Origin: Protoeuglena noctilucae | Taxonomy: Eukaryota | DNA length: 64,000 bases | Direction of reading: 5' to 3' | Assembly: GCA_958009085.1 (NCBI GenBank) | Contig: OY253673.1 | Coordinates: 1,364,001 to 1,428,000 of the forward strand | Shown: in pieces, positions 1 through 64,000 of the stretch | Position numbering within the stretch: the stretch's first letter is position 1 | How the letters are laid out: each line of letters begins with the position of its first letter | Notes under the pieces: generated by a model | Told to the model about the DNA's origin: nothing | The model's input: the letters and a program-made list of their open reading frames with translations, nothing else | Databases searched by the model: none | Made by a program: the position numbers and the translations under genes

Positions 1-385
1 GAGTGGACCAGCTGAAGTACATGGCGCGGGAGATTGGGGAGGAGGCGCGGCAGCAGGGTGCCGTCATCGACGCCTTGGTGCGCACTGCAAATGCTCCCGC
101 AGCGACGCGCGCGCGCGGCGTTCGCGGCGCTCCGCATCTGCATCGTTGTAACAATTTCCTACTGCGCAGGAAGCGACGCTGGAGAAGGCGCGGGGAGCCC
201 TGCGGCAGGGCATGCGTGGCTTGAACCGCGTGTTTGCCCAGTCTCAGTCCAACCACATGATATACCTGCTGCTCTTCGCCCTCGCGATGTTCACGCTCGT
301 GCTGTTCTTCTCCCGCATCATCGGCATCGTGCGCTTCTTCGTCTGCATCCCCAGCGTCGTCTTCGGCTACTGCCACAAGCACTGA
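1..385 (+). CDS. Bet1-like/SFT1-type Qc-SNARE, 5'-truncated by the window edge (exons <1-77, 170-385)
   Basis: Spliced reading VDQLKYMAREIGEEARQQGAVIDAL|EATLEKARGALRQGMRGLNRVFAQSQSNHMIYLLLFALAMFTLVLFF. This is a SNARE heptad followed by an NH-hydrophobic C-terminal anchor, as in plant Bet1-like proteins. GT-AG intron 78-169, TGA at 383-385. Confidence 0.8.
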
Positions 386-591
386 GACACACTGGGTGCT
401 TTGCTGCTGCCTTTGCTGCCGCCACTGTCCCACACGCCCGTCCACTTCTCTAGTTTGTCGGCCGCTCATCTAGTCGGCCTTCCTTAGCAGAGTGAAAGAG
501 TTCACAGTGACTCCGCGCTTGCAGCTTGCCACGCCGTGCCGCTGCAAGCCCACCACACACCACCGCATGCCCCATCGCCCGCCAGGCGTCC

Positions 592-3500
592 CTAAGCCGC
601 AATGGCCTCCCCGCGCACTCCAGATCGCTTCTTAGCCGAACCCCCCGGCCTCGGCGCTGCTTCGTTGTTGACGCTCAGCGACCCCAGCAGCGACCGCACC
701 GCCTCCCTTTCAGATGCCTCTGACGCTGCGTCACCGCGGCTCTGCGTCTCCGATTCGTCGCGAGAGGCTGCGGGGGGGATGGGGGTGGATTGTAGGTGTG
801 ACTGGGCGGGGTGGGAGAGAGAGATGGCAGGGGACACTGACATGTGTGGGGGACATGGGACGGAGCATCCATGCACACCCCCTCCCACACCTACTCCCTC
901 GCCGGCACCTGCCCCATGCACTCCCACTCCACTCCCTCCCCCATACACGCCCACCCCCACTCACCCGCACCCTGCCCCTCCCCCTGCGGCCCATCCTCGA
1001 TGTCCACCAGGTCCACCCACTCGCGCGCATGGGGCGGCAGCCCCGCCTGCTCCTTCCAGTGATCGACAAGCTTCTTCAGTCGCATCATCTCCTTGCTTGA
1101 CTCGTTCTTGGTCACGCTGCAGGTGTGTGGGGGAGAGTGGTGGGTCAGGGGGGAGCAGTGCGTGTGGTTGTGTGTGGGAGGGGATGGAGATAAGATGGGA
1201 CGTGTTGGATGGCCATGTGGGGTGGGGTGTTGAGGTGATGTAAATGGGAAACATTGCGAGCCTCTGATGCGTGCTGCGAACTCGCGCTAGCCTTGGTCAC
1301 CACCACCGTCCTCCCTCCCCCATCTATCCCCTCGCCAGTTCTTGCTAATCCCCATTCCACCACTCCCCCTTCCCCGACTCATCCCCATACCCCCTCGCCT
1401 GTTCTTGATGGTCCGCACGCGCTGGGCATACGTGAGCGAGTTCTGCGTCTCGTCGAGGTTGCCGTCCGTGGGGGACACGTTGACGAACATGAGCGTCTTG
1501 GCGTTGCCGCCGAGCGAGTCGGACATCAGCATGGTCAGTTTTGAATTCCGGTAGGGCACGTGGGGGGTGCCGGAGGCCAGGGCCGAGATGACGTCCCCCA
1601 GCGCGCTCAGGGACTTGTTGATCGCCGCCGCCTCCTTCTGCTGCACGCCCTCGGAGCCGGACTTCTTGAGGCGCTCCGAGCCAGCCAGGTCCACGAAGGA
1701 GAGCTTGCCGCGAGTGACGGACTGCGGGGGTGGGGGGGTGGGGGTGGTGGGTGGGTTGACATGCGCGGGGTGGGGATGGGGTTGAGGGGTGGGTGAAGGG
1801 GATGGGCGTGGGGTGCTGGTAAGGGTGCGAGGTGCCGGTTTCGCTTCAGCACCGCTGTTAATGTCCAGTCGGGTTGATGGAAAGGTGCAGGGGTGGTGTC
1901 GCGAGTTGCCACAATCAGTCACACCCCTGCGTCACCACACGCCACCCCCGCTGCTGCACCCCGCTATGCCACGTCCCCTGCCATGCCACAACCCCCTCCC
2001 TCGCCTGTGTCTGCAGGTTGGTGGCCTCGACGACGATGGAGATGACGAGGTGGGAGCGCGAGGACTCGTGGTTCATGCGCGTGGCTGACACGGTCCGCTC
2101 GCCCACGCCCTTCTCAATCACCGCTGTCAGCTGGGCGGCTGACAGGGCTTCGATGGAAGTGGCTCCCTGCACCGTAACGAAGCCCTTCGGGTCTTTCTTG
2201 ACCTCCAGCTTGGGCAGCTTGACCTCCTCGCCTGCGGGTGCGTGATAGCAATTTGTAGGTGGGTGGGGTGGTGACATGGGGGATGCTGTGGGGTGACGCA
2301 GTGGGGGTGGGCGGGGTGGGTGACATGGGGCGCAAGGCACGAGGTGGGGTGCTTGCTACCTTGCCTGCTGGGTGGCACTGAATGGGTGGGGAGCCGAGGA
2401 ACAGTGCAAGAGGCGACAGTCACAAACTGGTACAGCATGTTACTGGTACACGTTACTAACGCCGTGCTATTCGCTGCGAGCACTCTCAGAGCACGACCAA
2501 TGCGTTACGCAAACCCTTCCCTCCCATCCCCCCCACTCGCCCGGGAAGCGCGGCTTGGGCGGGGGCGGCATGAGGAGGTCGACGAGCGTGTCCTGGTAGA
2601 GCTCGAGCATCTGCACTCGAATCTCAAACGCGAACTTGGCCGAATCACGATCGACGATGCGGAAGAGCTCGGCGACGCCGCGGGGACACAGGCCGGGGTG
2701 GGAGGGGCTGCCGTAGATGGTGTGGGTCTTGCCGGAGCCAGTCTGGCTGCGGAGAGGGGAGGATGGCAGTGGGGGTGTTGAGAGGTGTGGGCATGAGGGG
2801 GGAGGTGGGGGGTGTTAAGAGGTCTGAGCATGCGTGGCGCAGAGTGGGTGACACCTGTGACGAAGCACGTTAGCGATGCTTGTTCTGGTGAATGAGTTAC
2901 TCGCTCACCCGTACGCGAAGATGCACACGTTGTATCCGTCCACGGCCGACTGCACCAGGTGCTTGGTGTCCTCGAACACTGTGGGGGGGACGGGGCATGT
3001 GATGTGAGCGACAACAATGCTGAGGGAGGGTTGTGGTGGCTCTGTTACCACTTTCACAGGTGCTCCTCGACATATCAACTCTCAACGTCACCCCTTTCCA
3101 AACCCCACACCCCCTCTTGCATCTCTACCACCACCCCCACCATACCACCATACCACCCCACCCCCACCCCATCCCTCACCCGCCTCCTGGCCCTCGGCGT
3201 CCCCGAAGACCCTGTCGAACTCGTACGCCCGGTCCTTCTTCTCGTCCTTCCACGGATGAGCCACCGTGTACACGTCCGGCATGTGCAGCACGGACGCCTG
3301 CCCCGCCTTGCGCTCGCCCTCCAGCACGGGCCTCACGCGGGCGTACACGCGGATCTTGCCCTTCATGTCCTCCATGGCGTTCCAGTACTGCTTGCGCTTG
3401 AGCATCTCCTCCTTGTACAGAGCCTCCAGCTCCGAAAGGCGCTCGGCCTGGCGGCGGAGCACCTGGGGGGGCGTGGTTGGTGGGTGAGTAGGTGTTATGT

Positions 3501-4153
3501 TTGACATAGAGACTCTTGGCATGCAGGAAGCGATGGGGGGGGTGCAGAGTGAGGGTACGAGGGGTGGGTGTTCTGCTTGACAGAGACCCTAACCCTAACC
3601 CTTGACATCCCGCTCTGCGACCGCATGCTCGCTCTCATGTTCCCACCCCCCCAAAGCCCAACCCTAACACCCCAACCCCCTCGCCTTCTCCGTCTCCCCC
3701 TACCCCAACCCCCCTCCCCCCCCCCTCGCCATCACGTCCCGTCCTCCCCACCCCCAACCCCACCCCAACTCCCCCCCCACCTTCTCCGTCTCCCCCTGCT
3801 TCCTCTCCACGTCGTCCCTCATCGCCCTCAGCTCCTCCACCTCCTGCTCGTCCCTCACGTGCGACGCTACCTGGGACTGCAGCTCGTCCACTGCCGCCTG
3901 CAGCCGGGCCACCTGGGGCAGAGGGGGGAGGGGTTGGGAGTGGTCAATAACCAGGGACAGACACCGATAAGGCTAAATGATTGATGAGTCGATTGACTCT
4001 AACGCACAGAGCTGCTGCTCTTGGTCTCCCTGCCACGCAGCAAACAACCACCTCCCTGCTCTCAAACGCATTCCCCGCTCACTTCCCATCTAAGTTACCC
4101 CATCCCCTCATCTCCCATCCCCCCTCACCTCCTGCTGCGCCGCGTCGCGCTCG

Positions 4154-4187
<34 letters not shown>

Positions 4188-7100
4188 CCACGCGACGCTC
4201 CGCCGCCTCCGCCTCCCGGCGCAGGTCCTCAGAAGCCACCTCCCGCTCCCGCTCCGCACGCCGCCGCGCCTCGCCCAGCAGCCGCTCCGCTTCCACGCGC
4301 GCCCCCTCGGCCGCCCCCTTCGCCGCCTCCGCTGCCGCCGCCCGCGCCCTCTCGCCCTCCAGCTCCTGCCGCGCGCGCTCCAGCTGCTCTTCCGCCGCGC
4401 GCGCCTCCTCCGCGGGCACCGTCCCCGCCAGGCGACGCGACGCGGCCTCCTCGGTCGATCGGAGGCGGTCGGACTGAAGGGGCGGGGGCGGGGTGGGGGT
4501 TGTTCAGTGCATATGAGATGACACCGGATGCACAGACACAGGTACAAGCACCGTTGTAACTGTGCCCCCGGTTTGAGAGCTGAGACAGTGGCGGTGCAGC
4601 CATGAGACCGGCATGGCCACCGCCCCTCCAAGCTCAGCCTGCCAACTACGCACCCCCCCCTGCCTCTCACCAGCGCCGCCACCTCGGCCTCGAGCTGCCC
4701 GGCCCGCGCCAGCGCCCCCTCGAGCTGCTGCGCCGCCTCGGCCGCGCGCCTCTCGGCTCCCGCCAGCTGCTCTTCTAACTCCACCACCGCCCCCTCCAGC
4801 CTGGCCGCCGCCGCCGCCCCTTCCTCCGCCCTCTGTGCGGCCGCGTCCCTCGCCGCCTCCGCCTCGCGCAGCGCCTCCTGCAGCGCCTGCACGCGCTGGG
4901 CGGCGGCGGCGCCCGCAGCCGCGACGGCGGTCTGCGCGTGCTGGGCCTGCTGGGCGGCCGCCAGTCGCTTCTGCCGGGTGGCCAGGACGTCGTGGATGTG
5001 GGCCTGCAGCGTTCCGCAGATGTCCTCGCCCTGCTTTGTCGAGAACTGGAACATGTGCAGGTCGCCCGCCATGCGCATCTTGAAGAAGGCCGCTGCGAGT
5101 GGTGTGGGAAGGGGCGGGTGTGGGTGTGTGTGGGCGCTGGTCAGCGATGCGCATGTTGATGAGAACATGCATGCAACAGACCCGATCGTTTTGACGGAAG
5201 ATCAGTTACCACCAAGACAACCAAATGGGCCACCCAGGCAGGCGCTTGTCGGTCCGGCGATGCGCACGCGACGACCGACAGTCGCATGCCGCTCCCAACC
5301 CCCCTTGCCAGCTCCCTCACCCGAGGTGGAGCTGCCGAACTGCATGATGTCGCGGAGCTCGACCGAGTGGAGGTGCTCCCGGGGCCTCAGGCGGAAGAAG
5401 TGGAGGCCGTTCTTGTTCACGCCCAGCACGAGCGCCTCAGGGAGCAGCCCCAACGGGTCCGTGTGGCGGCGGACGGGGAAGAAGAGCGCGTTGCCGTACG
5501 TCAGGCCGCGGAGGGCCCGCAGGAAGGCCCGGCGGGCGTCGTCGGCGGGGGCAGTCGACCCGGACCCACGCAGCGTGCCCAGCGCCCTCGCCACCTCGGC
5601 CTCCCAGGATCCCTCGCCGGGGCCCCCCGCAGCCGAGAGCTTGGTGCCCAACAGGCGGCGGTGGACGTAGCGCTGGCACAGGGGGCGTACGGCGTCCTCG
5701 GTCGCCGGGATGTCGTCGCCCGATGCCACGATCTGCGGGGGCGGTGCACGCGGGGTGGGGCTGGGCGGTGCGCGTGGGGTGCGGAAATGGGGTACAGCAA
5801 CGCGGGGTTGCCGGATTGGGACGCTTCCGGGCTGGGATCGCGCGTGGCGCCCAGACACTGCCGCTGAGAGAGCGTGGGCGTCGCACGCATGTCATGTTGT
5901 GTCGCAGCCGCGTCACTGGCCTGGAGTGCGCAGAGGGTGACGGCCTGCGTCCGGTCGACGGGGTAGGCCCCCCAGAGGTAGTCGTCCTGCGCCTGGGCGT
6001 ACGACAGCTCCAGGAACTTGGGGTCCTCCACCGCCTCGTCCGAGTCCCTGCCAGGCACGCGGGTGGTTGTTTGTTGTTGGTTAGTTTGATTGATTGAATG
6101 TTTGACTGTTGTTTAGATGAGGGGTAGGGATGGTGAGGGTCCGTGGGACAGCCATGGCAATGAGGGCGACGACAGCGATGTTGGTAGCAACCCATTCATG
6201 TCCACGCTCATCCTGATGCACGCCATGGAATGCGCCACAGCATCATGGCAGGCACCGAGCGCGTCGCGGCCCTGCCAAAACCCACTCACCGGAAGAGCTT
6301 GCGCTTGAAGAGGAGGCGGAGGGTGCGGGGAGCCTTGCCGGTCTCGGCGGCGCGCCCGGCCTGGAGGGCAGCCACGGCGTCAGCGATGCGGGAGCGGTCG
6401 TCCAGCACAGCGTCAGTCTCCTCACCCGAGTCGTCCTGCAAAGGGGGTGGCGAGGGACGTGAGGGGGCAACAGCTGTGGCGGGGGGCGGTTGCAGGGCGT
6501 GCACGGGCCATGCAGTGCAGACGCCAAAGCAAGCGCGTGGGGTGGCAAGCCGTCCCGAATCGCGGCGGTTCGGGTCCATGCGAGGCGTGAGTCGCTTCTC
6601 GCCTGGACGTTCTGCCGCGGCACGTTGCTGCTCTCGAAGATTCCAAAGGTCTGGGGGGCCGTGAGGCCGATGGCGGCGGCGACCTGGTCCACCACCTCGC
6701 GCATGGTGGTCCCCATCGAGAAGTGCACCTCCTCAAAGGTGCCGTCTGCAGGGGACGCAAAGGTCACGAATGCGGGTCAGGCATGCATGTCGATGCGGGG
6801 GGCGACTGGTAGTACCCATCACCCCTGCCGAGATCGCGTGCAGGACAGCGCAAGGAGGCAGCTGCGGCCTTCTTGCGGGTCTACATAGCCGCCACCGCTC
6901 CGCATGTGCCATTTCATGGGAGTGGGACTGACCGAGGAAGTAGACCATCGTGCGGAGGTGGCGCCCATCCAGGAAGGCCTCGATCTCATCGACGGAGGGC
7001 GGGGACCGGCGGGGGCTGTTCTTGCAGGACCGCTTGAGCATCTGGAAGCTGCGGGCGGCCGCGGCGGCCACCCCCTGGGGCACCGCCGCACTCGCCGACA

Positions 7101-7860
7101 CCCCCTGCACATACTCGGCCACGGTCGTCTGGTGCTCCTGCATCGGGCACGTGCACGCGCACATCATGCCCATCAGCTCCCAGGCCCTGCGGACAGAGTG
7201 GGGGTCTTTGGCTCGGGACGTCAGCGGTCGGCGCAGGGCGGCGGGGGATGGCGACGTGACCTGCGATGTGACCTGCACGCGCTGCACTACAAGGCAGGTC
7301 AGCGGCCTCGCTCAGGGCCTGACAGGAAGTCTGCCGCTCGCCTGAGCAGGGATGCGGGGTCCGGGTTGCCCCGCGTCTGGCGGATGAGCTGGAAAAAGAC
7401 CTCGGTGGCCACGTCGGGGCGCTTGAGGGCTGTGTGGATGATGCGGGAGGCGGTGGCGACGCGGTTGGAGGGGTCCGCCGCGCGGTCGAGGCAGTACTCC
7501 TCGATCCCGGCCGCGACGCGGACCGCGCGCTCCGCCGCGTCGCGCGGCATCCGCAGAAGGGGCACCGTGAGGGGCTCGGCCGAGTAGGTGAGCAGCCGGC
7601 TCAGGGCGAGCGCCTCTGCGGAACAGCGGAGAAGCACATGGCGGCATACTAAGCTGACGTGCGGCGGGAGGGCGCGGCGGGCCGGGGGCGGAGCGGGCCA
7701 GGGTCCGCAGGACGGAGCGACGCGTCGTCACATCAACCACGCGCGCCGGACCTTCCGGGAGCTGCGCGCTGCCGATGAGGATGCTGGCGTCGATGGGTGC
7801 GCCAATGTGCCCGACCTCCTCCATCTTGCCCGGCGTCCTCGGGCCGGGAGACAACATCAT
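592..7860 (-). CDS. KCBP: Kinesin-like calmodulin-binding protein (kinesin-14 with MyTH4-FERM tail), about 17 exons
   Basis: MyTH4 ([20 protein letters not shown]), FERM ([40 protein letters not shown]), a coiled coil, and a C-terminal motor ([51 protein letters not shown]). CaM-binding helix [19 protein letters not shown]. Start at 7860 inferred. Confidence 0.95.
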
Positions 7861-8768
7861 CTCTGCGGGCACGGCCTGGACTCGGATGGCGCGAACGCGG
7901 CGGGAAATCCCGTCCAAGCGGTGCGCGTCGAGGTCAGCGAACGCTGGGGGCAAGAGGGCGAGCGCGCCGGGCCCGCGCGGATCCCCGAGCTTTCAAAAAG
8001 CCGCCAATGTCAGCCATGACAGGGGGCCCCCGATGGAAGCGAGGGGGGCCCCAACGCGGCCCGTTTCGACGGCACCGATAGGAATACATCCCAAGTAACG
8101 GGATGGGATGCGCGCAGGCGCGCCAGGCGCGACCGCGAACGAGGGGGGCCCAAATGTTGGGCCCCTCCCGCGCGTCGCTGCCCGCGCGCGGCCATACTTG
8201 ACAGCGATGCGCAAATTTATGCGAGCGACGATTCGCGACGACCGAAGGAATCGCAGAGGGCCCATATGTGACGGGCCGAGCGTGAAGGGCAGCCCTGGCG
8301 CGCCCACTCGCCTCTCCTGCTCGGCGTCCCGCTGGCCATGATCGCGACTTCTTCACCTATCACCCCGGCGGGGTCGTCGTCCCCAGTCCCGCGCCACGCG
8401 TCGCGGTCTGGGCTCAAAGTGCACGAGCTCGGACAGGAGCGCTCGAGCGGCGGGCCGCTCGTGACGGGAAGCGATCTGCCGGCCGAATGCACCTTTTGCG
8501 GGGCCATGGAGGTCCCCCTCGTCGATGTCGGGAAACCCTCGCTTCTGGCAAGAGTCAAATCGGCCTCAGCTGCCCCAGCCAACGGCACCATGATGCAAAT
8601 GACCGCGATTGTGGCACCGCACCGTGGCGCATTTGCTTCCATCACGTCCTTCTCTAGACCGGTCACCGGAGCAACCGATCTGGTGGACTGCGGGTGATCC
8701 CCGGGACACAGTCTTGGCACGCGGGACCCTGGGCGTCGCATCGGTGCCGCGTGGCGGGGCCTGCCAGG

Positions 8769-10733
8769 ATGGGCATCGAGAACCGGGAGGAGGCGGCCAA
8801 GTGCCTGCGCATCGCGCGCAGGTGAGCGTGCGGCCGACTCCTTGCATCCCATACTCTTGCTCAGCCCTGGCGATCCCGCCTGCCTGACCCTGGGGACCCC
8901 GCCAAGGGCGCATCGCAGCGAGTGTCCACAACGCAGCTGAGGACGTGGCCGCGGTCCACTCGCCGCCGCGCTCGGCTGCGCGAACACGTTGCGTCCTTGT
9001 TCATGAAGCATGCGCTGCCTGACCCTGCTCGCCGGACTCTCTGCGCAGCGCGCTGGAGCTGGGCGACCTCGCCAAGGCCCAGCGGTTCGCCGAGAAGGCG
9101 GAGGGGATGTACGAGACGCAGGAGGCGAAGGACATTTTGCAGGCAATAGCGAAGAAGTCATCGGCGAACGGCGCGGCGGAGGGAGAGCCCCGGCGGCGAG
9201 GCCACCCATCTAAGGAGCAGGCGGGCCCCAGCACGAGCCAAGGGCAGAAGCGGTGCGCTGCGCTGCGCCGGCCAGGTCTGCCGCGTGAAGTTCCGAGCAT
9301 CACATGTGAGGGACGCGACGTGACCCGCTCGCATTGGCCCGCAGGGGTGCCGGGGCTGCTCGTGACCCGGATGCGGGGACGCCGGAGCAGAAGGCATTGG
9401 TCAGGCGGATCTTATCCACCAAGGATTACTACGAGATCTTGGGTGTGAACAAGGCGAGTGGCGGGCGCGGTCTGCGTGGGCCTCGCGCTCGGCCCGGCAT
9501 GCCTTTCGCATGCGCAGCTGCACGGGCGAGGGCTTGACGATCGCGAGGGCCCCCGCCGCTGCGCGCAGGACGTGACGGAGGACGGCATCAAGAAAGCGTA
9601 CCGGAAACTGGCCCTGAAGATCCACCCTGACAAGTGCTCGGCGGCCGGGACGGAGGAGGCGTTCAAGCTGGTGTCGACGGCCTTCTCTGTCCTCAGCGAT
9701 CCCGACAAGAAGGCCGACTACGACCGGTGGGGCCCGAACGGGCCACCGACCATGGCCGCCGGCCCGCGCGGGCACCCGGGAGGCTTCGGGGTTTCGGAGG
9801 ACGAGGCCGAGCGCATCTTCCGTATGTTCTTCGGGGTGAGTGTTTACTGGCACAGCCAGTCCACCATGATATGATAGCAGCTGTGACCTTGTCACTTCTC
9901 ACTTGTCCTGTTCTCTGTGAGGTCGTGACAAGCGCGGCGAACAGCAGGGCCGGCAACCGGTGGGGTGTCGGGCCGCCGCAGGGTGGGCCGTTCGGCTTTG
10001 CTGATGAGGACATCAGCCAAGTGTTCATTGGGCCAGGCGGGCGGGTGTACCGGCGCAGGACGGCAGGGAACGCGGGGGGGGCGCGGCAAGAGCAGCGACC
10101 GCCCAATCCCCAGGTGAGACACTGTCATGCGGAGGTGGCCCGACACGCCTAGTGTGTGCAAGTTTGTTTCCTTTCATCTCATGGTCATGGCTGCGATGCC
10201 CAGCCTCCCATCACCGCCTGCGGACCCTGTGCTATCCGCACCACACCCTCTCCCCAACCCCGCCACAGGATGCCATGGTGGAGATGATGGTGCGCCTGCT
10301 CTTCCTCCTGCCCCTCCTATGGCTCGTGGGAGGGTGGTTCATGAGCGGCAGCGCGCCGGCCTACCGGTTCGAGCCCGTGCCCGGGTACAAGCACCCGCTG
10401 CAGACGCCGCTGGGCGTGAGGTACTTTGTCGAGTCTCCCGAGCACTTCCATGCCACGTATCCCGTGGCCTCGCGCAAGCTGCAGCAGCTGGAGGAGTCGA
10501 TCAATCTCCAGTGGTGTGCTGAGATGGAGGAGCGGTGCTCGCACGAGAAGCACCAGGCGAGCGTCTGGCACAGCCGGGGCTACTCGATGGAGTACATCAA
10601 GTCGCGGCCCATGCCGGGGTGCCAGGAGCTGCTGGACAAGTTCGGGATTCTGGCGGTCAAGTGGCTGGTCAAGACGCCGCCCATCACGCCCGTCAACATC
10701 AAGCCAGCCAGTGCGGCGAAGGGGGCGGCATGA
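8769..10733 (+). CDS. DNAJB12/14-type ER-membrane J-domain protein, 6 exons
   Basis: N-terminus MGIENREEAAKCLRIA; J-domain DYYEILGV..KKAYRKLALKIHPDK; G/F-rich stretch; one TM segment (LLFLLPLLWLVGGWF); luminal domain with two Cys. Introns 8822-9048, 9253-9344 and 9454-9568 (GC-AG), plus two more starting at 9836 and 10114. Confidence 0.9.
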
Positions 10734-10797
10734 CGTATGGGCAGAGGGCGGGGTGGGGGCGTGCGGGCTACCAGAGGCGAGCGCGGCTGGCCGTGGC

Positions 10798-12232
10798 CTA
10801 GCCGGGCAGCCCCGAGGGCCACGCCATGGCCAGGGTGGCCGCGAAGCATATCTGCGCCACGTTGATCGCGTCATTGGTCAGCCAGGGAGCTCGTCCCTGG
10901 ATGGTCGCCCCGATGTATGATTCCGCGAAGTTGGCCGCGATGGCCGCCCCCGCTGCCACGACCGCCTGCCCGGGGGTGACCTGGCCCAGTGCCAAGGCCA
11001 GCGCTGAGAAGAGCACGGCTGCGGCCAGGCCGGCTGCGGTGCCCTCCAGGCTCACGGCGCCCTCTGTGCCGGGCTCCACCCTGGGAGGGGCGATGCGAGC
11101 GGGTGGGTGCGCGACGTGGGCAGGGGCGGGCGCGCGTGGGCTCGGGACGCTGGCAATCAGGCGCGCCCAGCTAGCGCATGCCGCAGGAGGCCCCAGGCTG
11201 CCGCGCCACCCTCACCTCTTGAACGTCGTGACCAAGTACGGCGTCTTGCCGAACGCCTTGCCCAGCTCGCTGCTGACCGTGTCCGACAGCTTGCTCGTGA
11301 GGCTGGCCACAAATCCGAGGCGCCAGGGCGCATCGGTGCCGGTCGCCAGCGCAACGCAGGCGCACGCCATGGCCGCTGCGGGGTAACCATCACCGTCAAC
11401 AGTTACGTGCGGGGCCATGACCCGTAAGCGACGGTGCGCATAGCACGACACGACCAACAGCACATCCCACGCCCGCTTGCAACTGACGCCACACTCACCC
11501 AGTCCCGATCCCCACACGCTCCCCGGCCCCCTCCGCCCGCTCCGCTTCTCCGCGATGCCCTTTCGTTCCTTCTCCTCCATCTTGACCTTCGTGGCCAGCG
11601 ACCCCAGCACAAAGTACAGGCACACCATGGCATAGCCGCCGAGGCCGAAGGCGGAGAGGACGGCGGAGCCGAGGAGCCACGAGTGCAGGACGCCGCTCCA
11701 CGTCAGGCCGCGCAGGAGGACTTGGATGCCTGGGCACGGTGGAAGGCGACATGTGAGCCATTGGTGCCTGACATCTCTGGCAGACCAGGGTCGGCAGCCG
11801 GGTCCTCTGGAGACATCGGCATCCATGCAGACGAGAGGGGGACAAGAGGAGCGCAGCGCAGTGACACCTCACCGACAACGAAGACGGCTGTGTTGGCCGC
11901 CACGCCCGCTGCCACGCCCGGCATCGGAAGGCCCAGTGCATGGCTCAGGGGTGCCAGTGACTCGAGGCTCCATCGGCATCGGATGTCGGACGCAGTCCTG
12001 CGATCAACCGGGGCCCGCCCCGCAGCCGAGACCCCTCGCCAGTGGCGGCTATGGACGGGGCTTGGTGCCTGCGGCAAGCAATCGAGCAAGCGAGGCAAAT
12101 GTCGCCCTGGAGAGAGACGAGAGAGGACCGCGGCCTGGCAGCGGCTACGTCGCGAGTCATGCAATCGAGCCCGACGATCCGTTGCCCGCAGCGAGGCTGG
12201 GAGGGCCCGGCTGAGTGGGCCTCAACCACCAT
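10798..12232 (-). CDS. VTE6: Phytyl-phosphate kinase VTE6 (DUF92/TMEM19 family); 5' end uncertain
   Basis: Exons encode ATKVKMEEKERKGIAEKRSGRRGPGSVWGSG, GFVASLTSKLSDTVSSELGKAFGKTPYLVTT, VEPGTEGAVSLEGTAAG and ANFAESYIGATIQ, all characteristic of VTE6. The N-terminus is transit-peptide-like. Confidence 0.9.
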
Positions 12233-12941
12233 GTGCTTCTCGCGACATCACGCCGCCTCCTGCCTGTCGGGCCCGGCAGAACAGACGTCACTATCGGCAA
12301 ACTCACATCCAGCGGCAGAGACGGCGGCGGCGGGCGTCGAAGAGCGCGGGGCCCGCACCCTCGCACCTTGTTGCGCCTCAGCTCCGACGCCCTCCGCGGC
12401 GCCGGCGGTCGCGCGGGCGCCGAGACGTGCATTGGTCCTCAAGGGTCTCGACGGCGGGAGCCGAGGCGCGAGCTCCCTGCCAAAAAAGGGCAGGAGGCGG
12501 GGCACGCACGAGGCCGGCGCGCCGCGAGCGATGGCCGCCGATCGGCCGTGCCGCGCCGGCGTATGGGGCGTCCAGAGGGAAGCTCGGAGGTATGTGCGGC
12601 TTTGTGGACAGGAATATGACGCCTGGCCAGGGGAATCGTCGCCGCAGGGCGGTCTGGAAGCAGCACTGCTGGGGGGCCCCGGTGCCTCGGCGGAGCTGCG
12701 GGGCCCTGCAGGGTCCCGGCCTGGGTCGACGGGCCAGCGAGATCGCACGATCCTAATTGCAGCGTATCGGGAGTTAAACACAAAAGTTAGCGAAGCCATT
12801 TAGAGCCCGCAACGCCCAACGAGCTGACGCGAGTCGGCTCCTGACGCTTGGGGCATCCCGGGCCCGGCTCGGGCGCCAGCACGTCAAAGCGCGCCGCGTA
12901 GCCCCGTCCGCGAGCAGATTATCTTCGACGGAAACGTCCTG

Positions 12942-13352
12942 GTGAGTCGCTGAGCGCCGCGGATGCCTGGCAAGGGCGTTTGGCGGGGGGCGTTGCCTGG
13001 GCGGGAGGCGGGCCGTGCCGGCCCCTCCCGGCCCGTACGCGGGCTCCGGGACCGCCCTGCGCCGCGCTTTTCCCTCACTCGAGCGCTGGGAGGCGCCTGC
13101 GTGCCCCCATCTCGCGCCGGGCCCCGTTTGATTTTCGCCGAGCTGGGGGCCGATTCCCCGCATCTCCGCACGCGCCGGGGCCCTGGAGTCCCCACGCGCC
13201 TCCTTCTCGCCTGATTTGCTCGCGGGGAGCGCGTGAAGGGCGCCTCACCGGCCCTCACGCCGGCCTCGCTCCCCCAGCTTCTGCCCAGGCCCCTGGGCCC
13301 CGCCTCCCCGGCCCCTCCGCCCCGCCACGCCGCCCGCTCCGCGCCCCCGCAG
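12942..13352 (+). other. Probable 5'-UTR intron of the HMG-box gene
   Basis: G|GTGAGT at 12942 and CCCCCGCAG|GT at 13352, ending 27 nt before the ATG. No coding exon was identified upstream. Confidence 0.6.
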
Positions 13353-13379
13353 GTCCACCAGACGGAGAAGAGCGTCAAC

Positions 13380-14518
13380 ATGCCGGGCAAGGCCAGCGCC
13401 AAGGGCAAGGTGGCCGCCAAGGGCGGTGTGAAGAAGGAGCGCAAGGCAAGTCGCGCCGCCCCCGCGCTCGAGGCGCGATAGTCGCGCCCACCGTCGTGAT
13501 TTTCAAATCCTTGGTGCCGACGCGGGCGCGCCGGCCCTCGAGCGGCCCCCGCCCGGCCGGAGGGGGCCTGGGCAGGCTGCTGCGGCCTTGGGCTCCCGGC
13601 TCCGCGTCCCCCGGCGCTCGCCCGGGCCATTTTTCGCGCCAATCGGCTGCAGCAAACCTTTCTCTTCGCCCGGATCCCCCGTTCGGCGCCGATCCTGCCG
13701 TTCGGAGCGGTTGTTGCCCCTCGTGGACGTTGGGCGCGCTCCCGTCGGACACGTAGCTGCCCGATCATGCGTCCCTTTTCCATTTGGGGAGTGTCTTTAG
13801 CCGCGCGTGGGCGTCTCGGCCCGCGGGGGCCTCAGGCGGGGCTGGCCGGGGCCCGCGGACTCGGGTCTGGCCCGCCGGCCCGCCCGCCACCGCTGCAGCC
13901 GGTCACGGACGCCTTTTCTCGCGGTGTCTTTGCAGGCGAAGGACCCCAACGCGCCCAAGCGCCCCCTGTCCTCGTACATGCTCTTCTGCCAGGAGAAGCG
14001 CGAGGAGGTCAAGTCCAAGAACAAGGACGCCAAGGCCACCGAGGTGAGGGGGTCGGTGGGATCGAGCCGGGCCGGCGCCGCCGCAGGGGACGAGCGGAGA
14101 CCGTCCACTGGCGCACGCCGCTACGGCATGTGGAGCCCGCTTTGCGCAGATCTCCAAGATCCTCGGCGAGATGTGGAGCAAGGTCTCTGACAGCGAGAAG
14201 AAGAAGTACCAGGATATGCAGGAGAAGGCCAAGGTGAGCTCGGCTGGCGGGGGCAGGCCTGGATTGTTGCACGCGCATGTGACTGGGCTATTCAAACCAC
14301 ATGAATGGGGAGCTTGGCTCGCACCTTCCCTGCCCGCCCCGCTCAAACACTAACCGTCAGTCGTTCCTTCGCAGGCCAAGTACGAGAAGGAGAAGGAGGC
14401 CTATGAGAAGAAGCACAAGGACGACGACGACGACGAGAAGGACGACGACGATGAGGAGGAGGAGGAGGAGGAGAAGCCCAAGAAGAGCGCCAAGAAGTCG
14501 AAGAAGCACGACGACTGA
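13380..14518 (+). CDS. HMGB-type single HMG-box protein with basic N-terminus and acidic tail, 4 coding exons
   Basis: MPGKASAKGKVAAKGGVKKERK|AKDPNAPKRPLSSYMLFCQEKREEVK..ISKILGEMWSKVSDSEKKKYQ..D/E tail. Intron 1 is GC-AG (13446-13935). TGA at 14516-14518. Confidence 0.93.
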
Positions 14519-14874
14519 GACGGAGCTCGTAGCTCTTGGCGTCGCGCAGCTGTCCCCCCATGCAAGCGCTTTGTGGAGCCCCGCTAGCCCTTCGTGCAGT
14601 GACGCCTTTGCCTAGCCATGAGGCTGACATTGCACACATCAGCCCGGCATGAATTCGGCGGATCAACTCCCTAGGAACGACCTGGCTGTGACACTGACAC
14701 CCTGCAAGCGTGACACCGTGACACGTGCCCTGCCAGATTGCTTCCCGGGCCAAGTCGGCCAGCTTCGGCAACGCTCGCACCTGTGCCGTGACGCAGCGGC
14801 CTGGCACGTGCGCACTGAGTCATTGTTTACTACAAAGTCTCAGCTGGTGGCATCTTGGCTGCCCAGGACCGGCC

Positions 14875-16263
14875 ATGCCGTGCCCTGCCGTTGCGGGGCG
14901 GCCGTCCGGGCTGGATACGGTGGCACTCGCTGGCTCACGCGCGCACCTGCCGGGGATATCGGGGCCACGAGGTCCTCGGGCGCGGCGAGGCAGCCTCGTT
15001 TCTCGTCCAGCGCTTTCGGTGAGTGACCGCGCGTCCCCGCGCGCTCTCACGCGATGGGCATCCATTCAAGTACTTTTGTCGCTTTTCTTCTCCAGGGCGA
15101 GGTGGACGCGGTGGATGCGGTTCTCCGCGCGGCGCTGCTGGGTGGCGTGGCCGTGTCGGTGCTGCGCCTCGCCGTCCGATCGGCGGAGACGCCAGGGAGG
15201 AGGCCGGCGGACGTGGAGGCTGACGACGAAGCGTCGCGACAGGTGCGCGCCTCAAATACCCTTTGGCTCTTCCATCAGCGGGGCAACTAACGCTCGCATT
15301 CCGTCGCACGCATCGTATCGCTCCCTGTGCCCTGTTCTGGTGTTCAGGACTTCATGTGGAGCCTGACGGGCTTCGTGTCGTTCATCCCCTTCCTCAACTG
15401 GACCGCCTGGATCCTCCCGGCCCTCGAGGGCACCAGCCCTGCGCTCTTCTATGGCCTCGCTGCTCTGTACCTCCTGCCCCTCCTGCACGCCGGCGTGGGC
15501 AACTTCGACAGCACCGCCGTCTTCGCGGTCGTCCTCTGGCGAGCGCGGCTTGCTATGCGACGCGCGCAGCGCGTATAGCATGCAGCTGGGTCAGGCGCGC
15601 TGTGCATGGCGTGGCCCGGGGCTCCATCCCTGCCATCCCCCCGCCCGTCCGCCCCCGCAGCGCGCTGCACGTGCAGGTGGAGCGACTGGCGGACACGGAT
15701 CCCTCGGCGCTGCGGCTGCCCGGGGGCAGCGTGCAGGCGGCCGTGCTGGCGATGCGGGACGCTTTGGGAGAGCTGGGATTCCGCCTGCGGTCCTTCGCCA
15801 AGACTTCCGCCTCCGCATTTAATGAAGAAGTCGACGCGCTGCGAGACGAGGAATTGCTCAGGTGCTGTCAATGTGTGGGCTTTGTGATGAGGCGTGACGG
15901 GTGTCGCTGCGTGGCCCAGCCATGCTCCTGTGGGACGCCCGACTCTGTCCTTGCCTCCCGTTGTGCAGGGAGGAGAGGAAGTCGTCGTTATGGCAGCAGA
16001 GGGACTTTGACCGGCGGCTGGGGGAGCGGTCGCGGTGGAGACCCGGGGGGGCCAAGGCGAGGGGCGGTGAGCAGGAAGGGCAGCAGCGTGGGGAGAGGCA
16101 GGTGGAGAGAGGGGGATCTGACAAATCGCGCATGCTGCCGGGAGCGGGGACCGGGAGGCCGAGGGTGCGGGGGAAGGACGGGTGGTTGCGTGAGGAGAGG
16201 GATCGGGAGGGTGTGTTAGATGGGAGGGAGGGAGAGAGGGAGAGGAGGAGGGAGCGGGAATAG
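14875..16263 (+). CDS. Uncharacterised green-lineage membrane protein, probably plastid-targeted, 5 exons
   Basis: R/S/A-rich N-terminus, then WSLTGFVSFIPFLNWTAW..LYLLPLL..CALHVQVE. From memory this resembles an uncharacterised plant family (At5g41960-like). The frame is kept through a GC-AG intron at 15539-15660. Confidence 0.65.
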
Positions 16264-16704
16264 AGTTGCATCGCTGTCGCGTTGCTGGCAGTGGGGGGCA
16301 GGGAAACTTGCGCTGACGCCGGCAGCGGCTAGGTGCGGGGCGTTCATGCGCGAATGCCTGATGCAACGAAATGCCTGTGAAAGCCGCTATCGGTCTAGAC
16401 AAGCCTGTGGCACTGGCTCAAAGAAGGCGACGCATGGTTCCACATAGGCATCTACCCATCCTCATCTCCCCTCGTGCTCACGACGCCTCGCTGTCCCTCT
16501 CGTCTTCCTGATGAGGGTCTTCCAAGACCGCAAATTCGTCTACGTGAGCTGCAGCGTTGACACTGAAGGCAAGCAGCGCATGGGGGAAGTGCTGTCACAA
16601 ACGCTTAGGTAGAGCGCTGCAGTCGCTGCCAGCGTATGCAACGCCACAGCCTGACCGGCCGAAGAGCGCTGCCGCCACACCCCCGCTGCCACCTCACCCC
16701 GCCC

Positions 16705-18784
16705 TCACCCGCTGTTGCTCTGGAGGCTGACGGACAGCCTGCGCATCCCGTAGAATCGCCTGGGCTCGAGGCCCTCCCTCACGGCGCTGAAACGCCAGCC
16801 GAGGTGTGCCAGGCACGATGCACAGTGCACGATCTGCCAGGCCCAGCCGGGGAACCAGCTGTACGCTGCGGGAGCAGATAGGGAAGAGAGGCATGCGGTG
16901 AATGGCGCATGGAGCGACGCATGGACATACGCCCTAAGAGAAGTGGGTGGTGACCCGCACATAGCTGCACACAGCGAGCAGTCGGCCTGGGGCAGCGGTG
17001 CGCCACAGACCCACCCCACCCGGCTCGCCTGTCTCGGGTCTTCCCTGGGTCAGCAGGGCCCCCCTGCGAACCCGCTTGAGCAGGAAAAGGTCGTGCACGT
17101 GGCCGTGCTCATTGACGAACAAGCCCGCCGTGTCCCTGCGACAAAGAGACACAGAGATGCCATCTTGCAAAAGGGATCTAACCTCAAAAACTCGATCTTT
17201 GTTCAGATTGCAGGGCTGCTACTCGCCTGCCGAAACGCAAGAGGTCTTCTCGCGATGCCAGGGTAGCACTGCACATGCCACACCCCACGTCGCCCTCGGC
17301 GCTCAAGATGCCGATCTGGGTGGAATGGGAGCGCTAGCCGTGTTTATCATGATGCAGTTTGTGTCATGGAAGACTGGAAATGAGTGGAGGCACTAGCCTA
17401 GGTTTGCACCCAAACCTGCACCCAAACCCGCACCCACACTCGCACCCGCGCCCACCCCCACGCCCTCACCTCCTTGCGCAGGCGCATGACCGGGTCGGGA
17501 CAGTCCAGCAGCGTCTGCTTGATGTAGGAATTGATCGGGATACGCGACGCCACGTAGAACGACGCGTCAGTCACCGACATGGCCGCCAGAGTGCTGCCCA
17601 GCGCCCCGCACCCCGCGGCGTCCACCCGGCCCATGCGAGCGCACGCCACCACCGCGCGACGGGTCAGTCGCCCCGGGTCCGCCAGCCGCCACACCCACGC
17701 GGGGGTGTGCCCACAGCCCCACGCGCTGCGCCCGCGCCACCGCCCCATGCCACCCCATCCAAACGCCCCACTCCGCGACGACTCTCCCTGCCCGCTGCCC
17801 TCGCTACCCCGCGCATTCCCGACCTCGCGACCCCCCTCGTCCCAATCCCACACGCCACCACCCGCCGCCTCCCGCCGCCCCATGAGCCCCGCCGGCAGCC
17901 GCGCCGGCTCCCTGTCCGGCAGCACCCGCACCTCCCGGCACTCGTGGCCCAACAGAGGCTTGACGTCGTTGTCCTTTCCCCATCCCTCGAATCGCCCCAC
18001 GCCGACGGTGAGGACGTGCGTGTGGGGCTCCTCGACGCCGACCTGCCGGATTTCAGCCAGGGTGCCCGTGGATGGCATCAGCAGTCCGTCGGGCTGCACC
18101 ACTCCAATGAGGTTGGTAAAAGGTGCGGGGGCGTGCAGGCTCTGCAGCACGACGTGACGCTCCCGCTCGCAGTGCATGACCAGCGGGAGGCGCTCCCCGG
18201 GGAGAAGCACCGAATCCATCGACACAATCGGGATCCTGCGTGATGATGGAGGCTTGATGTTTGAACCGATACAGACGCATCGTGCCATCGATAGGGACAC
18301 CGCGACGTTGCAATCGCCTCTCGCCTGCCGATTGACCCAGGCTCCGGCAGGCCCTGGGTCGCGTACACGTCCACGCGGTTGTCGCCCATGTAATCGTGAC
18401 TCTGCATCGCATCGTCGTCGATATCCACGCGATTCACCGCGGGGGCCGCCTCTCTGCGTGGAAGAAAGCCGCGTGCTCGCTGTCGGTCGCACGCAGGGGC
18501 CTGGCAGCGGCATATCGACGTTTTATGTTGCACAATCTAACAAGCTGCGCCGTCCGTCTTGACCCTGAAACCCGCAGATTGCGTATTCGGCCCGTCCCTA
18601 CTCACTCGTCTTCGTCGACCTCGTCCGTCTCGTACCCGGCGATGTACTCCACCAGGCGGCGAGCGTAGTGCGCGACTCTCTCCTCGTAAGTCAGGTCCGA
18701 CTCTGACGCACCATTGTCGCCCATATCAGCGTCCGGCGGGCCTCCCATGCCCCCCTCGCTGGGAGGGCCCGGCTCGTCGGGCAT
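16705..18784 (-). CDS. CRBN: Cereblon (LON N-terminal domain plus CULT domain); the 3' end may extend through one more exon near 16450-16550
   Basis: HDYMG motif; VLLPGERLPL and GTLAEIRQ (LON); CGMC and HCASC zinc ligands; FVNEHGHVHD; YSWFPGWAW..HLGWRF tri-Trp cage. Confidence 0.9.
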
Positions 18785-18921
18785 CGTCGCCGCCTTGTAC
18801 GCGAAGACGCTTCCTGATGCGACGATTGATGTACCGGACGCACGAGTTTCCCCGCGGACGCGCACTGGGGGCCTTGAGTTGTGTAACAACCGCGCCAATG
18901 ACAGCTGGGCCAACGCTTCGC

Positions 18922-21172
18922 ATGGACCGATGGTGAGGAACGCAGTCGGGCTTTTAAATGCAAGGACTCACCACAGGATGGCCCAAACCATTGCTTGCAC
19001 CGTCGGACTGGCCAGATTACGAGCGACTGCAGCACGACAGCGCCTGATGACGCCGAGAAGGGCCGAGATGCGACTACAGTGCGTGCACGGCACGTGTACC
19101 TGTTGCTTTAGCGATGGGGAGGTACATGCCTCCCCACCAGCGCGGCGCTGGGCGGGGACGCTCGTCGTCTGCCGCTCGAGGGCCTGCCGAGAGCTCCTCC
19201 GCGGACGCCGCGGCCACGTGGGTAGCTGAGGCAAGGAGGGAAATGTGAGTGACCCCGGCGGTGTGGCGATGCGTTGTAAAAAGCTGCATCGGACACGCAC
19301 GGACCTGCACCGGCCGAATGCGCTCGCAGGCAGCGCGCGGAGCGGCGCGGCGGAGCGGAAGGTCTCAAGGCAATCGAGAGAGCTTGCCGGCTGTTCCAAG
19401 CTGCCGCGGAGAGCCGCGGCGCAGGTCGCCCAGGGGACAGCGCAGCAGACGCAGACGGACCCACACTGTGGGCGGAGCTGGGCGACGCTCTGCAGCTGCG
19501 CGCGGAGGTGACCGGGCAGGGTAGTTGCAGCGTACGTGCGTGGCCGGTCAGCTATCCCCGCCGCGACAGCAGCTGCACTCATAAGTGCACCCTCGCTGCT
19601 CCCGCAGTTGCTGCTGCAAGCTGCGAGGGAAGATGACGGTCCCAATGCACGTGCCGTGCACCTCTTGTCTCGCACGCGAGCGGCGGAGTTGCTGCGGGAG
19701 GCGGTCACCGCCTACGAGCGCGCGCTGGGACCCCCCGGGCCACCTCCGAATGATGCCCTGGCTGCCTGCGGCAACGCGCTGTGTGCGCTGGCGCCGGTGT
19801 GTGGGAACCCCGCAGTGGCCGCCGAGGCCCTCTCTTGCGCCCGGGACATGTACCTGCGGTATCTGGAGGCGACGCCGGAGGCTGCCATGGCGCGGTATCT
19901 GGGCGAGTGCTTGGTAGCGGCAGGGGAAGGGGCGGCGGCGAGGGGCGACGGGCCGGCGGCTGCGGCGGCGTTCGCGGAGGCGCGGGGCGCGTACAGCAGG
20001 GCGTGCTCGCTTTGCGACTCTGCAATGGGGGATGACCTGCCGGCGCTGCTGTATGACTGGGCAGTGGGGCTGCACGCGATGGCGGGGTTCGCGGGGAGCG
20101 CGGAGGAGCGGCGGGCGCTGCTGGAGGAGGCAGAGAGGCGGCTGCGGGTGCGGGAGAAGTGTGGGGGGTGCATGTGCAGTAGTGAGCGGCACCATTGGGC
20201 ACTTTGGCTGTCCTTGCAGCATTCCCAGTCGCGTGCCCGTGCGATGCAGAAGGCAATTGGTTCTGTATGGCAGTCAGCATGGTTGGTATTGCCACGCTTC
20301 TGAGCTCCTGTCCATCTCTATGTCACGCAGGAGGCGGGGGAGTTTGGGCGTGGCGACCCGGACGTGTTCAATGCGCTGGGCGAGGTGTACATGGCGGCAG
20401 CAGAAGGGGCAGGGGGAGAGGAGGCAGAGGCACTGGCGAGGCGGGCGCTGGCTGAGGGATACGAGGCGAGTGTGAAGGGTTGTAAGGGTTGTACCCGCGC
20501 TGTCAGCGATTGCCATGGAGTCCCTCTTAAGCTGCCTTGGCTTCTGCAACAATATTATAAGTGTTGTACAAGTTCACGAACACTGGAGACTCAGTGACCG
20601 GATGCGGTTTGGCGCAGGCGGCCCTGCGCATCGACGCCAGCAATGCCGACGCGCTGGTGGGTCGCGCGGAGGTGGCGGTGTTTCTTGGCCGGGCGGCGGC
20701 GGCGCGGGGGGACGCGGCGGGGGCTGCGGGGCTCATGCGGGCGGCGGTGGAGGCGTACGGGGCGGCACTGCGAGACCCCGCCAAAGTGGGGGACTTTGAA
20801 GGCAAGGGGCGCGTGTGGGTGGGTGGGACAGCAAGGGGGGATGCCACGGCGTGGCGTAGTGCGGTATGGCTTCCGGGTAGTGCCAATAGTAGTAAAAACA
20901 ACACGGCCACTTGTCGATGACTCGTTGCGACACGGCATGGCAAGCCTCGCAAGCAGTGACCGTCATGGTGGTGTCGTGCGTCATTTGCAGAGAGGAGCGC
21001 GGTGCGGTACAACGCGGCGTGCGCCATGGCGATGGCGGGGGACAGGGAGGGTGCCGCGGCCGCCCTGACGCGCCTGCTGGCGAGTGGTGGGACGACGGCG
21101 GAGGAGGTGGCAGCGGACGCGGAGCTGCGGGACGTGGCGAGCATGCTGGGATTAGCACCAGCGCCGAGCTGA
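18922..21172 (+). CDS. TPR/alpha-solenoid repeat protein; 5' end uncertain
   Basis: Ala/Leu-rich helical repeats (LWAELGDALQLRAE, ALAACGNALC, LLYDWAVGL, FNALGEVY, ALRIDASNADALVGRAEV, VRYNAACAMA). TGA at 21170-21172. Confidence 0.7.
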
Positions 21173-21250
21173 GCTGACAAGTGTAGCAAGAATGCGTGAT
21201 TGTACAAGTAACATCGCTCTGTCCGTCACATTTGAAACATTGCTACTGCA

Positions 21251-22986
21251 CTACTGCACGCGCCGTGCCGTGTTCTGCAGCGCACATCCCACGCAGCTCA
21301 GGAAGACGGTCTGGCTCTCGGGCTCGGGGCGTATGCTGAACCTGACGCCGCAAACGTCCCGCAGCAGGCGCAGCTGCCGCACCGCGTAGGGGGTCAAAGG
21401 ACCCAGCCGGACCTGACTCAGCTCGGCCGGCCCCAACGCGCACAGCGTGAGGACCAGCGCCTGGTGCGCCCCGTCCACCACGCCGCCCCTGCAAACGGAA
21501 ACGCGCAAATGCATCGGCACGCGTGTGCAGGTGCAGGGATGGGCGCGGCAGCGGGGCGAGGGTCGCCTTGGCACAGCAAGCAGCAGCATCGCATCAACAC
21601 CGGGCCAGAAAACAATCGGTGCGGAGAGAGCGACATGCAGTGATTAACAACATGTTAAATTTTCGTCTCTCTCGCCTGCGTATCTCCTCCAGCAGCGCCA
21701 GGGCCGCCTTTTTCCCGACCTCCTCAGGCACCCTCCCCTCTGCGTCCCCCTCCCCCGGATCCACGCACGCCTCTGCGCTGATCAGACATTTGGTGGTCGT
21801 CTCCGCCACCAGCATGGCGCCGTACCCGGGACTGAGCCCCGCCTTGTCGCCCGCCATGTGGTCGGTGAAGACGTACACGTCCGCCAGGAAATCATTGAAC
21901 ACCTCGCGAGCACCCTGGGATGCATGAAAATGAGGAATGGTCAGATACTGCAGCGTTGATGCAGCGGGCGTGGGTGGCCAAGTCGCCTTCATTGAGAGCC
22001 CCGGCTTTACTGGGGCGGCCGGTGCATGGGTAGAGGTACGCGCATGAGAGAAGGACAAGCATGGGGAGCTGTTGGGTGAGTGACATGTCGCAACCACCAC
22101 TAAACCCATTCACTGTGCTCAGCCACTCACGTCGACGAGGCGGTTGGCGTTCTGTGGTGTCGTGCGCATGGAGTACGCCACACCACGGATGCGCTTCACC
22201 ATGCCCTCGTCCCGCAGGTCCACGGCGGGCAGCTGCCGCACGTTCGGCACGCGAAGGACGACCTCCCCGCCGCCTTTGGGCGCTGCGCCACGCTTGGCTG
22301 CGGGCGGCGGCAAGACATAGTGTGGTATCAGCTCCGGCCGCAGTGGCCTGGCCTCACTTTGAACCCAGCTGCAGCAGGGATCGCGTCGGTCGCTGCTCGA
22401 CTCGCTCACCTATCCTCAGCTCGAAATCATCCGCGACACCCAGCGTCTTGAGTAGAGGGAGGGTCACCGCACGGAACGTGTCCACGCTCGGGTCGAGGGG
22501 GTGGTTGGTGACGCCGCGGAGGGTGATTTGCAATGGCTTCTTGCCGAAGAGACCCAGGAACAGCAGCGGCTCGAGGTAATAGCCGATGCCGCGCGACGCG
22601 CAGCAGTCGTGCTCGAGGTGCGCGCCGCCCGTGAGGTAGCCGGGCTTGTAGCGCAGCGACGTGCCCGTCTCGTTGATCTCAACAATGCAACCGTTCGATA
22701 GCTTCTCGATGAGCCGCAGGAGGTTGGCTTCGAAGTCGCAAACGCCCGGTTCCTGGTCCCTTGCCCGGATGTCGTCGACGCGGAGCGGCCGCTGCGGGGC
22801 GCGGAAGGCGGCTTCCAGGTGTGATGCAATCTACATACATGATTCGTTGCGGATATCAAGCGGGGAGGCGCGAGGACGCCAAGGAAGCGCTCCCGCGGCA
22901 GCCAGGAGGCAGGGCAGCCGCACCCGGACCAGCGTGGCGAGCACGAGCCTCTGCCGGAAGTGCACGCTGCCCTCGAAGCGCAGCAT
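21251..22986 (-). CDS. RCL1: RNA 3'-terminal phosphate cyclase-like protein (18S rRNA processing)
   Basis: MLRFEGSVHFRQRLVLATL, EINETGTSLRYKPG, RGIGYYLEPL, RGAAPKGGGEV, KRIRGVAYS, SPGYGAMLVAETT. Confidence 0.95.
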
Positions 22987-23491
22987 GGCGCCCCGGGACG
23001 CGCACGGCTGTCTGGCGCCGGCCCGGTCCCTCCCCTCGACGCGAACGGCCCGTCAGGCGACCGCGGCAACTGGGCTGGAGGCAAGCGTTGCAGGCTCGTA
23101 AACAGCCTATGTGGATGCCTGGACGATGAAATACTTGTAACTGATTGTGTTCGTGTGCTCATATGTCGGCGGGAGGCGCTGCAGGCGGTGCTTGAGGGCC
23201 GGCGCTCGCTGACGCGGGCACGTTCCCATGTCAGACAGCCCGCCAGGAGCTGAAGGCCGACGACAGCCTTCCCAACCCCACTCTGCGATTGCCAGTCGAG
23301 ACTGGTGTTTCATCGGAGCCGCTTTGTAGCTGGCTCGCCTTGAAACCGACCTAGCGCGACGCGGGGGGAAGTTAAGAGCTTGTGCGCTGCCACTGTGTTG
23401 GTTATAGAGTCATTCGGTAGCCAGGCCCGGCGTCGCGGTTTCGGGCGCCCCCCGTTGGCCCCAGGCAGCTGGGCGGGGCGCGAGACTCGAG

Positions 23492-26400
23492 ATGGAGGGC
23501 GAGAGGAGCCCGAGTCCCAGGGAGGGATCGGGGCAGGAGAAGCACGCTGGGTCACCCTCGCCCAGGAGGGTGCGGAGCCTCAGCCAGGACCCGCGGAGGT
23601 GCGGCGCCGGGAAAGGGGCTAACAGGCCCGCGATGCGAGCTCTTTGGACTCTGAGCCGTTGCCTTGCAATACTTTGTGGTCTCCTTAGCGCGTCCTGGCG
23701 TTCCTGTGGCGACGCGGCTCCGGGATCGCGCCGCGGCGACCGAACGTCTTGCGCATCGCTGTTCTGTGCTCGCAGCCACACCGTGAGCGCCAAGCGCGTC
23801 GAGCGGTCGCTGACTCCGTCGCGTTCGCTTGAGAAGATCGCGGAGGAGCACGCGGGGGCGGTGGCGGGGCCCGCGCCGGACACGGTCGAGGCCTTGCTGG
23901 ACGACGACGCACGCCCGCCCTCCCCGCGCGACGCCCCGGCCCGCCGCGCCTCCCGGTCCGCGTCGCCCGGCAGATCGAACGGAGAAGTACCGGAGATCTA
24001 CCGCGCGGAGGCCGGCCGCCGCTCCCCGCGGCGCAGGTCCTCTCCCAACGGCCGTGCATCCCCTCCCCCCCGCGTGCCCCGCGGATGGGAGCGCTACTCC
24101 CCCGGACGCGCGCGTCGGGAGCGGCAGGAGCGAATGGAGCGGGGAGACGGGGGAAGGGGCCAGGACCGGGATAGGTGGGGCGGCGATGGCTGGGCGGCAG
24201 CGTCTAATGCAAAGCGAGGTTCTCGTTTAGATGCTGGGTCGTGTTATTGTTGCAATAAGACACAACGGTTTGTTGTCTCTCGCGTGCACAGGGAGGGCGA
24301 GAGGGGCAGGGAGGGGGGCAGGGAGCGCGAGCGGGGCCGTGAAAGGGAGGGCGAGAGAGAGCACGGCAGAGAGAGGGAGCGAGAGAGAGAGCGGGGGCGT
24401 GAGGGCGAGAGGGATCGCGAGAGAGAGCGCGGGAGAGATCGCGAGGATGGCAGGAGGGAGCGCGGTGACGGCCGGCGTGGCAGCGAGCGCGAAGAGGGCG
24501 AGCTGCCAGACAGGGATCGGGGGGATCGGGGGGGCAACGGTGGGGGCACCGGCGGCGGCAGCGACGACCTGGATCGCCTGCGCGCGGACAAGGCCAAGGC
24601 TGGCCCCGCGGGGGGAGTGTACGTGCCCCCCTTCCGGCTCAAGCGTATGATGGCGGAGGCGGCCGACCGCACTTCCGAGCAGTACCAGCGCATGACGTGG
24701 GACGCCCTGCGCAAGGCCATCAACGGAATCGTCAACAAGGTCAACGCCGTTAACATTCGGGAGGTGAGCAAGCGAAGGGGTGGCGAGGAGAGGGACGGGG
24801 TGTGGTTTGCGCATCGGTCACTGACCCATGCGCTCACTCAGTCACGCATGCGCTCACTCACTGATGCACTCACTCACTAGCTCACCCACTAGCTCACTGA
24901 CTCACTCCTTCACCCACTCATCCACCCACCCACCTCCCCTCTCAGATCCTCCCCGAGGTGTTCCGCGAGAACCTCATCCGCGGCCGGGGCCTCCTCTGCC
25001 GCTCGCTGATGAAGTCGCAGCTGGCCAGCCAGGCCTACTCCCCCGTCTACGCCGCGCTCGTCGCCGTCATCAACACGAAGCTGCCGGAGATCGGGGAGCT
25101 GCTCCTGCACCGGCTGCTCCTGCAATTCAAACGGTCCTACCGCCGCAACGACAAGCCGGTGTGCGCGGCCGCGCTGTCGTTCCTAGCTCATCTGACCAAT
25201 CAGGGCGTGGTGCACGAGGTGCTGATACTGGAGATACTGGCGTTGCTGCTGGAGGCCCCGACGGACGACAGCGTGGAGTTGGCGGTGACTTTGACAAAAG
25301 AGGCGGGCGCGACGATGCAGGACGTCGCCCGGCAGGCGCTGGCGGCGGTGCTGGACCGATTCCGGGCCGTGCTGCACGAGGGGAGCATTGGTGAGGGTGG
25401 GGTGGGGTGGTGGGGGGAGGGGTTGTGCTGCACGAGGGGACGATTGGTGAGATGGGGGGGGAGGATAAGTGTTTGCGTGGGTGGAGAGTGGTGGGCGGGG
25501 GGGGGGCGTGTACGATGGTGGGGAGCGTTGTTAGGTTCAACATGTAATTAAAGCCCTCGCATCCCACACCATCAACCCCTATCTCTCTCATCTAATCCCA
25601 GACAAGAAGGTCCAGTACCTGATCGAGGGCCTGCTCGCCAGCGCCCGCGCGGGGTTCGCCGAGTCGGGCCACCCCCCCCGCCCTGCTGGCCTGGATTTGG
25701 TGGAGGAAGACGATCAGATCACGCACGGCGTTACGCTGGACACCAAGTGCGACGCGCAGACGTTGCTGGATGTTTTTAAGGCTGACGATGCGTTTGAGGA
25801 GCACGAGGGGCAGTGGCGGCGCATCCAGGGAGAAATGCTGGGGGGGGGGGAGGGGGAGGTGAGGGGTGTGGAATGGGGGATGGTGAGGGGGAGATGGGTG
25901 GTGGTGGGGGAGGTGAGGAGAGGGGGATTTGCTAGCGGTGGGTGTGGCTTAATGGGCTGACGGTCGATGACGCTCGCTTCACGCCAGCCACGTTGAGCGC
26001 TATGCTGTGCATGAAATGACAGTGAGCCATGCTCTTATTTACATCTTCTTATTGTTATTATATCTTATTATACATTCTCATCGCAGGAGTCTGGTTCTGG
26101 CTCTGAGGAGGAGGGCAGCGACGAGGAGGGGGAGGGGGAGGAGGGGGCGGGCGGGGAGGGCGGTAAGCGCGTGGAGATTGACGACATGACGCAGACCAAC
26201 CTGGTGAGGATGGGCAATAAGTGGGAATGGCGATGATTGTAATGCTCATCAATAGCTACTTCTTACTGCACATCACGCAACGGCAATCTCACTCTAACCC
26301 CCCATCTCATCCCAGGTCAACCTGCGCCGCACCATCTATTTGACCATCATGTCTTCCCTTGACTTTGAGGAGGCGGGGCACAAGCTGATGAAGATTCCAC

Positions 26401-28784
26401 TGTCTCCCGGGCAGGAGATCGAGATGGTCACCATGATTCTGGAATGTGCGAGCCAGGTGAGAGGAGCGTAACTCATTCAGTCACTTTCCCACCTCACTTT
26501 ACTCACCATCTCGCGCGCCACCTCACCTCACCTCCCCCACCACTCACCCCACTCTCACTTATCACATTCCCCCCCCTCACTTCCACCATCACAGGAGAAG
26601 ACCTACAACCGCTTCTACGGCCTGCTGGCCCACCACTCACCCCACTCTCTTGACACCACTTTTCATTACCCACTACTCACTTATAATTGCCTTCTTTCCC
26701 ATCACTCACAGGAGAAGACCTTCAACCGCTTCTACGGCCTGCTGGCCCAGCGCTTCTGCAACCTGCGCCGCGAGTACCAGGGCCAGTTCGAATCGGTGTT
26801 TCAAAAGCAGTTCGGGCTCATCCACCGACTGGCGACGACCAACAAGATCCGGAACGTGGCCAAGTTCTTCGCGCACCTTTTGGCGACCGACGCGATCTCG
26901 TGGGCGGTGCTGGGGGTGGTGCGGGTGACCGAATCCGACACCACCTCCAGCAGCCGCATCTTCCTCAAGTTCCTGTTCGTGGAGCTGTGCGAGGTGAGAG
27001 ATGGGTGTGTGTGTGTATTAATATAGATGGGGAATGTTGTGAATGTTGTGATTGAGCATCTTCCTCAAGTGTGCGTGCGACCATGAAATGACCATAGTCT
27101 CCATCGTTCGCATCGATCACACGTACTCCCCCATCACAACTTGCCACAGGAAATGGGCATGGCATTGCTGAAATCGCGGCTGGATGGTTATCATGGTTAT
27201 CGCTTACATGATTCGCTTTCATCACATTTACCAACCCTCTGTAACACAGGAGATGGGCATGGCATCTTTGAAGTCCCGACTGGAGGAGGCCGACAAGGCA
27301 GAGTGGTTCACGGGGCTGTTCCCGGCCACCAGCGTGCCGGACCTGAGGTTCGCCATCAACTTCTTCTGGAACATCGGGCTCAACTTCCTCACGGGTGAGA
27401 TGATTGTTGTAAACAATAACTGACTTGTTATGGAACATCGGGCTCAACTTCTTGACAGGTGGGGGATGGTGGAGAGGGATTGGGTAATGGCTTACTCGCA
27501 CCCTCACTTACGCAGTCACTCACCCAAATCATCCCTCTTACACTCACTCACTCACCCATACTCTCCCTCCCGCCAGCTGTGCGCAGAGATGCCCTCACTC
27601 ACTCACTCACTCACTCACTCACTCACTCACATACTCATCCCCCCTTTCACAGAGAAGCCCCGCCAGCTCTACGCCGAGCTTCCCAAGCTCCCTCACTCCC
27701 TTCCTCCCTCCCTCCCTCACTCACTCACTCCCTCACTCACATTCTCACTCACTCCCTCACTCACACACATCCTCTTTTCTCATTCACAGAAAAACCTCGC
27801 CAGCTCTACGCCGAGCTGCCCAAGCTGCTTGCCGAGCGCGCCCGCCTCACTGCCCAAGCACAGCCCCAGGCGTCCCCATCCACATCCACATCCACCTCAT
27901 CCTCATCCTCATCATCGTCATCCTCATCCTCATCGTCTTCTTCCTCTGACGATTCGAGTTCTGACACCACCAGCTCTGACACCAGCTCTGACGCCAGCTC
28001 TGGCGCGTCGGAGGAGGGGGGCGGGCGGGGGGGGAGCGGGGGGCAGCGGTGAGGGGTTAGGGAGATTTGGGGCTGGGATGCGATGACAGCATGATTGCGT
28101 GGGTGCAGTGTGATTGCTGCACGCGCGTTGCAAGCAGCGTGGGGGAATGTGCGAGTGCGAGTGCGATGAGTGTATGGATCGTTGGCCTCCCTCTGCCCAT
28201 ACGCCACCCCATTCGCATCTCCAGCCACCTTTTCACCCAATTCACCCAAACTTACCCACTTACCCACCCCATCCCTCTCCCCACCACTCTACCCCCGCAG
28301 TCGCGACGACCGCGCACCCCACGCCACTCATCGCCGCGACCTGCCACCCCCCCCCGAGCACCGCCGTCGGTCGGCAGACAGGGCGGGCGGCGATTATAAG
28401 GGTAATGGTGGCAGTAATGGGAGGGGGGGGAGGTCGAGGTCGGCTGATAGGAGCGGCGGGTGGGGGGGGAGGGGCGGGGAGAGGGATGGGAGGGGTGAGA
28501 GGGAGAGGGGTGGTGGTAGGGATAGGGATGGTGGTTATGAGAGGGAGAGGGAGTGGGGCGGTGGCAGGGATGGTGGGAGGGAGAGGGAGAGGGAGAGGGG
28601 TAGGGATGGTGGTGCTTATGAGAGGGAGAGGCAGAGGGGCGGGTACAGGGGTGAGCGTGAGGGGTGGCGCGGGAGGGAGGGTGCGGATCGCGGCAAGCGT
28701 GAGAGGAGCGGGGAGAGGGAGAGGGAGAGGGAGAGGGAGAGGGAGAGGGAGGGTGGGGATCGGTACAAGCGCAGCAGGGCGTGA
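23492..28784 (+). CDS. CWC22: Pre-mRNA splicing factor CWC22 (MIF4G + MA3 domains, RE/RS-rich termini)
   Basis: [85 protein letters not shown]. Confidence 0.96.
25425..27690 (+). repeat. Intronic copies of CWC22 exon ends with splice sites
   Basis: 25425-25452 copies 25369-25396; 26590-26632 copies 26707-26749; 27056-27070 copies 26956-26970; 27145-27184 copies 27245-27284; 27431-27461 copies 27367-27397; 27648-27690 and 27569-27594 copy 27785-27827. Confidence 0.9.
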
Positions 28785-29379
28785 GGGGTGGAGTGGGGGT
28801 GGGAAAGAGATGGGCGAATGGGAGTTGAGTGGGGATGGATGGGGTGGGTTGGCGTGCGTGGTGGTTGCGAGAGGGGGTGGCTGCGGGAGTTTGAAAGGGG
28901 TGTGACTGGTGCGTGGTTGGCGCGCACTGCGCTGCGGTAGATTTGAATTTCGAAATGCAATGTGCAGCAATACCAGTGAACTGTGAGTTGACGCCCCACA
29001 TGCCACATGCGCATGCGATGGGGCTTCTTTTCACAGCCAACAATCTGCTGTTGATTTCAAACGCAAGAGAACGCTTTCGCACATCTCCCAAACATGCACG
29101 TGTGCTCTTGACATCATGTCCATGCCAGCCCACCCCACTTGCACCCCGCACTGCCCCTCATCAACACCACCCCTCATTTTTTTCCCCCCCTGCGTTTCTT
29201 AGCCCCCTTCCCCCCCTTGCCCGCCCCCTCCTCTCCCTCCGCATCGCCCGCATCCCCATCATTTGTTGGTTCCTGCAAAGCATGACAGAGAGCCACACTC
29301 ACGCTTGCAGTCTCACACTCCAACGTACCCCCCGTTATATAAACATAAACACCCTTTCCAATCCATGCCCATACAACAT

Positions 29380-31647
29380 TCAAGCAAACTGCCGCCAGTA
29401 CTTCGCAACGACTTCATCATCCAACAACACCACACCACCCCTCCTCACCTCCCCCTCCCCCTCCCACGCATCCACCCCCTCCCCCTCCTCCCCCCTCCCC
29501 CGCTTGCCCCTTTTCCCCCTCCTCTCCCTCACAGGCCTCGTCAGCTCCCCATCATCACAAGCCACGGGCCCCACCCCTCCCCCCAGCAGCGCCGCCACTG
29601 ACGTTTCGACGTCAGACCCCTCCACGCGATACAGCACGTTTCGGGACAAAGCAGACTCCACCAGTGCTCGCCAACTGGACTGGGAGGCTCTGGGTATGGG
29701 TGATTGGGGGGGGGGGTGTTAGTGTTGTTACTACTAATAGTACAAGCAGTACTGACCAACGTACTGGTTAGTAATAAAAATAATAATGAGACTGGAAGGA
29801 CATGTGGGGTTTGGAGAGGGGTGGGCAGCGCAGCAATGCACCATTGCAGCCACCACAGCAGCAACTGTTGCCACCAGACAACCGCACCCCAACCACATCC
29901 CCAGCCAAGCCCCCACCCCACATTCATCCATTTCAAAATACGATCATTCCAATTCGCCCCACCTCCCCCAACCAAATCCCACCTGAGCGCGGGCGCGTTG
30001 CCCATCACAATCACCGAGCACCGCCCCCGCGTCAACCCCACGTTCATCCGCCTCTCATCGGCCACGAACCCAATCGCCCCACTGGCGCCCGTTCTGACAG
30101 CGGAGAATATGACCACGTCCTTCTCTCTGCCTTGGTATCCGTCGATGGTGTTGACATCCAGCTCTGATGCGGATGGGCCGAGGTCACGCGATAGGCAGTC
30201 GCGCAAGTGGCGCACTTGGGCCAGGTAGGGGCTGATGACGCCCACGTCGCGGGGTCTGTTGTGTGAGGGGGGGGAGTGAATTGAGTAAGCGTGGTGAGTG
30301 GGGTAGCACTGGAACAGCCCATGCACGCCTACCCCACTGCCCAACAACAACATATATCTTCATACCCCATACCCAATACCCCACACCCCCCGCATCTCTC
30401 ACCTGAGTGTCGGGTAGCACTTGAACAGGTGTTGCAGCAGCCGCACCGCACATGTCGCCTCCGCTCTATTCACCAGCGACGCCCCTGCAGACTGCCGCTC
30501 TTCACTCCCACGCACGTCCCAAAAGGCGAAGGGACCAAGGCAGGGCTCGGAGTGCCAGGGGCGGGAGGAGCGGTCGGCCACGTCTGGATGGGGGGGGGGG
30601 GGGGGGGGGGGTGTGGGTGGTGTGGGGTGGGTGCGGGGTGGGTGTGGGTAGCAGTGTGGGGTGGGCGGAAGAGGTTGTGATGTGCGAGCGTATGGGAGTG
30701 GTGTCAACCATGCCCACTCTCACCTCACCTGTCCTGGCATCTTATCACACCCAACAGACCAAAAGCAACCACCATCCCATCCACCCCCATCACTCACCCG
30801 GCCCGTCCTGCAGCCTGTTCTCGTAAAATGCCCCATATCACTATTAACCATCACACCCATCCATCACAACATTACTGCATAGCTAGTAATACTAGTAATA
30901 CTAACCGTCACCAACAGTCGTCAACCATCACATCCACACCCCCCCCTCTCCCCTCACCCGGCCCGTCCTGCAGCTTGTTCTCGTAAAATGCCTCGGATGG
31001 GAATCTCCGAATCTCCGGGTGCATTCGGAACTGCGTGGTGAGCATGCACACGGGGTGGCCGGCCGCCTCCAGCCGCTTGAACAGCGAGCAGTCGTAGCTG
31101 GGTGTAAGGGGGGTGATTGATGTGGTGCGGATAGCTGACGTTAATAGTCAATCACCCAACCCCTCTCATCTCACCCGTACTTCATCGCACGTCAATCACA
31201 CAATCAATCAATCACCCTTCTCCTCTCACCCGTACTTCTTGGCGGTGTTGGAAATGACGGTGGCGGGCAGCTGGTTAGGATCACCCACCAAATAACACTG
31301 GCGGGCACCCTGGGGGGGAGATGGAGGGGGTGGGAAGGGTGAGTGAGCAATTGCATGCAGGACATGAGACAGACATCTATGATCTCACTAACCCCATCCA
31401 TGCCACCCATGTTATTCGTACTAGCAACTCTTACTATTCACATCGCCCATGTCACTCTCACCTGGCTCAGCGGCACCAGCGTGGATGGCTCCACCGCCTG
31501 TGCTGCCTCATCAATGATCACGACATCAAAGGGGGCCGTCATCTTGGCAAACACCCCCGATCCGGCGAACGACAGCGTGCTGCACACCACCGATGCCTCT
31601 TCCAGGATTGACATTCGGACCTGGTCCTTCTGGGGGAGATGGGGGGG

Positions 31648-31686
<39 letters not shown>

Positions 31687-34600
31687 GAGGTGAGGGCGAG
31701 GGTGGGGGTGACGGGGGAGGGGAGGGTGGTGGGTGAGAGTGGAGTGGGGGAGTGCATGGGACTGTGTCGGGTGGGTGATGGACCGTGGCAACTTGTCACT
31801 GAAGCATACATGCACCATCACACCACCATACCCCCACCCCCTCTCACCTGCGCCCTGGTGAAGTGTAGCATCCGTTTACCCATTACCAACCCCCTCTCAC
31901 CTGCGCCCTCGTGAAGTCGAGCTTCTTGCTATCTACCCACCATCACAACCACCCCACCACTACCCCTACCATCACCCCCTGCACCCCTTATTACCTGCGC
32001 CCTCGTGAAGTCGAGCTCCTTGCCGTCCTTGCCCGTCGGTGCCTTCTGCCCTCCCAGCCGCGCAGCCACGAGGGAGTCCAGTGCCACCGCTTGGACGGAG
32101 TGGTGGGGGTGCACGCCGATGCGGACCAGGCCTGGGGGGGTGGGGGTGAATGAGTGAGGGAATGGGGGAGTGGGGAGGGAGTGAGAGTGAGTGGATGTGT
32201 GAGAGAGAGTTATGCAACTGAGTGCATGTCAACTGTGTCACCCCCATGCAAATCTACACATGTTAAACAACCCCCCCCCTCTCTCCTCTCCCCTCACCGG
32301 GCGTGAAGGCCGTCCCGTCGGGCGCCAGCAGCCCCTGCTGCATCACCCGCACCACCACCTCATCCAAAGCGGAGTTAGACGGCGCGCACACCAACACACG
32401 CGCGCGGGGGCCGCCGGAGCCCACGGGTCTGGGGTCGACGCGCCGGGCCATGCCGAACAGGTCCGCGCCCTCCGTGGCGGTGTGGGGGGAGCTGGGGAGG
32501 GCGTCGCGGGGGTCTGGAGGAGGGGGGAGTGGGGTGAGGGGTGTGGGTGGGGGTGGGGTGATGGGTTGATGGGGTGAGGGAATGAGTTTGCCGCTGTCGC
32601 GATTGCTGCCATCTGCCCACCACATCTCATTTCGTTTGCTCCATCTCATATCATCCCCTCTCATCTCATCATCTCACCGACCGTGTCCTCGTCTGCCCCC
32701 AGCCACGTCATCCCATCTCATCTCATCTCACATCGCCTCATCTCATCTACCACTAATCTCATTTCATCTCATCTCATCTCATCTCATCTCATCTCATCTC
32801 ATTTCTCACCGACCGTGTCCTCGTCCGCCCCCAGCCACGGCGCCGCCCGCCGGTGCAGAGAGACGAATGCGTCGTCATGCGTGCCGTCACTCGCGGAGTT
32901 GGCGGCCGTGGGGGTGGCAGACGAGCGAGCGGAGGGAGCTGCGGGGGGATGGGGGACAAATGCTTGATCGCTCTTAAGGTTTACTAGGTGAATGATAGTT
33001 CTGTGTCTGCGCGCCCTGCTCGTCCCTTTCCATCTCCCGTCACTCAACCAACCCTCTCTTCATCTCTGTTCTCTACCCCCCCCCACCTCAACCCTCCCAT
33101 TATACTACATATAGACACTCCATCACCACCACCACCACCCCCTCACCCTCCTTCCCCACCCCCCCCGCGTGCCCCGCGGGCACGGCGTGCAGCACAATCG
33201 ACAGCAGCGCCATGATCGTGGACGTCTTGCCAGTCCCCGGGGGTCCCTTGATGAGCACTAAGGGGCTGCCGTCCAGGCCTGCCTTGGCTGCCGACAGCTG
33301 GGCGGGGTTGTACTGAGAGAGGGGGGCATGGGTGCTGTGGTGTAAGGATGGAAGCAAAGCAAGAGAGCATTGGCTGCCGACAGCTGGGCCGAGTTGTACT
33401 GAGAGAGGGGGGGGGGAAGAGAGGGGCTGTGCTATGCTATGTGTGCTATGTGTGCTGTGTGTGCTGTGCTGACTGTGACTGACTGTGACTGTGACTGTGA
33501 CTGTGACTGTGACTGCACTGTCTTGTGCTGTGCTGTATCCCTGTCCCTCACCGCCAGCTCCATGGCCTCTGCCATGCCGCGCGGCACGTCCATCGCACGA
33601 CCCGCCGCCTTCCCCGACCCCTCAAGGCGCTTGCCACTGTGTAAGAAGACAAGAGATGGTGTGGATGGGAGGGAAGAGAGGAAAAGTAGTCCAGGCAACA
33701 GAGCGAGAGGGACGAGTGCGGCTGGGAGTGGCAGAGAGTTCGTCATGCCGCGTGCCGCCCTGCAACATGCACCGCCACGCATGCCATCCCATAAACACCC
33801 CATGTTTATTAACACCCAATACACAAACACCCCATCTAACGACGCCCCTCTCCTAACAATAACAACTCTCACCTCATCAAAAGGTCCTTGTACGGGATGG
33901 CGTCGACCCGGTGCAGCGCCACCCACTCGCGCACGATCGTCGACAGGTTGGCCAGCCGCACGCACCAGAAGCCGCAGTGCTTTTCGCCCAGCGCAGCGCG
34001 GACCGACTGGCTGCGCACGCGGCCCGCGCCCTGCGACGACAGTGGGGATCCATGGGGGTGGACACGCACCGCTAGTAACTACCCTATCGTGAGCATACAA
34101 CAGCAACCACGCCCCTCGGTGTCGTCAAAGCACGTCTATTGCGTTGCAACGACTGATATTCCCCCCCCCCCCCCCCCCCCCCCCTCCCCCCCATTCTCTC
34201 CGCTCTCTCGCCTGGTGGGTGTGGTCCGCCAGGCACAGCCGCACCCACGCGCGGTCCCTCCGCAGAGACTCGACCATCCCCAGGGCGTGCACCGCCCCCA
34301 CCTCCCGCACCACCGCGCCGCCGGCCGGGCGCTCCTTGGCCAGCAGGACCAGGTCATTCTCCCTGCAGACGCGGGGCACGGGGGACGGGCACGTGAACAC
34401 GAAGCTCCGTTCACCGGGTCGCGGACGGCGACGCGGCCGCAGAGCGCGTCTGAGCGCAGTAGATAGAAAATAGCTGAGTATTTCGCGATCGTTCGCGCCA
34501 CTCGCTTGAAGTCCTGCGTGTCGCCCGCGTTCATGAGCACCTCCACCGTGTCGAAGCGGTCGCTGGACTCGACCGCCGTCACCACGCACGTCACGGGCTC

Positions 34601-34986
34601 CTCTGCGGGATAATTAAAGCAAATATATCACTGTGGCAGCCAAGCTACGCGGCGAAAATGCCCATGCGCGAAGCGTTTCCGCTCACTTGCAATCTCGTCG
34701 GCCCCATGGACCACCTGCGCGAGGCACTCCTGCACCATCAGCGGCTCAAAGACGGAGACGTACTGCTCCGTCGAGGTGAACTCCTCCGGGACTTGCTTGA
34801 GGTCGTCGGGAGCTTTCCCGGCCTGCAGAGACGGCACGGCACACAGTGGGCGGCCACGCCCCGCCAAGCGCACCAGATGGTCCCAAAGCGCAGTGGACGC
34901 ACCTCAAAGTCCCTAAAAATCTCATTGTAGTTCCAGCTCAGCACCAGCTCCTGCAGGCTGGCGATGTGCTTGGCGATGTCCGCCAT
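29380..34986 (-). CDS. MAA3: SEN1/senataxin-family SF1 helicase of the short MAGATAMA3 type
   Basis: LVLSWNY N-terminus; ENDLVLL; LSTIVREW; KGPPGTGKT; APWLG..PRDALP insert; VLVCAPSNSALDE; IIDEAAQAVEP; VGDPNQLPATV; QFRMHP; TIDGYQGREKD; RRMNVGLTR. Confidence 0.9.
30793..33410 (-). repeat. Intronic copies of SEN1/MAA3 exon ends with splice sites
   Basis: 30793-30832 copies 30953-30992; 31169-31183 copies 31224-31238; 31843-31865 and 31896-31929 copy 31992-32023; 32672-32707 copies 32804-32839; 33370-33410 copies 33284-33324. Confidence 0.9.
31648..31697 (+). repeat. (GTGAGG)n hexamer microsatellite in a SEN1 intron, (CCCTCA)n on the sense strand
   Basis: Direct tandem repeat just upstream (sense) of the acceptor. 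Confidence 0.9.
33472..33514 (+). repeat. (GACTGT)n hexamer microsatellite in a SEN1 intron
   Basis: Direct tandem repeat. Confidence 0.9.
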
Positions 34987-35450
34987 GACCCCCGCCCGCG
35001 CCCTGCGCGGGGCAGCGGGTGCCCAGCTGCCGGCTCTCCCGGCTGCTCTTCACAACTTCTGCGAATCGCGCCGCTGAGCCGACAGTGTCAGGCCGCCGAT
35101 TGGGGCGCTCAAGCAGCGCCCGTCACGCCCGAGCAAAGCGGCGCTTGTGTTGCTTCAAGTACAGGCTCTGCTTGATCGATCGCGATGCCAGGGATACCAC
35201 GAACAGGTGCTGGCCCGCGCAAGCCCCAAAACACCAAAGCACGACACGGGCCGCCAGCCTCGCCAGTGTCGTGGACCAGCTGGGGACCGGCAGCCCGCAC
35301 GAGCACCCGGCGGACCAGGCTCCCGCCTGGCCAGATCAGCGCGTGGACCCATCGGCCCTTTCCACGCTCGCAAGGCCTGCAGTTGCGTTTGAACCTCCAC
35401 CTTGTGCTGCCCGCTCATCGCGAAGGCTCAGACTGAATTCCTCGCCAAGC

Positions 35451-38400
35451 ATGAGCGTATTGGATCCCTTGGATCCGCTGGCCGCGGGGGAGGCGGTGAA
35501 GGTCGTCGCGGACAGCGCGCCACTCACGCTGCCACCGATCGTCAAGCTCCCCGCGGTCCTCGTCATCACCGTAGCAAAGACGTCCCTGTCCGCGTGAGTG
35601 TGATGGCGCTCCAAGGGCCCCGGGGCCCTGTGGTGGGCGGGACTCGCGACCGTGCGCGAGCATCTTCCGCCGTGTCGCCGCGGTGCCCATCCGGCTCGCG
35701 CAGCCACAGATCCTGCGCGATTGTGCTGCCTTGTTTCCTGGGCAGTCCTTGGAAGCCCACGCCAGGGGCCCCCTTGCGCCGTTCCAACCATGCTCTGTCC
35801 AGCATTGTGCTCCGCGCCTTCCCGCAGCGTCCAGGCCGTGGCGCTCCTCACCTACGATGGAATCGTCGGCATCCCCATCGCTGTCCAGGTGCGCGCGCGG
35901 CATCCTCGCCGCGGTGGCGCAGGTCGCGCTGAAGGGATGCTCCACACACGCTGGCCCCCCGCCGCAGCGAGAGGCCTTCTCGCAGCGTCCTCTGCGCGCC
36001 GATTGCTTCCTTACGTCCTCCACATTCGTCCGCAGGTGGTCGGTCAAACCGCCTGGCAGGTGATTACGGGCTTCCCATCCTTCCTGCTCCACCTCCCCCA
36101 ACTGCTCCGCGATCTGCCGTCCGGCGCCGCCGCGGTCGTCTTCGACCTCGCCGCTTTCACGCACGACCGCGTCTGGACGCCCGTCGCTGCGGCTGCGGCC
36201 ACCGTGGCCGCTGCGGCCGCAGCTGCCGTGCGCCTGGGTGCAGGGTACGCGGGCGTGGCGTGGCGCTCCGTGACCGGCGCCGCGGGCGAGGTCCCCGCGG
36301 ACGTCAAGCTCTGCAACGACTTTTTTATCTACCTCTTCACCGGCCGCGAGCCGGCCGTGCTCCAGGAGCTGCGGGACCAGAATGAGCTGCTGCAGGCGGT
36401 GGTGATGGCCGTGGTGGCGGTGGACGCCCTGCCGCCCCTTCTGCACATCACCCTCGCGCTGTTCGTGCTGGTGAGGACTTACTGCGCATCGCCATCGCTT
36501 TGGCCGCATACGGGCGTATCATTGTCACCACACCAGCACTCCGCCCGTGCCGCCTAGTGCCACCCAAGGCACGCCCACCCTGTCCCCCACCTCATACCCC
36601 ACTCGCTCCCTGTCCCACTCAGGGCACGTTCTTTGAGATGGTGTTCATCTGGATACCCCTCTTGATCAAGGCCCTCGTGCGGCGCATGCTGGGCTGGCAA
36701 GAGGAGCCCGCGGGGCTGCTGGGTGGTGCGCCTGAGGCCCGGCGTCTGGTGGTGATGGGCGCGGCTGCCCCCGCGGCGCTGCCGGGCCCGTCGCGGCGCA
36801 GCGGCAAGAAGGGCAGGGGCAGGGGCAAGAGCGAGGAGGGGGAGCGTGTGGTGGTGTCGGGTCCCTTGACGCTGGCGGAGGTGCAGGCGGAGCTAGACAG
36901 GGCAGGGAACGTCGTGCTGCGGCTGTCGGGGCGCACGGTGGAGGGGAAGGGGGACTTGGTGCTGCGGTGAGGGAGATGGGGTGGGTTGCGTAATGTTGTG
37001 CGGCAGTCATGGGCGATGCATGGAACAGGCAGGCACTCCTATCTATACTAGATAGGTTGTTGGTACCTGTTGATTCATAGAGTGGTCTCTATTATCGACT
37101 GGAATCCAAGAGTTGCCCGGTATGAGAATGTACACACCGCCCTTACCCCACTGCCCCCCCCGCAGCCGCCCCAACACGCTGGTGTGTGACGCCAGCCTTG
37201 CCATCACCGGCTCGGTGCGCATCGCGGCCCCCGGCTGCGGCCTCGAGTCGGTGCGGGTGACCAGGGACGCCCACGCCTCGCCGGCCGTGGTGGTGCGGGA
37301 GGGACCGGCCACGCTGCAGGGGGTGGCGGTGCGGGGGGGGAAGGGCGCGGCCGTCGTCATCGAGTGAGCTTTAGATGATGCTGGCTGCGAACGAAGCATG
37401 CACATGCTCACTCGATTTCACCTGCCCTTACTCACCCGCACCCACACACACCCCCACCATAGATACCCTCTAAGCTAACCCCCCTTTACCTATCCCTTTC
37501 ATTCCCAGGGGTCCCCTCGACGATCGCCAGTCTCTTCGCGTGGCCATAGACTCCCTCGAAGCGCGGGGCTGCGGCGGGGGTGGCGTGGCGGCCCGTGGGG
37601 CGTGCGCAGTGACGGTGCAGGGCAGCACAGTCGCGGACTGCGGGGGTATGGGTGTGCTGGCGGACGGGGCTTCGACGGAAGTGGGACTGGCTGCCTGCGC
37701 CATCTCTAACTCTGCGACTGCCGGGGTGCGTGCGACCGCGGGTGCCAACTGCTATGTGAGAGAGACGACGGTGGAGGGCGGCGGGGCGGGGCTGCAGGCG
37801 CGGGGGCGCGACACATCGCTGGAGGCCGTGCAGTGCCGCGTGGCGGGGTGCGCGGGGGCGGCGGTGGCGGCGGGGGACCGTGCTTTGGCGATGGTGTTTG
37901 CGTCACACGTGGCGGGGGCCAGGGGGCCTGTGGTGGTGTCTGAGGGGGAGGGGACGCTCGTGGAGATGACGGAGGGGAGCGAGGGGGCCGAGGGGGGGTC
38001 CGTGGCGGCGCAGGCGGGGAACGCCGTGGTGGCCAAGGTGAGGGGCGGCGGCGGTGGGGGTGGGGGGTGGGGGGGGCGGTGGTGGTAGTGGAGGTACTCA
38101 TGCGTAGCGTGGGTGGCAGGGGTGTCAAAGGGTGTGGCATTGGCATCGTTTTGACCGATCAATCGTTCACGCCGGCTGCGTTGTGCCGCACATCTGCCAC
38201 GGCCAGTGCAGTGCAGTGCAGCACCAACACCGCTACCACCCCCTTTACCGAGCCAGTTGCCACCCCTCGTATCCCCCCCCTGCTTCGTCTCTCTGCAGTC
38301 CGGTGGCCGCGTGAAGCTCTCCCGCGTGGTGCTGTCCGCCCCCGGGGGTGTCCCTGCCGTGGCGGAGGGGCCTGGAAGCGAAGTGGATCTGACCGACTGT

Positions 38401-39149
38401 TGCGTTGCTAAGGGGGGTGGCGGGGAGGTCGAGGCTCTGGGCAAGGGGCGCGTGGTGGTGACGCGGGACAAGCCACTGGCGACATTGGGCGACAATGGGG
38501 CGATGGGTGGGGGGGAGGGGGCTGGGGCAGAGGGCGAGGGAGGTGAGGGGTGCGGTGTGGGGATGGGGGGTGGTAGTATTACTAATGCTACTACTGAGCG
38601 GGTGTGGATGCGGCAGTGTCGATCTGTGATGTCGATCTGTGGTGTGTGACGTGCAGGGGAGGGTGAGGGTGGCCCTGGGGAGGCGCAGGGGAGCGGGGGC
38701 GGGGAGGAAGCAGCAGCAACGAAGGGGGGCGAGCGTGAGTGGCAAAGGGCGTTCGGTGTGTGCGATTGAGCTTCGTTGTAATGCACTGATTATTAACATT
38801 TGTTCGCATGTTTGCACCGTCACATCGATGCGCAATCAATCCATCATATCTCGATCACAACCACCCCGCTGACATCCACCCACCACCCGTCCCCGCTTGC
38901 CCCGCAGCTGCCCCCCGCAGCGCAGAGCCGGAGAGTGCGATGTTCCCCATGAGTCCCCCCGCTGCGGCGCGGGTGCGGGCGGTGGGCGAGGCAGCGGAGG
39001 GGGACGCAGAGGAAGGGCGTGGTTCGGGGGACTCGTCCAATGACACACCACCGTCGACGAGCGGCGGGGGGGGCGGGGGCGGGAGCGGGGGTGCGAGTGC
39101 GGGCGGCGAGGGCAAGAGGAAGGCCCGACGCAGCAAGCGCACGCACTGA
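35451..39149 (+). CDS. Hypothetical membrane protein with a C-terminal right-handed parallel beta-helix (pectin-lyase-like) domain
   Basis: Hydrophobic N-terminal exons, then G/A/V/C-rich repeats (CGGGGVAARG, DCGGMGVLADG, SATAGVRATAG, GGAGLQARG, CAGAAVAAGD) with about 23-aa periodicity. GT-AG junctions keep the frame to TGA 39149. Confidence 0.6.
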
Positions 39150-39547
39150 GGGGCGGGATGGTTATGGAAGAGGGAGAGTAGCTGTGGGGTAATGCATAGG
39201 GGAACTCAAGAGGGGCTGTTTGGGTGGAGGGGTGAGGTGGAGTAGCTGTGGGGTATGCGTGGTGTGGGTGGGTGGGAGAGTGTAGGCGTTTGAATAGGAG
39301 TGTGTTCGTATCGGGAGACATACCGCTGGGTGCATTCAAATGGGCGGCAGCTGCTATCTGATATTCGTGAGAACGAGAGGCAACCGGAGACTACATTCGT
39401 TGGCGAAACACGGTCATGCCGTCGCGCTGTGCCCTGCGTGCGGTGTTGCGCAAACCTCACGCACCCTCTGCACTTGCACCTCCGCACCCTCCTCAGCCCA
39501 CTCTTTTGGAAGTCGTCTGCTTGCTTGACCCCCCCTCAGCACACATC

Positions 39548-42500
39548 TCAGCACACCCCCTTGAAGGTGGTCTGCTTCACGAGCATGCGGTTGGCGATGG
39601 GAGACAGCTCCGGCACTGCCGTGGTGACTGCTGCGCGCCCCTTGGCCACCGTGGCCTCCAGCACATGCACGGCACGCTCGATGTCCGTGGCGAGCTTGTC
39701 GGCCTGGGGAAGGGGATGAGTGGGGGTGGGGTGGGTGGGGTGGGATAGTTACTAGAAAAGTATGCATTCGCTGCTACCTTCACTATTCATCCATGCACAT
39801 ACTGCCACCCTCACCATGCGCACAGTCATTTCAACTATGCAGCCACCCTCACCATGCGGGGTCACACCATCCATGCAATCTGCAGCTCTCACCATCCGCA
39901 GAGTGAGGTCCTCGCGGATGACGGCGCGGAACATGACGATCTCCTCCGCACCCTTGGGGGCCTTGTACGCAGGCACCACCCACCTGGGAGTATGTTAGAA
40001 GCAAGAGGGGTCAGCGAATGCTTGTGCTCACTTCCTCGTTGGTTAATATCACCATCTCATGGACTTGTCATCCATGACCATGTCGCAGCGGTTGGGGGTC
40101 AGCGAATGCGGGCGCGCATCGGCTCTCATCGCTTACCATCCCATGCATCCCATATATCTATCGCTCATCCATAACCATCTCTCCCATCACGTCTCACTCG
40201 CCTGTACGCGAGCAGCTTCTCGGCCAGGTCGAATTCGTCATAACCACGCTTGGTGCCGTCCTCCTTGGGGCTCAGGGAGAAGGCCACCAGGGGGACGCCC
40301 AGGTCCTGGATGTGATGAGAGATGAGAGAGATGAGAGAGATGAGAGAGATGGGAGATATGAATTGAGGCATGGTGTGACATGGGGAGGGTTAGGGGTGGA
40401 GTGCACGAAGAACCCCTCTGTTACTGCTACTACTCCACCCGCTCATCTGTCTCACTAATACTACGCCACTATTACAATTCCACCCCTCAGCCCCCCCCAA
40501 TCAATCACCTGGTGCCTCTGCACAAAGAACCCCGTGGCCAGGAGTCTGTTCGCCAGGTATTCCCTCACGTTCATGAGGTTGCCCATGATGCGCTTGAAGC
40601 CGCTGCGGCCCAGGCGCATCAGCTGGTAGTACTGGGGGGGGGGGGGGGGGGAGGGGAGGGACAGGTATGGTGAGAGTGGTGGGTAGCAATGATACTGATA
40701 CTGCGGAGAGGGGGGGGACAGAAAGGTAAGGTATGGTGCAAGTGGTGATAGTGAGGATAAGTCATTCGCTTTACTCTGCGCTCTGCTCAATCATCCACTC
40801 ACATTACACAGTCATCCACTCTCACCTGGGCTAAGATGGGCCAGGACGGCTTGGAGAAGTTGAGCGTGACGCTCGGCTGGTCGCTGCCCAAGTAGTGCGT
40901 GTGGAACACCAGGCTGTCGGGCAGGTGCGCTGGGGGGAGGACGAAATGTAGTGTTTTGCGGGGTTTTGTAGTGTTTATAGTGTATCAGCCAAGCAAAGGG
41001 ATGAATGATGCGAGGGCCGCGTGACGAGTGCCGAAGCGACAGCACGCTTCGTACGTGTTTGGCCTGTTCGCAAGCACAAACCCCCATCACCCACGCCCCT
41101 GCCACCCATCCCAACCCACCCGCGTCGCGCCACATCACCCAGCCGACGCCGGGGTAGACCAGCCCGTACTTGTGTCCCGACACGTTGATCGACGCCACGC
41201 GCGGCACGCGGAAGTCCCAGGGCAGGTCCGCGTGCACAAAGGGCGCCACGAATCCCCCGGACGCCGCATCCACGTGAATTTCGACGTCCGGGCCGCCCTC
41301 CTCCGCCAGCTTGTCCAGAGCGCGCGAGATGCCGGCGATGTCCTCATATGCGCCGTTGTACGTGCTGCCCAGGATCGCCACCACGCCGATCGTGCGCTCG
41401 TCGACATAATCCTTGACTGCATCGGGGCTCAGCACGAGGCCGGACTGCTCGGAAACGGGGACCAGGCGCGGCTCGACCTCGAAATAGCGCGCGAACTTCT
41501 CCCAACAGATCTGGGCGTTGGACCCCATCACGAGGTTCGGGCGATCGGTGTCGAGGCCCCGGGCGCGCCGGGCCTGCTGCCATCGCATCTTGAAGGCCAG
41601 CCCCGCCAGCATGACGGCCTCGCTCGAGCCGCATGTGGCGGTGCCGGTGCCGGGGTCACGCTCGGGGGCGTTGTACAGGTCCGCCATCATGTTGACGCTG
41701 CGAGGGAGTGAGAGAGAGTGAGTGGGGGAATAGTAGTTACTGCTCACCAACCAACTGTCGCACTCTGTCGAATGCTCAGCCATATGATGCCGCACCATCA
41801 TCTCATAGTGACTTGGCATGACGCAGCCGGTCGTCGTGACTTACTCATCGTGACTATATATCGTCCTCACCATCGGTTGTGGATCTCCGTGGAGGCGGGG
41901 TACTCGTCCATGTCGACCTGGTTGATGTTGAGGCTGAGGGTGGATAGGAACACACAGGTGAGGCATAGCACGTTCAAGGCCAGACGTGCATGGGCGTGCT
42001 GCAGTCACGCATACGGCATGCATTGTTCTCCCAACCACGCACCTGCTCATGATGATCTCGTGGGCCTCCGGTTCCATCCACGTGGTGCAGAAGGACGCCA
42101 GGTTCAAACGCGGGTTGTGATTGAGCATGAGCTCGTCCTGGATGACCTGCGCCGCCACCTTGGCCGGCAACGCGCGGGAGGGGAAGCGGTTCGCCTCGCT
42201 GAGCACGCTCGTGTCGTCGACGAGGCGAGAGGCAAAGGCGGGGTAGATGGCATCTTGCAACGAAAGGCCGGCCTCGATCAGCGAGTCGACGCGGACCAAC
42301 TGCGGTCATTCGAGGCTCGACGATGGTGTGACGACGCCCGGAGCGCGCGACTGCGCCATGGGACTGCGGAAACTTGGCAACTACCGCCACGGACGTGATC
42401 GCGAGTCCCCGATCGTCTTTCTCGCTCTCACCCGCTTGCCATCGGGGCTGCGGACCGAGTCCGATCGCTTGGTGAACGATTTCGTGTGTAACGGCGCTGC

Positions 42501-42650
42501 TTTGTTCACGCGGGGCGCGTCCCGGGGCGCGTCCGAGACCTCCCCCTGATCGACGGAGGGCGACATGGTTGACGAGACGTTGCGGTCCAACCAGGTTCTT
42601 CGAGATGATCTGGGGCAACTGGACGCTGATCGGACCGCTCTTGTAGCCAT
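39548..42650 (-). CDS. GAD: Glutamate decarboxylase (PLP-dependent); start at 42650 or 42566
   Basis: [74 protein letters not shown]-terminus TFKGVC*. Confidence 0.95.
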
Positions 42651-43020
42651 CTTGGCCCCGCGGCTCGAGCCTCTGACGGCGGCGCGCCTGTGACACCGGA
42701 CTTGCGCCGAAAGCTGCAGGGTTCCCGCCTCGCGAGCGCCCAGTTCAGAAGTCCGACATACCATCAGGTCTTGCAAGCGTCGCAAGCCTTCCACGCGGCT
42801 CTCAGCTTTAAATTTCCGCGCGTACCCTAACAGGGCCCCGGAGCGCCGGAGCGCCGCGGTGGAGACGGCCGCTCTTTGAGCGAACCATTGGAGGATCGTT
42901 TGAGAATCGCGTCGCGCGCACGCGTGCCCCACCTGGGCGCGCCGAGTAGCTGCGAGAGCGTTGTAGCGCTCCCGGGACACCCCGTCGCGCAAAGAAGCGC
43001 CGGCAGCGGGTGAATTGGAG

Positions 43021-44219
43021 ATGTCGAACTGCGAGGTCATCGAGCTCTCGCCAATTCAGGCGAGTTTCGAGAGCGACGGGCCTGCTGTCGCAAACGGCCG
43101 GGATTCGCGGCCAGCGAGGGCCGCATTTCCGTCGCGAGGCATATCAAGGGGATCTCGTCAGTCGATACGACGCTGTTGGGTCGCCGGCGGGGCCCGTGAC
43201 CGCGCGCGGAGCGAGGGCGGTGTCGCATGCCCCAAGTGCGCTTCAGAGGTCCCGCGCGCCTCGCCGGCGCGTCGCTGCGCCCCGACCCCGCGTCCCGCTG
43301 CCAAGGAACGTCTCACAACACGGCAACAGACGCGTCCGCCGGGCTCCGCAGGTCCAACGGCACCAGCTCCGCCAGGCGGTCAAGTGCCTCACGCACACGA
43401 TCCTCTTCTGCCGGTCGCTGGGCACCGTTCGCCCGCAGCCCGTGGACTGCTCCGTCCTCGAGTCGTCGTTCATGTCGTGCGGCGAGCCGTCTGTCGCCAG
43501 CGTCGTCGAGGAGGGCGCGCGGGCCGCCGAGCGTTGGGCCGACAAGGCGAGCCCCGCGCGGCGGACCCCGCGCCGCGGACCCCGCCATCCCGCAGCTGCA
43601 GCGTCTATGTAATATCCGCTCTTACGCCTCGCAGTACCCGGGCCAGGAGGCCGCCGTGTGGGTGGGCTTTCACGAGAAGCGCAACGCGCCGACGTGGATG
43701 GGCAACGCCACGTCGCGCGTCTACTGGGAGCGATGGGTCCTGAGACTCAGGTGCGCATTTCGCATCGCGGCGGCCCTCCGCCCGGGTCGCGCGTGGCCCC
43801 TCCGCTGCGAGACAGGACCGTACCCTAGCGTCGCATCGCACCCTACACATGCTCGCCGCCCCCGCGCAGTGTGGTGGACACGCCGCCCCGCGTGCCGGTC
43901 GCCGAGCAGCTGGAGCGTTGCATCGCCGAGGTTGTCGTCAGCGTCAACACCAAGCGGGAGCACATCCCCCCCATCCAGGCACAAACGCCAAGCCGCTACG
44001 ATCAGCCCCTTGTTCTGCGCAACGAGGTGCCGCTGTTTGTTATTAAGTAACAAACAAACGTTTTCTATTCACTCCCCGCAGCAGCACTCGAGCAAGGCCG
44101 CTCTGCCCTTCCACTTTGACGTGGAGGTCCCTCGCCTCGACAAGAGCCTCCTGCAGTCGGGCATCTCCACCATCAAGCGCATGCTCATGCAGACCACGCC
44201 GCCGCCCGTGCTCACCTGA
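43021..44219 (+). CDS. ATG101: Autophagy-related protein 101 (HORMA domain), 5 exons
   Basis: MSNCEVIEL..LRQAVKCLTHTILFCRSLGTVRP..MSCG..VYWERWVL..KREHIPPI..IKRMLMQTTPPPVLT*, matching plant-type ATG101. Three of four introns need GC donors. Confidence 0.9.
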
Positions 44220-44946
44220 CGCGGGGGGGGGGAGCGGGGGAGGCGTGAGGTGTGCCATGAGATGTGCCATGCCTCATGCCACGCCATGCCTCTTGGTTAC
44301 AACAACACCCCGTACCCCCCTCGCATGCCAGTCGGTCACCTAGCTGCTGACCCCCTTGTTCCCACTCTCCATGCGCACGACGACATGCACTCGTGCATTG
44401 TCTTGGGCCCTCGTCTTGCTTGTCCACAGCACTCGTGCACTCGTGGCCTCGTGCTGTCCACACAAGGGCGCCCCTGTCGCTGTCTGGGCCCTCTGGGCCC
44501 TGCTGCCTGGCACACAGGTGCCTGGTGGTTCCTTTGCCAGGATCTTTTTGATCCATTTGCGTCGCCTGCCTTTTGTTTAACGAGCCTTGTGCCTTTCCCA
44601 TATGACGGCCTCGTGCCGGCCACAACCGTTGCGGACCTGTCAATGACAAGCAGCCAGGCCAGTTTGAATCTCTCCTGCCGCTGAAATTAGATATCTAAAG
44701 CGTCACTTTGATCTGCTATCAAAGTCGCTGACGGTCACTGACGGCCTCGCCGCTGCTGCCAAGGGAAAGACACGTGCACCTAACCCACCGCCGCGCTGCT
44801 CCTAAGAAACTGACTGAATGCAGCCCAGCCCGGCCACACTCTCATCCCATCCTCACTCTCCCCTCATCTTCCCCCCACCACCCCCGCTACCCCTGCCCCT
44901 CTCATCCCATCCCCAGCTCTCCCCACACCCCCCACACAACCCACCG

Positions 44947-47900
44947 CTACCCCTCCCTCCCCAGCGACTTCAGTGCGTCTCCCACCGCCTTCCTTGCTGC
45001 TTCCATCTGTGACACATATCCCCCCGAACCCTGCCGACCCCCCCTCCCTCCCCCGTACCGAATCTCGTGAACCATGGACATGCCGTCTGCATAAGCCACG
45101 TTGCCCATGTGGCCAATGCTGGGAGCCTCGGCGACCCACGCGTCGCACTGGGCACTGAGGGGGAGGGGAGTGTGCGAGGAGGGGTGAGGGTGGGTGGGTG
45201 GGGAGGGAGGAGTGGGGAGTTGTGTAACTGAGAGAGACAGAGAAGGGGCTGCGAAGGGCAGAGTGATGAGCAAAAGGGGCAGCGGAGAAACGGGGGTCTT
45301 CACAAAGCGGCAGTGGGGTTACGGTGCATAAGGCGGGTGTGACGTTGACACAGGTGGCTTTGTGGTCATGCAATGCAAGCCAAGCATCCCCTCACCGCAC
45401 GTCGTCTGCCTTGATGCGGAAGTGGTTCTCAATGACGTCCTTGAATGGGAGCCAGGGCTGCGGGGGGTGCGAGGTGGGAGAGTGGATGTTGCTAAAACTG
45501 TGACATGCGCACAAGGGCTCACCCAGCTGCCTTGTGTGTGCTGGACAGATGCACTCCACAGGTGTTACCCCCTTGTGTGCGCTCAATCAATGCCCTCATC
45601 AGGTGTCATGCCCCATTATTGCATGCCCTCCCGCATGCCCTCCGTTCACCTCCCGGTGTCGTGAGTGGATGGGGTCCACGATTGCAGCCATAAGGGTATT
45701 GTACCTGACCACTGCATTGTACCTGCGGGACTGGCGGGTGTGGGGGCCCGAGCGCTGCGGGGGGGGGGGGGAGGGTCAGTAAGTGCGATGGAGACGATGC
45801 AAGGCGTTTCAACCAACGCAGCCGCAGCGTTTGCAAGTAGCAAGGTGACACATCCAACACCGCCACCCTTTGCTTCCAAGCAGCCGTGCTCTGCGTGTGC
45901 CCCACGCACCCATCACATTGCTTCCCCACCCCACCCCACCCCATCCCACCCACCCGACTTCACTCTCACCTCGTGGGATGGCTCGTTGGCCACCGGGTTC
46001 TCCACCCCCAGTATCATCGATTGAATAGACACCAGCAGCTGCAGCACAGTGCAGTCGGGGGTCCAGCTGGGGCCGGACCACGTGCCCAGGAGACTGGGGA
46101 GGGGGAGCAGGGTGGGGTGAGGAAGGGAGTGAGGGAGTGAGGGGGTGAGGGAGATGGGGAGGGGGTGGTGAGAGATGGGAGTGAGGGGGTGAGGGAGATG
46201 GGTAGGGAGGGGGTGAGGTGGGAGTGATGACAAGGTGGTAGAAAGGGACGGGATGGCCTTATGACGACACCGGTCGCCAATACAACTGCTGCCAACCTTA
46301 CCAGCCCTGGTTCCACCACCCACGCCACGTCCACCTCCACCTACTGGCCCAAACGCAGACACGCACGCAAAGATGCCATGCAAAGATGCCCATGCAAAGA
46401 TACTCGCCTGAGGCACACTTTGCCGCAGTTGTAGAGGTTGGGGTTGGCCCTCCACCTCCCTCCCTGGGTGGTCAGGAAACGCGCCTGGGGTGGCCTTGAG
46501 GGGAAGTTGTCTGGGATGTAGAGATCGAAGAGAAAGCAGCCGTTGGCGTATGGGCTCTGAGGTGGGGGAGGGGGTGGCGGGTGATGGGTGAGATGTGAGG
46601 GTGGAGTGGGTGCAGTGGGTGCAGCGGGGTTGAAGAGAAGCTGCCATTCACCTGGGATGGGGGGATGATCAATGCGCGGAGCATCGACAGCTGTTCTTGG
46701 TCCTGGGGGGGAGGGGGAGGGGGAGTAAGAGTGGGTGACATTAACGCATGGGATGAGGCGAGCACAAAGAGCAAGGTGGCGAGAGCCGAGACTGCACTGC
46801 ACAGAACGCAAGCCGCACTGCGCAAACGCCATCGCACGCCATTGTAAATGACATCACAAAAGTAAGGCATAATACTATGCAGCCAATCCACATATGCTGC
46901 TGCGTTCCAACATACTGACTAATCCCGTCCAATCACCGTGGCGAGGAATATGCTCGAGTCCCAGGTGAGCGGCAGCGACCCAGCCAAGGCCGCCACCTCC
47001 CGCATCACACGCTTGGTCCAGGCGGGGGAGCGACGCAGGCCGCCCTGTCGAGCTGACTCACGGAACACACGGGAGCGAGCCAGGTCACAGGAAACGACCT
47101 GGTATGCACGCAAGCGATCCTCATATCGCTTGGTGGCATCCGCAGCCGCATGCGCGTCCGTAACTGTAGTTGCCCCCGACCCGCTCGGCCCCGCCGCGCC
47201 TTTAGAAGAGGCGCGGCCCTTCGCATTCCGATCCTCTCGTCGCGCCGGCGGGGCGGCAGAGGGACCGGCGCCACTGCTGCCCGCACCCGCACCCGCACCC
47301 GCACCCGCACCCGCACTGCCACCCGCACTGCCACCCGCACTGCCACCCGCACCCACACCCGCACCCGCACTTGCTGCCTCCACCAGCTCATCCGCCCACC
47401 CCTTCGCGCGCTCCCTGGCCCACTCGTGCATGGTCCCCTCCCCCCCCAGCACATCTCTTAGGTCTGATATGACGATCGGGCCTGCCAAGGCATCGACGTC
47501 CTCCTCCTCTGCCACGGCGTCCTGGCCGTGACGAAGCATCAACTCCGCTTGCTGCGTGAGAGAGGGAGAGCAAGGGAAGTGAGAGCACAGCGCTCTGATT
47601 GCGACGCAACCACTCGCCTCGTCTCCTCACAACCCCATGTTTGCTCTGCTCTACTCATGACCACTCGCCTTGCTCAGTCGGTGGATGATGTCCGCGATCG
47701 TCTCCCCCGCCGCTGCCTCCCGCACACGCCTCGCCAGATCCCCGGACCCCTCCCCACCCCTCGTCGCACCCGCGCCTTCCACCACTCCCGCACTCCCGCT
47801 GCCCCCTGCACCCCCCTCGCTCTTCCGCCGCTTGCTCTCCGGTCCCGCCACCTCCGCCCCGCCCCGCTTCCTGCCTCTCTGCCCGCCCTCACCGCCCGCC

Positions 47901-50631
47901 CCCACCGCCGTCGCTCGCTCGCCACCCCCCGCCCCCTCTGCCACAACAGCCCCGGGCCCCACCCCAGCCACCGCCACCGCAGCGGCGGGTGCCGGCAGCC
48001 CCGCCAGCCGCGGCACTCCCTCGGCAAAGGCTGCCAGGAGAGCGGGTGGAAGGAATGCGAGGGCCGCGAGGGGCGGGGGCGTGCAGATGGCCGCGGTCGC
48101 TCTTGCCAGTGCCGTCACCAACGCTGGTCGGTCGGATGCCTCCCCCAGCGTCAGAGTGGCCAGGCGGTGCGCGAGGTGGGGCAGCAGGCCCGAGGCGGCT
48201 ATCAGCGCAAAGGTCGCCAGGGCACTGGCGGGGCACTGGACAGCGGCGGTGAGGCGCTGCGGGTGAGGGAGGAGTGGCACGGGGTGGCACATCCACCACC
48301 AACGGTCATCTCACATTCAGTACCACTACCAATGCCACAACCACCCACTGCCACCCTCGCTGCCACCCTCACCCCCACCCTTGCTGCCACCCTCACCCCC
48401 ACCCCCACCGCTACCCTCACTGCTACCCTCACCTCCGCCAGTGCGGTGTAGAGCTTCGCTGCCTCCGCGTCCTCCCTCTGCTGCCGACGCCGCTGCTCCC
48501 CCGTCGCACGCTGCCACTGCCGCCACTCCTGCCCAGACCCCCCGTACCCGACGCCCTTGCGACTGTCCCCACGCCCGCGCTGGCCCCCACCGCCACCCAA
48601 CGGGGCGCCCTGCCCCGTCCCTTTGGGTTGGCCCGGGTGAGCACCGCTCTGGGAGGAGTGCCCCCCACCGCCCGCATATTGCGGCTTGCTCTTCTTCGCC
48701 TGACCCTCATGGGAGGACTTGGACAATCCCTGGGGCGCCGCGCCTGCCCCTGCGCCTGAGCCGCCCTTGGCTGGCACCCCTGCCGCTGACCCTGCCACTG
48801 CCGCACTCTTAGTGGCCGCTCCCGCCCCACTCTTAGCCGCCCCTACCGCTCCCGCCCCTGCCGCACTCCTAGCCACCCCTCCCGCCCCTGCCGCACTCTT
48901 AGCCACCCCTCCTGCTCCTGCCCCTGTCGCACTCTTAGCTGCCCCTACCGCCCCACCTCCCCCCTGCTGCCTCTGGTCTCGCGAGGCCACTCCATGCTGC
49001 TGCTGCTTCCTCCCCTTCTGAGATGCAGCGGGTGCCTGGGGCGGGGTTGGCAGGGGAGGCGCTGACTTGTGTTGCTTGTAGTGGGGCGGCTGCTTGTGCT
49101 GCTTGTAGTGAGGCGGCTGCTGGTGTTGCTGGTAGGGGGACGGCTGCTTGTAGTGGGGCGGCTGCTTGTGTTGCTGGACTTGCTGGTAAGGGGACGGTTG
49201 ATGGTGTTGTTGGTAGTGGGGCGACTGGTGTTGCTGGTAGTGAGGCGACTGCTGGTGTTGCTGGTGTTGCTGGTAGTGCGACTGCTGGTGTTGCTGGTAG
49301 TGGGGCTTCGGGACGGGCGTCGAGACGACCACCGATGGCGGGTAAGCGAACGCGGTTAGAAGGGACACGAGCGGCGGGTTCGTAGGGTAGGCGAGCTGGT
49401 GCGGGTAGGGATCCCCTGCATAGTATGGCTGAGGGAGGAAGGGGGTGCCCGACAGCAACGAATGCGGACCATTCCCCGACCCCGGTGCGTGTGCCGAGCT
49501 GCCGTGGCCCACCGGGTAGCTCTGCAGGACCGGCACATGACTGGGTGGCCAGTCGTCGTCCCAATCGTCGCACCCGTCGTCGTAATCGTTGAAGCCCTGA
49601 TCGTACCCGTCGCTGTACCCACCACCACTCCAAGCGTTGTACATGTCATCGCCCCAACCGTCAGAGTAACCGTCGTCGCTGGGCCACGGCTGACCGTCGT
49701 CGTCGTACCACGGCTGACCCGACTCGCTGTTGTACCCTGCAGCACCCAACCCGTACCCCTGGCCATCCCAGTCAGCCGAGTTGGCGTGACCAGCTGCGAC
49801 CTCTGCGCCCCTGCCCTGGCCCGTCACCACTCCCCTACCCTTCCCCACGCCCCTCCCCTCGTCCGCACCGCCGCTGCCCCCCCCGCCGCTGCCCCGACGA
49901 CCGTCGCCCGACGACAGCCTGACGCGAGCAGCCAGGGACGCACCCACGTGAGACCTGGGGCCCGTTGCCGACACGGGGGCCGGCTTTGGCCAGCGCAGGA
50001 CATCTGCCACCGCCTGAGCCAGAGCCTGGAAGTCCGCGACCCACGCCGGGGGCCCCTCGCCACTGTCCAAGACCATGTCGATGAAGTTAGGGCCAGAGGC
50101 GGGCGCGGGACCGGGCGTGGCGACCCACGCTCTCGCTGCGGACGGAGAAGATACCGCGCTTCGCGATTGCGCACCGCTGGGGTCGGAAACCGCAAACAAA
50201 AGAGGACGCTCACCGAGCTGGACGATTTGCGCGCACATCTTCAGCGTCTCCGCGGCCCCGGCCCCGGCCAGGACGTCGGCAGGCGCCAGCGCAGTGTTGT
50301 GAATGCACCGAGGCAGCCTGGCCACCAAGGCGTCGCAGAGCTTGTCAGGCAAGGACGAGGACCTCGCCAGAGTCTGAATCATCCTTGTCTGCGCGCTTGC
50401 GAGGCACGCGCGGACCCCGGGGGCGCACCAGTGGCACCGTAAGCACGACTCTAACGTCAGGCCGCCCGCAGTCCCAATCCGCGCGCCACAGGCACAATCC
50501 AAGGCCCTTCTTCTGCTCGAAGGCGGTCGTGAGGGAGATCTAGGCGTAGATGACACGACCACCACGTCATCGTCGTCCTCCGCGCCCCGCCCCGGCGTTC
50601 CACCAACAATACACACACTGTCTGAGCTCAT
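44947..50631 (-). CDS. Large ubiquitin-conjugating enzyme with a BIRC6/UBE2O-type UBC domain and a long low-complexity N-terminus
   Basis: LPLTWDSSIF, LRALIIPP, PYANGCFLFD, NPNLYNCGKVCLSLLGTWSG..W, LQLLVSIQSMILG..NEP. Exon 1 is about 730 codons with a Cys cluster and G/D/Y-, Q/H/P/Y- and G/A-rich tracts. Confidence 0.85.
48780..49305 (-). repeat. Coding repeats in UBC exon 1: PHYQQHQ/PHYKQHK-type and AKSAAGAG-type
   Basis: About 9 degenerate P-x-Y-Q/K-Q-H units and about 5 AKS units, visible in both DNA and protein. Confidence 0.85.
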
Positions 50632-50771
50632 CTGAGCTCATAGGGCCCCATGTACGCTAAGCGGGAACACAAGCTCGATGCTATCGTTCACTACAGACAC
50701 GGAGGTGTCATTTTCCACAAAGAACGAGGCTTCATCGCGAGTTCAACGGGGCAACAAACCCGCCCTAGGGT

Positions 50772-51901
50772 TCAACCCGCTCCGCTTTTGTCGCGAGCAC
50801 CGTTGCCGCCGAACTCACGCTCACGCTGTACTTCGACACTTCCCGCACCCGTAGCCCACGCCGCCAGCTCGTCCGCCGCCCCAAGCGTCCTCTCCCAGGC
50901 ACGGCGCAGCAGCCACCGCAACACCCAGGGATCCGAAAGAGGGGACGGGCCGCGACGGAGCCACAGAAGCTTGAGCGTGGCGTCCCACCAATCGAATTCC
51001 GCGTCCACGGGCGCGCCCGCTGGCAAAGGCTCTGCAACGAAGCACCCGTGCGCATGTCAACGCGCTTTGGAGACGCAGAGAGTTTTCCCTCGGCGCGACA
51101 ATCATTGCAGCGGGTACAGTACCTTGCGAGAGAATCGCGTTCCGCTCCGCCCGCGACTGCGACTGCACCATGAGTGCCGCCAACGGCCCGGGGGCGATGT
51201 GCAGCTGCATCGCGACAGTCAGGGCCTGCAGGGCATGGTGCGCGGACCAGACGTCGGCCCTAGTCGACAGGATGCTTTATTGAGGCAATCGCCTCGGACG
51301 GCGTGCCCAGGCACACCTCGATGCGGGTTCTGAGCTCCGCCAGCTGCCGCTCCGTCGGCGATGGCGACGCCCCTTGAGACAAATGCGTCTGGAGTCTACT
51401 CTCGAACATCTCCCGGTTCGCCACACGCGTCTGCTCCCGCAGGTGACAGCTTAGGAGGTAGAAGACGGTCGGGGGGATGCACGCCGTGAATCCGAACCAT
51501 ATCTTCTCCGCCTGCGGTCGTGATAGGGCCAATCTGAAATCCCGATGCCTCTCCTGCGCTTCGCGGCCGGCGCACATCTTCCGTCGCTCGCGGGTGTCCG
51601 TCGCACGCACCGTGGACATTGGCGGCGAGAGAATCGGGTCGTTGATGATCTCCCAGGCGACCCTGATTTTCTCACGCATCGTCTCCGCCTTCTCGAACCT
51701 GTACCAGGCCAGCAGACGCAACCTCCCCTCCTCCTCGCTCACGGGGCCCGGGCCACCGGCCGAGGCGAACCGCCTCCCGCATCCGCCGCCCGCGCCGCAG
51801 TCAGCGACAGGAGGGCGGATATGGGCGCGCGCAGGGTCGAAGGAGAGGGCAAACGCGCGTCTCCTCGCACCAAGCAGCCTCGCGGCAAACGCACAGCTCA
51901 T
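50772..51901 (-). CDS. Hypothetical protein with a mitochondrial-presequence-like N-terminus, one TM segment and a coiled coil, 4 exons
   Basis: MSCAFAARLLGARRRAF.. start; IWFGFTACIPPTVFYLL hydrophobic segment; ERQLAELRTRIE|ALT. GT-AG introns join the frames to TGA at 50772-50774. Confidence 0.55.
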
Positions 51902-52207
51902 CGTCCGCCTTGCGAAGCTGCCAGCCACACATTCCCTGGCCACTATTCGGGGACGCCCCCCAATCTGACTCGGGTGCGCTGAATCTCGCGCCGAATCATG
52001 ACAGGGGCAGTAACCGCTGGCGACGCTCCTGTCAGAGCCGATACCTATCAGCCCTGCCGACCATTGGACATTTCGCAAGCATGCGGAACAAGCGACAGAT
52101 CATATCAGTGACCTGAATTTGCCATTGGCGTCCCAGGGCTTCGGGCGAGCCTCACGCGCTTGCTCTCGCGCATTTGGATCGTGGATGGATGGGCCCTGGT
52201 GACGGCA

Positions 52208-54686
52208 ATGGGCGGCGTGGTGCTGGTCATTTCTGAAGACGACGATGAGCCGGTGGCGTGCCGCGCCTCCCCCGTGAAGCGCCCGGATGCGACGAACCGG
52301 GCGTTCATTGTCGTCCCCGACACGCCGCTTGGCGCCGCTGGTGAGGAGGCCGACGCGAGTTGTCGAGACCGCGACGTACGAGTGGGAAATGGCTCAAAGT
52401 TTTCATCGGATGCTGCTTCCGCTCATCACGACGGCGACCATTCGATCCCGGGGCAGCGACAGAGGGGGTCGCAATGCTCTCAACTCCACCACGTCGTCCG
52501 CTCCCTTCGCAGGGCCGCGCGACAGGCGGATGAGTTACGACGACGATGACGATATCCACGCGTTCATCCGCGCCAGGGAGGCTGCGGCTGGCGCGGGGAC
52601 GTCCTATGGGGCGCGGGGCCCCCATCCCCGGGGTCCTTCGAACGCGCGACGTGCCGCCGCATCTCGCCGCGCATTGACGGGCTCTGATTCGTCGGACGGC
52701 GAGTATGTGCCGAGTCCGCGGAAGAAGTCGCGGGGCGCGGGGAGCAGCGAACGCAGACCGCCGGCGCCAAAGGCGCTCGACGAGGCGCGCGCGGCCAAGG
52801 AGGACGAGAAGCGACGAAAGCAGGAGGAGCGGGAACGAGGAAGGAAAGAAAAGGCAGCGGAGAAGGAGAGGCAGGTACGTCTGTCAGCACTCGCATGCCG
52901 TCACCATTGCAGTTGGGGTGCGGTGGGAGTGGCTGCATGTTGGGGATTTGCGAGCGAAGGGAGGGCGTCGTTCCTGCAGAAAGCCGAGCGACAGCTGGGC
53001 CGGGCGCAGAAGTCGATGGCAAGCGCGGCGCGACGGCATGAGGCGGTGACGGTCTGCATCAGGTGGGTCTCACGATGCGCCAGGCTGCTGTGCCAGGCTG
53101 TGCACCGCCGCTCGCCTGCTTAGCCCCCCGTCGCGGCGCATTCGCAGCAACGAGCTGGCGGCCGAGGAGGTCGGGTGGCGCACGATGGAACGCTTGCGGT
53201 CAGAGACGCCCCCCATCGCGTACACGGTGCGCGCCTCGCCCCTCTCCCCGCTCCCGTCGCTTTCCTGGGAGTACGCATGCGAGATGCGCGCGTCGGTGGG
53301 CCCCAACGGTCCCCATCGGGAGGCCGTCCGCGTCCAGGCCTTCCCCTACGTGATGGTCGTGATGGAGGCGGCACTGCTGTGCGCCCATGCCGGTGACTCA
53401 CTGGGGCCCGCTGCTGTCGAGACCTGGGATGGCAATGGGGACTTGTGGATGCGGGGTTGCGGCCGGGGTTGACTCGCAAGGGGTTGGGCAGGGCAAGTGG
53501 GGTGCACGGGGTGCATTGGCAACACCCTCTCGTCTTCCTCCCCTCTTGCAGAGAAGGACGGTCTGTCCGGGCTGGTGACCCGCGTGCAGCAGCGTTCGCC
53601 CCACGCGACGCTGGCGCTGTGCGTGGTGGGCCTGGCCACCCTCACCCGCCAGTGCCAGCGTCAGGGGCGCGGGGACGTCCCCGCGAAAGCAGAGGCCGCG
53701 CTGCTGCGCCTGGCCGTGACGCACCCGGGTGTGAGAGGCGAGAAAAGTGTTTGCATTGCTCTCCACTGCGGCAGGGGCAGTGGTTTTAAGAAGAGTCGCG
53801 GGGGATGCGTGGGGTTGGCAGCTTATCGCGGCACGTGTCACTCGCACCCTGGTAGCCGTGCGTATACTATGTACCTGTCGTGGGTTCATAATTAGTGTCC
53901 CTGACTGTCGCAGTGACAGTGACAGTGACAGTCGCAGTGAGTGTCATCCCTCACTGACTGCCGCAGTGACTGGTTCACTGACTGTCTCCCTCACTGAGTT
54001 GACTTCCCGCCGCAGTGTCCCACGCCAGCGATGCCTCGGAGGCAGGCGACCACATCTACCGCGTCTCTTTGGCGTTATCCGAGGCGCCCTACGCCGTGGC
54101 ATCCCACGCCCACGTGCTGAAGAGCAAGGTGGCCGTGGCGGGGATGTACGACGATGATGAGAAGAGGATGCTGCCCGTCATGCGCGCCCTCATGTGCGTG
54201 CCCAGAGTGGTGAGGGTGCTGTTTGTTTTGTGACTCGTGAATACCTCTTCCCACTACGGCCAGACTGGCCATGCCAACTCTCTCACGGGCCCCACTGCTG
54301 CCACAGACACTCCCCTGTCTCCCCTCACTGCTGCCACTGACACTTCCCCCGTCTCCCCACCGCTGCCACAGACACCTTCCCCTCCCCTCACTACTGCCAC
54401 TGCTGCCACAGACACCTTCCCCTCCCCACACTACTGCCACATACACTCTACTATCCGCTCATTCCTGCCACAGGCAGAGGACCAGGCCAACGCCGTGGCC
54501 ACCGCCTACCCCTCCCTCGGCGCCCTCATGTCACGGTTCCAGGACCCTAACCTGGCCGAGAAGGACAAGAGGCGCCTGCTCGTGGGACTGGCGGTGCCGG
54601 GGCGCAAGACCAAGACGGGGCCCATGACGGCCGACAAGCTGCGGACGTTTCTGACGTGCGAGGACCCCGACCGGAGCCTCGATTAG
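52208..54686 (+). CDS. EME1: Crossover-junction endonuclease non-catalytic subunit EME1
   Basis: Acidic N-terminus with VPDTP; K/E/R coiled coil; ERCC4-like region (PYVMVVMEA, LCVVGL, EAALLRLAV, LSEAPY); C-terminal HhH (RALMCVPRV..AVATAYPSLGALM..LLVGL..GPMTADKLRTFLTCEDPD). Confidence 0.85.
54291..54473 (+). repeat. Intronic minisatellite, about 33-40 bp unit (core CCACTGCTGCCACAGACAC), about 5 degenerate copies
   Basis: Units start near 54293, 54326, 54357, 54397 and 54431 and end at the true acceptor CTGCCACAG (54473). Confidence 0.8.
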
Positions 54687-54790
54687 AGAGCGACGCAGCC
54701 CGGCGCGGCTTTCTGCTGCGGCTGGGCGATGCCCATTTAGATGCATCCGCTGTTGAAAACGTCGATCGCGGCTACCTTTGTTGAGGCCCG

Positions 54791-57041
54791 ATGCAGGACG
54801 AGGTCTTCCCGCCCTGGGAAAACCTCCCTTTGGACATTCTCCTCGCTGTGGCGAGGCTGGCGGGTGTGGAAGCCACATGTTGCATGATTGCGACCTGCAG
54901 GTCGTGGCGCCGCGACTTGCAGGGCGCGCTGAATGACGACGAATGGCAGGTGCGGGGAACGCTGGAGTGCCGGCCGCGCCGAGCGGCATCTGCAGCGCTT
55001 TTTCGCTATGTACGTTTAACGACTTATCACAGAGGGCTTTCGAGCGGCTCGGGGGGCACGAGAGCCATTTCACGGACTCGTATCGGTCATGGCGAGACTG
55101 TTACATCCGGCACGTGCAGGTGACGCCGCGAATCGATCGAATTTTCCAGTGCACGTAGCGTAAGAAGCACACACACGATAGGTTACCCGTCCGCCGGTGC
55201 CGCAGGGCTGGGGTCGCGGCAGGATGCGCGTGTCGGCGTTTGCGGCATGCACGGATCCCCATGGGTCGGCCTGGGTGTCTGGCGTGGGCATCGCGGGTCG
55301 GCGCGTCGTGGCTGCGGGGCACAGCCGCAAAATCAGCGTTCACGACCGCATCACGGGGGCATGGACCAAGGTGGGGCGGCACTGCAGTGTGCGACTGTAA
55401 GCAGTTGCCAACTGCCAGAACACCTCCTTCCAGCTCATCGCCAGCCCATGCCATGCCTTTCAGGTGCGAGACGGAGCGCATGCGGGCGCGGTCACATGCC
55501 TGGACGTGTGCGGGCGGTGGGCTGTGACGTGCGCCCAGCGTGCGAGGGAGGACTACGTGGCCACGCGTGAGTGCGTGCATGGATGGGTGTGGATGAGATG
55601 GGATGACGGGGTCATGTGTGAGTGCATGCATGGATGCCTGTGTGTGCATCTCTTCGAGATGCCCCTCACCTGCCACACCGCCACTACCACACCCATGCAT
55701 CATGTGGGTCAGATCAGCAGCCGGCAGCAGCGAGGGAGGCAGCACTCACCGAGGCCACCACCACCTCCCCCCCTCGGATCACCGCAGTGTGGGACACGCA
55801 TCGCAACCCATCCGCTTTGGAAATCACAGGACACGTGTCGCGCCCCGCCCTGCCCTCGGGCGCCCTCTCACTGTGCGGCGTGCCACCCTCCCCCGCCTGC
55901 GTGTGCTTCGCGGGGCCTGAGGCCGCTTTCGTTGCTGTCGGACATTCCGGTCAGTGCCTCTGTGCCGCTGCTCAGCTTCCCGTCCCAGCGCAGCGCAGGG
56001 GGCAGTCTCGGCATGCAATCTGCTCACGCACGCCGTGTGCAAGTGTCGCCTCCCTCCCTCACCCCTCTCACCTCTCTCACCTCCATCACCCCTCTCACCT
56101 CCCTCACCCCTCTCACCCCCTCACCTGTGCAGGCACAGGGACCATCCAGCTCGTGGCACAGCGTGACTGGAACAGCCCAGGCGCCTCCCAGCCATGCCAA
56201 CTCCTCACCCACTCCACCGGCGCCCCCCACGCCCTCTGCCCCCTCACCGCCCTCGCGCAACACGCCATGGCAAGCGCCCATTTGGACGGGACGGTGTGCG
56301 TGTGGGACCTGAGGGCGGGCGCTGACCCCGCCATGAGGCTGCAGGGGCACGGGGATGGAGTGAGCGCCGTAGCGGGGGTGAGAAGCGATTGGGATGCGAG
56401 GTATAGAAACAGAGCTTGCTTGGTTTCATGCACTGCTCTGTGGGGAGTGTGGTGGTAAGCTAGCCCATCCCACCGCCTGCTCTTTCGCTCGCAGCCGCGG
56501 CCCCACTGCGACTGGGCGCCCGAGCAGGCCAGGCGCGGGCAGGGCCACGGTCATGCGAGCCGCTTGGGCGGGGCCTCGTCTCGCGCTGCTGCCGCGGGTC
56601 GCAGAGTGCTGCGAGCATCGATAGACGTACCCACGCATGGAGAGACGAGCCAGGGCCTTCCCTGCACGCTGCTGTCGGGAGACCTGTCCGGGCAGCTGCG
56701 GTCGTGGGATCTGAGGCAGAGCGGGGTGCCGTTGCGGGCATGGGAGGGGCACGGGGCGTGGGTGCGGGGGGCGGCTGTGTGGGCGCGGTGGGGCGCTACG
56801 GTGGCCAAGGGAGAGCCTGTGCGGCTGTGGGACCTGGAGAGCGGTGAGGGGCGAGAGGGTAGGGTCCGATGGCAGTGTGGGATGCTAGGGGCGTGGCAGT
56901 GAGTGCACGGATGTGCGTGTCTCTGCAGGGGTGGCCACGGGGGCGGTGGAGGTGGCTGCCACTGCGCTGTGCGTGGCGTGCGACAACGAGGGACTCGCCG
57001 TGGGGTGCGCGGATGGGACCGTGGCAATGCTGTCTGTCTAG
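54791..57041 (+). CDS. F-box/WD40-repeat protein
   Basis: F-box WENLPLDILLAV..CRSWR; WD repeats HAGAVTCLD, SAHLDGTVCVWDLR, GHGDGVSAV, SGQLRSWDLR, GHGAWVRG..VRLWDLE. TAG at 57039-57041. Confidence 0.85.
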
Positions 57042-57348
57042 CGTGGAGTAATGATTGGCGTCGGATGCCCATCCACCTAGTGACTCAGCAATATGTGTCC
57101 ATCGCGATTCAACCAAGAGGGCGCTTGCCCTTTCGCAGAGTGTATGTTGACAGGCGCAAGCATGTCAAAAAGCTTGGCATCTGCTGCGCCCGTCGCTATG
57201 ATAGTATGCCCCCGCCATCGCGCTCCCAAAGCGGCACCGCCGTCCGAGCTGCACCGCGCCCACTCCCAGTCACCTCCCCTCGCCCTGCGCGATGCATGCC
57301 TGCGTCACGCTCCCTCAACAGCAGCGCCCGCTGACAGGCCATATATCC

Positions 57349-60300
57349 TCACTCAGCCAGCGCCCGCTCGTACGCCGACCACCCCGCCAGCTGGTACTCC
57401 TTAGCGGCCGCCTCGGGGTCCGCGGCCTTGATGATCCCCCGCCCCACGATGATGACGTCCAAACCGCTCTCCCCAATCACCTGCACAACACACGAGAGGC
57501 ACGGGTGCAGGATGACGTCATCAAACATACCGTCAATCATCAATCCATCCCTGCCTTGACCTCCCTCGGCATTGCAGAAGCAGTCCTCAGCGCGAACGAA
57601 CGCGTCGGCCGAAAGATGGTGATTGTGTGTGTGCAAGTATCGTCATTGGGAGTCAGTCCGCTATTACCATCACCCCACCCTAAGCGCACACCGCCCGTGC
57701 CTCGCCTTGTCCGGGGTGTTGTACTGCTGCCCCATGGCGTCCCCTCCCTCGGCCAGCTGCACCCCGGGGGTCATGTGCACGAGCCCCGGGGACGTGCGGC
57801 AACCCCACGCGGACGGACGCACCGAGATGAACCCCATGACGAAGTCGCTCCGCTCCTCGGCCATGCGCGCCACCTCCTCCGTGTACGCGCCCCTCGCGAG
57901 CGTGCCCTTGGATGACATCTCGGCCAGCAGCAGCAGGCCCTTGCCGGCCGGCAGCCCCACCGACGCCAGGCCGTCGATGATGCCCGGGCCAGGCACCAGG
58001 TGCGCGTTGGTGATGTCGGACCAGGAGGAGATGCGGTGCACGCCGTCGCGGTACTGCGGGCGCGGGGTGGGCAGGGGTTGGGGTGTCGCGCGCGATGCAC
58101 ACAGGGCAGGGGTCACAGTGGGCGGCGGTGTGCATGGCAGTAACTAGTGGGCCGTTGGCGTCAGAGCAAAGCCATTCCTCACGCCCCGGAGGGCTAGGAC
58201 TGGGGCGGCATGTAAGAGTCGTCACGCGCCACGGGCCCCTGCGCCACCACTACCACCCATGCCCCAGCCCCGCCCCCTCGCCTGCATGACGACCGTGTTG
58301 CCGATATCGGCGAACTTGCGGTCCTCGAATATCAAGAAGTCGTGCTTGTCGGCCAGCGCCCGCAGCTGCGCCCCCGTGGTCTCGGCCCAGTCCTTGTGGA
58401 TGTCGCAGTGGGTTTTGAGGCAGCAGATGTGGGGGCCGATGCGGTCCGCCAGCGCCACCAGCTGCGAAGACGCAAAGCAGAAGGTTCATTCGTGAGCGGG
58501 AGAGGTAGAGAGAGAGCCACGCGTCGGGTGCACATGGGGTGCTTGTGAGGGTAACAGTAACAGTAACAGTGAGCATGCGAGAAGTGACAACAGGTCAGCC
58601 CCACATCCCCGCATCCGCTCCTCGCCTCCTCGGCCGTCTCCACGTCCGCCGCCACTGCGAGGTTCGTCTTCTTCCGAGCCATGGTTTCCAGCAGCCGGCG
58701 GCCCACAGGGTTGCGTGCCTGGGCCGCGCGCTCCTCATAGGGCAGCCGACGCGGCCGGGACTCCTCCCCCTTCGCCGGCTCCTTCGCCGGCTCCTTCGTC
58801 TGCGAAGAGGTGAAGATAGCATCGTGCTTTGCAAACGCTTTGCAAGCTAAGTTGGGTCGCGGCGTGCGTGTGCCAAACCCCCCCACGGCTCTCGGTCCCG
58901 AAAGATGTTGTTTGTATGGTCATCACGGGTGTCAGAAACACGGACCAAACGTTGTCGTCATCGAGCCGGTGGGAAGGGGCGGCTGTGTGGTCGCACCACG
59001 CAGCGTCGCGGCGAGCCAACCGCATGCATAGCTACATGCGCGTCTCGCCTGGGCCTGGGCGCCCGTGGTCTGGTTCGCAGCGATGAAGTCGCGGACGTTG
59101 GCCGCCACGTCGTCCCCCACCAGGCGGTGCTTGAGCAGGACCTGGAGGATGTGGGAGAGCGTGAAGGCCGCGTGGAGGCGCAGGCCGCGCCCCGCCAGGT
59201 GCGCCTTCCCCCCTTGCTCCCGGTCAATCAGCACCACGACGTCTGACACCGTAAGGCCCTCCGCCTGGGGACAGGAGAGGTGAGGGAGTGGTCAGGTGCT
59301 CATCGGCGACCGGCGTCGCGGGGAGCGTGGGGTGGGTGGGTGCGTGTGTCGCGGCCGGGCCGCGCCCGCCCCGGGTGCGTGCGGGGCGGGGCAGCGGCGG
59401 CGCCGGCGGGCCTGACTCTCGCAGGCTCTCTAGGGACCCCGGGTGTGGGGCAGGGACGAGGCCCGGCATGGCACCGGGGGACCCGACTGGAGCTGCTGTG
59501 AGACGCGGGGGTGATGGTGGTGGGTGGTGCAAAGCGGGGGTGGCGCAATGGCCGTCGATGCCATTAATACTAACCCCTCACCTCGAGTGGCTCTACCGTC
59601 TCCATGACTGACATGCCCGACGTGACCAGGTCCTCCACGATCAGACACCGCTGGCCCTTCTGGAAGTGCCCCTCGATCGCCTTCTTCCTGCAAGTAAGAG
59701 GCGCGCACGCAGTGACCATTGCACACGACACGACACGAGTCAAGGCTGTGCCTGAGCCCACGCCGCATTGCCGCGCAGGCGAGTCCCCACAGCCCGGCCA
59801 CATCATTCATCTCCTGCCAGCCCAGCCGGACATCCCTTTGCTTCACTCTTCACTCTTCACACCATCCCATCCCCCATCGCCACTCACGTGCCGTAGTCCT
59901 TGACCTCCTTGCGCCGCATGAGCATGGGCGTCTTGTAGAGCATCGTCATGACCGTCGCGATGGGCAGGGCCGTGTACGGCACGCCGCACAGCACGTCGAA
60001 CTCCGCTCCGTTCTCCTCCAGCCGCTGCCACATCATGCGCGCCACCTGGTGGAGCAGGTCCGGGTACGACACCACCACGCGGAGATCGATGTAGATGGGG
60101 GACATGAGGCCGGATTTGAGCTTGAACTCCCCGAACTTCACCGCCTGCGGGGAGGGCGAGGGTCAGCAAGAGGGAGCGGCGCAAGTGTGTGTGGGGGGGG
60201 GGCGCAGCGTGGGAAGTTGCGCAGGCGAGGCCGGGGGGAGCAGGCGGGCCGGGGCTCAGGGTTAGCATGAAGGTGCGTTCATCGGGCTTGCGCCCTCTGA

Positions 60301-60548
60301 CAAGAGGTGTCAGATTAGAAAGGCTCGTCACCGCCCCGGCCCCTCGGTCCCTGCTGAGCGCCTCAGGTTAACGAGATTCCAATTTGTTACGTAGAGTTGC
60401 TGGTCATCACAACGTTCGGCAACGTAACGTTCATCAGCGGCGCCGGCCCGGCGCGGAGGACAGGCGTGTTCCGCCCAGGGCTCACCTGGACCTCGTGGAG
60501 GCGCAGGACGAGCTGCTCGATTTCATCCTCGGACAGACGGGACGGCAT
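57349..60548 (-). CDS. UMPS: Bifunctional UMP synthase (orotate phosphoribosyltransferase + OMP decarboxylase)
   Basis: [100 protein letters not shown]. Confidence 0.97.
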
Positions 60549-61256
60549 GTCCGCCGTGCGGCGCACCCCGACGCGCCAGGAAGGCGGGCGGGTCCCCCCG
60601 GCGCGGCGCGGGGCGAAGAGCCAGCTGGCCGCCGGACGGCCAGAGGAGGAGGCCTGGGCGTGCGAGAGCTGCCTGCGAGGGCCGAGGTGAGCGGAAGCGA
60701 GGTCCATGCAACGTCCGCGCCATCAGGGCCCGGGGAGAGCCTCGGGAAGCGCGCCGCCAGCCGCCTCTCGCTCCCCCACTTCGAAACCCCCTCGGCGCCC
60801 GCCCGAGCGCCCAAGCAACGCTTTCCCACCAGCATGACGCGACGTCGACAGCAAAATAATTACGGTTGTAGCGCTGGCCGCGTGCAGGCTCGGGCGCGCT
60901 GCCATCGGGCGTCGGCGCCGAAAGGTCCGAGCCCGGCGAGCGCCCGGGCGCGATGACGAGATGCCACGCGTGGAACCGCGCATCATCACCTGAGGTGGAC
61001 GCAAGGGGTGCTGGCTCGCGGCGTGGACGGGGCGGCGCGCAGGCAGGCGCTCATGCACGGCGAGGCGGAGGATTTCAGAGCGGCGAGCGGGCGCCTGGTG
61101 TGACGATGAACATATGGAGGAGCACGCGCCGCCTGGGGGGCGCAGAGAGGGGCGGCGCGGGGTCGGTCAAGCCCTCCCTGTCAGTCAGTGACAGAGTTTC
61201 TTCCATTATCTTCAACCAGCAGGTCCCTCGCTCTGTGCACGGCAGACTCTGACCCA

Positions 61257-62573
61257 TCACGCGCTGCGAGCCGCGCGCTCAGCCGCAGAGAGGCCCTTGG
61301 AGTCGTCCACCACGCGTTCGAAGACGAAGTAGGTCGGGACCTCCTGGTTCGTCTTGATGCTCCGGCCGCGCAGCAGGCGGATGCGGTCATCCACGTAGCT
61401 GACCTCCCCAGCGATCGTCGGCGGCGGCCGCGGCGAGTCGATCTGCGCAGGGCGGATGGAAGCACATTCAGCGGCATGCCTCCAGCCCTCAGCGTCGAGG
61501 AGACCCCGCAGCCCTCGCCTTGACAGGTCCAACCGTCAGCTTCCCCGGCGTGAACTGCACGATGTAGTCCTTGGGCCCTTCCACCGTGAACTGGCCCTGG
61601 AGCCACGTTTGCGCGGGGATGATGCCCACGTGCGCCAGGAAGTTCTCGTTGATGATCAGGTCCGGCTTGACGAACGACTGCAGCGAGGGAAGCGGGTGGC
61701 TGCTACATACAAGGGCAGCTATGGGACGCAGGTGTACCTTACGCGACCCTGCCAGGGCCCGCTTGTGCAGCTACGGCGCCCACCCTAACCTGCGTCAAAT
61801 CCTTGACCCGGTAGAAAGGGGCGATGGGCCCCTTCCCAAACGGCCCCCGGTACTTGTTGTCGCTCGCCCACAGCATCCTCCAAGTGCCCCAGATGCGCGG
61901 GTCGGCCACTGTGTTCTCAGGCGCTGCAGCGGCAATCTCCTCGTACAGTGCCACGATCCTCTCACGCTGCAAGCGAGCGAGGCGGAGCGGTAGCTGTCGT
62001 CGGCTCTCAAGCAGGGCAGCTCAGTACCAGCCGCAGCAGTACCGCAGCAATAGCAACTCTGGGTGACTTGCACCAAGACTGTGGGCCCCCAAACGCTCGT
62101 GGAGCACGCACCTGCTCGGGCGTGGTATCCTGCGCGTAGTTGGTCGCCTTCGAGACTCGGACGATTTCATCAATCGCCGCGCTGAGGTCCATCTGCGTGA
62201 CACGACCCAGTTTCCGCTTCGGTACAACGTGGACAGGCTGTCCTGCGCGCCTGGCAGCTTGCTGGTCCTCGCCTTCTGGCAGGCCCCGGCGGCCTGTGGC
62301 TTGCCCGTTAACGCGGCCGCTACCACCGCCCTCGGTGTCCGGGGCATCCCCGATCGCGTCCCATGCCGGCAGCTGGGGCCCACGCACGCGCGGGCCGGCG
62401 TTGCCATTAGGGTCCAGAGGATGCGGAGATCGCCGATGCGGTAGGGGCGTGCTCGTCTGCGAGTGGGGGCCAGATATTTCGCCGTGCATCCCACCCCTCT
62501 TTGAGGGCGCCCGCAGCAGCCCCAGCCACGGACGCAGCCCGCCTCGCGACATCAGCGTTGCATTGATGGACAT
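61257..62573 (-). CDS. PAP/fibrillin-family plastid lipid-associated protein, 4 exons
   Basis: Long transit-peptide-like exon 1; RERIVALYEEI..PRIWGTWRMLW (fibrillin motif 1); VSYVDDRIRLLRG..YFVFER (C-terminal motif). Confidence 0.8.
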
Positions 62574-63131
62574 GGGCAGCGAAACGCACCGCGGAACGCG
62601 TCCGGAGGCTGTGCCTGCTGTCAAGCCAGTCTAGACGGACAAGGACAGCTCGATGGGCGGCAGGACGCTCTATAGTTTGCTTGCAGTTCATGGTTTGTCC
62701 AAGCGAGGTGGGCATTTACAGACCGACACGGTGTCATTTGACCTGAAACACCAGAGGAGCCTCAGGGGAGCTCCGGCGCCTTCATCACGATTGACCAGGA
62801 GACTTGCTTGTTCACTCGCCCCCCTCCCCTCGCAAATCCCGCGCCAGGACCTGCAGAGGGACGTGTTCGCAGCGAAAGCCCCGTCACCGCTTATCCGCCG
62901 GGCTCTCCAACCGCATCCAAAGCAGGTGGGGCATGGCACATACTGCACGGGCGCAGGGGACGGAGCCCCGGCGACGTGCCCTGCAAGGGCCCGGGAAGTG
63001 TCAAACTTCAGCGTGCGTTCGTACTCCCAGGGGCGGAGCGTGACGCCGACGGTGCGTGTGGCTCCGGGAGCCCCTGAACAGCCGGTTGCCTGGCTGGCGA
63101 GCCGCACGGAGCCTGGCGGGGGGACGGGGCA

Positions 63132-64000
63132 ATGCAGACGCGTTCGCGGAGGACGGGCGCCGATGGGCGCGCGGGAGCCCCGGCCGTGGCCGGCGCGGCG
63201 GATACGGGGGACGGAAACCTCAAAGACGTGACTGCGCTCGACGCCGCTCTGAATGAGATCGACGTGTTCGGTGAGGCTGGTCGCGAGTGTGTTGTCAGCA
63301 TCGAGGCGCACCGTCCCGCGCTCGCCGAGAACCTCCCCGCCGCGTGGCGCAGTGGAGAGTGCGTGCCGGGAGATTGACAGAAAGGCAGATGCGGCGGCGG
63401 CGAAAATGCGGACGCTCATGAGCATGGCCATGATTCGCATCCCCCTCAACCAGCGCGAGATGAAGATGGAGGAGTGGATGGCCATGGGCAACGGCGACAT
63501 CTTTGAGGTGCGGGAAGCGTCATGCGACTCACGCGAGGGCCTTCGCGGGCCCGAGGGCGACATGGGCCCGCGGCTGTGTCGTCGCAGGTCATCAAGCGTA
63601 TGAACGAGGAGCGTGTGGACCTAATGGAGGCGGATGCTCCGGGCACCGTGGCTGGCATGGCAGCGACAGGGATGCGCACGACCCGTCGCCGGGGCAGGAA
63701 TGCTGAGGACGCTCCCGACGCCACCGTCGTGCGGCCCCGGACACGCATGCGGGCGGACGCGCAGGCCTTCGCCACGCCCGCGCCGAGTCGCGCCGGCCCC
63801 TCCGCCGCGCCGGCCGCAGCTGCCATCGTCCCCGGCACCGCATCCCGCCTCCCCCAGATGGGCGAGGTGGTCTACTCTGCCCAAGGTGCAGGGTTCGACT
63901 TACCAAGCCGCGTGCCCATCGCCGCCGCCCTCTGGTGCTGGACTCCACTGCCATCGCCGCCCTCGCCGCAGGGTCCCCGCTCGGCATCCACCAGGGCGGC
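63132..64000 (+). CDS. Borealin-like chromosomal passenger complex subunit, 3'-truncated by the window edge
   Basis: Helical N-terminal region ending MAMIRIPLNQREMKMEEW (Nbl1/Borealin-N-like), an FATP site, and RLPQMGEVVYSAQ|GSPL (Borealin GE..S.xGSPL motif). Confidence 0.7.

What the first reader, a model, noticed from the sequence alone, without database searches (positions are those of the whole stretch)
25369..33410. 'Junction echoes': introns carry short copies of the adjacent exon end together with its splice site
Seen: at least 7 copies in CWC22 and 6 in SEN1/MAA3, plus others in KCBP (3683-3701) and GAD (39809-39858). Each is 15-45 nt, lies within about 40-220 nt of the original, is in direct orientation and sits inside the flanking intron. 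Most include the splice dinucleotide. Donor-side example: ..CAGGACGGGCCGG|GTGAG at 30953 and 30793. Acceptor-side example: CACAG|GAGAAGACC at 26707 and 26590. At 26629 the copy rejoins intronic CCCACCACTCACCCCACTCTC (also at about 26536) through a CCCA microhomology, the signature of a tandem duplication. Established: tandem genomic duplication across splice sites is a proposed route to intron gain and sliding. Inference: this genome has an active process that repeatedly duplicates exon-intron junctions, leaving decoy or alternative splice sites. The offsets I checked (56, 94, 100, 137 nt) shift the frame, so use of an echo site would probably give NMD-type isoforms.
Basis: partly seen in the sequence, partly recalled or inferred. 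Interest (0 to 1): 0.82.

Follow-up and report, generated by a model that had tools for sequence, protein, structure and literature searches.

The report
Splice-junction copies inside algal introns
In two neighbouring genes of a GC-rich marine green alga, a dozen introns carry short extra copies of the adjoining exon end together with its splice site; the copies are real DNA, are skipped by splicing, and look like local duplications across splice junctions.

Summary
I found 14 echo copies at 12 splice junctions of a CWC22 gene (+) and a SEN1/UPF1-type helicase gene (-). They are 15-44 nt ungapped (up to 99 nt gapped), 78-98% identical and 53-160 nt from the original. All are direct and all lie inside the flanking intron.

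Block shuffles give 0-1 such pairs against 22 observed. Contigs from an environmental metagenome run reproduce most pairs with no differences. RNA contigs join the outermost sites of six CWC22 introns and skip the echoes.

The best reading is local DNA duplication across exon-intron junctions, tolerated because the outer site is still used.

Three features do not fit a plain neutral tandem-duplication model:
- No intron-only duplicates of comparable quality are seen.
- The exon part never exceeds 38 nt.
- In three CWC22 pairs, 14 of 16 differences fall on third codon positions.

In this window the echoes are confined to about 8 kb: 12 of 38 junctions, against 0 of 36 at signature-predicted junctions elsewhere. 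A genome-wide active process is therefore untested, since no genome is held. Not every echo site would shift the frame: 117, 132 and 147 nt are multiples of three.

The parts
23295..28783 (+). CWC22 gene (MIF4G/MA3 splicing factor). Coding exons from 24946: 24946-25390, 25602-25858, 26087-26203, 26316-26456, 26712-26993, 27250-27394, 27790-28048, 28301-28783.
   Evidence: The ORF stays open across all joins. Pfam MIF4G E=3.8e-10. Eight intron joints are seen in RNA contigs X9 and/or X12; the intron 25859-26086 is not among the joints listed.
29560..36500 (-). SEN1/UPF1-type helicase gene (AAA_11 + AAA_12). Introns in + coordinates: 33313-33550, 32939-33146, 32514-32809, 32132-32297, 31630-31994, 31310-31461, 31098-31229, 30584-30957, 30256-30402, 29690-29982. 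The 5' limit is approximate.
   Evidence: Frame-consistent GT..AG search by coordinates. The joined ORF is open. Pfam AAA_11/AAA_12 hits reach E=6e-31. Only the last intron is seen as an RNA joint.
25369..25451 (+). C3 donor echo. Original 25369-25395 (22 nt of exon plus GTGAG), copy 25425-25451, offset 56. The spacer is a 29-nt G-run.
   Evidence: The RNA joint 25389>25601 uses the upstream site.
26536..26749 (+). C6 acceptor echo. Copy 26589-26632, original 26706-26749 (6 nt intron plus 38 nt exon, 43/44 identical), offset 117. The unit start is repeated at 26536-26556 = 26629-26649 (21/21), joined through CCCA.
   Evidence: The RNA joint 26453>26709 uses the downstream site. The echo path is in frame and open.
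26956..27070 (+). C7 donor-side echo (weak). A 15-nt exact copy of exon positions -37 to -23, offset 100, without a clear GT.
   Evidence: Flank test 15.0 against a maximum of 10.0 in controls.
27145..27284 (+). C7 acceptor echo. Copy 27145-27184, original 27245-27284, offset 100, 83% identical.
   Evidence: The RNA joint 26991>27248 skips it. 6 of 8 core differences are at codon position 3.
27359..27461 (+). C8 donor echo. Original 27359-27397, copy 27423-27461, offset 64, 87% identical. The echo donor reads GTGGG.
   Evidence: The RNA joint 27393>27789 skips it.
27569..27826 (+). C8 acceptor echoes. A partial third copy lies at 27569-27588. The main copy 27646-27689 matches the original 27783-27826 (offset 137, 91%). 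Gapped homology is 27592-27689 vs 27730-27826 (98 nt, 84%).
   Evidence: All 4 core differences are synonymous third-position changes.
30301..30428 (-). S9 donor-side echo. A 17-nt copy (16/17) of exon positions about -26 to -9, offset 111, with no GT retained.
   Evidence: Flank test 16.0 against 10.0.
30766..30992 (-). S8 donor echo. Copy 30793-30832, original 30953-30992 (35 nt of exon plus GTGAG, 39/40), offset 160. Gapped homology covers 71 nt at 86%.
   Evidence: X5 contig 30674-31633 is identical.
31148..31238 (-). S7 donor echo. Copy 31159-31183, original 31214-31238, offset 55. The homology lies mostly on the intron side (16 nt).
31836..32023 (-). S5 donor echoes. Two copies (31836-31864 and 31889-31929) of the original 31983-32023. 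The real donor reads GTAATA; both echoes read GTGAGA.
   Evidence: Only the GTAATA site keeps the frame. X5 contig 31723-32535 is identical.
32672..32839 (-). S3 donor echo. Copy 32672-32707, original 32804-32839 (35/36), offset 132. The spacer is a 5-nt microsatellite. Gapped homology covers 99 nt at 85%.
33284..33412 (-). S1 acceptor echo. Original 33284-33326, copy 33370-33412, offset 86, 95% identical.
   Evidence: X5 contig 32812-33464 is identical.

Best explanation
The echoes are products of repeated short local DNA duplications that straddle an existing exon-intron junction. Units or patches are about 30-100 nt, laid down 53-160 nt away in direct orientation.

Likely sources are replication slippage or unequal exchange at the low-complexity intron sequence, or fill-in and end-joining repair of breaks. 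After such an event there are two near-identical donors or acceptors. The spliceosome keeps using the outermost one, so the mRNA is unchanged and the inner copy becomes intron.

The inner copy then decays. Its exon-derived part stays recognisable because it is complex sequence and its partner is held by coding constraint. The intron-derived part is lost quickly through slippage and indels.

Shown: the copies exist, they are direct and intronic, and outer sites are used in CWC22.
Inferred: the duplication mechanism, neutrality of the copies, and the selective filter that removes duplications with longer exon parts or wholly exonic ones.
For: - Only direct copies occur. No inverted exact repeat of 13 nt or more lies within 300 nt in the region, against 18 direct ones between 24.8 and 33.3 kb.
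- C6 has both ends of a 97-nt unit repeated (21/21 and 43/44) and joined by a 4-nt microhomology.
- Homology continues 30-60 nt into the intron for C8a, S3 and S8.
- The spacer matches the upstream flank in 5 of 12 pairs at p<=0.005, and in one more at 0.03.
- Multi-copy cases (S5 with three copies, C8 acceptor with three) resemble small minisatellites.
- Echo-bearing introns also hold microsatellites and G- or C-runs.
- RNA contigs from two samples join the outer sites of six CWC22 introns.
- Both kinds of change since the duplication are seen. Echo-specific replacements occur at residues conserved in four relatives (C3 S>T, C8 FF>LL). One replacement is in the resident exon: at C6 the echo keeps the Y found in 3 of 4 relatives.
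- For nine of the pairs, 7 of 16 differences are at third positions. This fits a neutral copy beside a constrained exon.
- A single known analogue works the same way: the human F7 intron 7 minisatellite, where the most upstream donor is chosen (PMC1557585, abstract read).
Against: - In 6 of 12 pairs the spacer has no detectable second copy, so these are not clean tandem units.
- Within the C6 unit, 65 nt carry 1 difference. The 36-nt middle is about 30% different and has a 26-nt insertion (my reading).
- Uniform tandem duplication predicts about half of the visible events to be intron-only or intergenic. All 12 observed are junctional (p about 1e-4; 0.004 if intron-only detection is halved).
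- The exon part is never longer than 38 nt, although units reach 160 nt (p about 2e-6 under uniform placement).
- In C7a, C8d and C8a, 14 of 16 differences are at codon position 3 (p = 6e-4 against the 0.45 expected for a neutral copy; post hoc choice of pairs).
- In S5 the working donor is three changes away from the consensus that both echoes keep.
- Subtracting the offset from S9 would leave a 36-nt intron.
- Echoes are absent from 36 junctions of 18 other introns of the same G-rich-start, C-rich-end type predicted in the window.
Confidence: 0.55

Rival explanations
1. The echoes are pieces of a diverged homologous copy of the same two genes: another haplotype, a gametolog-like region or a paralogous segment. 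They would have been left in the resident introns by aberrant or unequal recombination. Only exon-proximal pieces can be recognised, because the introns of the two copies no longer align.
For: - Conservation inside the echoes follows the constraints of a working gene. Exon non-synonymous positions and the GT/AG consensus are kept, while synonymous positions and intron parts differ.
- Third-position share of differences is 21 of 32 overall and 14 of 16 in three CWC22 pairs.
- The C8a echo encodes the identical peptide with 4 synonymous changes.
- The S5 echoes carry a consensus donor that the resident lacks.
- The phenomenon is regional: one contiguous stretch of about 8 kb covering the 3' parts of two convergent genes.
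Against: - No second copy is known, and the genome could not be searched.
- The 21-nt intronic match at C6 is 100% identical, which fits an in-place duplication and not a diverged homologue.
- The younger pairs show dN about equal to dS. Nine pairs have 7 of 16 differences at third positions.
- Echo-specific replacements at conserved residues (C3, C8d) look like decay.
- No known mechanism interleaves a dozen 30-70-nt patches at 100-nt scale.
- The codon-position signal rests on 16 differences chosen after looking.
Confidence: 0.12
2. The echoes began as duplications but are now kept by selection as intronic splicing elements. Examples would be pseudo-donors or pseudo-acceptors that recruit U1 or U2AF/SR-type factors and reinforce choice of the outer site, or that provide regulated unproductive splicing of two RNA-processing genes.
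For: - Positions equivalent to non-synonymous sites are conserved in the older CWC22 echoes beyond neutral expectation.
- GT or AG is retained in 11 of 14 copies.
- S5 has a weak working donor followed by two consensus pseudo-donors.
- The F7 work proposed that consecutive pseudo-sites stimulate the most upstream site (PMC1557585, abstract).
- Both host genes act on RNA.
Against: - No comparative or expression evidence of function exists.
- A requirement for 20-38 nt of exon-like sequence is not explained by U1 or U2AF binding.
- Retention of five-letter motifs at about 7% divergence is not significant.
- A dozen separately selected elements in two genes is unparsimonious.
- RNA contigs show only the canonical isoform.
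Confidence: 0.12
3. The spacers are insertions of mobile or filler DNA (introner-like or retroelement fragments), and the echoes are unusually long target-site duplications.
For: - In half of the pairs the layout is a-b-a, with no second copy of b.
- The spacers are relatively A+T-rich for a 65% G+C genome (my reading; intron G+C is 0.46-0.62).
Against: - No spacer or intron matches any other intron or any other place in the 64-kb window.
- There are no terminal inverted repeats.
- Introner target duplications are 3-9 bp and flank the whole intron (PMC9860276, passages read). Here the repeats are 27-71 nt and sit at one end of a pre-existing intron.
- Several spacers do match the neighbouring intron.
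Confidence: 0.05
4. The echoes are an assembly artefact, for example haplotype bubbles laid in tandem.
For: - The best DNA holders (X1-X4) may be the very sample the window was assembled from.
- The C3, C8-acceptor and S3 pairs are not bridged by a listed independent contig.
Against: - Contigs of an environmental metagenome run from another study (X5) reproduce five stretches holding 9 of the echo pairs with 0 differences.
- RNA contigs confirm the surrounding exon structure.
Confidence: 0.02

Closest known systems
Human F7 intron 7 minisatellite (37-bp VNTR whose first unit spans the exon 7 / intron 7 boundary) with silent 5' pseudo-sites (PMC1557585; abstract read)
   Same: Direct repeats start in the exon end and include the donor. 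The authentic site is therefore followed by near-identical donors inside the intron. The most upstream site is the one used.
   Different: - F7 is one locus with a regular head-to-tail array of identical units, and affects donors only.
- Here there are 12 junctions in two genes, on both donor and acceptor sides.
- Here there are mostly two copies, with irregular and partly unrelated spacers of 24-120 nt and 78-98% identity.
Intron gain or sliding by tandem duplication of coding sequence containing a proto-splice site (Rogers model; Drosophila cases in PMC2891723, abstract and section 10 read; potato RdRp case PMC4974935, seen in the search listing only)
   Same: A short tandem genomic duplication involves exon sequence and a splice motif. 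Splicing hides the duplication from the mRNA.
   Different: - In that model the duplication creates a new intron. The intron's 5' end copies the downstream exon and its 3' end copies the upstream exon.
- Here the intron already exists. The copy lies on the same side as its source, with its own splice site, and the intron is lengthened, not created.
Introners (transposon-derived introns with target-site duplications that supply a splice site; PMC9860276, passages read)
   Same: A duplicated bit of the insertion site including a splice dinucleotide ends up at an intron edge. They occur in marine algae.
   Different: - Introners are multi-copy families with 3-9-bp duplications flanking the whole element, often with inverted termini.
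- Here there is no family similarity within the window and there are no inverted repeats.
- Here the repeats are 27-71 nt.
Small tandem duplications from fill-in of staggered DNA breaks (Pol alpha-primase/CST then end joining; PMC8355091, abstract read)
   Same: It is a DNA-repair route that yields short direct tandem duplications at a break. It is a candidate source of the echoes.
   Different: - That process has no known link to splice junctions and gives contiguous tandem copies.
- Half of the pairs here have an unrelated spacer.

Membership tests
Junction-spanning tandem repeat with silent pseudo-splice sites (F7 intron 7 type) | Direct repeats whose outer unit spans the exon-intron boundary | tested here: met
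   12 junctions have a direct copy of exon end plus splice site in the adjoining intron.
Junction-spanning tandem repeat with silent pseudo-splice sites (F7 intron 7 type) | Head-to-tail units, with the whole period repeated | tested here: inconclusive
   The spacer matches the neighbouring flank in 5 of 12 pairs at p<=0.005, and two of those are microsatellite. It does not match in 6. Gapped homology covers 27-75% of the period.
Junction-spanning tandem repeat with silent pseudo-splice sites (F7 intron 7 type) | The outermost (authentic) site is used and the inner copies are silent | tested here: met
   RNA contigs X9 and X12 join the outer sites of CWC22 introns C3, C6, C7 and C8. This was not tested for the helicase gene. 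Contigs cannot exclude minor isoforms.
Junction-spanning tandem repeat with silent pseudo-splice sites (F7 intron 7 type) | Copy-number polymorphism between individuals (VNTR) | not testable with these tools
   Only contigs of runs could be laid, once. No close relative was found in metagenome contigs; the best was 66%.
Introner / transposon-derived intron | Sequence family shared by many introns | tested here: not met
   blastn of 19 introns against the window gave only the local echo matches plus two short matches (21 nt and 31 nt) elsewhere in the window, neither to another intron of the set. The rest of the genome could not be searched.
Introner / transposon-derived intron | Short target-site duplication flanking the whole element, and/or terminal inverted repeats | tested here: not met
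   The repeats are 27-71 nt and lie at one end of the intron, not at both ends. There are no inverted repeats of 13 nt or more within 300 nt.
Intron creation by tandem duplication of an AG|GT proto-splice site | The intron start copies the downstream exon start, and the intron end copies the upstream exon end | tested here: not met
   Each echo lies on the same side as its source and carries the same type of site (donor after donor, acceptor before acceptor). None abuts the opposite splice site.
Intron creation by tandem duplication of an AG|GT proto-splice site | The intron position is novel relative to orthologues | tested here: inconclusive
   tblastn of the joined CWC22 protein against 76 metagenome loci found a few loci that break near residue 410-417, close to intron C7. 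Most loci are uninterrupted.
Polymerase-theta-type templated insertions (features recalled, not read here) | Microhomology at tract junctions, with direct and inverted templated tracts mixed | tested here: inconclusive
   One clear microhomology (CCCA), but no inverted tracts.

The most novel reading that the evidence does not exclude
Junctions themselves are targeted, or the copies are retained by selection. A regional process would repeatedly copy a footprint-sized piece into the adjoining intron: at most 38 nt of exon, the splice site and 5-30 nt of intron. The copies would then be held under constraint as pseudo-sites that steer or buffer splice-site choice. That would allow the authentic site to drift, as at S5 where GTAATA sits beside two GTGAGA copies, and would give a stepwise route to splice-site turnover and intron sliding.
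Probability: 0.15. Interest if true: 0.8.

Novelty: new variant of a known kind. Interest (0 to 1): 0.55.

Why it matters
Young duplications across splice junctions are rarely caught. Single cases, such as the F7 minisatellite and a few intron-gain examples, have carried much of the argument about how introns lengthen, slide and acquire alternative sites.

Here a dozen such events of different ages sit in about 8 kb, on both donor and acceptor sides. RNA shows which site wins. This gives three things:
- A natural series for the rules of choice between identical neighbouring splice sites: first donor, last acceptor.
- A test of how much exon context a decoy may carry. None exceeds 38 nt.
- A test of whether authentic sites can degenerate once a spare exists.

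If a genome-wide scan showed the same density elsewhere, it would point to a lineage-specific mutational process shaping intron structure. If the effect is local, the question becomes what is special about this convergent gene pair.

Tried and rejected
- Whole-genome test: not possible, because no genome is held for the window.
- Close relatives for dating: the search for related loci in metagenome contigs gave 76 loci, the best at 66% identity and none close. The protein search gave one 82%-identical unnamed protein without DNA.
- Codon-usage gene map of the whole window: too weak to use. I replaced it with a signature-based intron prediction (GT[GA]AG, G-rich start, C-rich G-poor tail). This gave 18 unvalidated introns outside the two genes. 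At least one is mis-bounded: the KCBP donor is GTGGGG, so its 18-nt echo was missed.
- Introner or mobile-element idea: rejected.
- Rfam scan of 23000-36000: no family at gathering score.
- Intron ends pairing (G-rich start with C-rich tail): the fold is end to end, but the energy is not better than shuffles (z = -0.9 and -1.2).
- Cassette-exon or alternative-exon reading of the echoes: rejected. The C8 acceptor echo is followed by 100 nt without a single G, so there is no donor. Stops lie upstream of the C8 donor echo (my reading).
- Earlier notes of the scan: nothing on this genome or on look-alikes. One unrelated note on a fungal mitochondrial group I intron.
- RNA use of echo sites: no joint at an echo site is listed, but 17 joints were not shown and only contigs were laid. 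This is not evidence of absence.
- Parts of the region without contig cover in X5, X9 or X12 are not interpreted.

Full report
WHAT THE WINDOW IS

The window is 64 kb of a GC-rich eukaryote, about 65% G+C with a dip to 55-62% between 26 and 34 kb. No whole genome is held for it.

The stretch is found nearly whole in runs labelled with one organism. It is also found at 0.81-0.84 of sampled words in marine metagenome runs from another study.

The first long exon of the + strand gene has a MIF4G domain. Its best named relatives are green algae: Pedinophyceae sp. at 74% and volvocine algae at 72-73%. One unnamed protein reaches 82%. The - strand gene has AAA_11 and AAA_12 helicase domains of the UPF1/SEN1 type.

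GENE MODELS

For CWC22, the exons 24946-25390, 25602-25858, 26087-26203, 26316-26456, 26712-26993, 27250-27394, 27790-28048 and 28301-28783 give one open frame.

RNA contigs of two metatranscriptome runs (X9 and X12, two samples of one study) show these joints:
- 23596>23774
- 24761>24944
- 25389>25601
- 26202>26315
- 26453>26709
- 26991>27248
- 27393>27789
- 28047>28300

For the helicase, a frame-consistent GT..AG search by coordinates gave these introns: 32939-33146, 32514-32809, 32132-32297, 31630-31994, 31310-31461, 31098-31229, 30584-30957 and 30256-30402. The joined frame is open. The last intron, 29690-29982, is seen as an RNA joint. The first, 33313-33550, I read from the sequence. The other helicase introns rest on the open frame and splice motifs, not on RNA.

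Donors are very uniform: 16 of 18 read GTGAG.

THE OBSERVATION

I count 14 echo copies at 12 junctions.

In CWC22:
- C3 donor: 25369/25425, offset 56.
- C6 acceptor: 26589/26706, offset 117, 43/44 identical.
- C7 donor side: 26956/27056, 15 nt exact, no splice site.
- C7 acceptor: 27145/27245, offset 100, 83%.
- C8 donor: 27359/27423, offset 64, 87%.
- C8 acceptor: 27646/27783, offset 137, 91%.
- A third partial copy at 27569.

In the helicase:
- S1 acceptor: 33284/33370, offset 86.
- S3 donor: 32672/32804, offset 132, 35/36.
- S5 donor, two copies: 31836 and 31889 against 31983.
- S7 donor: 31159/31214, offset 55.
- S8 donor: 30793/30953, offset 160, 39/40.
- S9 donor side: 30301/30412, 16/17, no splice site.

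All copies are direct. All inner copies lie within the intron as defined by RNA or by the open frame. 11 of 14 keep GT or AG.

CHANCE

- A scan for complex short-range direct pairs (16 nt or more, 85% or more, 25-300 nt apart) finds 22 in the window, against 0-1 in each of 20 block shuffles. Of the 22, 12 lie in 25369-33410.
- Exact repeats of 13 nt or more: 31 observed, against 0-1 in 10 shuffles.
- I aligned each exon flank to the interior of its own intron, and as a control to the interiors of the 36 other introns. 12 of 38 junctions of the two genes score 15-41.5 and exceed every control. Control maxima for those 12 junctions were 9-12.

REALITY OF THE DNA

Contigs of metagenome run X5 cover 26165-27586, 29707-30579, 30674-31633, 31723-32535 and 32812-33464 with no other letters. 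These stretches hold the C6, C7 (both), C8 donor, S9, S8, S7, S5 and S1 pairs.

The C3, C8 acceptor and S3 pairs are covered only by X1, which may be the source sample, or fall where short-read contigs break at low-complexity runs. 721 pieces were not shown.

An assembly artefact is therefore very unlikely for most pairs and unexcluded for three.

WHICH SITES ARE USED

The RNA joints listed above use the upstream donor and the downstream acceptor in C3, C6, C7 and C8. Every echo in CWC22 is thus inside the excised intron. These are contigs, so minor isoforms cannot be excluded, and 17 joints were not shown. For the helicase, only the frame argues for the outer sites.

WHAT KIND OF EVENT

Points for local tandem duplication:
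- Only direct copies occur. There is no inverted exact repeat of 13 nt or more within 300 nt in the region.
- C6 shows both ends of a 97-nt unit repeated (21/21 and 43/44) and joined through CCCA.
- Gapped homology runs 30-60 nt into the intron at C8a (98 nt, 84%), S3 (99 nt, 85%) and S8 (71 nt, 86%).
- The spacer matches the adjoining flank in 5 of 12 pairs at p<=0.005, though two of these are microsatellite.
- S5 and the C8 acceptor have three copies.

No intron or spacer matches another intron or any other part of the window. This, together with the length and position of the repeats, excludes introners as described in PMC9860276 (3-9-bp duplications flanking the element; passages read).

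FEATURES A PLAIN NEUTRAL TANDEM-DUPLICATION MODEL DOES NOT EXPLAIN

1. No second copy of the spacer in half of the pairs.
- In 6 of 12 pairs the spacer has no detectable second copy.
- Within the C6 unit the two ends are nearly identical, while the middle is about 30% different and has a 26-nt insertion (my reading).

2. All events are junctional.
- I simulated uniform placement of units of the observed sizes in 25300-33600. Only 46% of viable, detectable events should straddle a junction with 15 nt or more of exon. The rest should be intron-only or touch the intergenic part.
- All 12 observed events are junctional: p about 1e-4, or 0.004 if detection of intron-only events is halved.
- Faster loss of intron-only pairs is a real bias that I cannot quantify. 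Both copies are free to change and the sequence is prone to indels.

3. The exon part is capped.
- It is 9-38 nt and never longer, although offsets reach 160 nt.
- Under uniform placement p is about 2e-6, or 4e-5 using only the seven units of 100 nt or more.
- Either longer exon context makes a decoy harmful and such events are purged, or the copied tract is intrinsically short.

4. Differences concentrate at third codon positions.
- Inside the homologous cores, 21 of 32 differences between echo and exon fall on third positions.
- In C7a, C8d and C8a the figure is 14 of 16. In the other nine pairs it is 7 of 16.
- A neutral copy beside a constrained exon predicts about 0.45. The overall excess has p = 0.015 and the three-pair excess p = 6e-4. 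The three pairs were picked after looking and the numbers are small.
- The C8a echo encodes the same 12 residues as the exon with four synonymous changes.
- Comparison with four relatives shows change on both sides. The echo carries derived residues at C3 and C8d. At C6 it keeps the residue found in 3 of 4 relatives, where the resident exon differs.

5. At S5 the working donor reads GTAATA while both echoes read GTGAGA.

REGIONAL CONCENTRATION

- Outside 25369-33410 the scans find only two coding-type tandem arrays (48.8-49.3 kb and 54.3 kb) and a few pairs of 15-18 nt.
- Using the intron signature of this genome (GT[GA]AG, G-rich start, C-rich G-poor tail), I predicted 18 further introns in the KCBP, GAD and other genes. 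None of their 36 junctions reaches the echo criterion. Two are marginal at 11.5-12.
- Fisher's test of 12/38 against 0/36 gives p = 0.0002, and against 2/36 gives p = 0.006.
- These introns are not validated, and at least one boundary is wrong. The KCBP donor is GTGGGG, and its 18-nt echo at 3683/3782 is real but low in complexity.
- The GAD copies are 12-17 nt. Two other repeats there are intron-only.
- The first two CWC22 introns and the upstream helicase intron have no echo.
- The dense cluster therefore covers the 3' parts of two convergent genes. Whether this reflects a local mutational or recombinational peculiarity, or is typical of many places in the genome, cannot be decided here.

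CONSEQUENCES FOR THE MESSAGE

The offsets 56, 64, 86, 94, 100, 137, 160 and 55 shift the frame. The offsets 117, 132 and 147 do not. The 117-nt path through the C6 echo acceptor is open and would add 39 residues. By my reading, the 132-nt S3 path meets a stop within four codons; one search is a different frame (also full of stops).

COMPARISON WITH WHAT IS KNOWN

- The closest described case is the human F7 intron 7 minisatellite. Its first unit spans the exon-intron boundary, and its identical downstream pseudo-donors stay silent because the most upstream site is chosen (PMC1557585, abstract read). The algal echoes behave alike on the donor side and show the mirror rule on the acceptor side. 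They differ in being many, irregular and mostly two-copy.
- The tandem-duplication route to new introns (PMC2891723, abstract and section 10 read) predicts cross-wise similarity: intron start to downstream exon. That is not what is seen.
- Small tandem duplications from fill-in of staggered breaks (PMC8355091, abstract read) are a possible source. Nothing here tests this.
- My two searches on duplication across splice junctions turned up no description of clustered junction copies of this kind in an alga. That covers only the open-access library searched, and supplements were not consulted.

VERDICT

The claim of an active genome-wide process is open.

I put 0.55 on local junction-spanning duplication with splicing-based tolerance and selective filtering. 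I put 0.12 each on a diverged-homologue origin and on selected pseudo-sites, 0.05 on mobile or filler insertions, and 0.02 on artefact. The rest is unassigned.

Noticed in passing
window 23599-33550 (19 introns of the two genes): Introns have a strongly polar composition. The first 40 nt are G-rich (G-C skew +0.5 to +1.0 in 16 of 19). The last 40 nt are C-rich and almost free of G (skew -0.4 to -0.94 in 18 of 19). Predicted folds pair the two ends, but energies are not better than shuffles (z = -0.9 and -1.2).
   Followed up: partly
window 31983-32000 vs 31889-31905 and 31836-31852: The working donor of helicase intron S5 reads GTAATA, three changes from the GTGAGA kept by both intronic copies. 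16 of 18 donors in the two genes read GTGAG.
   Followed up: partly
window 48790-49270 and 54290-54400: Two tandem arrays of 27-165-nt periods, of G/T-rich or C-rich units, lie in long open frames. They are probably coding repeats and are unrelated to splice junctions.
   Followed up: no
window 28400-28780: The CWC22 C-terminal tail is an 18/24-nt periodic array encoding Arg/Glu/Gly-rich repeats.
   Followed up: no
window 33416-33849: Summed contig depth jumps to 2598 (X1) and 1849 (X5) in this bin, against 10-270 elsewhere. The bin holds a (TGAC/TGTGAC)n-type microsatellite at about 33440-33520 that many contigs share.
   Followed up: no
window 25316-25350: The same foreign flanks adjoin this 35-nt piece of the CWC22 exon in contigs of X1, X9 and X12. 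Another transcript or gene in the same samples shares these 35 nt. It could be a paralogue and bears on the homologue rival.
   Followed up: no
window 39176-39255, 39804-39860, 40007-40110: The GAD gene region has three exact direct repeats of 15-17 nt, 38-88 nt apart. At least two are intron-only. Short local duplications therefore also occur away from junctions.
   Followed up: partly
window 26595-26711: Use of the C6 echo acceptor would insert 39 codons in frame with no stop. Unlike most other echo paths, it could give a protein isoform.
   Followed up: partly

Follow-up and report, generated by a model that had tools for sequence, protein, structure and literature searches.

Exon-edge copies within the introns of two adjacent genes, CWC22 and a helicase, in Protoeuglena noctilucae

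The window analysed here is a 64,000-nucleotide stretch of DNA from the GC-rich marine eukaryote Protoeuglena noctilucae, in which the introns of two adjacent genes, CWC22 (domains MIF4G and MA3) and a helicase (AAA_11 and AAA_12), contain copies of their own exon edges. These copies, which we call echoes, are direct repeats of variable length (15–44 nt) that are sited within the intron and carry a splice signal, and a codon-counted echo is present in 11 of the 23 modelled introns of both genes, with five further low-complexity candidates left out of the codon count. Their splice signals are largely intact (CACAG, GGTGAG), and no donor follows the acceptor echoes. All nine cores tested on both strands of the window gave exactly two matches at ≥72% identity; the two copies adjoin each other in the same orientation at a spacing of 55–160 nt, and the periods are mostly non-multiples of three (56, 100, 64, 137, 86, 94, 55 and 160). 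A short echo was seen in a third, unrelated gene as well.

In CWC22, which lies on the forward strand, the end of exon 2 and its donor (25369–25395) are echoed in intron 2 at 25425–25451, where 25 of 27 letters match with one replacement (S>T), and the RNA joint 25389>25601 skips the copy. Intron 5 holds an echo of the acceptor and start of exon 6 at 26589–26632 (real copy 26706–26749) that matches in 43 of 44 letters, reads EKTY where the exon reads EKTF, and is skipped by the RNA joint 26453>26709. A 17-nt string following this echo recurs 93 nt upstream in the same intron, and the junction shares CCCA with the exon (26629 and 26536), as a slipped copy would, such junction microhomology being seen in this one pair. 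In intron 6 (26994–27249) the acceptor and start of exon 7 are echoed at 27145–27184 (33 of 40 letters), upstream of the genuine acceptor (CACAG) with the initial 35 nt of the exon at 27245–27284, which are joined in RNA (26991>27248) in two metatranscriptome runs (X9 and X11) and have an open frame in the gene model. The same intron carries a short echo of exon 6 letters 26956–26970 at 27056–27070, an old copy with an internal deletion in which 15 of 15 letters match. Three copies lie in intron 7, whose outer sites are connected by the RNA joint 27393>27789. The end of exon 7 with its donor GTG (27359–27397) is echoed at 27423–27461 (34 of 39 letters), and the acceptor and start of exon 8 (27783–27826) are echoed at 27646–27689 (40 of 44 letters), in a position flanked by CTCA microsatellites; an older, more decayed copy of the exon 8 start is found at 27571–27594 (20 of 24 letters).

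The helicase gene, on the reverse strand, contains echoes of the same kind. The acceptor and start of the exon after intron 6 (33281–33320) recur at 33367–33406, with 37 of 40 letters matching and two replacements (P>S, K>N). An exon end and its donor (32804–32839) are echoed in intron 8 at 32672–32707, where 35 of 36 letters match, one silent codon has changed and flank homology extends for ∼60 nt at ∼80% identity. Two serial echoes of an exon end and donor (31993–32023) occupy 31846–31929 in intron 10, namely 31899–31929 and a truncated copy at 31846–31864, and differ from the exon by E>K and one silent codon. Further echoes of exon ends with their donors lie in intron 12 (31169–31183; real copy 31224–31238), where the RNA joint 31097>31230 skips the copy, and in intron 13 (30793–30832; real copy 30953–30992), where 39 of 40 letters match and the one replacement is K>R. 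Finally, the 3′ half of intron 14 contains an exon end lacking its donor (30298–30317; real copy 30409–30428), which carries K>Q and one silent codon and is skipped by the RNA joint 30255>30403.

If an assembly had stitched two haplotypes or strains together in series, exon edges would likewise appear twice, and echo 27646, set between microsatellites, fits such an artefact in that no listed short-read contig joins it to its exon, because 27587–27773 is skipped there as a repeat. Most pairs, however, have echo and exon on a single DNA contig, and this holds in two studies: contigs of the run labelled with the organism itself (X1) and of an independent marine metagenome from another study (X5) both carry 26165–27586, 30674–31633 and 31723–32535 with 0 differences, and contigs of the two bridge, likewise without differences, the seven pairs at 26589, 27145, 27423, 30793, 31169, 31846–31929 and 33367. 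Among the X5 pieces listed, none bridges 27646/27783, 25425/25369 (bridged in X1 only) or 32672/32804. The same anatomy is moreover found at 14 places in the window, and we regard an artefact of assembly as extremely unlikely; the echoes are real.

The RNA contigs of the two metatranscriptome runs join the outer sites in seven CWC22 introns and three helicase introns, and the joints across CWC22 introns 5, 6 and 7 skip every echo there, which agrees with the labels of exon and echo first given to these copies. Echo sites are used by none of the 15 joints listed (of 28), in contigs that drop rare forms. In X9 record 24 the distance between the pieces 30403–30579 and 32297–32514 is 528 letters, against 529 nt of modelled exons, and this agreement to within one letter leaves no room for an echo donor. 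It had also been suggested that the echoes are alternative exon ends, translated now or formerly and hence themselves under coding constraint. Such a reading would accommodate the excess of silent changes in two of the pairs (see below), and use of the echo acceptor in intron 5 would add 117 nt in frame with no stop, but most periods are not multiples of three, acceptor echoes stand without a donor, only outer sites are used among the joints listed in both runs, and in echo 27423 two near-invariant residues have changed from Phe to Leu. We therefore disfavour this suggestion as highly unlikely.

The arrangement is probably the outcome of tandem duplications on a local scale that crossed splice boundaries, after which the outer site stayed in use and the inner copy persisted as a decaying fossil. 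A small duplication with a period of 55–160 nt that straddles an exon–intron boundary would produce two copies of the splice site together with 10–38 nt of exon. If the cell splices from the outer site, the mRNA would therefore be unchanged and the inner copy would join what is now a longer intron. The real exon edge would thereafter change at silent positions alone, because of purifying selection on the protein, whereas the echo would decay freely and so retain a fossil of the earlier exon sequence. As third codon positions in the gene are 83–85% G+C, differences would be expected to gather at third and silent positions even if the echo were under no coding constraint at all. In this scheme we infer duplication as the birth event and presume equal mutation input in both copies.

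In several pairs the intron sequence next to the core is homologous as well. When flanks were compared, by local alignment score, with segments of other introns, the empirical P-values were 0.000, 0.000, 0.029, 0.036, 0.073 and 0.083, with four pairs at 0.26–0.53, so that flank similarity stands above that of other introns at P < 0.05 in 4 of 10 pairs and at P < 0.09 in two more, and does not in the remaining four. Global alignment of the flanks with free end gaps gave a signal that was not separable from shuffles and was dropped. In young pairs the core is 97–98% identical and the adjoining intron is ∼78–82% identical or not detectably alike. A well-kept core beside a poorly kept flank is not predicted by uniform decay. 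Slippage in G-runs and microsatellites may have reshaped the low-complexity part of the intron faster, and this would explain the poor flanks.

If echo and exon had both decayed freely since duplication, their differences should be mostly replacements. The original prediction held instead that 11 of 12 changed codons are silent, and that both versions diverged under coding constraint. The sequences that it cited sit where it placed them, letter for letter, and its codon readings are correct: the echo at 27653 differs from the exon at 27790 in four codons, all silent (GAG/GAA, AAG/AAA, CCC/CCT and CTT/CTG) and three of them successive; that at 27150 differs from the exon at 27250 in five silent codons and one replacement (TTG/TCT); and at 27431 both changes (TTG ACA versus CTC ACG) are silent. 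The count was nevertheless selective. Two Phe>Leu replacements (TTC>TTG and TTC>TTA) lie just upstream of the stretch quoted at 27431, and the copy at 27571 adds two silent and two replaced codons, so that the tally for 27145–27827 becomes 13 silent versus 5 replaced. All CWC22 echoes together give 13 versus 7, and the usable set of 14 echo–exon pairs from both genes (122 codons) gives 16 versus 12, all counts resting on these 28 changed codons from one window.

Base differences at codon positions 1, 2 and 3 number 6, 5 and 21 (n = 32), a third-position share that departs from the one third expected (binomial P = 1.9e-4). Pooled dN/dS over the 14 pairs in the window is 0.19 (bootstrap 0.09–0.37) and thus not near 1, and simulated neutral decay of both copies gave P ≤ 0.0013 for the silent and third-position shares and P ≤ 0.01 for a pooled dN/dS this low or lower. 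Neutral decay of both copies is rejected, as had been argued on the smaller count. When constraint was simulated on the exon alone, the predicted dN/dS was 0.26–0.49 with wide ranges, under which the observed 0.19 has P = 0.008 to 0.22, and the step to coding constraint on both versions is not supported. With a GC-to-AT mutation bias of 2–4 this model gave P = 0.054–0.087 for the silent share and 0.08–0.22 for dN/dS; with no mutation bias the values were 0.006 and 0.008, and the model is strained. The plain model of an exon under purifying selection and a freely decaying echo is therefore not clearly rejected, most of the silent excess can be expected from selection acting on the real exon alone, and on present numbers the excess is not evidence for a new process.

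Constraint on both copies should hold dN/dS well below ∼0.3–0.5 in all pairs. This prediction fails, as dN/dS is 0.026 in the two old pairs at 27145 and 27646 and 0.39 in the other 12. Among 74 matches from relatives, the positions of the two Phe residues lost from echo 27423 hold Phe in 73 and 70, respectively, and these replacements imply that echoes are not generally under coding constraint. The youngest echoes, for their part, differ mainly in encoded residues (F/Y, E>K, K>R, P>S and K>N, versus one silent change). Gene conversion between echo and exon was rejected by reasoning as a source of the silent excess, because silent differences would be lost to it no more slowly than replacements.

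The pairs at 27145 and 27646 stand somewhat apart. Together they show 9 silent codons versus 1 replaced, for which P ≤ 0.0006 even with constraint on the exon, and set against the other 12 pairs they are distinct (Fisher one-sided 0.011), the two having been chosen after looking. It is conceivable, though we think it unlikely, that these two echoes are relics of a second, protein-selected CWC22 or else splice decoys that have been frozen; if either were true, introns would be storing exon-edge sequence, or putting it to use, in a manner so far undescribed. In the first case the echoes of CWC22 introns 6 and 7, at least, would stem from a second gene copy (a deep allele, homeologue or paralogue) that had diverged under coding constraint and was joined to the gene by unequal exchange or template-switch repair. 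The donor copy being already diverged, echo and exon would therefore differ mainly at silent sites from the birth of the echo, as the two pairs do; the crowding of three of the four differences at 27653 into successive codons speaks for this reading too, and cores far better kept than the adjoining intron are what diverged gene copies would show. Against this, no second copy is present in the 64 kb window, and the X1 and X5 DNA contigs, which drop rare variants, list no other letters over 11.5 kb, so that a captured diverged allele, as once proposed, finds no counterpart here. The divergence needed is ∼0.4–0.6 per silent site. Ordinary within-species diversity is far below this level. Other echoes, moreover, carry replacements at conserved residues, and the young ones differ mainly in this way, and we judge a second gene copy to be quite improbable.

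A further possibility is that the echoes are selected as RNA elements, for instance as splice-site decoys by which productive splicing is tuned. In such a model the echo would be held constant at all positions and the exon would drift at silent ones, in keeping with the largely intact splice signals, with cores that outlive their flanks, and with three of the four differences at 27653, which by codon usage look to have arisen on the exon side. The hosts are also both RNA-processing genes (a splicing factor and an RNA helicase). But echoes are not immutable, and decay is further advanced in the older ones, as seen in the 20 of 24 letters kept at 27571 and the truncations at 31846 and 27056; none of the listed RNA joints uses an echo site, and a short echo occurs in a gene unrelated to these two. 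Selection on the echoes as RNA elements accordingly strikes us as very doubtful.

If the inner copies are instead decaying fossils left by boundary-spanning duplication, they should at places preserve an older state than the exon. At the EKTY/EKTF site, 73 tblastn matches to relatives have Y in 50, F in 22 and L in 1, and the closest relative found (P0121) has Tyr, which agrees with the view taken in the original prediction that Tyr is the conserved residue. Echo 26589 keeps the relatives' Tyr where the exon is now Phe, the behaviour expected of a fossil. Codon usage (GAA 6 versus GAG 71; AAA 3 versus AAG 26; CCT 2 versus CCC 14; CGA 3 versus CGG 13) would assign ∼5 of the silent changes to the exon line and the rest to the echo line, which is roughly the ratio that the exon-only model would predict. 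Relatives themselves cannot be used to polarise silent changes because they are too distant: a metagenome scan found 80 loci, none of them exceeding 65% amino-acid identity across all 94 residues of the exon, with a few short partial matches at 69–80%, and protein searches returned nothing closer than 70% identity. A read-through frame of echo plus exon is covered beyond 61% of its length by none of 120 listed matches, and therefore no echo-bearing relative was seen among them. Scanning the 80 related loci (401 kb) for repeats gave 90 pairs, and those listed looked like coding tandem repeats.

Our literature search on exon-edge copies inside introns turned up work on Daphnia and on introners, and no account of the present anatomy. 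In newly gained introns of Daphnia pulex, internal direct repeats have been ascribed to staggered double-strand breaks, are commoner in young introns (55/90 versus 100/617) and have been interpreted as a passive way for introns to lengthen (Li et al. 2014, PMC4202315). Introns contain direct repeats in both cases, and neighbouring exon letters are repeated too; the echo-bearing CWC22 introns 5 and 6, like the young Daphnia introns, are missing from most relatives, with contiguous sequence at 50 of 69 loci for the one and 52 of 74 for the other. The copies described here are unlike those of Daphnia in measuring 15–44 nt with a splice signal, and in lying on the same side as the copied exon edge, 55–160 nt inside, sometimes two in series.

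In the Rogers model, a segmental duplication gives rise to an intron when a stretch of exon containing AGGT is duplicated in tandem. On our reading the echoes would likewise stem from a small tandem duplication that provides splice signals a second time, with the original mRNA recovered by splicing; the difference is that the Rogers model derives a new intron from exon sequence alone, whereas in our case the duplication would lengthen an intron already present and the repeated unit would take in intron sequence. Tandem exon duplication, which can give mutually exclusive exons, would similarly place neighbouring coding copies in one gene and is expected to leave silent-biased divergence, but the echoes are exon-edge fragments with no second splice site and are unused in the listed RNA joints.

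Should duplications that span exon–intron boundaries prove common in this lineage, they would constitute a simple and directly readable route of intron growth, each event leaving a dated fossil of earlier exon sequence. Echo–exon pairs collected genome-wide would then offer an internal gauge of neutral versus selected change that needs no sister species, and the same set would reveal what becomes of decoy splice sites (tolerance, purging or use).

Introners are reported, by Huff in 2016 among others, from marine picoeukaryotes such as Micromonas and Aureococcus. The introns of this window share with them a marine, GC-rich, small eukaryotic host and lineage-specific occurrence, but the target-site duplications of transposons are far shorter than the echoes, and BLAST among the 23 introns of the window, with the low-complexity filter on, gave no match at E ≤ 1e-4. 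No element sequence common to these introns, and no sequence family, was found within the window, and no fixed-length short target-site duplication supplying a splice site was found in them. In two papers on introner elements of Micromonas (Simmons 2015, PMC4540971; Verhelst 2013, PMC3879977), neither ‘direct repeat’ nor ‘exon sequence’ occurs and ‘duplicat’ appears once in passing. A further point of likeness to introners is that predicted folds pair the two ends of the intron (z = –3.0 and –3.9).

The local direct repeats of at least 22 nt in the window are concentrated at exon edges, as 13 of the 20 found in a repeat scan fall within two genes, CWC22 and a helicase, and all 13 touch an exon edge, the remaining seven being tandem repeats at 48.8–49.3 kb. 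To characterize these intron-internal copies of exon edges (echoes; usually a splice signal with 10–38 nt of exon), we compared 55 nt of exon plus 8 nt of intron at each edge with its own intron, using 200 shuffles as the control. This search gave 19 significant rows. Five of them, made up of G-runs, C-rich sequence or a 9-mer, were removed before counting (CWC22 intron 3 accounted for three, and helicase introns 7 and 8 for one each, the latter on the acceptor side), leaving 14 echo–exon pairs. All echoes are intron-internal, in the same orientation as the edge copied and 55–160 nt away from it, and usually carry the splice signal, (T)CACAG ahead of acceptor echoes and GGTGAG behind donor echoes; two sites hold serial double copies. 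For each of nine matching stretches (cores) tested, a search of both strands across the whole window at ≥72% identity returns two matches and no more. It is this anatomy, rather than the silent-site count, that makes the echoes of interest.

The two genes are convergent and lie in sequence of 55–72% G+C. CWC22 (+ strand) encodes MIF4G and MA3 domains, and the Upf1/Sen1-type helicase (– strand), labeled SEN1 in the original prediction, encodes AAA_11 and AAA_12. Both were modeled by choosing GT/GC-AG sites that hold one frame open. RNA contigs from two metatranscriptome runs (X9 and X11) confirm seven CWC22 introns (24764–24945, 25391–25601, 26204–26315, 26457–26711, 26994–27249, 27395–27789 and 28049–28300, + strand) and three helicase introns (29690–29982, 30256–30402 and 31098–31229, – strand). 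Helicase introns 9–13 are checked by arithmetic alone: record 24 of X9 has 528 letters between its pieces at 30403–30579 and 32297–32514, within one letter of the 529 nt of modeled exons over that gap. Splicing from any echo donor would add 55–160 nt, more than this record could accommodate. If CWC22 were spliced at the echo acceptor in intron 5, 117 nt (26595–26711) would be inserted in frame and stop-free, giving 39 residues that open with a near-copy of the first 12 residues of the following exon; no such use is seen among the RNA joints listed.

Two helicase introns have GC donors at 34505 and 34211 (– strand; AAG/GCGAGT and CAG/GCGAGA), without which the frame closes, and an X11 RNA contig piece stops at 34211. 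CWC22 intron 3 starts with three in-phase donor-like sites within a G-run at 25859–25925 (GGGGAG/GTGAGG, GGGATG/GTGAGG and GGGGAG/GTGAGG), among which we infer the used donor. The modeled donor of helicase intron 10 (31994, – strand) is GTAATA and both echo donors inside that intron are GTGAGA, the usual form here, so that the presumed used site looks the least canonical of the three. Helicase introns also contain homopolymer runs, ∼25 nt of either G or C, at 34160–34190 and 30590–30615.

Contigs built independently from two sources, an organism-labeled DNA run (X1) and, in another study, a marine metagenome (X5), span 26165–27586, 30674–31633, 31723–32535 and 32812–33464 with zero differing letters or gaps, and thus place echo and exon on one molecule for the pairs at 26589, 27056, 27145, 27423, 30793, 31169, 31846/31899 and 33367. 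This makes an assembly artefact very unlikely for these pairs. Among the pieces listed, 27646/27783 (27587–27773 being skipped as a repeat) and 32672/32804 have no bridge, and 25425/25369 has none in X5 but is bridged in X1. No diverged haplotype is visible, as no other letters are listed in any run, although contigs drop rare variants. At 25316–25350, within CWC22 exon 2, contigs of three runs (X1, X9 and X11) align over these 35 nt alone; on either side they continue with unlike letters, which are identical between the runs. Such contigs may derive from a different gene or organism sharing the stretch. The (CACAGT)-type microsatellite of helicase intron 6 (33216–33599) reaches summed contig depths of 2942 (X1) and 2086 (X5), and its motif is probably widely repeated in the genome or community.

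The original prediction held that echo and exon had both diverged under coding constraint, since 11 of 12 changed codons were silent. The observation holds in part: its three codon comparisons are exact, but the ratio rests on a subset. Left out are the upstream end of echo 27423, where 8 letters precede the quoted stretch and contain TTC>TTG and TTC>TTA; copy 27571 of the exon 8 start, which is older and has two codons silent and two replaced; and the changes S>T in echo 25425 and F/Y in echo 26595. With these included, the pairs within 27145–27827 have 13 silent and 5 replaced codons, all CWC22 echoes 13 and 7, the helicase echoes 3 and 5, and all 14 pairs (122 codons) 16 and 12, with base differences of 6/5/21 at codon positions 1/2/3. 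Pooled dN/dS (Nei–Gojobori) is 0.19 (0.09–0.37, codon bootstrap), with 0.15 for CWC22, 0.33 for the helicase, 0.026 for the two cited acceptor echoes (27145 and 27646) and 0.39 for the other 12 pairs.

We then simulated each pair's observed difference count on the real codons, with either free drift in both copies or equal mutation input to both and only synonymous changes retained in the exon, and determined the probability of outcomes as extreme as observed (silent ≥16/28, third-position ≥21/32, dN/dS ≤0.19). Free drift in both copies gives P ≤ 0.0007, ≤ 0.0013 and ≤ 0.01, respectively, and neutrality of both is rejected by the pooled data. Constraint on the exon gives 0.006, 0.005 and 0.008 without mutation bias, and 0.054–0.087, 0.032–0.067 and 0.08–0.22 with an assumed GC-to-AT bias of 2–4 and transition bias of 2–3; as third positions are 83–85% G+C, the former would be felt chiefly at those sites. 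Beyond selection on the real exon, the pooled data do not clearly call for anything further. Coding constraint on both copies is unneeded for the pooled data and contradicted by several echoes, but may apply to the two CWC22 acceptor echoes that have diverged furthest, which have nine silent codons and one replaced (P ≤ 0.0006 under exon-only constraint) against 7:11 in the remaining pairs (Fisher one-sided 0.011). Since these two were picked after inspection and hold only 11 base differences in all, we take this excess as a lead and not a result.

The echoes also bear marks of decay. Both Phe residues turned to Leu in echo 27423 are F in 73/74 and 70/74 relatives (tblastn, 80 loci), the youngest echoes (1–3 differences) carry F/Y, E>K, K>R, P>S and K>N with one silent change, and among serial copies the older ones are both reduced in length and further diverged. 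At the EKTY/EKTF site, the single difference of echo 26595, the original prediction took Tyr to be the conserved residue; Tyr is present in 50/73 relatives and in P0121, the closest relative found (70% identical). Here the exon has probably changed and the echo retains the older letter. Polarization by codon usage would put ∼5 silent changes on the exon line (GAA, AAA, CCT, TTG, CGA) and most others on the echo line, a split that would lie near the ratio predicted by the plain exon-only model.

In 6 of 10 pairs, homology outside the core reaches or approaches significance, and for the intron 5 echo the start of the unit holds a repeated 17-nt string, the junction overlapping by CCCA. Together these observations point to tandem duplication of units straddling the exon–intron boundary, after which the outer splice site would be used. 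Duplications wholly within exons would be lethal and those wholly within low-complexity introns hard to see, which may explain the dominance of boundary copies. In young pairs the core is 97–98% identical and the adjoining intron part is ∼78–82% alike or not detectably alike. In our reading, this poor flank identity would reflect slippage of G-runs and of microsatellites, (GATGA)n and (CTCA)n among them; an origin of the echoes from already diverged copies would explain it too.

The introns are also unusual. Most of the 23 modeled introns (24764–34211) have a G-rich, C-poor 5′ half (C 2–13%) and a C-rich, G-poor 3′ half, helicase introns 1–3 and CWC22 intron 5 being exceptions, and in two tested introns the predicted end-to-end fold beats shuffles (z = –3.0 and –3.9) and brings the splice sites together. 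CWC22 introns 5 and 6 are missing from 50/69 and 52/74 relatives' loci, which are contiguous there; P0121 lacks intron 5 and seemingly shares the intron 6 position. We speculate that G-run-rich, hairpin-prone young introns are liable to breaks and slipped repair. BLAST found no match among the 23 introns, which form no sequence family and are not classed here as introners, and term searches of the Micromonas introner papers (PMC4540971, PMC3879977) returned no mention of such exon-edge copies. The nearest description found is of recently gained Daphnia introns, where internal direct repeats occur in 55/90 and 33 carry copies, 4–12 bp long, of neighboring exon ends that are interpreted as staggered-break footprints (PMC4202315). 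In contrast to these, the present echoes are longer, include the splice signal, lie on the side of the edge they copy and are in places serial.

A third gene (– strand, ∼39.5–42 kb) appears glutamate-decarboxylase-like by eye; a 36-residue piece of it had no match in Pfam. Its exon edge at 40519 is echoed over 15 nt at 40402, with a silent TTT/TTC difference. The gene also carries three donor-like copies of the CATGGTGAG type in series near 39790–39890, and a 15-nt repeat confined to the intron at 40007 and 40095.
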